Below, one piece after another: positions 1 through 64,000 of a stretch of DNA of 64,000 nucleotides; the first letter of the stretch is position 1; every line of letters starts with the position of its first letter. The notes beneath the pieces were generated by a model. It searched no databases. It was not told where the DNA came from and saw only the letters and a program-made list of their open reading frames with translations. Location of the stretch: contig CP154954.1 in assembly GCA_039621445.1 (NCBI GenBank), positions 18,524,642 through 18,588,641 of the forward strand. The letters run 5' to 3'. The position numbers and the translations under genes were made by a program. This stretch comes from Euglena gracilis (Eukaryota).

Positions 1-501
1 AGTTCAAGCGCATCCCCTAATGGAAGCCCCATGCCCAGGCACATGCCCATATTGCAGGTATGTGTTTCCACCAACGACCATTAAGTACATGATGTTCACT
101 TTTCGAGGCTTTCGCCGCCGCATCTCCACGTGGGCTTGCCGCACACCGGCCCCCCCTCCCCCGCCTCCAATCGAACCCAAGCACCCTCACCTCACCTCAC
201 CTCACCCTCCAAGCGGTCCCAAATATGCACATTTGTACTATTACTCGTTAGCCGATGAGAAATCCACAGGGTCCTCACACCACCTACCTCTGGCATACCA
301 TTCCAGACCGCCAACCATGCTTTTTTCAACAACAAAAAAACCTGAGGTGCCTTGTGCTATGGGATGCCTGCCCACAGCAGGCATCCCCCCACAGGATCCC
401 AATGCTTGCTGACCAAGCCAGATTTCCTTTTGGGCCTTTTGGGGGCCCAGTGCCGAAGGCGGGCGGTGTGCCATCGCGCTGCCCAAGGCCCACCTCACAA
501 C

Positions 502-968
502 CAGGGTTTGATATGAGGACAGGTGGGGGGGGGGTCCGGACCCCCCTGCGGGCCGGGAGGGGGGGGGGGGGGGGGGGGTGGGGGGGACACCCCCCCACCT
601 AAACAGTGGCGCGGTCCGGGTGACCGCGCCACTGACCGAATTTCGGACCAGGGACCGAATTTCGGCCCGGCGCTTTGCGCCGGGCCGGAAATTTTTGACC
701 CCCCCAAAACGACACAAAGTGCAATTTTGGGCACTTTTTGGTGCTAAAATTTGCCAAAATGAAAAAAAAAATTCGGCGCAAAGCGCCGGAGGAAAAAAAT
801 GACCCTTTTGGGGGGGGGCCGGTCCCCCCCCCCCCAGGGTTCAACCCGACCCCCCTGGGAAGGGGGGGGGGGTGGGCCGGGCCCCCCCCCCGCAGGCCAG
901 GAGGGGGGGGGGGGTGGGGGGTACACCCCCCACCTAAACCATGTACGCCCTCCTTTTATCAAACCCTG
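502..968. mobile_element. hAT-like MITE family A
   Basis: TIR CAGGGTTTGATA...TATCAAACCCTG; exact 8-bp TSD CTCACAAC (494-501, 969-976). Confidence 0.9.
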
Positions 969-1740
969 CTCACAACCCCACCCCACAACCCAACCCAACC
1001 CCCCCCCGGGGGTCAAAAGTGCCCCCCCCCTGGCCTGCCCACATCACCCCCCGGGGGAGGGTCGGGCGAACTTCCCTTTGCCTGGCCCTGACTCCCCCCG
1101 GGAGGGAGAAAAAGCCTACCTGCAAGGAGGGGGAAACTGTCCAGCATTCGGTTGCCAGGCATTTAAATTTTCGCAGTTTTGGATTTGTCTCGTTTCCTAT
1201 GCATTCTTTTGAAGTGCTGGTTTTTCGTACCCGTTTTTATGCAGTTTGCTCCTTCTGCTGCCAGTTCAGGAAACCTCTCCCCCCCCCTGCCAAAAACAGC
1301 CTGCCTGGGAGGCCTTAATCGCGGAGGTGGAAGGGGGCAGCTCAGGGAAAGCAGGCTTCTTTAAAAGAGTGCATCATGAGTGTGCTATGGACAGGTAGGC
1401 AGGAGAAGGACCATCGGATGCGCTATGGACGGGCTCGCATTTTCGGTGTCATATTTTCCGCCATAGCATTCTCATCAAAACAACAATGTCCCCGGCCCCA
1501 TCGGCTCATGCCCCGGAATGGCTTGGCTGCAGAATGGGGAACTGTTGGACCTTGACCAGCCCAAAAATTACTCAAAAGGTTGCACAACATTGCGAAGGAA
1601 AAGACATATCCCAGCCCCCCCCCCACCTCCCCCCAACGAACTGCAGTGGCACACTGATAGTCGTTGTTACTGTCCCATTGAGGCATGCTACGCCAGGGGG
1701 GGGGGGGCAATACAATGCAGTGTCAGGCCCTTGGCCTCGG

Positions 1741-4700
1741 TCAAGAGGTCAGCCAGACCCAGGGATGTGTGAGAAGCCCAGAGGAGGGGGGGGGGGTCAG
1801 ACCAACCTTCAAACGCAGGAAGGGGGCGGGGGGGGGGGGGGGCCTCCCCATTCGACAAGGAAATTGTTTCGGCTGGCTTGTCCGACTGCTTTGAGTTCCT
1901 GAAAACAACCGCTCATTCCAATGCTTTCCACACCACATTTTCCATTGAAATATCAATATCCCCAATCAGGGTGTTCCTTAACGACCTTGGGGGGGGGGGT
2001 TCAGCTCAGAGGCTAGAAAATTTGAACTGGCTGGACACCCCTCCCCATGGGTTCGGGGCTAGAACTAGACCAGGCTCCTTTTGAAGACCCCTGGAGTGGG
2101 TAGACAAAAAAATCACAAAATGTGCGTTCAAAATGAAAGAATGCAAGGCACGTGGAAAAACACGAGCATGTCCCGCTTTGCATGTAAAAAGATGCATTTA
2201 TAGGGGGTTTTTTTTGACATCTCCAGCACACAGGGTCCCAAAGAAAACTTGCAGCTGGTCTTCCCAATATCCGGGGGTCTGAACCAACCCCCACCTTGCC
2301 CTCCGAGAAGGGGAGTCAGGAACACGTTCTGGCATCCCTGGCTGGACAACACGCTGCGGACCGTCGCAGGCGTCCTCTGGCCCAGCCAGGAAATCGAAGG
2401 TGGGGTGGGGCCAGAATCAACTGACCACAAATAAACCCCTCCATGGAGGGCTTTTGATGTGGCAAACAGGGCGTTGTTTAATGGCCCCCCTCCCAGGGGG
2501 GTCCAACTCAGAGGCTGTAAAATTTGGGCGGCTGGAAAAAGGTTGCTGGCTGACTCCCCCCCCCTCCCAGCTGGCTCTGCGAGGGTCGAAAATCAAACTC
2601 GCCTGCCCCCTTTCCCAATCTAAAAATTACACAAACAGAGGCGTTACTCCTTCTATTGCAAAACTAAGTGGTCCACGCCCCCTCCCGGGACAATATTTTC
2701 TCCTGGACTGAGCAACCAACCCCAATTGCTCCCCGACTCCGAATGCAGCCATTGCTTTTGATTCCAGGCACCACCCCTCCCCCCTCTTGCCCCCCCGTCT
2801 GCTCCCTGCCCTCCAGCGATGTCTACGCACACCCGTGGTCATCCCCACCGCTCGCACGTCCCCGACCAGCGACCGTTCCGGCTGTGGGCCCAGTCGGGAA
2901 AAATAAACCACTTGGAGGGTGGGAGTTGGGTCCCCGCATCCAAAAGAGCTTTCTTTGTTGGCTGGCAGGTGTTTTCTTTTAATTCCGCCCCCCGACAAAA
3001 AGCAATGTAAAAATGGCTGTGGCTTTCCCTACCCCGCCCCCCCCCTGGGGCCCGCCAGTTTACCCCTATGAAGGAGCACGAAAATACAAAAAAGCAAACA
3101 CCATCCAAAATGGGCTGTTAGCCAACTTTTTTTAAGCTTTGTGGGGATGTTGCAAAAACCATTTGTTCTGCTTGGCCTGTCTTTTCCCTCCTTTTTTTAT
3201 TGCACTTTGCGCCCGAAATAATTCCCCACTATGAGCGCACGGGGACCGTATAGCTTCAGTTGAAAAGGCGCTCATTGGGGTTCGTGGTAGTCCTTCTGCA
3301 ACCTGATCAGGTTGTGGCTAAAGATCCCGCCTGGCGTGCACCACTGAGGTTGGGTAGGCGTCCCATCCCTCTGCCGGTGATTCTGACCAGCCCCGTATCC
3401 CAGGGTGACGACCCCCGCGCATAGCTGGTTGGGTCCCTCCGTTCGTGGGGCCAGCCCAGCCAATTGCCGCTATCCCCCCTGATGGACCCCCCGTTCAGTG
3501 CCAGTGTTAACTTTCTTTCATTTCCAGAGAGGCGTGCTGAACAACCCCGGTTGCCATTTTAAACGCGTTGTGCGTTCCCGTGCCCCCACCCTCCCGACAC
3601 TTTTCCTCGGGGTGGTCCTCCGGACTCTGCCCCCCCCACCTTAGTTGCACAAGGTGCTTCTGTCTGTTTTAAACCGGCGCCAACTCGCTTTGGCCCCCTT
3701 GCCTGTGGTGGTGAGTGGCCAGGGACCCCTTACAACCCAGTGGCTTTTGTTGGTCCCCGCTGGCCAGGTGAGCTACACTGTGGTGTAATTTTCCAGCGCT
3801 GTAGAGTGAGGGGACATACACTCACCTTGTGGTTGGGGTGCGTTCCCGTGGGTAGAGATGTCTCACCCCCCCCGGGAGGGGGGTCCGACCGAAGGAAAAG
3901 TCGGGGGGCCCAGGGCCACAGCTGGCTGGGGCCAAAGGATCGTTGGTGCGAACGCGCCCTCGAGAGATCCAAGAGAACCCCCCAAAGCAAAACCGTGGGG
4001 CCGTGGGGGGGGGCGCCTGTGTCGAATGGGGCCAGAGCACCTCCGAAGGAATACTGGGTTGTGTGCACCGTGGGGCACGCCTCCGTCGGCCCGGGGAGAG
4101 TCGGCAGGCCCCGCGGGCCCGCGTGAAGCGGGTGTGCGGCAGAAGTCACACGGGGCACCTGAAACAAGAAATGCCGGGGCAGGGGGGGGGGGCTCGTTGT
4201 GGCGACCTTCCCACTTCTGAACCGTGGAAAGGAAATAACAAGGAAGCTGAGCCTGAGGGAGGTGTGGTCGGATGGTCCAATGGGCCAAACATGAGAAACC
4301 CAAACGGCGGAGAGGTGAATCCTTACTGGACAAAGGGGCGATGGGCTTTTTTGGCTCGTTGAGGGGTGTCCCGCCACATCTTGGAAGAACGCCGGCATGG
4401 CGGGCGTGTTGGACCTGGCTTGGAGATGGGGGCCGGCGGGCCACGACCTAGTCGAACATATCTATCAGGGCCGCCTGAGCCTGAGGGGGTCGAGGGCTGA
4501 GGCTGAGAGTGGAGACGGCTGGGACGTTTGGGGACTGGCGGGGCCGGCCAGGTCAACGGCCATAAACCTCACCTTAGTGATGCCGGGGGGGGGCGGGGAG
4601 CTAGTGGCCAAGTGGGGGTTTGGCGGTCGGTCATCCCACCCCCACCCCACCAAATCCACCCAACCTCCTCCAAAAAAAAAAAGCGGGCAAAATCCAGGCC

Positions 4701-6518
4701 CAACAACCTGGAGACATTCTTCTTGGCCCAGCCTCGGCCTTCGTGAGTGCCGGCTAACCATTGAGACTCACCACTCTCTGGCGGGGGGGGGGTCCCAAAC
4801 CCATCCTCTATGGCGCATCGGCACCGGGTCCGGAAACTCAGGGATCTGGGGCGGACTTCGGGGCACGGGGGGACACGGTGAAGTGAGAAGGTGGATTATG
4901 GCCACCACACAGAAGTCCAAAGGAAGACGGAAATCCCCGCAGAGAGAGGCGCGGGAACACACACCCGTGGCGGGGAGTCCCACCCCAAGTGTTGACCCAG
5001 GAGTGTCGCAGGGTGAACAGGGCGGCGAATCTACCAGCCGGGTGTGCCCTATCAGTATGTCAACCCAGGGTGTGCGGTGTAGTGCCGGCGAGTGTTGTGG
5101 ACGGGTGAAGCTTTTGGGAGTTGGTGTTTGGTGGTGTGTTGGTGTGTGTGTGTCGTGGTGGTTGGGTGTGTTGTGTGTGTGTGTGTGGGTGTGTGTGTGT
5201 GTGGTGTTTGTGTTGTGGTGTTGTGGTGCTTTGTGTGTGTGTGTGTGTTGTGTGGGAGTGTGTGTGTGGTGTGTGTGTGAGTGTGGTGTGGTGGTGTTGT
5301 GTGTGTTGTGTGTGTGTGTGTGGGTGTGGGCTGTGTGTGGTGTGGGTGTGTGCTGTGCGTGTGCTGTGTGCCGGTGGTGCGTTGCGTGTGTGGTGTGCTG
5401 TGTGCCGTGCGCTGGTGCCGTGTGGCGTGGTGCGTGTGAGCTGTGGGTGCGTGCGTGTGGTGGGCGTGTGCGTGTGCTTGTGCTGTGCGTGTGCTGTGGT
5501 GTTGTGCGTGTGCGTGTGCGTTGTGCGTGTGCGTTGTGCGTGTGCTGTGTGTGGTGTGCGTGGTCGGTGGCGTGTGTGCGTGTGGTGTGCGTGGAGTGGT
5601 GTTGCGTGTGCGTGTGCGTGTGCGTGTGCGTGTGCGTGTGCGTGTGCTGTGTGCGTGGTGCGTGTGGTGCGTGTGCGTGTGGTGTGCGTGTGCGTGTGGT
5701 GGTGGTGTCGAGTGGCGTGGCGGTGGTGTGCGTGTGCGTGTGCGTGGTGCGTGTGTGTTGCGTGCGTGGTGTGCGTGGGCGCGTGCGTGCGTGTGTCGGT
5801 GCTGCGTGTGCGCGTGTGTGCGTGCGTGGGGTGTCGTTGCGTGTGCGGTGCGTGGGGTGGTTGGGGGTGCGTGTGCGGCGTGTGCGCGTGTGTGCGTGTG
5901 CGTGTGCGTGTGCGTTGTGCGTGTGCGTTGTGGTGTGCGTGTGCGTGTGGTGTGCGTGTGAGTGGGCGTGTGAGTGTGCGTGTGCGTGTGCGTGTGAGTG
6001 TGGGTGCGTGGTGAGTGTGCGTGTGAGTGTGTGTTGGGCGTGTGAGTGTGCGTGTGCGTTTGAGTGGTGAGTGTGTGGTGTGCGGTGTGAGTGTGGTGTG
6101 AGTGTGAGGTGGTGTGAGTGAGCGTGTGGTGTGAGTGTGAGTGTGGGGGGGTGTGTGGGTGTGTGTGTGTTTGGTGTGGTGTGTGTGTTGTGTGTGTGTG
6201 TGTGTTGTGTGTGTGAAGGTTGGGTGTGTGTGTGTGTGGGTGGTGTGTGGTGTGTGTGGGTGTTGTGTTGTGTTGTGTTGTGTGTGTGTGTGGTGTGTGT
6301 GTGTGGTGTGTTGTGTTGTGTGTGGTTTGTGTTGTGTGGGTGTGGTGTTGTGTGTGTGTGTGGTGTGTGTGTGTGTGTGTGCGCCGCGAGGCGCGCGTGC
6401 GTGCGTGCGTGCGTGCGTGCGTGGGGGCGTGCGTGCGTTGAGTGCGTGAGTGCGTGAGTGCGTGCGTGCGTGCGTGAGTGCGTGCGGTGCGTGCGTGCGT
6501 GCGTGCGTGCGTGCGTGG

Positions 6519-6558
<40 letters not shown>

Positions 6559-9500
6559 TGGTGCGTGGGTGGGTGGGTGGGTGGGTGGGTGGGTGGGTGG
6601 GTGGGGGGGTTTGGTGGGGGGGTGTGTTGTGACGTGTGGTGAATGTGTCTGGATGCCCCCCCGGGTGCGTGCAGTGTGGGCAGGTCTGGTTGGGTGTCAG
6701 GGGTTGCCACTGGTAACTTGGCATTATGTGGAAGGGTTTGACGTCCAGGGGGTGGGGGGCAAGAGCAAGGTGGGGGATGGTAAATGACAACGGACCGACT
6801 GTTGCGGACTACTCCATTTTTGGAACTGTGTTCCTCGCCGGGTTTCCTCGTAAAGAGGACGGTCCTTAAGCAAAACAAATTTGCGTTCTGGGACATTCAA
6901 TCCCAAATCCACCGGAAAATCTTCAAAAAAAGGCCATTTTTGGCAAAAACAGACTGACAGAGGGGGTGGGGATCTGGCATCCTTGAACCATATCCTGTCC
7001 ACCCAAAGCAAGGAAAAAAATGCATTTTCAACTTTTTGAATTTGGCTCCATTCGACACCTGGACCAGCCGCTGGTTGGTCCTCGGGCATGAGGGCGGTCC
7101 TTAAAGGGCGGCGATCCTTTACAAAAAAAAGGACCGCCCTGCTCGTCAGGGGTGGTGGTTTATCGCTGTTGTTTTGATGATGCCAGGGTGGAAGGAGGGA
7201 ATTTTATTTTACGGAAATGTTTCTCCCATAAAATTACCCTCCCCCAGAAGTTGACAAGTCAGCAAGTACGCGCTTAGGAGACAATGTCCCAATTCCCAAG
7301 GACAAGGGAAGCTACAAACTAAGGTTCGTTTCAGGAAACGTCTAGGCTTTTTTTTGGGTGGGTCTTATTTTGAAACATTTTTGACCAATGACAAGAAAAA
7401 AAACTGTCGTTTTTGTCATTTTTGTCATTTTTGGTTCCCAAAGGCAGGTGTAAGTTGGTATAGGTTGAGATTTTGCAAACTCCAAAAATATTTCTTCACA
7501 AAGGTTATGTTAATGACCATCCTGAAAAAAAAACATTTTGACCAATTTTGACAGAATTTGTCAAAAATAGAAAAATTTGAGGTATTATGGGAAAATTTGG
7601 AGTCAGGTGTTGACCAACAAATTTATGACACATCGGCCTGCCAACGAAAGCAGATCCTTTCGGAACCCAAGGGACTCTTAGTGAGTGCCTCCAAACGGAG
7701 AAGGAAAGGGCCACGCGGCGACGTGGGGGGACGGCAGGGGAGGTTCAGGCACGCCGCGTCTGGATCGGTTGGGCGGCGGAACGAGGCTGGCCGGGCTGAC
7801 GCCCACCCCCAACACCGAACCCACCTCTCGGCCACGGCGTGAGGGTTGGACGCCCGCTGCCGAAACGGCCCCGCCCCTGATGGAGGTATTCCAGGCAGGC
7901 TGAATTGAACCAACCTGGGGGGTCGGAGCACCCTGGAGTTCCTAGGCAGGCAGGTCCACCCCGGGGTGTAATACCTCCCCAGGAAGTGACTGGGTGACTG
8001 TGGGGGGGGGGGGATCGGTGACTGGTAAAAAAAAGGACCACAAAATGGGCTTTTTCTGGGGTTCCAGCGCTGAAGACACCAAAGGTGCCTGAGCCCAGTG
8101 CCCACAGGCACTTTTGGCCGTGCCCTATTACCAACTGGGGGGGGGGCTGCTTGGGCAGACAGGAACTCCACAACACCCAGACGACCAAACATTCATTTAG
8201 TGTGGTTCACGACGTGTGAACCACAAAAAAAAATTTGGTGTCCACAGGTAACGAACGCAGGAGACTTGCCTTGTGAAAACATTCGGGCAGCGACCACTGG
8301 CCATTGTCTTCCCGCTTTTTTCACTTTGTCCAGCATGATGGCCCGTGCTGTGGCAAGCTGCCATGCCACCCCAAAGTGGTCCCTGGAGGCGTTTGCAAAA
8401 AACTTGATCACCACCGGGGCATGTTTCGAGCCATAGCACAAGGCACCCCATTGGACTTCTGCAGCTCAAGCAGTCAAGCAGCACGAAGTTTTTTGCTGGG
8501 CCATCCACAAAACGGTCCCAAACAAAATCCTTGCCTGGGGAATCACTGCGGGCGAAAGGGGGATCAAAGAAACAGACAGAGCTGAATCCGCCTGTGCCAA
8601 CATGGTTTGTGCACAAATATGATATGCTCCATTCTCATGTGTTCCGACAGTGCGAGTCCTGTATTGAGTAGTTGGCATCGCAAGCACATTCCTTTTTTCC
8701 CAGCAACTGAAACCTTTGGATGCTGCCGAAAATAGATGACAAATCGAACACCACACTCCAATCTTTGGATCATAATTCAACAAATCTCAGTTATTTGGCC
8801 ATGTGGGTCAAAACTTATGCCGATTTCTTTTTCGATGTGGTAAAGAGATTTTGTTTTTCTTTGGAGAAGGGGAGTCTCCAGATGAGCTGGAAGAGCAACC
8901 GAGTGGGGACTTAAAGGCTGCACTCTCCGCTTTCTCCGGCTCCTCCCAAGGACGCCGTTGGGCAAACAATGTTCAAAGAAGCTTGCTTCATTGCTGTTGA
9001 GGAGAAAGATAATAATGCAAATGCCAGCAGGTGGTGGAAAAAAATTCGTGTCTACCTGTGAACCACAAATATTTTTTGTGTCCACGGGTGAATTACGAAA
9101 AAATTTGGTCCACAAAATTTTGGGGGTGTACCAAAAGGTGTCCATACGTGAACCACAAAAAAATTTTGGTGTCCACAGTGAACCACAAAATGACACCCTT
9201 GGTGTACCACACTAAATGAATGTCTGGACCCACACCCCCGAAAATAATAAAACTGGAACTGATAATAAAAAAACAGCTGATAACAAAAAACGCAGAAGGA
9301 TCAATTAATTTCAAGAACCGAACCGCAGCTCATGAAGCACCACACTGACACAATAAACTCTTACCTTGCAATCCTCTCACACATCAGCCTCCATCAAGAG
9401 CATTCCCTCCTCCCTTTGAATGCCAATAAGGTCCCGGACCATTGCTTGAGTGTGGTGGGCTTGCAAGACGGAGAGCGGGAGCAGGCCAGAGGGGGTGGTG

Positions 9501-10058
9501 TGTCCAACCGATGCGATGGGGGGGGGGGGGGCAACAGTGAGAAAGAGTAAATCCGTATCGAAATCACGGTCACGTGTATTCCAGCACCATAGATCAGGTG
9601 TTTTTGAATCACTTTCGAATTTTTTTGAATCACGGCAGGGGCACCCGCACCATAGAAGCAGCCATCCAATACAAGCACACTGGAAACATTGATCAAATCA
9701 ACCTTGCCGGCCCAACAACCTGAGGCGGCAATCTACCCATGCTTTGGGTGCAGGGAGGGGAATGGTTCCAAGATGGGTGGGTCAGGGGCTCAAAATGTTC
9801 GTTGGGAGAAGGGAACACTTCCCTAACCTGAGGTGGTTTCCACCCCAGGTTACCCCACCACCCCTTCCCGGGGGGTGGGAAGGCCTGGTGGTGGGGGGGT
9901 GGGGGTTCGACCCCCCCACCACCACCCAGGTCCCAGAGGGGAGGAGATGCCTGGCCCTATGGCCTGGGAGCGGTCCGGGCTGCTTCGGAGCCGTGCAGCT
10001 GCAGCCACAGGTCGGACTTGCCGGGGAGCTGCTGCATGAGGCTGAACGGTGTGGCCAT
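1741..10058 (-). CDS. Unknown Pro/Ser-rich protein gene, paralog B (exons approx. 10058-9963, 9487-9431, ~7900-7700, ~4560-4333, 4158-3825, 2420-2344, 1754-1741)
   Basis: MATPFSLMQQLPGKSDLWLQLHGSEAARTAPR starts 26 nt after ccccccacag; GT-AG borders around 4158-3825; ends ...PQRVVRLTS*. It has a 1-nt indel versus paralog A in the 2420-2344 exon. Confidence 0.55.
1755..2343 (-). other. Nonconventional intron, 589 nt, present only in paralog B
   Basis: C|AGC CAGGGATG ... CATCCCTG GGTCT|G. Removing it gives a gap-free match to the uninterrupted exon at 40580-40610. Confidence 0.8.
5121..6603. repeat. Compound (GT)n/(GTGTGC)n/(GCGT)n/(GGGT)n microsatellite
   Basis: Directly visible. Confidence 0.95.
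7934..8170. mobile_element. MITE (TGGAGTTCCT...AGGAACTCCA)
   Basis: 10-bp TIR; degenerate 8-bp TSD GAGCACCC/CAACACCC. Confidence 0.6.
8189..9223. mobile_element. Non-autonomous DNA transposon, ~1 kb
   Basis: 18-bp perfect TIR ACATTCATTTAGTGTGGT; subterminal GTGAACCACAAA/TGTCCAC repeats; no clear TSD. Confidence 0.7.
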
Positions 10059-12428
10059 GTTGGGCGAGGGCAAGCCGGAGAACCCTGTGGGGGGGGGGGG
10101 GATGGGGCAGCCTACTACATACCAGACCACACATCCTTTACCGACCCCGGGGGCTCACTTCCACCCTTCCCAATCAGTCACTGGTGGGGGCCACTCCCAC
10201 AAACGCAGAAAAAAAAGAACGGCCAAAAGAATCGGCTCCTTTGGCGCCAGGTCACTTTAGTTGTTTTTTTTGCCAAGGAGGAGGGGGTTTAGGGAACTTC
10301 AGCCTTTTGGGGGGCTTCGAAGATCCTGCATTTCCATCAACTGCAGTCAAACATCAATTCCACAGAAAAGTATTTTGTGTGCCTCCTAGCTTCCCTTGAA
10401 ATGTGCACACTTCACCTGAAATGCATGATTTCTTATGAAAAATGTCCCAATTTCTTTCATGTTTTGTCCTGAGGTGGTGCTCAGAGGCGGCTGTGCACTC
10501 GAGCATCAAAATCAGACGTGTGGCTTATCTCATTCCTTGGTCCTTTTGGTTTGAATCTTTCCTGATCCACTGAATGATTTCTGTGACTTTTTTCTCCCAA
10601 AATGTTCAGGAGCGGTGCTTTTAAAGAGGTCCAGGAAAATTTCCAGCTCTGTGGCCAGTCAAAAGGCTGGATACCAAGTCAAAGTTGTTGGGAAATCCCT
10701 GAAATTCTTTGAAAATCCAAAGATGCTCAGTTTAAATAAGTCCCACCAAAAAAAAAAGGCCCAGGCCTTATTCTTGTGCCCATTGCTGGAAACTTCCAGG
10801 AGGGGGGGGAGGGTATTTTGGGGAGTTATTTTTTGGATTCTTTCTTGATCGACCTAGGCCCGAAAAAAAACATCATTTTCCAGGTTCCTAAAATACCAAA
10901 ACTCTATCTTTGGACCTTTGCGTCATTTGTAAATTGGCACCATTTGACATTTACCATGGTGTTTTGCGACTGAAAAATTCTTAAGGTTTGGGAAATCACA
11001 TCTGTCTGAAATTGAGGATTTAGGTAAATTTTCAGGGAAAACTTTCACCGTCTCAGGCACCAGGGGACCTGGAAGGGGGGGGGGGCTCTTATTTTGGGGG
11101 GTTCATTTGGGGGGGGGGGGGACCTCAACCCCAAAGGCCCAGCACACCATGGCCATCGAAGCCCATCACACGCACGCCACAGGGTCAGGGGCAGCATCGC
11201 TGTGAGGCGGTGCGTCGGAAGCTGTACCCGACTGGCGGGCCGACTCGTACGACGGGGTGGAGGGGCACGGAGGGGGGGCAGAGACCACCTTGTCTGGGCG
11301 GTAGCCATCCGGTGGGCGGGACCTTCCACCTCTTCTCAGCCCAGCACCAACTCAGTTTCTCCCCTTTGCCCGAATCGCACCTACCCCAAGCAACATCCCC
11401 CACCCAGGGACCCGACTTTCAACATGTTATCCATTCTTTCACTGACCGCCGCAGAGAAAACGAGTTATCCTAAGAACAGGAACCATATTTTTTGTGCAAA
11501 TGTTATGCGGTTTGCACCGTGTTGCACGTTTCTGAGACAAAAAACTGCACCTGCCATGGATTTTAATACCTCCCCCCTCCTGGGGCGCTTGGCCCGGGCC
11601 AAGCTCGAACCAAAGCGAAGGTAAGGCCCATGGTTGCCAAGTTTCATTGTTAAGAAGTTTGGCGGCCATGAAGAATGAAGGCCAACTTTGCAGCTTTGGG
11701 GAGCCAAGTTTGCATGTAAGGAGGAGGGGGGCCAAGCGCCGGGGGGCGGGGGAGGTGGAGGAACTGTTCAAGATAGATGCAACACATTCCGTGACCAAAG
11801 TTTTGCATCCAAAACAAACAGACAAAATGCTTTGCCAAATAATACCCCCTCCCAGATGGGGGTATCATCATCCCTTGGCAGAGGGGGAATATCATTTGGG
11901 GGCTTATTTTTTTCAATAAAATTAGATGGTCACGGTTTGGGTACGTACACATCCAAATACACATATGCACCAATATACACCACCTCAAAACCACTTCAAC
12001 CACTCGACCACCCGACCACCTCAAAACGGCAGCGGACGAGGGCTGTCAACTGTGGCCTCGCAGCAGTCCCCAGAAGGTCGCTCCCCAGAAGAGGCCAGCC
12101 CCAACCCAAAGCACCCCGTTCCACTTGGTGCAAAGAGGCTGGAGGAAGGGAGGACGACGTGGGGTGCCGCAGGGCGGAGGCCAGGGTACAGTCCCGAGGG
12201 GGAAGACCCGGTACAAATATGCAGGTTGCTGGATATGGGGATGGTGGGCGTCAGTGGTGCCGAGCCATGAGGGCCCAGAAACCTGCTTCATTTCAGTGCA
12301 AAGCCATTCACAAGTTTGCACAAAGGCATGGGATGGACGCATTTTGACAGGACCACGGGTTTTTTTAGGACCCCCCAGAAAAAAAGGTGCCGGGCGAACA
12401 CCCCCCCCCAGGGGTGGTGGGTCCAGGG

Positions 12429-12819
12429 CAGGGTTCGATATAAGGACAGGTGGGGGGGGGGTCCGGACCCCCTGCGGGCCAGGAGGGGGGGGGGGGGTGG
12501 GGGGGACACCCCCCCCCACCTAAACAGTGGCGCGGTCAGGGTGACCGAAAATTTTTGACCCCCCAAAACGACCAAAAGTGCCATTTTGGGCACTTTTTGG
12601 GCAAAAATTTGCCAGAAATGCAAAAAAAATTATCGGCGCAAAGCGCCAGAGGAAAAAGTTGACCCTTTTGGGGGGGGGGGTCCCGGGTACCCCCTCAGGG
12701 TCGGTCCGGACCCCCCGGGCAGGTGGGGGGGGGGGGGGTCCGGACCCCCCCCAGCGGGCCAGGAGGGGGGGGGGACACCCCCACCTAAACCATGTACGCC
12801 CTCCTTATATCAAACCCTG
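12429..12819. mobile_element. hAT-like MITE family A
   Basis: Same TIRs; 8-bp TSD GTCCAGGG. Confidence 0.9.
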
Positions 12820-13249
12820 GTCCAGGGGGGGGGGAGGTGCGACCGGCTGGGAGCTGGAGCCGGCGGGTACCCAAAAAAGGCCCAAATTCAGTAGGGTTGC
12901 CATTTGTCAGCCAAAATTTGGAGGTGAAAACCCAACAACCACCAAAAAAATGCCATTTTTGATAATTTTTGACCCCTTTTTCAAAAACTTTCAGTACTTT
13001 GCACCGAAAATTTTTTCGGTCTAGCCTGGCTTTGCTGGGCTGGCCCGGACGTTATTTCAGCAGACCCCTGGGGGCAGCCAGTAGGGAGGTGCTGGCTGGA
13101 AAAAAAAGGTGCTGGGTGGCTGCCCTCCCCCCGGGGGGGGGAAGGATCCCCTCAGGCTTGGGAAAAATCCTGGACGCACGACTCTGTCGTTTGCAGGTAG
13201 AGCCCTGAGCTTGTGGGGACACGCTCGTCGCTTTTCTTCCGGCCACATG

Positions 13250-13500
13250 TATGTGTAAACATACATGTATACATGTATGCTTTTATGTGTATCCATGTGC
13301 AAAAACATGTAATCATTTATATGCATATACCAAAAAAAAAAAACGTGTGCATTTTTATGTATATGAATGGGATATATACATATATACCATATATATAGAT
13401 ATATATATATATATATATCCCATATATAGATATATATATAGATATAATACATACATATGTATGCATTGCAATATTGTATTGCAATGCATACATATGTATA
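13250..13500. repeat. (AT)n-rich tract with a 23-bp-arm hairpin at 13451-13499; duplicate ~19565-19820
   Basis: ATACATATGTATGCATTGCAATA-ttg-TATTGCAATGCATACATATGTAT. Confidence 0.85.
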
Positions 13501-15239
13501 TGAACTGCACCGCCTAAGCACTGCTTCGGTTTCGGTGCAGGTAGCCGAAACTTCTCACCTCTCTTCAGACAGATGGGTTGGAGGCTGCCCAGATTTTCTC
13601 ACACTTCGCACGAGTTTCCGGCAGTGTTGCTAAATTGACCCCACCACTGGTCAGGTCAGAGTCAAGCCACCACTGGGGAAAATGGCACACGTGGAGCTGA
13701 GCAGACAGAGGCACTGGTTGTCCAGAGACGCTGTTCATTGGGAGGGAGGGCGGTCGTACGAGGAAGCAGAAGCAGAAGTTCCAAGATGGGAAGGGGAAAA
13801 CCCTGCGGAACTGGTGTGGAACAACGGCGCCAAAAACGTGACGTTGGTACAAAAATGTGACGTTGGCACAAAAGGCAGATGCCCGATCACACCAGCTCCC
13901 AAAGCATCGAGGCAAAACTGAGTGCAAATGGAATATCGGCTCTAACTTCCATGGCAAAAAGTTTTCAATGATGACGGCCTTTGCTCGTCACTTTTTCCAA
14001 TGGACACCATCAAAAAAAAAAAACGTACCGCTCGGCCACAGGGCCACAGGGGGAAACAGAATGGGTGTTGTAACAGTTGCAAAGTCTGTAGGGCACCCAA
14101 ATACTCAGCGTAAAGGATTCTGGCCCATGCGTTGAACGGGGTTCAACCTTCTTTTCAAGACCTCTCAAAACTCCCACTCATTTTTGGATGTTTTCCACAA
14201 AAGCCCACCTAAGTTGTAAATCATCTTGGGTTTCAACTCAATTTTTAAGAAGGACAATTGCAGGTGACCCAACAAAAATCAAGACCATAAAAAAGGAGCT
14301 GGTAAAAACTGTCAAAAAATATTACATGTCCAAAAGACAACTGACTGCCTTTTTGGGGCCAATTTCCAGCACTGCACGCCGCAAATGTTTGGCTGGACCC
14401 CAGTTGGAGGCTCCACCCCAGACCTGGAGGGGTCATGTAGGTGTTCAGTGAGTCTATGGTCTTGACTAAGGTGTGACTGAAACCAGGACAAAACATAATA
14501 CTTGGAACTTTCCTCGGACATGGCAGAGATTCAGCAGTATGGCTCATGCTTGTGTTTACCGACCGGGGGGGAGGGGGGTGGGTGGGTGCTCTAGGGTGCC
14601 TGCCCCTAGCAGGCACCCCCCCCCTGGGGGGGTCTGGGGGGACCCAGATTCCATTGAAAATGGCCTTTTCCGGGCCCCCGGCGCCTTTGGCGCCAGGGTC
14701 GGAGGGGGGTGCCTGCTATGGGCAGGCACCCCCCAAATTCCTACCCCCCCCCGGGGGTCGGATGGGGTGCTATGGGGTGCCTGCCCCTAGCACCCCCCCC
14801 CCCCGTGGGGTAGGCACCTGACTAAGCACAAGCCTGGTATGGCTGCACCAAACGTGCTGCATGGGACTGAGAGACGTCGAAGTGGATTCTTGGCACTTTC
14901 CACCGGAGAGGTCTGTTGAAACGGTTTTTGACAGAAAAGTCTCGTGGTTGACAAAAAAATGGATTCAAAAAGTTATCAGGTTTTATTTAAAAAAAAAACA
15001 TGAACCAACGTTTCCCGGTTCGATTTCGGACAGGACCGTTACACAAGCGTGCCACAGGCGTGCTATGGAAACCTTCGTAAGCCCCTACCAGCGCCAGTCC
15101 CCCTCCCCCGAGTCAAAGGTCTCCCGAAGTGACACATATGCAATGCAGTTTTCAAGGTCGGTCTCGAACTTGCCCCCCCATGCGATTCGATCTTGTCCCA
15201 GGCATGATCGAAGAGCCAACCGGGGTTAAAATTTGATTT

Positions 15240-16140
15240 TAGGAATTACTGGCGGGCCATGTGCAGCATTGGCTAAAAAGCATAAAAGTGGGAGGGGAGG
15301 TCACAAGTTGAGGTCAAAGTCCAAACCCCGGGGGCCAACTTTGCATGTAAGGAGGAGGGGGGCAAGTGTGTGGGCGTGGGCGGGTGGGTGCTGGTGAGTG
15401 GGTGTTGGGGTGGGTAGGTGTATTCACTTCCCTTTCTTTCCTTTAGAAGAAACCAGTGCATACCAATGGTGGTTTCGGTTGTGATTGTGGTTGTGGCTGT
15501 TGTGGTTGTTATTTTGGTTGTTGTCGTTATGGTTGTGATTGTTGTTGTGGTTGTGGTTTTGGTTGCCGTTGTTGTTGTTGTTGTTATGGTTGTGGTTGCG
15601 GTTGTTGTTGTTGCTGCTGCTGCTGCTGCTGGTGCTGTTGTTGTTGTTGTTGTTGCGTGATTATCTCCACAAAGATGCCACAAAGATTGCAAAGCAACAA
15701 GGGGGTGCTTGAAATACCCCGCGCACTCTTGGCAGACAGACTGCAGCACTCAAACTGTGGACTGAACAAGCAATCCAAATATCAATTTCACTTTTCAAAG
15801 TGTACAAACGGCTGGAGAAAAATCATCCAGAATCCCGCACTGGAGACCAGGCACGTGAGGCGCAAGGCAGGGGAAACCACCACGTCAAAAATTGTGTGTT
15901 TCAACGACAGATTTAACACTCCCGTGTTACGTGCACGCAGGCCTCCCCATATGCTCATGTCTGAGTTACGATGCCATAGGGAGTACCCCCTGTGGGGGCC
16001 CTTGCCCCCAGATCTTGCCCCCCTCCTCCTTACATGCAAAGTTGGCCCCCTGAGTTTGGACTTTGGCCTCAACTTGTGACCTTCCCTTCCACTTTTAGGC
16101 TTTTTAGCCAACGTTGCGCATGGCCCGCCGGAAATTATCA
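15240..16140. mobile_element. Long-TIR (~125 bp) foldback element enclosing a (GTT)n/(GCT)n tract; duplicate at ~21560-22460
   Basis: 15240-15365 is the reverse complement of 16014-16140 (GGCGGGCCATG...AACTTTGCATGTAAGGAGGAGGGGG). Confidence 0.7.
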
Positions 16141-17258
16141 ACACCGAACTTGCCCAGCATTCCAGTGTGCCAGTCGCAGTACAACAAAAAGCTTAAATCC
16201 GAAAATGAGCCGCCCAAACCACCTCCTACTTTTCAACCCCAGGGTTTACAAGATCTGGTTTGGTTGGTCGGTCGAAGGAGGGTTTATAAATAGGGAGGGG
16301 GGCGTAAGTCAAGGAATTCAAGGCATTCAAGGGATAAGTCAAGGAAAACCCAACCCCAAAATGACTCCAAAACTCCCCCAAATTGGAAAATTTTGGCAAA
16401 AGTTGTCAAAATTTCATTTTTGATGACCATCCATTCCAAAAAAAAAAACGCCAAATCATTTTTCGGAGGTTTTGCGGCCAAAAAAAAAATCGTCCCCGGT
16501 CTTTCATTTCGCTTCTGAAAGGTTTGGCTGGTCGGCCTGTAGGGAGCCGGTAGGGAGGGGGGTTATAAATGGGAGGGTTATAGGTCATAAATGGGGCGGG
16601 TTCATAAGTAAACCCCGCCCCCCTCACTTTTAACCCCCCCACTTATAAACCCCCCCCCCCGGGCCGACCAACCAAACTGGATCCTATAACCCCCCCAGGA
16701 AGAAAAATGGAAACCGCCGGAGACGATTTTTCCGGCCCCAAACCACCCAAAAACTGGTTTTTTGGCAATTTTTTGAGACCGACCATCATCATCAAAAAAA
16801 TGCCATTTTTGACCAAATTTGCCGAAAATTGTTAATTTGGGGGGTTTCGGGGTGATTTTGGGGGGTCGGATTTTCACCAACACTTCCGGATCCTATAAAC
16901 CAGGTTTTGAACAGTGCTGAGCTCTTAATAAACGCTCACCCACCCCTTCATTGACGCCCCCAAAAGAGTGGGTTGACAGCCCAAACCGGGGGGCGTTGGC
17001 GGGTCGAAAAACGCTCATTTTTCGGCCCAAAAACAGTTCTTTTGGGTCCGGGACGCCAAAAAAACATCGTTTCAGGCAAAAAAAATTTTCGATTTTTTCG
17101 ACTTTTTTTGACCCGAAAATCACCCAAAGTCAATGGGTTGGCGGCCCAAAACGAACGCTCATTTTCGGCTCAAAAACAAATTTTCCGGGTCCGGGAGGCC
17201 AAAAAACAGCGTTTCAGGCCGAAAAATTTTTCGATTTTTTTCGATTTTTTTTTGACCC

Positions 17259-17508
17259 GATGCGCATCATGGGTCATGATGGGCATCACGGGTCAGGATG
17301 GGCATCATGGGTCACGATGCGCATTACGGGTCACGATGCGCATCATGGGTCATGATGGGCATCATGGGTCATGATGCGCATCATGGGTCATGATGCGCAT
17401 TATGGGTCATAATGGCCATCATGGGTCATGGTGGCCATCATGGGTCATGATGCGCATCATGGGTCATGATGGGCATCATGGCCATCATGGGTCATGATGA
17501 CCGTGATG
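17259..17508. repeat. 19-bp tandem repeat ATGGGTCATGATGCGCATC; duplicate 23589-23858
   Basis: About 13 contiguous units, no spacers. Confidence 0.9.
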
Positions 17509-17517
17509 GGCCGGGGG

Positions 17518-17751
17518 CAGGGTTCGATATAAGGAGAGGAGGGGTGGTCCGGACCCCCCTGCGGGCCAGGAGGGGGGGGGGGTGGGGGTAGACCCCCCCA
17601 CCTAAACAGTGGCGCTGTCTGGGTGACCGAATTTCGGCCCGGTGCGAAGAGCCGGGCCTAAAATTTTTGACCCCCCAAAACGACCAAAAGTGCCATTTTG
17701 GGCACTTTTTGGGCAAAATGTGCAAAAAATACAAAAAATTTTCGCGCGCAA
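17518..17751. mobile_element. hAT-like MITE family A, cut by the assembly gap (duplicate of 23867)
   Basis: Left TIR with flank GCCGGGGG; ends at the N run. Confidence 0.8.
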
Positions 17752-18747
17752 NNNNNNNNNNNNNCCGCAGAGAAACGAGTTTATCCCTAAGAACAGGAAC
17801 CATATTTTTTTGTGCAAAATGTTATGTGGTTTGCACCGTGTTGCACGTTTCTGAGACAAAAAAACTGCACCTGCCATGGATTTTAATACCTCCCCCCTCC
17901 TGGGGCGCTTGGCCCGGGCCAAGCTCGAACCAAAGCGAAGGTAAGGCCCATGGTTGCCAAGTTTCATTGTTAAGAAGTTTGGCGGCCATGAAGAATGAAG
18001 GCCAACTTTGCAGCTTTGGGGAGCCAAGTTTGCATGTAAGGAGGAGGGGGGCCAAGCGCCGGGGGGCGGGGGAGGTGGAGGAACTGTTCAAGATAGATGC
18101 AACACATTCCGTGACCAAAGTTTTGCATCCAAAACAAACAGACAAAATGCTTTGCCAAATAATACCCCCTCCCAGATGGGGGTATCATCATCCCTTGGCA
18201 GGGGGGGAATATCATTTGGGGGCTTATTTTTTTCAATAAAATTAGATGGTCACGGTTTGGGTACGTACACATCCAAATACACATATGCACCAATATACAC
18301 CACCTCAAAACCACTTCAACCACTCGACCACCCGACCACCTCAAAACGGCAGCGGACGAGGGCTGTCAACTGTGGCCTCGCAGCAGTCCCCAGAAGGTCG
18401 CTCCCCAGAAGAGGCCAGCCCCAACCCAAAGCACCCCGTTCCACTTGGTGCAAAGAGGCTGGAGGAAGGGAGGACGACGTGGGGTGCCGCAGGGCGGAGG
18501 CCAGGGTACAGTCCCGAGGGGGAAGACCCGGTACAAATATGCAGGTTGCTGGATATGGGGATGGTGGGCGTCAGTGGTGCCGAGCCATGAGGGCCCAGAA
18601 ACCTGCTTCATTTCAGTGCAAAGCCATTCACAAGTTTGCACAAAGGCATCGGATGGACGCATTTTGACAGGACCACGGGTTTTTTTAGGACCCCCCAGAA
18701 AAAAAGGTGCCGGGCGAACACCCCCCCCAGGGGTGGTGGGTCCAGGG

Positions 18748-19137
18748 CAGGGTTCGATATAAGGACAGGTGGGGGGGGGGGTCTGGACCCCCTGCGGGCC
18801 AGGAGGGGGGGGGGGGGTGGGGGGGACACCCCCCCCACCTAAACAGTGGCGCGGTCAGGGTGACCGAAAATTTTTGACCCCCCAAAACGACCAAAAGTGC
18901 CATTTTGGGCACTTTTTGGGCAAAAATTTGCCAGAAATGCAAAAAAAATTATCGGCGCAAAGCGCCAGAGGAAAAAGTTGACCCTTTTGGGGGGGGGGGG
19001 GGCCGGGGGACCCCCCCAGGGTCGGTCCGGACCCCCCTTGCAGGTGGGGGGGGGGGGTCCAAACCCCCCTGTGGGCGAGGGGGGGGGGGGGACACCCCCC
19101 ACCTAAACCATGTACGCCCTCCTTATATAAAACCCTG
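18748..19137. mobile_element. hAT-like MITE family A (duplicate of 12429)
   Basis: TIRs and TSD GTCCAGGG. Confidence 0.88.
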
Positions 19138-22100
19138 GTCCAGGGGGGGGGGAGGTGCGACCGGCTGGGAGCTGGAGCCGGCAAGAAACCAAAAAAGGCC
19201 CAAATTCAGTAGGGTTGCCATTTGTCAGCCAAAATTTGGAGGTGAAAACCCAACAACCACCAAAAAAATGCCATTTTTGATAATTTTTGACCCCTTTTTC
19301 AAAAACTTTCAGTACTTTGCGCCGAAAATTTTTTCGGTCTAGCCTGGCTTTGCTGGGCTGGCCCGGACGTTATTTCAGCAGACCCCTGGGGGCAGCCAGT
19401 AGGGAGGTGCTGGCTTGAAAAAAAAGGTGCTGGGTGGCTGCCCTCCCCCCGGGAGGGGGAAGTATCCCCTCAGGCTTGGGAAAAATCCTGGACGTACGAC
19501 TCTGTCTTTTGCAGGTAGAGCCCTGAGGTTGTGGGGACACGCTCGTCGCTTTTCTTCCGGCCACATGTATGTGTAAACATACATGTATACATGTATGCTT
19601 TTATGTGTATCCATGTGCAAAAACATGTAATCATTTATATGCATATACCAAAAAAAAAAAACGTGTGCATTTTTATGTATATGAATGGGATATATACATA
19701 TATACCATATATATAGATATATATATATCTATATATATCCCATATATAGATATATATATAGATATAATACATACATATGTATGCATTGCAATATTGTATT
19801 GCAATGCATACATATGTATATGAACTGCACCGCCTAAGCACTGCTTCGGTTTCGGTGCAGGTAGCCGAAACTTCTCACCTCTCTTCAGACAGATGGGTTG
19901 GAGGCTGCCCAGATTTTCTCACACTTCGCACGAGTTTCCGGCAGTGTTGCTAAATTGACCCCACCACTGGTCAGGTCAGAGTCAAGCCACCACTGGGGAA
20001 AATGGCACACGTGGAGCTGAGCAGACAGAGGCACTGGTTGTCCAGAGACGCTGTTCATTGGGAGGGAGGGCGGTCGTACGAGGAAGCAGAAGCAGAAGTT
20101 CCAAGATGGGAAGGGGAAAACCCTGCGGAACTGGTGTGGAACAACGGCGCCAAAAACGTGACGTTGGTACAAAAATGTGACGTTGGCACAAAAGGCAGAT
20201 GCCCGATCACACCAGCTCCCAAAGCATCGAGGCAAAACTGAGTGCAAATGGAACATCGGCTCTAACTTCCATGGCAAAAAGTTTTCAATGATGACGGCCT
20301 TTGCTCGTCACTTTTTCCAATGGACACCATCAAAAAAAAAAAAACGTACCGCTCGGCCACAGGGCCACAGGGGGAAACAGAATGGGTGTTGTAACAGTTG
20401 CAAAGTCTGTAGGGCACCCAAATACTCAGCGTAAAGGATTCTGGCCCATGCGTTGAACGGGGTTCAACCTTCTTTTCAAGACCTCTCAAAACTCCCACTC
20501 ATTTTTGGATGTTTTCCACAAAAGCCCACCTAAGTTGTAAATCATCTTGGGTTTCAACTCAATTTTTAAGAAGGACAATTGCAGGTGCCCCAACAAAAAA
20601 TCAAGACCATAAAAAAGGAGCTGGTAAAAACTGTCAAAAAATATTACATGTCCAAAAGACAACTGACTGCCTTTTTGGGGCCAATTTCCAGCACTGCACG
20701 CCGCAAATGTTTGGCTGGACCCCAGTTGGAGGCTCCACCCCAGACCTGGAGGGGTCATGTAGGTGTTCAGTGAGTCTATGGTCTTGACTAAGGTGTGACT
20801 GAAACCAGGACAAAACATAATACTTGGAACTTTCCTCGGACATGGCAGAGATTCAGCAGTATGGCTCATGCTTGTGTTTACCGACCGGGGGGGAGGGGGG
20901 TGGGTGGGTGCTCTAGGGTGCCTGCCCCTAGCAGGCACCCCCCCCCTGGGGGGGTCTGGGGGGACCCAGATTCCATTGAAAATGGCCTTTTCCGGGCCCC
21001 CGGCGCCTTTGGCGCCAGGGTCGGAGGGGGGTGCCTGCTATGGGCAGGCACCCCCCAAATTCCTACCCCCCCCCCGGGGGTCGGATGGGGTGCTATGGGG
21101 TGCCTGCCCCTAGCACCCCCCCCCCGTGGGGTAGGCACCTGACTAAGCACAAGCCTGGTATGGCTGCACCAAACGTGCTGCATGGGACTGAGAGACGTCG
21201 AAGTGGATTCTTGGCACTTTCCACCGGAGAGGTCTGTTGAAACGGTTTTTGACAGAAAAGTCTCGTGGTTGACAAAAAAATGGATTCAAAAAGTTATCAG
21301 GTTTTATTTAAAAAAAAACATGAACCAACGTTTCCCGGTTCGATTTCGGACAGGACCGTTACACAAGCGTGCCACAGGCGTGCTATGGAAACCTTCGTAA
21401 GCCCCTACCAGCGCCAGTCCCCCTCCCCCGAGTCAAAGGTCTCCCGAAGTGACACATATGCAATGCAGTTTTCAAGGTCGGTCTCGAACTTGCCCCCCCC
21501 ATGCGATTCGATCTTGTCCCAGGCATGATCGAAGAGCCAACCGGGGTTAAAATTTGATTTTAGGAATTACTGGCGGGCCATGTGCAGCATTGGCTAAAAA
21601 GCATAAAAGTGGGAGGGGAGGTCACAAGTTGAGGTCAAAGTCCAAACCCCGGGGGCCAACTTTGCATGTAAGGAGGAGGGGGGCAAGTGTGTGGGCGTGG
21701 GCGGGTGGGTGCTGGTGAGTGGGTGTTGGGGTGGGTAGGTGTATTCACTTCCCTTTCTTTCCTTTAGAAGAAACCAGTGCATACCAATGGTGGTTTCGGT
21801 TGTGATTGTGGTTGTGGCTGTTGTGGTTGTTATTTTGGTTGTTGTCGTTATGGTTGTGATTGTTGTTGTGGTTGTGGTTTTGGTTGCCGTTGTTGTTGTT
21901 GTTGTTATGGTTGTGGTTGCGGTTGTTGTTGTTGCTGCTGCTGCTGCTGCTGGTGCTGTTGTTGTTGTTGTTGTTGCGTGATTATCTCCACAAAGATGCC
22001 ACAAAGATTGCAAAGCAACAAGGGGGTGCTTGAAATACCCCGCGCACTCTTGGCAGACAGACTGCAGCACTCAAACTGTGGACTGAACAAGCAATCCAAA

Positions 22101-23244
22101 TATCAATTTCACTTTTCAAAGTGTACAAACGGCTGGAGAAAAATCATCCAGAATCCCGCACTGGAGACCAGGCACGTGAGGCGCAAGGCAGGGGAAACCA
22201 CCACGTCAAAAATTGTGTGTTTCAACGACAGATTTAACACTCCCGTGTTACGTGCACGCAGGCCTCCCCATATGCTCATGTCTGAGTTACGATGCCATAG
22301 GGAGTACCCCCTGTGGGGGCCCTTGCCCCCAGATCTTGCCCCCCTCCTCCTTACATGCAAAGTTGGCCCCCTGAGTTTGGACTTTGGCCTCAACTTGTGA
22401 CCTTCCCTTCCACTTTTAGGCTTTTTAGCCAACGTTGCGCATGGCCCGCCGGAAATTATCAACACCGAACTTGCCCAGCATTCCAGTGTGCCAGTCGCAG
22501 TACAACAAAAAGCTTAAATCCGAAAATGAGCCGCCCAAACCACCTCCTACTTTTCAACCCCAGGGTTTACAAGATCTGGTTTGGTTGGTCGGTCGAAGGA
22601 GGGTTTATAAATAGGGAGGGGGGCGTAAGTAAGTCAAGAAATTCAAGGCATTCAAGGGATAAGTCAAGGAAAACCCAACCCCAAAATGACTCCAAAACTC
22701 CCCCAAATTGGAAAATTTTGGCAAAAGTTGTCAAAATTTCATTTTTGATGACCATCCATTCCAAAAAAAAAAACGCCAAATCATTTTTCGGAGGTTTTGC
22801 GGCCAAAAAAAAAATCGTCCCCGGTCTTTCATTTCGCTTCTGAAAGGTTTGGCTGGTCGGCCTGTAGGGAGCCGGTAGGGAGGGGGGGGGTTATAAATGG
22901 GAGGGTTATAGGTCATAAATGGGGCGGGTTCATAAGTAAACCCCGCCCCCCTCACTTTTAACCCCCCCACTTATAAACCCCCCCCCCCCGGGCCGACCAA
23001 CCAAACTGGATCCTATAACCCCCCCAGGAAGAAAAATGGAAACCGCCGGAGACGATTTTTCCGGCCCCAAACCACCCAAAAACTGGTTTTTTGGCAATTT
23101 TTTGAGACCGACCATCATCATCAAAAAAATGCCATTTTTGACCAAATTTGCCGAAAATTGTTAATTTGGGGGGTTTCGGGGTGATTTTGGGGGGTCGGAT
23201 TTTCACCAACACTTCCGGATCCTATAAACCAGGTTTTGAACAGT

Positions 23245-24939
23245 GCTGAGCTCTTAATAAACGCTCACCCACCCCTTCATTGACGCCCCCAAAAGAGTGG
23301 GTTGACAGCCCAAACCGGGGGGCGTTGGCGGGTCGAAAAACGCTCATTTTTCGGCCCAAAAACAGTTCTTTTGGGTCCGGGACGCCAAAAAAACATCGTT
23401 TCAGGCAAAAAAAATTTTTCGATTTTTTCGACTTTTTTTGACCCGAAAATCACCCAAAGTCAATGGGTTGGCGGCCCAAAACGAACGCTCATTTTCGGCT
23501 CAAAAACAAATTTTCCGGGTCCGGGAGGCCAAAAAACAGCGTTTCAGGCCGAAAAATTTTTCGATTTTTTTCGATTTTTTTTTGACCCGATGCGCATCAT
23601 GGGTCATGATGGGCATCACGGGTCAGGATGGGCATCACGGGTCAGGATGGGCATCAGGGGTCACGATGCGCATTACGGGTCACGATGCGCATCATGGGTC
23701 ATGATGGGCATCATGGGTCATGATGCGCATTATGGGTCATAATGGCCATCATGGGTCATGGTGGCCATCATGGGTCATGATGCGCATCATGGGTCATGAT
23801 GCGCATCATGGGTCATGATGGGCATCATGGCCATCATGGGTCATGATGACCGTGATGGGCCGGGGGCAGGGTTCGATATAAGGAGAGGAGGGGGGGTGGT
23901 CCGGACCCCCCTGCGGGCCAGGAGGGGGGGGGTGGGGGGACACCCCCCCACCTAAACAGTGGCGCGGTCTGGGTGACCGAATTTCGGCCCGGCGCGAAGA
24001 GCCGGGCCGAAAATTTTTGACCCCCCAAAACGACCAAAAGTGCCATTTTGGGCACTTTTTGGGCAAAAATGTGCCAAAAATACAAAAAATTTTCGGCGCA
24101 AAGCGCCGGAGGAAAAAATTGACCCTTTTTGGGGGAGTCCCGGGTACCCCTTAGATGCCCGGGTACCCCCGGGTACCCCCCGAGGGTCGGTCCGGACCCC
24201 CCTGGCAGGTGGGGGGGGGGGGTGGGCCGGACCCCCCCTGCGGGCCAGGAGGGGGGGGGTGGGGGGACACCCCCCCACCTAAACCATGTACGCCCTCCTT
24301 ATATCAAACCCTGGCCGGGGGTCGAAAAACACATTTTTGGCTCGAAAACACTTTTTCCGAGTCCGGGAGGCCAAAAAGCATGGATTTGGGCAAAAAAAAA
24401 ATCGATATTTTTCGACTATTTTGGCCGAAAACGGCTTAGTCCACCAGTGGAAAAAGTGTACAAAATGGCCCATATTGGCCGAAAAACGGCCGTATCTCGG
24501 GCTACGCGAACAGTTGCGGGGAAATCAAAATGCCGGTAGATGGGGCGTTCCAAGGGCTTCAAATCAGGTCTCCGGACATTTCCTTTGATTTGGCTTCATT
24601 TTTGAGATATTTTGAAAATTGGCATTTTTTTTTGGCTGAAATGGCAGAGTCCAAAGGGGGGGGGGGCTTATCCAGGGGGGGGCGGGCCAATCCTACCCAG
24701 TTTGGACCCCTTCGCGCGTGAATAACTCCGGCCTGGCGGGGAGTTGGGGGTCAAACCCAGGTGATTCGGAAATTAGAAATCCAGTCACTCGCGTCTGGAA
24801 AAAAAAATCCAGGAACCAGGCCGGGATCATGGTGATAATCCGCCGGTTCCGAGGTGGCCCCGAGGGGGGGGGGGGGTTCGGGGGGGTTTTCCCCCAGGGG
24901 TAAGCTTCGCTCTTACCCATAAAGGGATAAGAGCTCAGC
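23245..24939. mobile_element. Element G (GCTGAGCTCTTA...TAAGAGCTCAGC) with a 19-bp tandem array and nested MITE A
   Basis: 12-bp TIR; inverted related copy at ~31680-33110; left part duplicated at 16915-17517. Confidence 0.65.
23867..24313. mobile_element. hAT-like MITE family A nested in element G
   Basis: TIRs and 8-bp TSD GCCGGGGG. Confidence 0.9.
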
Positions 24940-27900
24940 GACCCCCCCCGCACCTATAACCCCCCCCCCTTCGGCCGACCAACCAAACCGGATCCTATAA
25001 ACCCCGGGGGGTTTATAAGTGGGGGGGTATAAGATGCAGCCCTCCAACCCTCCAAACGATGCTGGACCAGCCTTCCAAGGAGTGGCCACGAACCCCACAG
25101 GACAGTCGGGTCTGGCCCTGCGAACATACCAGCCAGTTGCATTGCAAACAGCGCACAGGGAAACGCAACTGCCATTTGAACTGCTCGCAAACAATTAACA
25201 TACACGCAGGGGCTAGAGTCACTGTCTGGTGGGACCGTGACGACCCAACAACGATGGAATGGCCCGGAGGCTTGCATACACGTTGATCAGTCATCATTCA
25301 TCAGTCATCCTTTTATGAGAAGCCTTACCTCCACGTCATTTTGATACGAGTGTGAGAACACACCCAATCGACACAGCACACTGCAAAGATCAGGTTGCAG
25401 ATAGAAATGCAATGGAAATGCATAGCTGAACAACATCTGCGTGAATTCATTTTGAAGAACCAATAGAAAATGAGAAAAGAAATTGGGTGATCTCAGGCCA
25501 TTTTCTTTTACCTTGACCAAGTTCTTGCCTCCGCAGCCAGCGTTGCCAGGGGTTACCAGCATGTGTTGTTTGAAGCTGGAACTAAAAGACACCCACTCCA
25601 GCGTTGACCTCCTCTCCAACTTTCCCGGGCTGTCTTTTGAGTGGCAAAGCAAAAAGGTTCACAAACTGAAAAACTCTTACTTAAAAACTTTTACTCTCAC
25701 ACAACTATTTTTAGATTTGCCAGAGCCCTGTGGCAGAGCTTGCTGGGGTCTTCTGTGTGGGGCAGGGCTGTGCTGGTGTGCACACATCACAGCCCATGGG
25801 CTAACGTAGGCTTTGGGGCTTGGGGGTGAGCCTACCCACAAAACTTGAGGGTGAATAAAAACTTTCTGGCGCACTGTGTGTAAATTCAATTTAATCCAAA
25901 ACTCTCACCTGCTCATTGATCCCAACTGTTTGAAAATGAGAGTTTCGGCCCGGCTGAGTTCAACGGCTTTTGGGGGAGTGAATGTGACAGAAAAAAATGA
26001 TAAAACAAGAACGAACAATCAAAACCCCAAACGAAACCCAAGTTCAGCATTATTAATAAATTTTATTTATTTATTTAAATAAAATAAATTGGGGCAGGTC
26101 CAGGCATACAAAAAGGTCAAAAAAAACATGCTTTTTTCGATTTTTGTTTTGCCAAAAGCTTCAAAAGGGACAAACGTCATTTTTCCAAGCAGAAATTAAT
26201 TAAAAGGCAGAAAAAAAAGAGCTCAAAAACAACAAAACTTGCCAAAAGTTAAAAATAAAAACAGCAACAAAAGAAAGTGTTGATGTTACCACGTGCAGAA
26301 TATGTAAATGAACACAAATGAAATTTTTTTTCGTAAACAGACATTTATTTTTGTGGTTCACAATCCTTTGTCAACCACACGGAAACTGATCGAACAGAAG
26401 CCCAGGGGGGGGGGGGTGTTCAGAGAACATAAGAATAATGTCGGCAATTGGAAATCCCACCCTGCTGGAAAGGTGTGTCGTAAATGAGACATATACCAAC
26501 CAGGGTGCTTCTTTAACGCACCCCCCCCTGTGTGCACTGTGGCTGGGTTTTTTTATTGGTGCCTTTTATCCCTTCTTCTGGCCTGGCGCTGTTTTTCGCC
26601 TCTGGCCCATTCTGTCTGTGTACGTGGAGGTGGCCAGAGCCTGGCGGGACTTACCTTGTTCTACACCTTTTCGCCTCAGTGCTGCTCTGGCCTCTTGCCC
26701 TCTTCCCACTTTTCTGTGTGGGGGATGCATGGCGCAGACACAACGCCATGACTTGCAACGTTCCGGTGTGGCCCGTCCACGGTCCTGCGGCTTCGGTAAA
26801 CCCGGGTTTCCAAGTCTCGGCCTTTAGTGCAGGTGGCGGGTGGGTAGTGTGCTGCTGGGTACCAGTGGTTCCCTTACATACTGGTACCTGCGCTCCGTGC
26901 CCTGTCTGGGGTTGGTTTGGGCGGTCCGCTGCCTCGTGTGGGCCCCTCCTCCCCTGCTGGCTTCCACCTTTGGGGCACCCCACCCTGGGGGGGGGGGGGG
27001 GTGCACTATGGGTCAAGTTTCTGCCCGGCCGAAGGCCAGGCAGAAACAAAAGTTGAGCGTTTTTGGCCGATTTTGGCTGGAGTTTGGGTGGGTGGGTGGG
27101 TGGTTGACCCTGGGGGGTGAGGGGTTGTGGGCGGGGGTGGGTGGGTTTTCGAAAAAACTGGGTGAGTGGGTTTGGGCCGGGGAAAAAAAAAGTGACCCCC
27201 CCCCAAGGGGCTACCAAGTGAATTTATGGGCTGGATGGTAACGGTTTCAGAGGCACAAAAATGGCCAAAAAAATTGGTCAAAAATGAAAAATGGATGAAA
27301 ATGGGTCAGAAAAAGGCTGGCCAGGGCAAATTTGGGGTCAAAAATTGATCATTTGCATAATTCGCAGGTTTTTTGGTCAATTTTTGTGGTTTCTACTTTG
27401 GCACCCGGTTCGACCACAGGTCGGGCGCAGTTCCAGCCCAAGACCCAAACCCCCCGGGGTGGGGGTCAAACTTTCTGAAGCTACGCCCTGATGCCAACAA
27501 TCTCCACAAAAAAACGTTTTTTCCCCAGTCCGGGTTGTGGATTCAAGAAACAGGTTAGGCAGTGGATAACGTCAGCTTGGACACACGATTGGGGGGAATG
27601 CGAGGTGGAGGTGACACGTTCATGACCACAACACAACGCCGCGCACGCATCACTCCTTGAAAAACGCAGCGAAAGGGGAAAGCTTTAGGTTTTACCACCA
27701 TAAAGCCTCAGAACCTGCAAGGGAAAACGGGGTCCAGAACGACGTTGCAACCAGGCTATTTCTCCTTCGAAACGGTGAGAAGACAGGTCGCGAAGGAAAC
27801 CTTCCGCAAAGGGTGGGAGACCAGCAAAGTCTTCAGGTCGGTCGGACATCCCCCCGGCGGGTGCACAGCTCCCGGGTCGCCCAACCCGGGAAACAGCCTT

Positions 27901-28053
27901 CTCGCAGTCGCTGTTAGGAATATGGGCTGCGCCTTTCCGACGCTGCCGCAGGCCGGGAAAAGGGGGATGCCAGACGACCAAGGCAGGCGAGCATTAGACT
28001 CACCCACACGGGAGTGCTTTCAGTGGTACACCCGCGCACATGTGCGACGGAGC

Positions 28054-28332
28054 CAGGGGTTTTTCTTAAAGACCGGGGGGGAGGGGGGGGGGGGGTCGGC
28101 ACCCACCCACCCACCCCCTGGGGTGGGCCCCCCCGGGGGAGGGGGGGTCCCAGGGGACCCACCCAGTTTTGCCCAAAAATGCTAAAAATAGCACCTTTTT
28201 CAAAATTTTCCGAAAAAGATATACCCACCAGCCCGAACCCCCACCCCCCCCCCCCGGGGGGGGGGGGGCAAGGGACCCACCAACCCCCCCCCCCCCCGGG
28301 GGAGGGGGAGCAAGACTAAAAAAAAAACCCTG
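28054..28332. mobile_element. hAT-like MITE (CAGGG...CCCTG) in exon-like unique sequence
   Basis: TIR CAGGG(G)TTTTT...AAAAACCCTG; exact 8-bp TSD GACGGAGC (28046-28053, 28333-28340). Confidence 0.85.
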
Positions 28333-29933
28333 GACGGAGCGCGGAGCCCCCTCTCGCTGGTGCAAGAGAGGGGCTCGGCGACGGACAGGGCCGACCTGGC
28401 CAGCCCCGCTGCCAGGCCACTGACACGAGGGTTTGGCACGTATTTGGAGTGGCTGAAGGGGAAACCCTCAGCAGCTTGGGAAACGCATCACTTCTCCACT
28501 GCCGCAACCGTTGTATACCAACCAGAAGGCTTTTTTCCAAAATCTGGGCGATCGCCCTCCACCTCTGGGGGGGGGGGGGTGGACTTGGCAGCCACTTTTA
28601 GGGGGTGCTTTTTGTTCTTGGGAATGCCAAAAAAAATTACCCATCTTGAGCAGAGAAAATTGGAGGCACGCAACTCCTTTCCCGTGGCAAAAAAAAAACA
28701 GGTCGGCAGTGGGCAGGATGACATTTCTGCACCGTTGCCAAAGTGAACCATTTTCGGCCCAGCGCGAAGCACCGATCTCACACCAAAATCTCACACCAAA
28801 AATCCACCAAAAATTTCATTTTGGTACTTTGAAGTAGAAAGAAACTGGCGGGTGGGGGGTCCTGGGTATCCGCCCCTCTTCCCAGTCGGTCGGGAACTCC
28901 CTGTGGTCAGTTGGGGGGTCCGGTTCCCCATGGTGTCCCCTTGGCGGCAGGGAGGGTTCTCCCTGCCGTCAAAGTGACACCACGGGGTAATTTTGGGCTC
29001 TGCTTTATGCACTCCTGTTGATACCAGGGTGGAACTTGCAAAAACTGTCCAGGAGACTGCAGCCGTTGAGAAACAAGTCCATTGCGCATTAACAACCAGG
29101 CAGACTCTCTTTTCCTCAGTCCACCGTAATCCGTCCTGATCCTGGACTCCTCCCAGTGTGGTTCAACTCGCTGCTCCGTGTTTGGTGAGCCCAAAAAGTC
29201 CGGAGGCACAATAATGGCTTGCCTCGAACTGCATGGGGCAGACTTGTCAAGGGGTATTTTTTTTGGCTTGGGCACGAAATGCAGGGGTTTAGGGGCTTAG
29301 GTTTGTGACTGAAAGCACGGGGCTTTTTTCCAACATCCCACATTTCAAGGATGGTTTCCAGCAGGGTGGAGGAGGCAAATATCCACCGTGGACATCAATT
29401 TTCCTGCGGTGCCCAGGGATGGTTTGGTTTCGCTCCACAACGCCTTGGAGCCTTAGAGGGCGGTGTCTGGAAAAAGGGAGACCAATGTTGCAACCAGGTT
29501 TGATCAAAAAGCCACCCATTGACAGGAGACGGGACTCACATGGTTGACTTCGCACTTATCTCATAAAACTTGCCTGGCGCAATCGCACAATCGAAAAACG
29601 TTTCCGAGTTTATGGCCGTTTTGGGTCGCTTTCAGGTCCCAATTTTGCATGCAAACACGCGATCAAAACTTGCGAGAAAACACCCCCTGGAAATGGAGTT
29701 TGAAGGTTCCAATTCAAATCGCGAGAACAACATTGGAAAGCTTTGAAAGGAAACCCCCCCAAATACAAGCAACCCCTGGCGCCGATTTCGGAAACCCAAA
29801 TATAAGCATCCGGTTGCTTATATTTGAGGGCGGGTTCCAGCCTGTCAATCCACGGACTTACACATCCAGCACCCGGGAGCTGATCGTGAAGTTCACAGTT
29901 ATGAAGAGTATCCAGCCGGTGATTATGGATGCC

Positions 29934-30325
29934 CAGGGTTTGATATAAGGACAGGTGGGGGGGTGGTCCGGACCCCCCCCCCCCTGCGGGCCAGGAGGGG
30001 GGGGGACACCCCCCCACCTAAACAGTGGCGCGGTCCGGGTGACCGAAAATTTTTGACCCCCCAAAACGACCCAAAGTGCCATTTTGGGCACTTTTTGGGC
30101 AAAAATTTGCCAAAAATGCAAAAAAAAAATTCGGCGTGAGGCGCCGGAGGAAAAAAATGACCCTTTTGGGGGGTCCCGGGTACCCCCCCAGGGTCGGTCC
30201 GGACCCCCCTGGCAGGTGGGGGGGGGGTGGTCCGGACCCCCCTGCGGGCCAGGAGGGGGGTGGGAGTGGTGGGGGAGGACACCCCCCCATTTAAACCATG
30301 TACGCCCTCCTTATATCAAACCCTG
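29934..30325. mobile_element. hAT-like MITE family A
   Basis: TIRs and 8-bp TSD TGGATGCC. Confidence 0.9.
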
Positions 30326-30695
30326 TGGATGCCAGAATGGCCGTTTTTTTGGGACCGAAATGACAGGTTAGGGGTGTGCAGAACTCTGCCACCCTTTCGT
30401 CGCTGATTGGAAAGGTTCTAATTTGTGGTGCAAATCAAGAGCATACAACGCCAGACAGCAAAAAAAAATGAATGAATACCCGAACTCGTGAACATCCGAA
30501 ACTCACTCTGGAAAAAGGGGTTAACCGGAGGCATTTTTAACCAACCCAACTAGCTTTAAATCCTCAGCCATAAGAGTGACGAAGTTGCGGGCTTATTTCA
30601 AGGCATATAAATGAGGTGTCCAAAGAAGGGATTGCGAAGACCCCTTTTTTTCTGTCAGGCTGTACGAAATCGAAATCCCATTCCTGTCCAATGGC

Positions 30696-31126
30696 CTGGC
30701 ATTATTATTTTTAAGGCGCCATAAAAGCCTTAAAATGCCTTAAAATGTGCGTTAAAATTTTTGGTCAAAGTGCTTTAAAACGCCTTAAAATACCTCAAAA
30801 TGCCTTAAAAAAATTCAGATCGGCAGAATTTTCTGCGACCAAGCAAAAACGAAACCACAATCTTGGCAAAAGCAGGCCAATCCGGAAAGGAAAAATGATT
30901 CTGGCATCGTTGGAACATTGTCCATCCAGCCAAAACTAAAAGCATGTATTTTCAAATTTTTTTTGATTTTGGACGAACGTGTAAAAGCAAAAACGTTGGT
31001 TCAATGCCGAGACAGCCCTTGGACCGCTCTGGAAAATGGCGCTGGAAAATTTCTTAAAAAGCCTGAAAAAAAATGCCTTTTAATGCCTAAGGGGAAGGGG
31101 AGAAAATTGCCATATAACAATGCCTG
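30696..31126. mobile_element. MITE family C with (AAATGCCTTA)n; other copies 37093-37482 and ~47812-48363
   Basis: CAGGCATT/AATGCCTG-like ends; colinear similarity between copies; TSDs degenerate. Confidence 0.6.
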
Positions 31127-31679
31127 CCACAGCTGACGGATATGTAACAGGGTTGAAAATGCATTTCAGCGGAACATGGCATATGACACCCAATCATGCA
31201 TCTTTTTAAAAAGCAAAAGATCACACCAGGGAAAACTCCCAGTGAGGAGAAATCAACTAAACACCCCAATGAGAAGCCCCCCGCCCAATAACAACCCCCC
31301 CCCAAATAGAAGCCCCCCCCCCCCCCGGGTCTCCCGCCAAAAATCCAAATAACAGCAGCCCCCCCCCCCGACCAAGCCGGCCGACAAAGTTGACCAAAAA
31401 TTTTCCGAAAAATGGTGAAAAACTCCACGAAAACAGGTCGACATCGGGGAAAAAATTGATATCTGGCATCCTTGAAACATGGCCTATCCACCCAAACTCG
31501 AAAAAAATGCGTCTTGCAATTTATTAAATTTGGACCCCATTCGATCCCCAGATTGGCCGCCGGCCGAAGGTTTTTCCTTTAGACAAAAGGCACCCAATTA
31601 GAAATCGCCCCCCCCCTCGGGTTTTCCGCAGAGTGACCGAATAGCAGCCCCAGAGAGCCTCTAATTGGGGGGAGGGGTC

Positions 31680-33110
31680 GCTGAGCTCTTATCCCTTTAT
31701 GGGTAAGAGCGAAGCTCACCCCTGGGCAAAAGGGGGGGTCCACCCCCCCCCTCCCTCCCCCCCCGTCCCCTCGGGCCACCTCGGGAACCGGCGGATTATC
31801 ACCATGATCCCGGCCCCGTTCGCGGAAAAATTTTTTCAGTCGCAAGCGACTGGATTTCTAGTTATTGAATCACCTCCGTTTGAACCCCAACTCCCCGCCA
31901 GGCCCAAGTTATTCACCCGCGAAGGGTCCAAACTGGGTAGGATTGGCCCACCCCGACTCTGCCATTTCGCCTGGGCCCAAAAATCGGTCAAAAAAACGAT
32001 TTTTGGAAAATATCTTGAGAAAACGTACATTATTTCCGGAAATGTCGGTCTGACAAAATGTACCTCCGAAGGCCCTCTATCACCCCCCCCCATTCGCCGT
32101 TTTGGCCGCCGACACGCCTGGTCCGTGTTCCGGCGGGCTTTGCGGCCCAAAACGGCCATTTTGGGGTGTTTTTTTTTGGGTCGGTTTTCGGTCAAAAAAT
32201 CGATTTTCCCAAAATATCTCGACAACGAAGCAAAATCAAAGAAAATGCCCAGAGAGCAAAAAGGAAGCCCTTGGAATGCCCTTTCCCACCATGGTTGACT
32301 TTCCCCTCAAATCTTCGTGCAACCCGAGTTACGGTTATTTTTCAGCCCAATTTTGGCCCAATTCTGGGGCCATTTTGGCTGTTTTCAGGGTAAAAAACTG
32401 ATGTTTCCAAAATATCTCGAAAATGAAGCAAAATCAAAGGAAATGTCCAGAGACCTAAATTGAAGCCCTTACAATGCCCTATCTATCAGTATTTTGATTT
32501 CCCTGCAACTCCCTGCCTAGCCAAAAATATGGTCGATTTACGACCCAAAACAGCGCGGCAGGCTTGCTTGCGACTTAGCCGTTTTCAGCCCTGTTTTGGG
32601 TAAAAAAAAATCAATTTTTCTAAAATTTCTCAAAAATGGTGGGAATCAAAGGAAATGTCCGGAGACCTAAATTGAAGCACTTAAAATGCCCCATCTAACA
32701 ATGTTTTGTTTTCCCCGCAACTCCCTCACCTAGCCCGAGTTACGTTCATTTTTCGGCCCATTTTGGCCATTTTGTACAGTTTTGGCTTGTTTTGATTTGA
32801 CTTAGCCGTTTTCGGCCATTTTTGGGTCAAAAAAAGTCGAAAAAATCGGGGAAAAAAACTGCCCGAAACGATGTTTTTTTTGGCCTCCCGGACCAAAAAC
32901 CTGTTTTTGAGCCGAAAACGAGCGTTTTTCGACCCCCCGGCGCCCCGTTCTTGGCCCGAAACGCATGCGTTTTGGGTCAAACCCGGGTCAAAAAAGTCGG
33001 AAAAATCGAAAAAAAAAATTGCCCAGCACGACGGACCCGGAAAAACTGCTTTTCAGCCGAAAATGAGCGTTTTTCGACCCCCCCCCCAGCGCCCCGCATT
33101 TCCGAGCAGC
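31680..33110. mobile_element. Element G relative, opposite orientation
   Basis: 31674-31960 is the reverse complement of 24680-24945; 32820-33090 mirrors 23320-23590. Confidence 0.65.
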
Positions 33111-35285
33111 TTCATTTCCATGAAAATCAGGGGTTACATTACTCAGTCTGAAACAAGCATACTTGGGGGTAAAAAAAAACACACACACGCAAGAGCGAAC
33201 ATTGTTTCAACATCCCATCAAGTGGCAATGCTCCCCCTTGTCCTGCACGAGAAAGATGGGTTTTCCCAAATTCCCTCCTCCTGAAACCCCCTGAAAAAAA
33301 GATCCTTCTGTACGTCATCCACCCCCATCTACCACAGCCCGTCCCCTCTGGCCGGCCAGGAGTGCTGAATCTGGTGCCCTCACCACTCGGCCGCTCCGTC
33401 ACTTCGGAAACCCCAATGACTCTCTCCCCACCTGCCGGACCTCTCAGCCTCCCTAACTGGTGCACCATGGAATTTCTTCACTGGTCCCCACAGCTCCTGG
33501 TCCTAAAGTATGTGCAGAAAACAGCAAAAAAAGAGGCTTTTTCAAAAACCTCTTTTGCAGGCTTTTCGCCATTTTGAAGAACGAAATGGGGGCCTGTGTT
33601 TCACGAGGCTTTGGGCACGCTCCGAGGCTGCCAGCACAAAGGGAAAAAAGTGGTCCCAGGAACTGCCTCTCAGCCCCTTTTTCATGTTTTTTGGCATTCT
33701 CGGGCACAACATCGACTCTGCCGATCGCCGAATACGTGCCGCACGCCAAAAAAAGGGGGTTAGGCATCTCCCTGGGGCCACCAGCTGGCACGCCCCGGCC
33801 AAGTCGAAAACACAAAAAAAAGGGGTGGATCTCACTGTTTGCGACGAGAAACAAAACAGAAAAAAGGACTCTGTGTTTGAGCGACTGCATAAAGAAACCC
33901 TAAAAGCGTAACTGTCCAAGTGGGAGGGGGAGTCTGGTGTTGGAGTCTGTAGGGGGTCCATTTCTATAAATATAAAAAGAGGTGGACACTATTTTGCGAT
34001 TTTACGGCACCCTGGCTTAAGCGTCTCCTTCCGGCAGGGCTGTACGTGAAGGCCTGGTGGAGGGGTGGTCGGACCCCCTGAGAGAGGGTCGACCCCCACC
34101 CACCATGGCACCCGGTCAAAGCAAATTCCTTCAGTGCCTTCGGCGCCGGAGCCTGGCGGGTCTTACCTTGTTTACGACGCCGGCCGCCAGGCACACACTC
34201 CACTTTAGTTAGGGGGGGTCTCCTTCACCGAGACGACGCACCGGTTACTCCAGTCCACAACCCCAGCAGGCGTGGTTCCCAACTCAGTGAACAGGTCCAC
34301 TCAAGTGGCAACAAACTCATCGGCGTGTTCCAGGCCCGGAGACACCTCCCGGGGCAGCCCTGTCCCACAAGCACACCCACTTGGAACCCGGTCAGGCACC
34401 CCCCCCCCCCCCGGGGTTGTCGACTCCCCCCACCCACCACCCACAGGGTTGCGGGGAATCCCATACAGCTGCCTTCCAGCCAGCCCTTCAAATTTGAATT
34501 ACACCATCGGCAAACGCCACCAAATGTGCTTTGTTGCATGTTCCCTCCATTACCCCACCCATTACCCCACCCCATTCGGCGGACTTTTGGGGTATGATGT
34601 CCGCGTCGGTCCACCTGTTGGGTCACCGTCAGTGACCTGGATGCCTGCTCGACCGGACAGCGACCTACGGCAGCCGATGGCAGCGCCACAGGAGGAAGGA
34701 GGGGTGGCGGGGAGGGGGGGGGGGTGGTTTCGAGCAGCGCTGGAGTCAGCGGCGGTCATCATTTGGGGCACCGCTGGGGTCAGTGGGGACCATCCCCCTC
34801 CAAGGTGTCATTGCCTTGGGTTCTTCTGGAGGTCCCTTATACGCTGTTAAAACATGTAAAAGGAAGCATTTTATTAAGATGCTTTAACGTTTCAGGTGTG
34901 TCTTTTTTTTATAAAAAAAACAGGAAATGCATCTTTTCCTGAACTTGAACTTGAACTTAATTGGAGTAAAGTCCCAGGTTGGCCAAAACCAAAACAACGA
35001 CTAAAGCAAAACAAAAACTAAAGCCAGGTTGGTTTGCAAAGGGGTTCTATGGGTGGTCAGGGGCAGGGGAGGGGGGTGAGGGCTGAAAGAACGAAGGCTG
35101 GTTCACCACGGGGGTCATGTTTCCCCACTCGGGAGACAATTTCAGGTGGAACCCCGGCCATATTCCATATTCCCCAAAGAACTTTGTTCCCGACAGCTTC
35201 GGCCGACCATTTTGTGGCCCATCCTTTGAAAATGCTAACCACATCATTGCAATTGCTTTCATTTGCATGCAAAAAAAAAGATGAG

Positions 35286-35480
35286 TAAACCCCCCCAAAT
35301 AACACCCCCCCCCCCCGGTGTGTTATTTGGGCACCCGAACTGGGGTCCCAAGGGGGGGGGGGTGTTATTTGGGGGGGGTGTTATTTTTACATGTAAAACC
35401 AAAGGAAAACAGGGGTGTGTTATTTCGGCGCTTGAAATCGGCCCCCGAGGGGGGGGGTGCGTTATTTAGGGGGGGGGGTA
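35286..35480. mobile_element. TA-flanked MITE (CCCCCCAAATAACAC...GTTATTT..GGGGG); second copy ~36346-36567
   Basis: Inverted terminal motifs and two similar copies. Confidence 0.55.
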
Positions 35481-37559
35481 TTTGGTTATTTGGGAGGGGC
35501 GTTTATAAATATAATGAGTTGGGTAGATTGAAACGAGGTAAATGTTCCAAAAAAATAACTGTTCTCCACCAAAACTTACCCAACTCCAGTGGTCAAAAAG
35601 TGCTGAATAGGAGATGGGAGGAGCGATTTTCCGTCTCGCTGTAAATGATGTGGCTGGATTGGCTAGAGGGCGCCGAGGGTGGATGTGGCTGAATTGGCTA
35701 TCCCCCCCCCCGAATAAATGCGCGGGGCCTCTTCAAGCGCAGGGTTCAAATAGAAACGCACTCCCTGCTGCTGAAGGCGGCGGTCCAGGAGAATTAAATG
35801 CGAATCAAAAAAAAGAATACAGTTATTATTTATTTTCAAAAGTAGTGTGACGTACAACGTGCATGAAAAAAGAAAGCGCTTTGTCTTGTTTTGCCAAAAA
35901 AAAACAAGACCTCCAAAAAACCTCCCCCCCCCCCCGGGCTGATCATGCAAAAATCAATAATAAAGACCCTCCCCAAATTTTAACAGATTGAAGTGCCAGC
36001 GGCGAAAAACTTCCTGGAGAGTTGCTGAAAATCCCAATTCTATTCTCAAAAATGATGCAAATTTCAATGCTTTTTGGGGTTTTTTTGAGAACAAAATATT
36101 ATCATGCAAATCTCAAATTTATGCCAATTTGCACATGGTGCAAATACTGAAGAAAAAAATGTTGGTTCTTTTGGGAATCTGAAAATTGATGACTCTCTCC
36201 AGCCCCGGGTCAGTCAACGAAAATCCAAAATTAGAGTCCATGGAAATTTCCAGCAATGGACCCAAAAATCAGACCCGAGCCTTATTTGGGGGGTTATGAC
36301 TTGAATGCAAAAGGGCATCTGGTTATTGTGAGGAATAACGTTAGATAACCCCCCCAAATAACACACCCCCCGGTGTGTTATTCGGGCACCCGAGCTGGGG
36401 CCCGGGGGGGGGGGTGTTATTGGGGGGGGGGGTGTTATTCTTACATGGAAAACCAAAGGAAAACAGGGGGGGGTGTTATTTGTCATGTGTTATCGAAAGC
36501 GGCCCCCGAGGGGGGGGTGTCATTTGGGGGGGTTATTTGGGAGGGAGATTTACGACTAGGGGGGTAATTTGCACACAAAAAGGGGGTGGCATACCTGGGT
36601 GAGACGCATGGCACAAGACACCCCCTTCCCCTCCGCCGGTTGGTGAAAAGGGGGGGGGACGGTTTCTGGCTTCGCTGAAACATTTGTCTATCCACCCAAA
36701 ACTCAAAAAATGATGATTTTTTTGAAATTTTTGATTTTCAACCTGGACCGACTTAGTTCAGTAAAATTTTATAAATTTGTAGATTTTGCAGTTTTGCACA
36801 GCCGCAACCAGAAACGTTCCAGAGGAGGTCAGGTGGGGGACTATTGGGAGCCAATGCGTCTCGAGATTTCGGAACAAATTTTCCAAAATTCTTCGTGTGA
36901 GTCCGATCAAATTCATTTCTTTAGCACGTGCTGAACCTCAATGGTTTCGGAGGCGACATGCCAAGACAGTCGTGACTCGCCCCACCTACGCCCCCCAACG
37001 AAGTTGCAACCAAATAATTAAAAATGACCCATGACCACATAAAAGGCACTCTCGAAAACAAAACGTCCTTTGGGGTATTTCCGACCAACACCCAGACATG
37101 ATTATTTTTAAGGCACCATAAAAACCTTGAAATGCCTTAAAATGGGCCTTGATAATTTTGGTCAAAATGCCTGAAAATGCCTTAAAATGCCTGAAAATGC
37201 CTTAAAATGCCTTAAAGAAAATTCAGACCAGCAGAATATTCTCCAATCGAGCAAAAACAGCCGAACTCTGGAGAAAAAAATGATTTCTGGAATCACTGGA
37301 ACTATTTAACGAAAACTCAAAAGAAAGATTTTGGTTTTGGATGAACGTGCAAAATAAAAAACGTTGGTTCGATAAGGGACAGCCCTTTGACCGCCCTGAG
37401 AAAAAAAATGTGCCTTAAAAAGACTTAAAATGCCTTAAAAAGCCTTAAAAAATAAATTGGCCTTTAAAAAAAAATAATCCTGCTAGCGCCCTTAAAAAAC
37501 CCCCTGGGACGATTTTCAGGAACCCCAACAAGGCACGGTTTCTTAAATTGTGGGGGGGG

Positions 37560-37681
37560 GGGTGCCCTTCGGTCCAGCATTGACCTGCATCGCCAGCGAG
37601 TCCATCCTTCGCCTCTGGGCTGAACTGGACTTACTTAACATGGCTTTCGGTGGGAGGGGCAGTCCAGACGGGAGCCGCTGG
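37560..37681 (-). CDS. Possible first exon of a further unknown gene (MLSKSSSAQRRRMDSLAMQ...)
   Basis: tttttccag acceptor followed by ATG at 37641; unique GC-rich sequence; no homology recognised. Confidence 0.2.
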
Positions 37682-38103
37682 CTGGAAAAAGGGGCTGATT
37701 GGCTAGATCCTTCCTTGTCAGACGACTGCTGGACTGCGTCAATGGCATGGGGGGGGGGGGGGGTCGCAACCCCCAAACCTACGGCCGATGATGAAGGACA
37801 AATAAATCAAAAATGAGATGGTCGTACCAATTGATGTTTTGGCATTATTGCTATTTGGCCGTGACAGGTTTCAGAAATCAGCACTAACAAATTACTTTTT
37901 TGAATTTTCCAGACTGGTCTGTCCCAAGCGAGTTGATAAATTTATGGAGGAAATTGAAATGGTCTTAAAGGTTGCAAACTTCGATCACAAACCTTCGAAC
38001 TGCCTAACTGCGATCCTAATATTTCATTGTTTTATGTTTATTCACTTATGATAAAAAAATGTTTATCATCAAAATGGGAAGAAGAACTTGGCAAACAACA
38101 GAG

Positions 38104-38831
38104 GGGATGCTTCCGCACCGCGTGCACCGCGTTTCGCACCGCGTGCACCGCGTGCAGCACCGCGTGCACCGCGTGCAGCACCGCGTGCAGCACCGCGTGC
38201 ACCGCGTGACAAAAATCATGTGCAACCCTAAATGACTGAATGAGAGAACAACACCCGCAAAAGCGCCCATCGATCACAAAACTGCAATAAAAGGGCATTT
38301 TGGGTGAATTTGATCATGTTTGGCTGTGTTTGGTCCAAATCAACTAGTTTTGCCACCAGATCTCACCAAATCTGTACCAATGGCCGTTGAATCTGTGGAA
38401 TCTGTGGAAGTGGCCACAGAATGACCAAAATTGGTCAAAAATGCGCAAAAAGCGACCAAAAGCACTGACAAATGGCCCAAAATGGTCACAAATGAGCAAA
38501 AATGGCCAGAAGTAGCCAAAAATTGATGTAAATGAGCCAAAAATGCATTCAAACAAGCAAAAGTGGTCTAAATTGCCAAATGTGGCCCAAAGTGGCTAAA
38601 AGCAGTCAAAAAATGGTCCAAAATGGCCAAAAACAGCCAAAATTTGTTAATTTGCAGAAAACCAGACAAAAAAAAGCATGGAAGGAAACTGAAGATGAGG
38701 TGCCGATGAAAGTTTGTGAAAATTGCACATTCGGAAATGATTCTTCTCACACGGTGCACGTGGTGCGCCACGCGGTGCACGTGGTGCGCCACGCGGTGCA
38801 GCATGTGGTGCACGCGGTGCGGAAGCATCCC
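38104..38831. mobile_element. MITE with ~110-bp TIRs built of GCACCGCGT subrepeats
   Basis: GGGATGCTTCCGCACCGCGTGCACC at both ends, inverted; flanked by CAGAG (or an AGA 3-bp TSD if the ends are GGGG/CCCC). Confidence 0.8.
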
Positions 38832-40233
38832 CAGAGAAGGGTAAACCCGATAAGGTACACATGCTGCAACAGTCCAGGCAGCCATTGCTCAAAGAGGGAA
38901 AACAAAGCAAATACAGGCGGCCTGTACAATTTGCAGCACCTGTGGTGGGGGCACAAAAACGGCTAACAGACAAACAGCTGTTACGAGCAGGGGCGTTGGT
39001 GGAATGGGGCAACGTAGTACCATGTGTCATAAAGCACGTGAGTGTGTGCCTGCATTGAGATCTGAGACTATGCCATCGGTGGGGCGCCAACCCGGAACAG
39101 AAGGCACAGTTTAGGGGACAGTTTAGGGCATTTGCAGTGTTCATCCGACCCTCAGCTTCAGTTTGCCGAGGTCGAACACGTTGGGAGACCAACTAACAAG
39201 ACAGTAACAGCAGGGGGGGGGACTCTGCTGTTCAAACACATTCAACTGAAAATGCACATTAAAAATGGTGGGAAGAGGCATAATGAAAGAGAAAATGAAA
39301 CAGAAAAAACGAAAAAAATCCACATTTCTCGGAAGGAAAAACAGGTCCACATGAGGAGGAAAATTGGTCTTAATTAATTTGGGTTAAAACGTCCCTGCCT
39401 GCCTTTTCCCAACAAATGGACCAGGATCTGAACCTTGGAACTTGGATATTCAGCCGAATGTGGTGCATCCTGATTCTGATTTACAAAGATTTCCAGGGTG
39501 TGTTCTAGTGATTCTCCTCAGTCCCCAAGGGTGTCTTATGCCTAACGAAAGCTTGTTCACATTTCGTCAAAAAGTGGACGCTGGGGTGAGCCTCGGTGCT
39601 TCTTTTTGTTTACTGCAACTCCCCTGCGCTTTGTTTGCGCTTCACCTTGGTGCACACGGGATTCAAAAGAGGGTCGGTGTAAACGGTTTTTTTCTTTCTT
39701 TCTCCGGGGTCGGCAAATGGGGGAGTCAATAGATATAAATGGATTTCTTCTCATTTTTCCGGGGAGGTCGGAATACATGGAGTCAGTGTCGGGAGTCAAT
39801 GAATACAATGGGGGGTCGGTCCAAATGGGGGGACCATGGGAATAGTAAGGGGAGGGGAGAGCTTGTCCTCCTCCTACTGTTCCCCCCCTTACTGTTCCCA
39901 TGGACCCAAAAGGGGGCCATAGGATGGGAACAGTAAGGGGGGTCATGGCATAGGTCGGGCCGACCTGGTCAGCTTGACCTGTTTGTGGGGGGGGGGGGGT
40001 TAGGGCTTCCCAGGGTCATGACACCAAAAGCCACCCGAGGAGCAGTCAAAAAAATTTTGGTGTTCGGTCGACACTGGCTGACCGAACCGTGCAAAACCAT
40101 CATTGCAAAGGTGAAGGCATGCCAATGCCACCCACAGACAGCACAGATGGCACAGGGAGGTGCTGGCTACCCGACGGAGCGAGGCACGCACCGGGGGAGG
40201 GGGAGAAGGCGCAGTGCAATGCAGTGTCAGGAC

Positions 40234-40559
40234 CACACCAGTGCTTACCGACCCCTTGGTGGGGGGTTACTTTCCACTTTCAAAAAACAATCAGTTAGTT
40301 TTCAAAAACCAGTCATCCACTTCCTACCACCCCAGGGAGGTCGGTCCCCCTGGCCACTGAGGCCAAAAAAATGGCCAAAAATCAGCGGATTTCGGCTTAA
40401 AAAAATCCCAACATGATTTCGTCCAGTTCCTGCCAACCTCATTCTCTGGGGGGGGGGGGGTCCAGGAGCCCCCGAGCCAAAAAAAAAAGTCTTTCACTCT
40501 GGAAAAAAAACAAATCAGTCACCGAGGGGAGGGTCGAACACGTCTTCAGCAACGGTATG
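40234..40559. mobile_element. MITE with 8-bp TSD in the 3' UTR of paralog A
   Basis: TSD GTCAGGAC; imperfect TIR CACACCAGTGCT/AGCAACGGTATG; empty site in paralog B at ~1715-1740. Confidence 0.8.
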
Positions 40560-40579
40560 GTCAGGACCCTTGGCCTCGA

Positions 40580-43500
40580 TCATGAGGTCAGCCGCACCAC
40601 ACACTGCGGGCTGTCGGAAGCGGCCCTTCGGCCCAGCAGGGCACTCGGGGGTGGGGGGCCAGCAGGACCTCTCAAGCGGGTGCCACTACAGGGTTGGTTT
40701 CCTCCAGGCCTGTTCTTTTTTTTTAAAAAAAATGTAATTATTCGCCTTAAAAAAATGATCCTGCCCCAGGGGTGGCGCCGGCCTCCCCTTAAAATCAGCC
40801 CAGTGCCCCCCCCCCACCGATTGGATTTGGGTTTCTCAAAGCGCCTACCCGGGGAGGCACCCCATGAGTGGGGTCGGCAACGCCTTAACATTCAGTGGTG
40901 GGGATGCAGTCAATGAATTGGAGATCACTACGCTGTACCTCGTGTCTCATGCCCTGAGACAGTCAGTAGGCATGTGGACATGGGCGAAGCAATAATAACC
41001 TCAAAACGTGAGACATTTGTTGACATGATTTTACCAACGACTGTGGTATAATAATTTGGCACCCCTTGGGGTTCAAAACTACGTCTGTAAAACAGTTTAA
41101 GAGTTTTAAAAATGGGTAAAAGCAAACAAAGGCACACCAAAAGCGATCAAAGAAGACCAAAAGTGACCAAGAAAGCGGCCGAAAGTGGCCAAAAAGCAAA
41201 CAAAATAACCCAAAACAGGCCAAAAGCAGCCAAAATGGCCAAAAACGGCCCAAAGTTGTCAAAAGCCGCAAAAAATTGCTGAAATTATCTGTTTTTGGAC
41301 ACTTTGGCCGCTACTTTTGACCACAGTTCTATCCTCCGGTACTTTGTCCACTCCAGTACTGCGTCCACTCCCATACCGCGTCCACTTCAGTACCGCGTCC
41401 ACTCCATTACTGCATCCACTCCAGTACTGCGTCCACTCTGGTACTACGTCCACTCAGTACTATATCCACTCCAGTAATGTGTCCACTCCAGTACTGCGTC
41501 CACTCCAGTACCGCGTCCACTCCAGTATTGCGTCCACTCCAATACTGCATCCACTCCAGTACCAGTACCGCATCCACTCCAATACTGCATCCACTCCAGT
41601 ACTACGTCCACTCCAGTACTGCGTCCACTCCAGTGCCGCGTCCACTCCAGTACTGCGTCCACTCCAGTACAGCGTCCACTCCAGTACCAGTACTGCATCC
41701 ACTCCAATACTGCGTCCACTCCAGTACTACATCCACTCCAGTACTGTGTCCACTCCAGTACCGCGTCCACTCCAGTACAGCGTCCACTCCAGTACAGTGT
41801 CCACTCCAGTACTGCGTCCACTCCAGTACTGCGTCCACTCCAGTACTGTGTCCACCCCAGTACAGTGTCCACTCCAGTACTGTGTCCACTCTAGTACTGC
41901 ATCCACTTAGGCGGCCGGATTCGCACTTAAGCTTTTTTCCTTTGGATGCGCGCAATTGCGCAAATGCACCATTTTTTTGTAACCCCTGGGACCCTGTACC
42001 CTGACACCCAGAACACGATTTAAGAACCGTTACACCCATCTATTGGAGGGGATTAACTCCCAGTGGTCTGGTGTGCATGCTGCTTACCGGGTGACGTTAA
42101 TAGGGCTGGGGGTGAGACTGGTGCTGTTGTACATCAAACGGGAGAGAGGCACACACCCCTTGTAACGACACTTGGAAACGGTGCTGACGTGCTGGCTGAA
42201 CTGGCTTGGACACTGCCGCCACCGGTGAGAACACACGGGGCCTCATGACATCACACCACCACAGACACACAGACTACGTGAGGCAGCCGTCACGCAATTG
42301 ATGTGTGTTTATGGGCGCAATTGCGCAAATAAAAACAATTGTGTTTATGGGCGCATTTGCGCAAATAAAACGTACACCGATGATGATAAAATGACGTGTT
42401 GGTGGGCGCAAATGCGCCTACAAACAAATTTGTTGGTGCGCACATTTGCGCAAATGTGCACACCAACATGTACTTTTACTTTCTATGTTAAAAGACACCA
42501 AAGAGGACCATGACCCTACGAGGTTTTAAAACGTGATAGGGGTGTTGGTGCGCGCAATTGCGCAAATAAACACAATTACGTTTGTGCGCGCATTTGCGCA
42601 AATGCGCGCACAAACATTTTATACACCGCTTCAAAATGATGTGTTTCAGAGAGCCTTGACGCACACAAACAAAGTTGTGTTTATTTGCGCAAATGCGCGC
42701 ACCAACACACATCAGTTGTGCGATACCATCTCCTCCTCCGTGACAGCTGGCGAACGCAATTCCTCACGTCAACCATTGATTTGTACCACGATTACATGCT
42801 GATGAAATTTGTGGTGAGAGGTGGTGTGGAGTGTTCACTGGAACACGGCATTTGACTGGCCAAAATTTGCCTGTCTCACGTGTGTACATTTGTACTGCTG
42901 TTACCAGGCCCACACGACCTGTTGTTTTGGCGTCATCCGTTTGGCAGTTAAACGTAATGAATTGATGACATGCAAACGACCTGTGACTGTTGGACACCTT
43001 TTCTGCAACAGGACTGCGTTACAAGAAGACAAAATTTGGCACCTGAAATACCCGGGACGTGTTGGGCCGGAGTCCGTTTTTTTTCTTTGCCATTTTTCCC
43101 TCGAAAAACGTAAAAAATACCGGTTTTTGTGCATATTTTGGGGGGAGTGGGTCCCACAGCTTTGATGCACCCAATCCAGGGGTAAAGGTTCAACACTTCC
43201 TTGCATCCAAAGGAACGGGTGCTTGAGGGCTACCTCTCTTCGGCTGCTGGTTGCCATGCACTGGCACCACGTCATACCCCCAGTCTTACACCCCGGTTGC
43301 GGGGTATAACGTGGCCGCTGTGGTGGGTGTCGTTGCACCGGGGAAGTGGATGCTGACCTGTTGGGTGCTGAAGCATCAGCAGCTGATGGGGCTTTAACAG
43401 CGGAGCCCAGGCCGCAGGTCAGCGGCAGGGCCCTTGGGACCCAAAAATTGGTGCCGGTGGAGGTGTACCGTTACTGGGTGGCTATGCAACCACCTTCAAG

Positions 43501-46500
43501 AGATCCTATGTCTCCATCTTTTGTGGGACCTGTCAATGGTCAAAAAACGGCACAATAACTCCATATGCCGGAGGAGACGGTGTGGCCATTTGCTTTCAAC
43601 CCATTCAGAAGCCACTAAGGGTAGTTGCAGGAGAGGCAAATGCAATCGTTTTCTTCTCCTCCATTAGTTGTTTATTTGCGCATTTGCGCGCATCACGTTG
43701 TTTGTGGGCGCAAATGCGCAAATAAACATAGTAAATTGTGCAGTTTCTTCATACAGTTTATTTGCGCATTTGAGCCCACAAAAAACGTGATGCACGCAAA
43801 TGCGCAAATGAACCACATCTGCTGTCAGTGTTTGACGGTTGTGTTTCCGTCACACCGTTCTTATTTGTGTTTATGGGCGCAAATACGCGCACCAACAAAA
43901 ATTATGTTTTATGCGCGCATTTGCGCAAATGCGCGCATAAAACATAATTTTTGTTGGTGCGCGCATTTGCGCCCATAAGCTTGCGCCGTTGACAAACAAT
44001 GTGGCAAACTCACCAACTGGATGGCCCGTCAGTCCGTACTGTCAGGGCCTCTACGTCACGCAGTTTTTCAACGGCGTCAGTTCATGGGTGCCAAAGCCCA
44101 ATCCCAGAAGGACAAAATTGTGTTGATGCGCGCAATTGCGCGCATCAACATAAACATGTTGGTGCGCGCAATTGCGCGCATAAACACAATTTTGTCCTTC
44201 CAGTGTTTGGCTTCTCCTGCAGGGTTCTTTGCCACACAACTGGTTCTGCGCATCCCGGGTACAAGCCGGGTGGGAGACACCCGTTCCCCTTTATTCCCTT
44301 CATTCCCTGCGGACCCCATTTCATCCCCTCTGCGCATCCCTTGCCCAACACCCGTACCTACCTTCCCTCCCCTGCGTCCTTGTCGCCGGCTCGGTCACAC
44401 CACAGCCACACCCCCCGGCACCTTCCTCCCCGTGCCTTACAAACGGCCCCAAAACACCACACCAAGGCGCCGCAAGCAACGCAGTCCGGCAAACACCCAG
44501 GACGCACACCGCCGGCAGTTCGGGCACACCCGGGGACACAGCCGAAAGGAGCAACAGGGGCAGTAAAGGTCCCGTTCCTATGGTGCTTTTTTGCGTTTTT
44601 TTCCCTTTGGGCCGGCAAGGTCCCGGGGGTTTCAACGTACAAAGTCCATTTTCGGACACCCCAAAAACACCATTTTTCGCCAAAGTCCTGGGGGTCTCCC
44701 AGCCAAAATCAGAATTTTGCTCATTTTTTGCACTCTCTTGTTCACGTGTTTTCAAACCCCCCTGACCTTCACAGCCGAATCAAAGCAGAATCAAAAAAAT
44801 CGTAAATGCGCGCAAGTGCGCAAATAAAACGAAAAAAGCTTAAGTGCGAATCCGGCCGCCTAAGATCCATTCCGGTTCAGCGTCCACTCCAATATCGTGT
44901 CCACTCCAGTATTGTGTCCACTTCAATACTGTGTCCACACCAATACAATGTCCACTCCAGTATAGTGTCCACTCCATTACTGTGTCCACTCCAATACTGC
45001 ATACATTCCAGTTCAGTGTCCACTCCAGTCGGCATCCAACGCAACTCAAAATTGATAAAAAGTGCTATTTTCAACGAAATGGGATACAGGAAGCTAAAAT
45101 GATGTAAACAAGGCCTATACTTGAGAAACAACAGAGGGGAAAATTGCAAGGGTTCCCCAAAAAAAGCAAGTGCCAGCAGTGTCAAGTGGTGCCAATGGTG
45201 CCGGCACAGTTTTTCAGGCATTCCCTGTGGTATGCTCTGAAATCCTGAAAAATGATGCAAGCATGCTTTTGCAAAGCCCAGAGGAGGGATCGGATGCCCT
45301 CCAGTGTAGGGGAGGCCACCCACCAAAACAGCGTGTTCAATGAACAACAAAACATGGGCCAAAGGACCTTTAAATGAATACGGGTTGTGCACTGTGTGGT
45401 AAGTCATTGTGTCTGTGGGCATGGGGGAGGGGGTAGGCACTGTGGGACCCCAGCAAAGGGGTACGCCGGCAGGCAGAATCTCACTGGGCAAACGAAGAAT
45501 AAAACCAGTTTTGTGACAGGCTCTTCCCCTCTGTGTGGCAACTTCCCTCTGATCGGGGACACTCAGCAAACAAAAAAAGGATTTGACTTCTCAAAGGTGG
45601 CATGAAACATGCAGGGGGGGACAGGTACCCGGTGAATTTTCCTGATGGGCAGACTAGAAGCGGGGGGATGATTGCCCTACCCCGGACAAAAAACCAATGG
45701 CGACGCTTTGGGTGGGCGTACCCCACACCTTGAGGCATCTGCCTGGGAGCCGGGTGCCCAGCATGGGGGATTATTGGTGGCCATGGCGGCCCCGTCGTTC
45801 ATGGAGCCGGTCCCGTCCGCTGACGGTGGGCCGTGAGGTCGAGGCAGTAGGCCAGCTGTCCCGGAACGCGGTGGCGGGTTGCTGTCGGCCTGCTGTGGGG
45901 CGGCGAGCTGAGAGGCTGGCGGGGAGCCGCCTGCCCATTCCTCTGGAGCAATGTAGGTGTGGGTGCAGGTGTAGGTGTAGGTGTAGGTGTGGGTGTAGGT
46001 GTAGGTGTCGGTGCAGGTGCAGGTGTAGGTGTAGGTGTAGGTGTGGGCGTAGGTGACCCGGGGGGGGGGGGGGCGTGTGCAGTCGTTTTGCGAATGGGAA
46101 TCCCCGATACCCTATGGATGGTGGTCTATGGTCCAACTCCCCACCTCCTGGTTGGGAGCTGCCCCCCCCCACCAGGCCTTCCTGCAATACTCTCTGGTCC
46201 TGGGGAAACAAGTCGGGGGGAGATTGCAAAGTGCCAGTGGAGAAAGGAGCAAGAGCTTGCCAATTGTCCCCAAATGCAACAGATAAGGAAGGGGCGGGAT
46301 GGCAGTTGGGAGGCATGGCGAGGGGAGGACGGAGGCGCCACATTTGGGCGGGTTGGGTGTGGGACAGTGCTGCCTGGGAGGCAGAGCTGACTGCATCAGC
46401 GTGGTGAATCAAAAATGATTGAGTTTCAATGTCTAAAGTATGAATCCCCTGAACTTGATATAAGACCATCCCTGGGGAAGGTCTTATATTCGGTCAAAGA

Positions 46501-48640
46501 AGCATTGCAGCCTCTTTGTTCCTGAGGGGGAGTGTTCAGATGAATTGACCTTTTTTGTTTCTTTTTCAGCTCATTCACAACCCCTCCATCAGAGCTTAAC
46601 CACACACCCTCTGCCGCCCAAAAGCTCACCCCCCCCAGGTTTGCAAGAAATCCTCCAAATACAAGCAACCCCTGACTGGATTTTCATTCAAATGGCAGAA
46701 AAAAGCTATGTTTCAAAATATAAGCAACCCCTTACAAGGATAGATATTGGTATTGGGTTTAGGAGGGGTCCCAATAAATTGGATAGACTGACCCCCGACA
46801 TCCTCGATGAAAATCGATAAAACAGATATGATCACTTTGTACCCCGATACGATACGATACCCTCATTTTTGTGATTTCGAGAATCCCAAAATCGCCCAAA
46901 AAAAGTGCATCACCCCCCCCCAAATAAAGCCGATATTCCACGATTATTTCATTTTTTTTTATTTTTTCGGGACCCGATAAATTCCAGATCGTCAATAAGG
47001 CCGATATGAACTGATATCCAATGTCCATCCTTGCCCCTTGAGCCCACTTTGGAAACCCAATGAAAAAGCAACTGATTGCTCCCATTCGGGGGGTCACCTT
47101 TTGATGGCAGCAGTGTCCCCGACCACTGCTTGAATGTGGTGAGCCCGCAAGACCGAGAGCGGGAGCAGGCCTCAAGGTTCTACCATCGAGGTCCTTCAGA
47201 ACTGCAATTTTATTTATTTATTTTAAATTGTGCGTTAAACTCTGATAACCTTATTTGATTGCTGGATTTCTGTGGTTCGACTTTCAAATTCGAAATTTTT
47301 CCAGCTTTCCTCCAATTTTATTATTCCATTTTCGCGTCTGGTATCTTGCCTTCATCGAATTCCCCAGCACAGTGTGCCAAAAGATCTTTTAAATCTTTCC
47401 CAACGAAAGGGTGCACATTGCAAATGAGCGATGGGTGCAGAGGTTTTTTAGGACCGTGGAGTCCAGACCGACCCACCCACCCACTCTCTGCAGGCCCCCC
47501 CTGGGGGGCCAGGAGACCCACTTTTGGGGGGTCAATTCTGCAGTCCAAAAAATTTTCCAGTGTTTCGCACTGAAAATAGAGGAAAACCCTGCCTCCGGCG
47601 GGGTTCCCACTCAGCCTGACCCCGGGGGGGGGGAGGGGGGGGGGGGGCTCGGTACACTCACCCAACCCCCCCACTGGGTCATGAAACTTTTAAAAAAAAT
47701 CTCTGGATAGGTGGCTTGTCCACACCGCTGCCCCTGGCACAACCCCCCCCCCAAAGTTTATGAAGATGATCCTATCTCATGGAGGAGGGCTCGAATTTGA
47801 GGAACTCCAAGCAGGCATTATTTGAGAGGTGCCACAAGAACCTCTAAACAAAACCTTTAAAACCACAAAAAAATGGCTCAAATTGCCTTAAAAAACCTTT
47901 AGAAAAAAAAAGTTAAGAAAACTTAAATTTTTCGTATTTTTCGAATTTTGAGCAAAAAAGAAGTCGCAAAACCTCGAAAAAAAAAACATTTCCAGCATCG
48001 CTGAAACATAGTCTATCCACCCAAAACTCAAAAAATGGGTTTTTGGACTTTTTGATTTTCAACTTGGACCGACGCTGGTTCGATGCCAGCCCCTTCCGAA
48101 ATCAATGAAATATTTGCTGAGGTTGAAGCTGATACATCCCACAAGGGATTTCTTGGGCAGGAGAGAAACCAACCTCCAGGGGGGGATCCAGCCAGCCAGC
48201 ATCATTTCTTCTGGTCAGCTCCTGCTAGCTGCGCTGGACCTTGACAAAAAATTGGCGCCTTGAAAATTTATAAAATGCCTTTAAAAAAATTTAAAAAATC
48301 TTTCAAAAACACATTAAAAAAGCTTTGAAAAAAATGATCTTTTTTAAGCGCTTTTTTTGCCTGAAACAATTTACCTGATCCCCACCCTTTTCAACTTTGC
48401 CTTAAGCTGGGCGAGGTTGGTATTGGTTCTGAGGTCAGCAGTATGGTGCGTAGGGGAGCAAAAAAAAAGTCGGGGTTGGGGGTGTGCTTGGGTATCCCGT
48501 GTTTTCGGGTCCCACGTCCCTGGTCGTAGGAGCCTGCCCTGTGGCCTGGGGGCGGTCCGGGCCGCGTCAGAGCCGCGCCGCTGCAGCCACAGGTCGGACT
48601 TGCCGGGGAGCTGCTGCATGAGGCTGAACGGCGCGGCCAT
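40580..48640 (-). CDS. Unknown Pro/Ser-rich protein gene, paralog A (exons approx. 48640-48545, 47171-47115, ~46400-46290, ~45940-45715, ~45490-45400, 40668-40580); internal exons approximate, possibly decaying
   Basis: ATG lies 21 nt after a C-rich cag acceptor; MAAPFSLMQQLPGKSDLWLQRRGSDAARTAPR. Colinear blocks are homologous to 10058-1741. The last exon ...SPQCVVRLTS* differs from the paralog mostly at third codon positions. Confidence 0.55.
41345..45029. repeat. 17-bp satellite TCCACTCCAGTACTGCG (41345-41907 and 44865-45029), split by a transposon
   Basis: Contiguous degenerate units. Confidence 0.9.
41908..44862. mobile_element. ~2.95-kb DNA transposon inserted into the 17-bp satellite; a diverged relative lies at ~61662-62529
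   Basis: Perfect 32-bp TIR TAGGCGGCCGGATTCGCACTTAAGCTTTTTTC; many GCGCAATTGCGC/ATTTGCGCAAAT motifs; the satellite continues on both sides. Confidence 0.85.
45952..46054. repeat. (GGTGTA)n microsatellite
   Basis: Directly visible. Confidence 0.9.
46735..47033. mobile_element. MITE (CAAGGATAGATATTGG...CCAATGTCCATCCTTG)
   Basis: Imperfect 16-bp TIR; CCCCTT direct repeat in the flanks. Confidence 0.55.
47438..47705. mobile_element. hAT-like MITE (CAGAGGTTTTTT...AAAAAATCTCTG); a relative lies at ~57320-57590
   Basis: TSD GATGGGTG/GATAGGTG (7/8). Confidence 0.78.
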
Positions 48641-50986
48641 GGTTGGCCAAGCTGGAGAACCCTGTGGCGGGGGGGGGGGGGGGGATATCCTTAAGGGAAA
48701 AAGAAATCCCATCCCAGCACATTCACTCAAATGCAAAAAAATCCACCGGAAATGATAGTCGAAAAAAATGGTTATATTTTGGGGGAAATGGGTCGACTTC
48801 GGTGGGGGGGGGGGAATTTCTGACATCTGTGGACCATCCCCCATCCGCCCGAAACGTCGAAAAAATGCGTCTTTCGACTTTTCAACGACCGTTCGAGCCC
48901 CGAACCGACCCTCGGCGGCCCTTAGGCCCAAGGGAGGTCCTTGAGGGGCGGTCCTTAACGGTAGGGGAAAATAGAATCCCATCGCTTCGGGACCACCGCC
49001 CTGACGTAAGCCCCCCCCTCCCCAAATACAAAGTTTGCCCAAATACAAATACAAAGGTTTTGACATTGCCGCCCAAATACAAAGCCCCCCCCCAGTGTAA
49101 AACCCGCCAAGGGTGCCATTCAGGGTAAAGGTGTAAAAATTTTGGGTGAATATTACAAATTTTCACAATAAATTCTCAAGTTTGGATAGAAATGGTGCAT
49201 TTTGGTAAAACAAGGAAGTGCACAACCCAAATTTTGGCATAGGTGTTATTTGACTTTGGCCGAAGGCCACCAAAGATCATAGAAGACACCCAAAAAAAGT
49301 TTGTCCCCCAAATGTGAAGCCCCCCCAAATATGCAATGCCGGGGGGGGGGGTTCATGTTTGGGTTTAAGGGCAGGTGGGATGGTCAGACAACACACCCCT
49401 GCCGAAATTGCATCGACAAAAATCACCGCCAGTCCACTTTGTGCAGAGAAGCCAGCAGGAAGCACATAGTTCATTTCAGAATGTTTAAAATAACAGCATT
49501 AAGCCAAAAGCATGCTGTCTACTCAACCACAGGGAAGATCAAGGAGTCATTCAGGCCGAAGGAGATTTTTCACTCCAAGCGAGAGGTCGGGTCAGCCAGC
49601 ATGGAGCTCAAACTTCAGTACAATCCGCTCATCCACCCCCCCCCCAAGGGAATGCAGGCTGCTAACGGGAACAATGCATAAACTTGGACATAAAGTTGGG
49701 GACCCCCGGACGCCCCCCGCCTTGTCATTCCAGTCCCGAAATGAACAGGGGAGGGGAGGTCCGAGCCCCTCCCTCCCCCCTATGCCCAATTGACCCCAAC
49801 GGGGGTCCAAATGGGATCCCAGACTGGGTTCCCGAAATGTGGCACATTTGTGAGGGTTGGCCGCTGGAATGCCCGAAATTTGCCGAAAATCAACCAAATT
49901 CGCCCAAAATGGTCGACGTTGGGATGGCTAGAGACTCCACTGAAGGCCCTCTTCTGCTGCTGATACGTTGCCCTTAGCCGCCAGGTGCTCAGAGTCGACA
50001 CAAGTGATTTTCCCATTCCACTTTTGCTGGCCAAGGTTTCAAACACGAGCTGTGGCGACCTCTTTAACGTGTCAAAACAGGGTGATTCGTTGCACTTCTC
50101 GGGGTCCAAACCCTGAGACACTCTAGCCATGTTTGGGTAATATGTCCGATGATCGCCTCCTGTCGGAGTTTCAAGCACGGCAAACTGAAACAGACGGACG
50201 CGTCTCAAGTTCGCACACACAGGCACATGATTTTGGCCAAAATCTTTAAGTGCTGCTTTGGCCGATTAAGGTGGAGGTGATGACTGTGTGGGCCACAGGA
50301 ATTCATCTCCAACACACCATTTCTCTCACCGTACCTCTGTGCCCAGGGCAGCCACGGAAACCAAAAGCACACTGAGGTTTTTCACATTGGCTGTTGCAAG
50401 AAGTGATGAAAGTCCTAGCCAATCACCCTGGAACTAAACCCCCCCAAATATAAATCCCCCCCGAAATGGAGCCAGACGGTGGTGCTATTCAGGAAAGAGC
50501 AGAAAATTTTGGGGGGGATAGGGCAATTTTTTTCAACGGAAATGCTCCATTTTGGATAAAATTGCGTGTTTTTGGGGGAAGTAGGAGGTATACAACGAAA
50601 AATTAGCATAAAACTGGTATTTGACTGCAGTTGAAGGCCGCCAACTCTGTGGAGCCCACCCAGAAGAGCTTGATTTCTCCCCCCAATTTAAAGCCCCACC
50701 CCCTCCCAATATAAAGCAATGGGCGGGATTTCAAAACCCTGGGGGGCTAGAAATCTCGCCGACATATAAAGCCAGGGGGACTTCAAATTTGGGTGGGTTG
50801 TATTACTGCCATGTGCTGCCAAAAGCTGATTTCTTTGCCTTAATTGGCTGAAAGGGAGAACCCCAGCAAAAAAAAAAAAGGAAAGATGCCCCAAAGAAAC
50901 ACAAACATGTGCCAAAAGAAAGCAAGTGAGGGTAGCAAACTGGGGCAGGAAAGGCGAGGCAGCGCTTATGGAGGGCCAATGAGGGG

Positions 50987-60600
<9,614 letters not shown>

Positions 60601-60645
60601 CTGCGCAGAAATGCCTGGCATGACAATCGACGTTTCATTGGGGGC

Positions 60646-61387
60646 CAGGCAAGGACAGTCATCCCCGGTTTTTGGTCTCCGGTGGGGTCCGGTGGGATCC
60701 GGTGGGGTCCGGTGGGTTGCCTTGGGGTGGGGGACTGGGGAAAAAAATACATGCAACAAGGTCAGGCTCTTGGTCTCTTTTTTTTTGTCCCATATGAGTC
60801 ACCTTTTGGCTCTGTTTAATGGGCCCAGCCAGATGCTCAGGATCTTTTGCCCCGCCACCACATGGGATCACCACATGATGTGATATACTCATTGCTCACC
60901 CTCGGGTCGTCGGTTTCATCCACCCCAAATTTGGCCCAAATCATCTGGTTTTGCCACCAGATCGTACCAAAACTGTACCAATGATCACCGAATCTGTGCA
61001 AGTGGCCACAAAATGGCCAAATTGGCCAAAAGGGGGCAAAAAATGGATAAAAGCAGTCGCCAAAAAAATGGCCAAAAAGGAAAAGATTGTTGCTGGTTTG
61101 CATCTACATCTGGTTTCAACTACAGATGGGGTGCTGGTGGAAATATGTGAAAACTGCACATTCGGAAATCTCACACGGGCCATAAATCCAGAAGAAAAAT
61201 CTGTGCATGGAAAAAAATATCCGGTGGGATCCGGTGGGATCCGGTGGGGTCCGGTGGGATCCGGTGGGATCCGGTGGGATCCGGTGGGAACCCACTAGTC
61301 AAACGGTCAAAAAACCCCCGGTGGGATCCGGTGGGATCCGGTGGGATCCGGTGGGATCCGGTGGGATCCGGTGGCTATCCTTGCCTG
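60646..61387. mobile_element. hAT-like MITE with (CCGGTGGGAT)n subterminal repeats
   Basis: TIR CAGGCAAGGA...TCCTTGCCTG; TSD ATTGGGGC (the left copy has one extra G). Confidence 0.8.
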
Positions 61388-64000
61388 ATTGGGGCGATGT
61401 GCAGCCAAAGCTGACCCCAAAATTACCCCCCAAACTACATTTTGGTTTTTTTAAAAATATGATGTGTTGTAAGATTACCACCTCCTGAGGCAGCTGCTGC
61501 CGCGGTGAAATGCCCCAAAATGTCCATTTCGCCCCCAAAATTTCTAGATTTTTAACTATGCCGGTTTGGTTTGATGCAAGGATTGTTTCAACATCATTGG
61601 TGCAGATGCTTTACTTGTGACGACAAAGAAAAATCCTTCAGTGCAAGTTACGCTGCCTAAGTAAAGCACTGACTTGCACTGAAGGATTTTACTTTGTCGG
61701 ACTGTTTGTTTGCCGTAATACATGTCCGCGTTCCCACCTTTCACACGAATGGACACACGGTGTGCACATTGCGCAAACCAAACAAATCTTCTATCCCCGG
61801 TGCACAGGGTTTGGTGCACCGTTTTCAGCAGTGTGAGTCCTGGGGTGTTTACGGCTGTAGTTCGGAGGAACCCAAGAGTGGTCGATGTGCGCATTTGCGC
61901 GCTCCGACGTTCTTCTTTGTTCAAACAATGGCGGCAATGAATCATTCCCCACAAATTTGTGTGATCCCCTCCTGAGGTCGCCTGACAACGAAATGTGGCC
62001 GGACACATCCCCACTGCAAGTTCGGTGGAGATTCCCGACCCTTCCCTCCCCTGCAGACCACTTTCCCTTCACCCACATGCCTTGCTAAAGTCCCACACTC
62101 CCACCTTCCACCTTCACGCACATCCCTTGACAAACACCCCGGAAACACCCTCCTTCCCTGCGATCCTGCCCAGCGAAGGGACAGATCTCCCCTGAACCCC
62201 CCATCATTTTTCCCTGCGCTCCAGCAAACGCCCAAAAAAACGCAAGTTCGAGGCGGGCCAACCACAAAAAAGTGCGTCAAAAGCCCGGGAGTGGCATAGT
62301 CACCGGACAAAGCCGGAAAAACAGGAAAACCGGCCAGAGTTGGGGGAGTAAAAAAAAAAAAAAAAGAGAACCGCTGGGAGCTGTCGCAGTCGTGCTCCTG
62401 TTTGCTCAAATTTATGGAACTGCCAGCAAAAAAAAACATTTCGTGCATGTCCGAAATTCAAATTTTCAGACATGGGCGCAAATTCGCACACCGACCAAAA
62501 AATGCTAAAGTGCAGGTTATGCCGCCTACGTCTTATCACAATGTACTGCTTTATACAAGTGAACGTCATTTTCAGAGGCAACTTTCTTTGTTTTTGCTTG
62601 AAGCTCAAAAAATGCACGTAATTGTATGGTGGCTTAATTTCCTCACAGGGTGTTTTTTTCAGAAATTTGCTTAACTGATTATGATCATGAGTATGAGTAT
62701 GACTATGTTTACAATTATGATTTACCAATGGGGCAAATCCATATATTTCATTTGGGGGGGTTATAAAATTAAAAGTCACAAAAAAAACCCCAGAGAAGAC
62801 CATTTTGATCTTTTTTTTGGAATTTTGAGTTGTTTCTTTTCCAAACCATTGCTTCCATCATTTCCCTGAATGCTAAATTTTCTTGAACTTTTTCAAAAAA
62901 ATATTAAAAAAATAATAAACAAACAAATTGATAAATAAAATAAAATAAACAAATTAAATAAAATAATAAACAAACAAAATTTCCAATAATTGTTTTGCAA
63001 TTTTTGTCTCCCGCAATTTTTGCCTGCACTGTGACATCACTGAGAAGGCATTATTTCTCTCCTCTTGAAGAGTTTGTACCGCACAGAAGGACCTGTTTGA
63101 TAAAATTGTTTCACTGGGAATCACAGGCAAACAAAGGGCCCTCCCAGAGAGTCAGCCAGGCTATTGCAACCCCCCCCCTGCAGTGGGCCGTACCTAAATG
63201 ACGGCGCAAGGAGAGAGCGGGCTTGTCTGCAAGCCGAGAGGGAGGAGCAGGTGTTGCAGGACCTCCTCCCAACACACATGCGCACACACCCCAAATCCAA
63301 GTCTGTGGGGGGAAATCATCACTGAAAAAGGATTCCTTTGTCGCATATGACTTCACAAATGGTTAATCTTTTAGAGTGCAGTTGCACTTTCGCAATTCCT
63401 GAGTGAGACTTGAAAAGACTTCCAGCATGTTTTTAAATGTGGTTTCGTAAAACAATTTGTGTGATTTTTTGTGAAAAAACGACGGTATGTGGAACTCAAA
63501 GGCGAACTATGTCGAACTCGAAATAGGCTGATTGTATTTATTTTATTTTTGTTTTATCAGATCAAAACTGTTCTTTGAATTTCTGAAACAAACATCCAAG
63601 AAATCAAAAGCTAGCTTCAGAAATTGACACTCAGAAATTTTAAAGAATCACTGCCCAAAATCGTGCTTATTTTCAAATCGCATTCAAAAAAATCCTCCCC
63701 GCCTCTGTCAGAGCGGACGCCCTCCTTTTCCCCTGGGAAGGTTTCACTATTGGTCCAAATGTTAAGGCTCGGCAACCAAAAAGGCAAAAGGCCTATCCAT
63801 ACAAGCAGGGGGGTATTCAACGAGTGGGGTGCAGGACAGTAATCAGACTGGAACTGGCTGGTGCCTGACAGAGCGGTCCTTAAGCAAATGAATAAATACC
63901 TAAAACCTCTGCTGAAAATCGTCAGGAAAAATGGCTGGAAAAAATGGCCATATTCTGGCAAAAACAGGTAGAATCAGGGGAAAAAGTGACTTCTGGCATC

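Follow-up and report, generated by a model that had tools for sequence, protein, structure and literature searches.

The closest described systems are the nonconventional introns of euglenids. According to the papers cited here and below, the code of these introns in Euglena has been experimentally defined as 5'-N3CDG...CH'GN5-6/R, where the slash marks the downstream border (Nomura et al. 2025, PMC12501133), and euglenid nonconventional introns are released as full-length circular RNA (PMC11282704, PMC12501133). For intron 4 of the gapC gene of Euglena agilis (strain ACOI 323), the recent gain of a nonconventional intron associated with 8-nt direct repeats has been described (Milanowski et al. 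2016, PMC4770533), and a MITE-like origin of nonconventional introns has been proposed (Milanowski et al. 2014, PMC3935182; review PMC11282704), while PMC12501133 calls their origin unclear and treats a MITE origin as a hypothesis only. In Micromonas and other algae, introner elements are described as short elements with TIRs and TSDs (PMC11282704). As one of their splice sites is located within or next to the target that is duplicated, they can be excised from RNA as soon as they have inserted.

In the window, that is the whole stretch of 64,000 nucleotides of Euglena gracilis DNA that was analysed, two tandem paralogs (copies A and B) are located on the minus strand, about 38.6 kb apart and with collinear conserved exons. 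Their conserved islands are B 9925-10107 versus A 48511-48684 (84%), B 9413-9487 versus A 47097-47171 (81%) and B 1722-1754 versus A 40560-40593 (91%). A and B are old paralogs, the introns of which can no longer be aligned with each other. At the 3' end of the coding sequence, copy B reads on the minus strand ...CCGCAGCGTGTTGTCC / AGCCAGGGATG...(589 nt, 1755-2343)...CATCCCTGGGTCT / GGCTGACCTCTTGA, with slashes at the borders of the insert, and copy A reads CCGCAGTGTGTGGTGCGGCTGACCTCATGA without interruption (40610-40580). The features concerned are:

1755-2343, minus strand: insert private to copy B, candidate nonconventional intron (i7), 589 nt, AGC-CAG...CTG-GGTCT
2344-2371, minus strand: exon piece e7a of copy B, 28 nt, GCCTGCGACGGTCCGCAGCGTGTTGTCC, between intron i6 and the insert
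1741-1754, minus strand: exon piece e7b of copy B, GG CTG ACC TCT TGA, with the stop at plus-strand positions 1741-1743
40580-40621, minus strand: last coding exon of copy A, uninterrupted, coding for ASDSPQCVVRLTS and the stop (plus-strand positions 40580-40582)
40591-40598, minus strand: empty site in copy A, GGTGCGGC, with the insertion-equivalent point between 40593 and 40594

The insert, the termini of which are CAGGGATG, lies within coding sequence and interrupts an Arg codon 11 nt ahead of the TGA stop, four codons before the stop. Piece e7a, the upstream border of which is a prediction from the splicing code rather than an RNA sighting, codes for ACDGPQRVV and base 1 of this Arg codon, and e7b supplies the last two bases of the codon, Leu, Thr, Ser and the stop, in agreement with the C-terminus of the transcript protein P0002. 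Among 10 registers tested, only the excision of 1755-2343 yielded ...GPQRVVRLTS followed by the stop, and the other 9 did not; this is the C-terminus of EG_transcript_19539, i.e. the last 10 residues of P0002. Read in another frame (...ADLLTEAKG...), the conserved segment looked like non-coding DNA, as its differences show no third-position bias; this frame was discarded, the transcript proteins placing the end of the true frame at the TGA at 1741-1743.

The insert is not an assembly artefact, as contigs of the DNA run X2 cross both of its borders (at 1724-1842 and 1989-2529), and a direct junction of 1754 and 2344 occurs in none of the X2 contigs. The depths of these contigs (44-177) were dropped as a measure of copy number, since the contigs match the window at only 95-99% and the true coverage of the run is not established.

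The borders of the insert are not of the GT/GC-AG type; on the coding strand it begins with AG and ends with CT. Its CAG occupies positions +4 to +6, behind exactly 3 spacer nucleotides (AGC), the complementary CTG occupies positions -8 to -6 and is followed by an N5 spacer (GGTCT), and the downstream exon starts with a purine, namely the G at plus-strand position 1754 (minus strand GGCTGACC). Two arms extend the pairing beyond the triplets:

2333-2341, minus strand: 5' arm of the terminal stem, CCAGGGATG, including the CAG at +4 to +6
1759-1767, minus strand: 3' arm of the terminal stem, CATCCCTGG, including the CTG at -8 to -6

The stem formed by CCAGGGATG and CATCCCTGG is perfect over 9 bp, and the ends are paired in both the minimum free energy and the centroid fold; the fold of the whole insert is no more stable than those of shuffled sequences (z = 0.19). 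As a putative nonconventional intron, the insert thus bears every published sequence mark of this class in euglenids. The sequence-only reading had described a 589-nt insert in B against an uninterrupted A, a perfect terminal stem of 8-9 bp, a pyrimidine/purine step at both borders and flanking 8-mers that are identical at 5 of 8 positions. All of this agreed with the window: the stem measures 9 bp, the borders are C/A and T/G, and the 8-mers are TGTCCAGC and GGTCTGGC, with GGTGCGGC as the empty site of A. Chance agreement with the code was assessed in 7,609,140 window trials (every position, lengths of 560-619 nt, both strands), which called for N3-CDG...CH'G-N5/R and a stem of at least 8 bp. 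Eight of these trials passed, and two of the eight were the insert itself, one per strand. A match to the full code with such a stem at a given site is therefore expected by chance about once in 10^6 and is beyond chance here. Blind calling of introns by the code, with any site pair allowed in the 8.5-kb gene and a stem of at least 6 bp, returned 430 chance candidates in B and 980 in A, so that it is useful only where other evidence fixes the sites.

In the remaining gene anatomy, the following features were identified:

9970-10058, minus strand: exon 1 of copy B, with the ATG at 10058; MATPFSLMQQLPGKSDLWLQLHGSEAARTA
48552-48640, minus strand: exon 1 of copy A, with the ATG at 48640
9477-9969, minus strand: intron i1 of copy B, 493 nt, TCC-CAGGCC...GGCCTG-CTCCC/G
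2372-4038, minus strand: intron i6 of copy B, 1667 nt, in the CTG/CAG variant of the code, GCT-CTGGCCC...GGGCCAG-AGGAC/G

A run of C followed by CAG, which resembles a spliced-leader acceptor, is located upstream of exon 1 of copy B. Copy A carries an intron at the position of i1 (48551-47161), and i1 conforms to the code in both copies; the exon junction of i1 (TA/LS) was found in all three transcript proteins (P0001-P0003). Copy A also carries an intron of 4.7 kb at the position of i6 (45365-40622), the closing pair of which covaries, C-G having changed to T-A. Splicing of this type is therefore in use in the family. The middle exons of copy A were not found, the central part of the family being too variable.

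The gene belongs to a Euglena-specific orphan family of small proteins, the only database relatives of which are the three Euglena gracilis transcript proteins P0001-P0003. These were the only matches among 32 candidate proteins in a search with exon 1, and the same three, with no others, were retrieved in a HMMER profile search of 1.84 billion representatives. A pattern scan of metagenomes returned 96 loci that were rejected as chance, since their BLAST matches to the gene ends reached 42 nt at most (at 76%) and otherwise 35 nt or less. Compared with copy B, P0002 shows exon identities of 29/30, 12/12 and 17/21, then lower values, with 50% in exon e6. Judged by these identities, P0002 is the product of a close paralog and not of copy B itself. 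Its C-terminus therefore tells how the mRNA of the family reads, and not that the insert of B is excised. Copy B has an in-frame TAG within 4522-4400 (exon e5, upstream of the insert), where P0002 has a Trp. Given this in-frame stop, copy B may be a pseudogene.

RNA was sampled by reading about 5-6% of three runs (12.9, 12.9 and 8.3 million reads). From the three samples 71, 39 and 23 reads were placed, of which 71, 38 and 22, respectively, fitted only in part, many of them on G/C runs. Reads over 1000-5000 were almost absent (about 5% of each run), and in these samples of about 5-6% the joint 1754/2344 did not appear above the listing threshold, coverage of the locus being near zero. Among the sequencing runs listed, 20 match part of the stretch, all of them labelled as DNA or of a guessed type, with no RNA run among them.

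The window further contains five copies of a MITE family:

502-968, strand not assigned: MITE copy M1, 467 nt, TIR CAGGGTTTGATA, perfect 8-bp TSD CTCACAAC
12429-12819, 18748-19137, 23867-24313 and 29934-30325: the other four MITE copies

All five copies of this family (TIR CAGGGTTYGATATAAGGA; CAGGGTTYGATA family) have CAGGG...CCCTG ends and a perfect 8-bp TSD, and alignment of their ends gives a common TIR of about 18 nt, with exact terminal pairing over 18, 12, 7, 7 and 7 bp. An 8-bp TSD and CAG-type ends would point to the hAT superfamily. No description of such a MITE family in Euglena was found in the literature consulted, and none of 10 long ORFs of the window matched a Pfam family, so that no transposase was found. 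Like those of the MITEs, the terminal inverted repeats of the insert begin with CAGGG and end with CCCTG; the insert also falls within 390-590 nt and has no coding capacity that we could find, and its terminal inverted repeats measure 9 bp as against 7-18 bp of exact pairing in the MITEs. In contrast to this likeness, its stem of 9 bp stands against 12-18 bp in the family, and only the terminal 5 nt are common to both: the interior of the insert showed no similarity to the MITE family, and no further copy of the insert occurs in the window. Indeed, BLAST of the insert against M1-M5 and the rest of the 64-kb window gave no match except a 31-nt motif at 2496-2526. A loose-end consensus at 1311 had no other occurrence in the window. 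The 8-bp repeat flanking the insert matches at 5 of 8 positions versus 8 of 8 in the five MITE copies. When 529 CAG...CTG pairs with stems of at least 7 bp were scored, 27 had at least 5 of 8 matches. Most of the high scorers are genuine MITEs or belong to a tandem array, so that the chance background is about 2-3% (p about 0.03) for a repeat that the sequence-only reading had picked by eye. The flanking repeat is thus a weak candidate for a relic TSD.

A second insertion, private to copy A, is located close by:

40226-40568, minus strand: insertion in the 3' UTR of copy A, 12-21 nt past the stop, repeat period 334 nt

A perfect direct repeat of 9 bp, GTCAGGACC (plus strand), borders it, and copy B is contiguous at the corresponding place (1727/1728). 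This insertion was rejected as a nonconventional intron, since both of its ends carry CTG, which gives a T-T mismatch, and a stem is lacking.

We propose that the 589-nt insert is a nonconventional intron of copy B that most likely arose from an element inserted after the A/B duplication, and we assign this reading a probability of roughly 55%. In the pre-mRNA, the stem CCAGGGATG/CATCCCTGG would draw both borders of the insert together, and cuts would be made 3 nt upstream of the CAG and 5 nt downstream of the CTG, ahead of the purine. The joining of ...GTTGTCC to GGCTGACC... would then restore the Arg codon CGG and the C-terminus ...GPQRVVRLTS with its stop. As to origin, a short element with CAG...CTG ends would have inserted in the B lineage after the duplication and have made an 8-bp TSD. 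Because 3 + 5 = 8, removal at the RNA level would take the element together with one duplicate, so that the reading frame would have been intact from the start. A transposon origin is plausible, because the five MITE copies in the window are fresh, with CAGGG...CCCTG ends and 8-bp duplications that are perfect. The idea of an intron gained from a CAGGG...CCCTG element, as put forward earlier, is partly supported by the true paralogy of the copies, the coding location, the features of the code and the fresh MITEs with the same ends, but its link to the MITE family extends to the terminal five bases only. It is conceivable, though somewhat doubtful, that the window displays two ages of one process, namely young MITEs of a lineage that is mobile now or was so recently, with perfect TSDs, and an old insertion with the same ends in a coding exon, the TSD of which has decayed to 5/8 and which is now a nonconventional intron. 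If so, the 3-nt and 5-nt spacers of the code would be the halves of the 8-bp duplication of a transposon, each such exonic insertion would be spliceable from birth, and the MITE hypothesis would have its first named source family.

The uninterrupted sequence of A is exactly what would be left if the intron were ancestral to A and B and had been precisely lost from A, through recombination with spliced cDNA or deletion between the 8-bp TSDs. The insert is the 3'-most intron of the gene, which cDNA recombination favours, there was ample time for a loss in old paralogs with non-alignable introns, and two paralogs without an outgroup do not polarise the event. We nevertheless regard a loss as unlikely, albeit to be taken seriously. 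A retains the 4.7-kb i6 just 28 nt upstream, and a cDNA conversion tract would therefore need to stop within the 28-nt piece. Moreover, gains of nonconventional introns are reported as frequent and their positions as lineage-specific in PMC3935182 and PMC4770533, and an insertion is suited, though not dated, by what is left of the flanking repeat (5/8) and by the presence of fresh MITEs that share the ends of the insert.

An intron nature of the insert would be mistaken altogether if copy B were dead and untranscribed and the 589 nt were a mobile-element insertion in a pseudogene. Both the in-frame TAG in e5 relative to P0002 and the near absence of RNA reads over 1000-5000 in the three sampled runs would fit with this, but the TAG may be due to an error in the assembly, for which X2 offers no depth as a check, and the RNA samples covered only about 5% of each run. 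In addition, the 9-bp stem of the insert is still perfect, its spacers measure exactly 3 nt and 5 nt, the downstream exon starts with a purine, and removal of the insert restores a C-terminus identical to that of an expressed family member, which makes a dead insertion improbable in our view. Even less credit can be given to a merely coincidental likeness to an intron, with the insert being filler DNA left by the repair of a double-strand break or the product of an unrelated rearrangement. It has been suggested that such repair gives rise to new nonconventional introns with junction repeats (PMC4770533), and the nearby private insertion of A has a 9-bp direct repeat and no CAG/CTG stem. However, the chance of about 1 in 10^6 for the full code with a stem of at least 8 bp at a given site speaks against coincidence.

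The locus represents a clean and checkable case: a code-perfect candidate intron four codons from the stop is missing in the tandem paralog, and the same region carries intact MITEs that share its termini and have an 8-bp duplication equal to the sum of the two spacers of the code. By itself it is one data point; its value is that it offers a specific locus and a specific candidate family of elements that can be tested across the genome.

Compared with the introns in PMC12501133, the insert shows the same 3-nt spacer followed by CAG, the same CTG followed by a 5-nt spacer and the same purine exon start, as well as pairing beyond the triplets, non-GT-AG borders and a position inside a coding exon. 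It differs from them in that its excision is a prediction and its host copy is possibly inactive. Introners, as described in PMC11282704, are likewise short elements with TIRs and TSDs that can be excised from RNA right after insertion, as predicted for the insert, but the spliceosome cuts them at sites of the GT-AG type and their TSDs are 3 nt long, whereas the insert has a terminal stem instead of GT-AG borders. The gapC intron 4 presented in PMC4770533 shares with the insert its presence or absence between close relatives, an 8-nt junction repeat and an interpretation as ongoing gain. That intron distinguishes strains of one species and has an eight-nucleotide direct repeat, whereas the insert distinguishes old tandem paralogs, has a repeat decayed to 5/8 and is a putative gain. 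Recent gain of nonconventional introns, 8-nt junction repeats and a MITE origin have thus already been published, and this locus is a further example.

As the sequence-only reading had claimed, copy B (minus strand) has 589 nt (1755-2343) between ...CCGCAGCGTGTTGTCC and GGCTGACCTCTTGA, and the neighbouring copy A is uninterrupted (40610-40580, CCGCAGTGTGTGGTGCGGCTGACCTCATGA). Its description of the insert also held upon measurement: the insert starts with AGC-CAGGGATG and ends with CATCCCTG-GGTCT, the inverted repeat, described as a perfect stem of 8-9 bp, amounts to 9 bp (CCAGGGATG/CATCCCTGG), both borders are pyrimidine|purine, and the 8-mers flanking the CAG...CTG core are identical at 5 of 8 positions. 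The insert is real DNA, because contigs of the DNA run X2 (1724-1842 and 1989-2529) cross its two borders and none joins 1754 to 2344. No insert-free copy with the flanks of copy B was seen in this run.

Using knock-ins in E. gracilis, Nomura et al. 2025 (PMC12501133) established what the splicing code of euglenid nonconventional introns requires. The requirements comprise a CAG after exactly 3 nt at the 5' side, a CTG with a spacer of 5 (or 6) nt and a next exon starting with a purine at the 3' side, and pairing that extends past the CAG/CTG triplets (PMC12501133). All of these are present in the insert (AGC-CAG, CTG-GGTCT, exon-start G). When every position of the window was tried at lengths of 560-619 on both strands, the code together with a stem of at least 8 bp occurred in 8 of 7,609,140 trials, 2 of which represent this insert. 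Minimum-energy and centroid folds of 1735-2375 both pair the insert ends in a helix that runs into the exons, and the fold of the whole insert showed no excess of stability over shuffled sequences (z = 0.19). Judged by its sequence, the insert is very probably a nonconventional-type intron (probability roughly 0.85).

The similarity between the two copies initially spanned ~130 nt (1696-1754 and 2346-2414 in B, 40200-40231 and 40567-40662 in A). A wider comparison revealed two collinear islands in the same strand and order, namely B 9413-9487 with A 47097-47171 (81%) and B 9925-10107 with A 48511-48684 (84%). The latter contains an ATG (10058 in B, 48640 in A) that is preceded by a C-run and CAG and opens the reading MA(T/A)PFSLMQQLPGKSDLWLQ. 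Searched against 5.8 billion proteins, the exon with this ATG gave 3 matches among 32 candidates, the EukProt records EG_transcript_27631, _19539 and _31777, whose names suggest that they stem from the Euglena gracilis transcriptome; none of the three has a Pfam domain. The same three proteins were recovered among 258 candidates with EG_transcript_19539 (P0002) as the query, and a profile search of 1.84 billion representatives yielded no further family member. The family proteins have 145-184 residues, with a conserved N-terminus (39 residues) and C-terminus and a highly variable middle. Together, the collinear islands and the protein matches identify A and B as tandem paralogs of an orphan family, separated by ~38.6 kb on the minus strand.

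P0002 ends with ...NPYSFDGPQRVVRLTS, and the coding strand of copy B reads CAG CGT GTT GTC C | insert | GG CTG ACC TCT TGA. An Arg codon is therefore interrupted by the insert, with 11 nt left before the stop (+1741-1743). Only one of 10 removal registers, exactly 1755-2343, gives ...GPQRVVRLTS*; the uninterrupted C-terminus of copy A is ...SPQCVVRLTS*. In exons 1 and 2, P0002 is nearer to B (29/30 and 12/12 identical residues) than to A (27/30 and 9/12). However, because the later exons of copy B diverge much more (17/21, then 50% in exon e6), P0002 is not the product of copy B itself. It reveals the reading of the family mRNA across the site, not the removal of the insert of B.

Two further introns of the gene pair were delineated.

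Further introns of copies A and B.
9969-9477, minus strand: intron i1 of copy B, 493 nt, N3-CAGGCC...GGCCTG-N5|G
48551-47161, minus strand: intron i1 of copy A, 1391 nt, N3-CAGGCC...GGCCTG-N5|G
4038-2372, minus strand: intron i6 of copy B, GCT-CTGGCCC...GGGCCAG-AGGAC|G, CTG/CAG variant
45365-40622, minus strand: intron i6 of copy A, CCT-TTGGCCC...GGGCCGA-AGGGCC|G

The gene family is demonstrably processed at sites predicted by the code, since the predicted i1 junction (...ARTA|LSVL...) is found in all three transcript proteins. The CTG/CAG variant is spliceable (PMC12501133). Intron i6 has an identical position in A and B, and the closing pair of its 7-bp terminal stem is C-G in B versus T-A in A, changed on both sides; the 3' spacer of i6 has 5 nt in B against 6 nt in A. 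The i6 ends account for ~50 nt 5' of the last exon that are still alignable, the introns being otherwise unalignable. With these borders, exon e7a, between i6 and the insert, has only 28 nt. As the resulting tail of copy B, YSFGGACDGPQRVVRLTS*, is four residues longer than that of P0002, the i6 borders are predictions.

Exon e5 of copy B (4400-4522, minus strand) reads AALIDMFD*VVA versus AALIDMFDWVVA in P0002, with an in-frame TAG for Trp, and run X2 has zero depth at this site. Copy B may thus be a pseudogene, unless the TAG is an assembly error. Two 1-nt differences that offset each other occur in G and C runs of exon e6 (4039-4128). A degenerate (GT)n-type microsatellite of 1.47 kb occupies 5134-6603 in an intron of copy B, and copy A has a shorter one in the corresponding position (~45950-46100). 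Intron i6 of copy A carries a tandem array (41340-41900) whose 17-nt units read CCACTCCAGTACTGCGT or a variant of it; each unit holds CAGTACTG, producing many false code matches.

Samples of ~5-6% from three RNA-seq runs with the same species label, together with one DNA run, were placed on 1000-5000. The placed RNA reads numbered 71, 39 and 23, of which 71, 38 and 22 fitted only partially, and the majority lay on G/C runs (1610-1634, 1822-1842). RNA depth was 0 in the insert bins 2072-2339 in the three runs and 0.2-1.6 in the flanking exon bins, a difference that, at 1-2 reads per bin, carries no weight in either direction. No 1754/2344 joint was supported by at least 3 reads in the three samples. 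We lean towards splicing of the insert in vivo. At 1311, reads of two independent RNA runs (6 in X21, 4 in X24) match from this position rightwards, and to its left they share one identical foreign sequence (agreement 1.0 and 0.99) that the rest of the window lacks. Position 1311 resembles a splice or fusion junction in a transcript downstream of copy B.

The A/B difference could reflect loss of the intron from copy A. The insert is the gene's 3'-most intron, and a deletion between its 8-bp duplicates, while these were intact, would have removed it precisely. However, copy A retains intron i6 (4.7 kb) just 28 nt 5' of the site, which makes a loss through cDNA recombination awkward. The 5/8 repeat that remains agrees with an insertion; its chance expectation is ~3%, and among 529 CAG...CTG pairs with a stem of at least 7 bp, 27 had at least 5 matches, the top ones being mostly real MITEs or a tandem array. 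Since nonconventional intron gains are described as frequent and lineage-specific in the parts of PMC3935182 and PMC4770533 considered here, this too was counted for a gain. On balance, gain in B is somewhat favoured over loss from A.

Copy A has a private insertion of its own.

40226-40568: private insertion of copy A, 3' UTR, 12-21 nt past the stop, 334-nt period

It is flanked by a perfect 9-bp direct repeat and was rejected as a code-type intron, having CTG near both ends without a stem. The private insertions of A and B lie within ~40 nt of each other.

Scanning the window for X8-CAG...CTG-X8 uncovered a MITE family.

MITE copies of one family.
502-968: complete copy
12429-12819: complete copy (M2)
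18748-19137: complete copy (M3)
23867-24313: complete copy
29934-30325: complete copy
17518-17751: further copy, cut by an N gap

The five complete copies (390-467 nt, pairwise identity 84-95%) have the TIR CAGGGTTYGATATAAGGA, and all five have a perfect 8-bp TSD, as long as the two spacers of the code together. They represent four independent insertions, because M2 and M3, which are 95% identical and share their TSD, are one MITE present in both halves of a local tandem duplication (~11986-15495 and ~18306-21816, offset ~6.3 kb). Between these halves there is a stretch of 13 N (17752-17764). By the published code, each MITE copy would be removable by nonconventional splicing in nearly either orientation. 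This family lends weight to the transposon idea, and the odds are about even that the insert started out as a TSD-making CAG...CTG element. Membership of the insert in this particular family was rejected, as the two have only CAGGG...CCCTG in common, and the 64-kb window holds no second copy of the insert.

A 31-nt motif (GGGGGGTYCARCTCAGAGGCT..AAAATTTG) occurs at 1994-2024 in the insert and at 2496-2526 in intron i6; it is probably part of a repeat of very high abundance, since X2 contig depths in its bins are ~7,900 and ~11,200. Likewise, the depth of ~66,000 in bin 3680-3813, far over its neighbours, suggests that a short repeat of extremely high copy number lies near 3704-3729.

In the literature searched, we found no named Euglena MITE family with such ends and an 8-bp TSD, and the parts of the 2014 paper considered state that no transposable elements were then identified in euglenids (PMC3935182). 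The insert or such repeats may already be listed in published supplements. The sections of PMC4770533, PMC3935182, PMC11282704 and PMC12501133 considered already present the nonconventional intron class and its code, CAG/CTG at +4..+6 and -8..-6 with Y|R borders, TSD-like junction repeats, a recent within-species gain with an 8-nt repeat, and the MITE hypothesis. The insert is a well-formed further case of this published intron class.

Follow-up and report, generated by a model that had tools for sequence, protein, structure and literature searches.

How the nonconventional introns of euglenids originate has long been an open question, and the locus described here, a short insert that carries signals of a nonconventional intron, is valuable as an exemplar for it. 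An origin of nonconventional introns from MITEs was proposed in 2014, in a paper which noted that no transposable element had yet been identified in euglenid genomes (PMC3935182). The idea was repeated in PMC6221363, in the discussion of PMC12501133 and in PMC12621601, and whether the transposon theory holds is still asked in papers of the field (PMC6221363). In the Fig. 3D legend of a 2024 review, CAG/CTG at +4..6 and -8..-6 are read as TIR and the junction repeats as TSDs (PMC11282704). The transposon origin contained in the original prediction for this locus is thus less new than it might appear.

The window analysed here is a stretch of 64,000 nucleotides of Euglena gracilis (assembly GCA_039621445.1, contig CP154954.1, positions 18,524,642 to 18,588,641 of the forward strand), and all coordinates below are positions in it. 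The locus at 28046-28340 raises two questions: whether the insert is a mobile element, and whether it could be removed from RNA as an intron.

The insertion at 28046-28340 and related elements

An exact 8-bp direct repeat, GACGGAGC, was located by 8-mer repeat scan at 28046-28053 (left TSD copy) and 28333-28340 (right TSD copy), enclosing a 279-bp insert at 28054-28332. The bases outside both copies are unlike on either side, so the length of the duplication is exactly 8 bp. The insert starts with CAGGGGTTTTT and ends with AAAACCCTG, giving CAGGGG...CCCTG termini, and 12 of the 14 outermost bases are inverted-complementary between the left TIR (28054-28067, plus strand; CAGGG followed by a T run) and the right TIR (28319-28332, minus strand; an A run followed by CCCTG). 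The 8-bp TSD and the CAG...CTG ends were therefore present exactly as the original prediction described them. The insert is non-coding, without a long frame of its own, has a GC content of 0.66, and is full of homopolymer runs of G and of C, between which lies an A/T-rich core (28164-28235, minus strand). This core holds a short hairpin (28190-28215), which is also found in the core of the MITE family described below (e.g. 30070-30110). In the core alignment, differences between the candidate and the family appeared by eye to fall at paired positions of the hairpin stem.

We scanned the window for exact 8-mer pairs lying 30-5000 bp apart around CAG...CTG. Eighteen pairs were found, of which 12 lay in tandem arrays or consisted of low-complexity 8-mers and six were clean elements. 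When the spacing was set to 50-1500 bp, 13 exact pairs were found, six of them with a TIR of at least 11/14. In 30 block-shuffled versions of the window, pairs enclosing CAG...CTG at this spacing averaged 0.53 per shuffle, and none in any shuffle had a TIR of at least 11/14 (0/30). The six TIR-bearing elements correspond to five independent insertions, and their TSD positions were identical at 40 of 40. Because six TIR-bearing pairs in the window stand against none in 30 shuffles, it was confirmed that the TSD-flanked CAG...CTG element is far beyond chance.

The five other clean elements make up one family of 390-470 bp with CAGGGTT(C/T)GATATAAGGA ends and exact 8-bp TSDs. All of them lie on the plus strand, the candidate being in minus orientation relative to them. 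They were found at 502-968 (TSD CTCACAAC at 494-501 and 969-976), 12429-12819 and 18748-19137 (both with TSD GTCCAGGG; the same insertion, the latter a duplicate 94% identical to the former), 23867-24313 (TSD GCCGGGGG), and 29934-30325 (TSD TGGATGCC; TIR 14/14). A partial copy on the same strand, at 17518-17738, ends just before an N gap (17752-17764). Since its left flank and TSD are common to 23867-24313, these two copies represent one insertion that was duplicated. Both pairs, 12429/18748 and 17518/23867, arose by tandem duplication of about 6.3 kb, with flank and TSD common within each pair, and the candidate is therefore one of five independent CAGGG-type insertions in the window (four besides it). 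At the borders of the tandem unit, which lies at about 11000-23830, a 19-bp repeat forms arrays (17259-17481 and 23589-23830), and duplication of the unit copied the two MITE insertions complete with their TSDs.

Identity among the family copies was 73-85%, while their TSDs were perfect. The insertions thus look young relative to the diversification of the family, which points to recent insertions and a recently active family.

When the core of the candidate was aligned in minus orientation with the family cores, three copies scored 37-40 and the fourth 27. Shuffled core alignments averaged about 14.5, with an sd of about 2, so that the relationship is significant. The candidate and the family also have in common the CAGGGTT end, the architecture of G runs and C runs, and the A/T-rich core. 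Compared with the window by BLAST, the candidate gave low-complexity matches at G/C runs only, and no second full copy or copy of its own subfamily was found there. We read the candidate as a short, diverged relative of the 390-470-bp family, and because a copy of its own subfamily is absent from the window, its status as a multi-copy element leans on this distant link. A metagenome scan with the 18-nt terminus of the family returned 17 loci, each matching only over an 18-22-nt seed or over 15 nt elsewhere. They were rejected as family copies, since a match confined to the seed is attributable to chance.

Could the configuration be a chance 8-bp repeat around low-complexity G/C runs, or an assembly artefact, with no mobile element at all? 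G and C homopolymer runs do dominate the insert, and at these short-read contigs break and RNA reads mis-align. DNA contigs of run X1, which may itself be the source sample, extend no further than 28 and 14 letters into the element and then break at the G/C runs (short of the 31-letter bridging rule). Against this stand the 30 shuffles, none of which gave such a configuration, the ends and core that the candidate has in common with a family of cleanly bounded elements, and the presence of 65-72% of the sequence words of the surrounding 10 kb in 14 DNA runs. We consider an explanation by chance or artefact extremely improbable, and the insert is treated below as a mobile element.

Further elements and repeats were observed in the window. 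An unrelated second element, about 292 bp long, occurs at 14545-14836 and 20867-21157, the two copies having arisen via the tandem duplication. It has an exact 8-bp TSD, GTATGGCT, and the ends CATGCTTGTG...CACAAGCCTG. A possible 1047-bp element at 35319-36365 has inverted ends matching at 13/14 (TGTGTTATTTGGG...) and the 8-mer CCCCCCGG on each side; as this 8-mer is of low complexity, the element may be due to chance. Very long GT/AC-type microsatellites lie at 5134-6603 (about 1.5 kb, imperfect) and 56228-56625 (398 bp, 99% matches), both strongly skewed in GC and AT. Neither Rfam at gathering thresholds nor ARAGORN gave a match in the window.

Short TIRs that start with CAG, an 8-bp TSD, small size and absence of coding sequence are the usual hallmarks of non-autonomous hAT elements. 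The TSD of hAT type, 8 bp long, was exact at the candidate (8/8) and at all five independent CAGGG-type insertions (5/5), and the short TIR with a CAG/TAG start was found as CAGGG...CCCTG (12/14). A Pfam scan of 20 window ORFs, including both flank ORFs, returned no family, and no transposase was found among them. From the TSD and the ends, we infer that the element belongs to hAT. The earlier description of the insert as a hAT-like MITE gained support from these hallmarks and also from the real family of such elements around it. To assign a superfamily from TSD length and a terminal trinucleotide alone is weak, and with no transposase in the 20 ORFs the element might belong to another superfamily with TSDs of about 8 bp, its CAG ends being coincidental. 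That alternative is unlikely in view of the duplication of exactly 8 bp in five of five independent insertions and again in the second family (14545-14836), and of the short CAG-initial TIR, as is typical of hAT. We retain the assignment to hAT in what follows.

Fit to the nonconventional-intron code

The code of nonconventional introns was defined by knock-ins in Euglena gracilis as N3-CDG ... CH'G-N5-6 | purine by Nomura et al. in 2025. The donor spacer is strictly 3 nt, the acceptor spacer is 5 nt with 6 nt tolerated, base pairing adjoining both motifs is required for splicing, and the synthetic introns assayed there were 50 bp long (PMC12501133).

The candidate element together with one 8-bp TSD satisfies N3-CDG...CH'G-N5-6|R on both strands. 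The predicted register on the minus strand is GTC CAG ... CTG GCTCC | G (28049-28335), and an equally valid register on the plus strand is AGC CAG ... CTG GACGG | A (28051-28337). Both are 287 nt long and are based on code match and fold, and neither had RNA support. By arithmetic, excision in either register removes 287 nt and restores the pre-insertion sequence. The original prediction had noticed that the 3 + 5 spacer nucleotides add up to the 8-bp TSD in the minus-strand register of 287 nt, and this arithmetic is correct. Its reading of the minus strand stood insofar as the code is matched there, but the match is not restricted to that strand, since the plus strand complies equally.

Wherever CAG...CTG ends are combined with an 8-bp TSD, the spacing of the code follows automatically, so that one further condition is left: a purine at position 6 of the TSD, which applies in the transcribed orientation. 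Among the five independent elements, nine of the ten strand-orientations comply with the code, and only 29934-30325 read on its minus strand does not. In the five independent TSDs (starting at 494, 12421, 23859, 28046 and 29926), the plus strand always had a purine at position 6 (5/5) and in four cases a pyrimidine at position 3, which makes up the 9/10 orientations that follow the purine rule. A palindromic target preference that would supply the purine of the code is hinted at, in a sample of five that is far too small. The second element of about 292 bp has CAT instead of CAG at one end, so it fails the published code on both strands.

In the minimum-free-energy folds, a terminal stem including CAG/CUG was present on both strands, and the z-scores of the whole sequence were -3.1 and -2.2. 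In these predicted structures the TIR would supply the stem, in agreement with the role that it had been assigned. Since the code is matched and the ends pair in the fold, we infer that the element could be spliced. Our proposed mechanism is as follows. A 279-bp MITE would have inserted into single-copy GC-rich DNA and created the 8-bp TSD. The element, together with 3 nt from one TSD copy and 5 nt from its counterpart, would then constitute cis-signals for non-spliceosomal splicing, and removal at the RNA level would bring back the pre-insertion sequence.

Transcription and coding signal at the locus

Three RNA raw-read runs carrying the same species label and one DNA run were aligned to 23840-37100. 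The RNA sample comprised about 5-6 in 100 of the reads of each run, or 34 million records in total, which is about one ordinary library. A test of this size has power for moderately expressed genes, and a rare or condition-specific transcript could escape it.

In the unique flanks, RNA depth was 0.2-0.6 at 27384-27826 and 0-0.04 at 28713-29598. It was about 0.4-1.6 in the bin 28270-28712, which takes in the G/C-rich end of the element itself. No RNA joint in 23840-37100 reached the listing threshold in the three runs. The aligned RNA reads were mostly partial matches (551/573, 313/330 and 316/334) and lay at G/C runs and repeats. In the bin 27827-28269 the depth was 12-14; we rejected it as a sign of transcription, because the reads behind it aligned only in part and their loose ends, at 28075, 28095, 28238 and 28268, consisted of G or C runs. 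The same three RNA runs showed no detectable transcription of the family copies at 23867 and 29934 either. The splicing of 287 nt that had been expected at this locus was thus not seen in the three-run check, which gave no joint over flanks with a depth of 0-0.6.

Two other RNA signals were noticed in the aligned region. At 24512-24551, 40 nt were covered by 20 RNA reads in run X21 and at least 12 in run X22, which on both sides ran into the same foreign sequence (agreement 0.94-0.99), seemingly because these few letters match an abundant transcript of another locus. At 26498-26940, run X24, a size-fractionated RNA, reached a depth of 7 on one strand. Its reads differed consistently from the window at 26867, 26897 and 26907 and shared a loose end behind 26936, so that the signal looks like that of a transcribed paralogous repeat copy, not of the locus itself.

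The sequence on both sides of the insertion had been called unique, GC-rich and exon-like. The first two terms were well founded: the flanks are single-copy, with no second copy in the window and a DNA word depth of about 160-400 versus up to 10^5-10^6 in repeat bins, and their GC content is 0.61 and 0.59 versus 0.52 for the window. The third was not borne out. Neither flank ORF had a Pfam family, and a protein search with the left-flank ORF, restricted to candidates of 72-230 aa, gave 21 candidates with none at E<=0.001; as for RNA, the depth was in the range of 0-0.6 given above. When the element was removed in silico, a 217-codon open frame spanned the junction on the plus strand. Open frames of such length are common in several frames throughout the GC-rich window.

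The element might be a working nonconventional intron, belonging to a weakly or conditionally expressed gene or to a non-coding RNA. Every published cis-requirement is satisfied on both strands, the ends pair, the flanks are unique and GC-rich, and the 217-codon plus-strand frame runs across the repaired junction. The flanks, however, had an RNA depth of 0-0.6 with no joint in three RNA runs. Their ORFs had no Pfam family, the left one was without a significant homologue, and similar frames are found all over the window. A working intron is therefore very unlikely here.

We concluded that the feature is probably one insertion of a 279-bp non-autonomous hAT-type MITE, which fits the cis-signals of an intron and lies in DNA without detectable transcription. 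As a locus, it is an ordinary and apparently intergenic MITE insertion: a candidate source of introns, not a shown intron.

Intron origin and comparison with known systems

The window suggests a more general proposal, which we put forward tentatively, with the balance leaning somewhat against it: that the nonconventional introns of euglenids arise largely as insertions of hAT-type MITEs, their 3-nt and 5-nt spacers together being the 8-bp TSD, so that removal exactly reverses insertion. If this is true, an exonic insertion with a purine at TSD position 6 would be silent from the start. The +4/-8 register of CAG/CTG and the 'slidable' junction repeats of most introns would be explained, as would the 8-nt repeat of a newly gained intron and the fact that these introns outnumber the conventional ones. 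Several predictions would follow. Young introns would consist of a family member plus 8 nt in the 5+3 register, the longest junction repeats would stop at 8 nt, and a knock-in of an element with its TSD would be silent, while one with a 7- or 9-bp duplication would not.

What the transposon theory had lacked, and the window supplies, is recently active MITE families that fit the 2025 code without further mutation. In our literature search, which covered main texts (relevant supplements may bear on the point), no statement was found that 3+5 equals the hAT TSD length, no mention of hAT was found for these introns, and no actual euglenid MITE family was found described. In the paper on the chromosome-level genome of E. 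gracilis, the words MITE and hAT are absent. The window thus gives a sharper and testable form of the published MITE-origin hypothesis, which it supports without proving.

The candidate resembles hAT MITEs in its 8-bp TSD, its short and imperfect CAG-initial ends, its small size and its lack of coding capacity, and its relatives form several dispersed copies in the window. It departs from them in its interior, where an A/T-rich core is set between long runs of G and of C. Another parallel is maize Ds, a non-autonomous hAT element that is removed from mRNA after insertion into a gene. Giroux et al. reportedly observed in 1994 that Ds was spliced from mRNA as a de novo intron; that removal is said to be spliceosomal and not to reverse the insertion precisely.

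The introners of Micromonas and other algae are alike in being DNA transposons with TIR and TSD, of which the element and one TSD can be removed from RNA, and this removability is the reason why their exonic insertions are tolerated (PMC11282704). Introners use the spliceosome, with GT/AG provided by the element or the TSD (PMC11282704), whereas the candidate route would be the non-spliceosomal pathway of euglenids. They also form large families inside genes (PMC11282704), whereas the copies at 23867, 28054 and 29934 lie outside detectably transcribed DNA. With the nonconventional introns of Euglena (PMC12501133), the candidate has in common N3-CAG ... CTG-N5 | purine and the pairing adjacent to the motifs, on both strands. 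Those introns are defined by their removal from transcripts (PMC12501133), whereas at the candidate no transcript or joint was seen; in addition, the synthetic introns were 50 bp long (PMC12501133), compared with 279 bp for the highly structured candidate.

A comparison for a fresh insertion is provided by intron 4 of gapC in Euglena agilis strain ACOI 323, which is strain-specific and recently gained and has 8-nt direct repeats at its junctions, longer than those of the other introns analysed there (PMC4770533). The authors attributed the repeats to double-strand-break repair (PMC4770533). A recent insertion that created an 8-bp TSD would be expected to leave just such a junction repeat of 8 nt. 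By this analogy, gapC intron 4 would be an independent data point of the kind that the hypothesis predicts.
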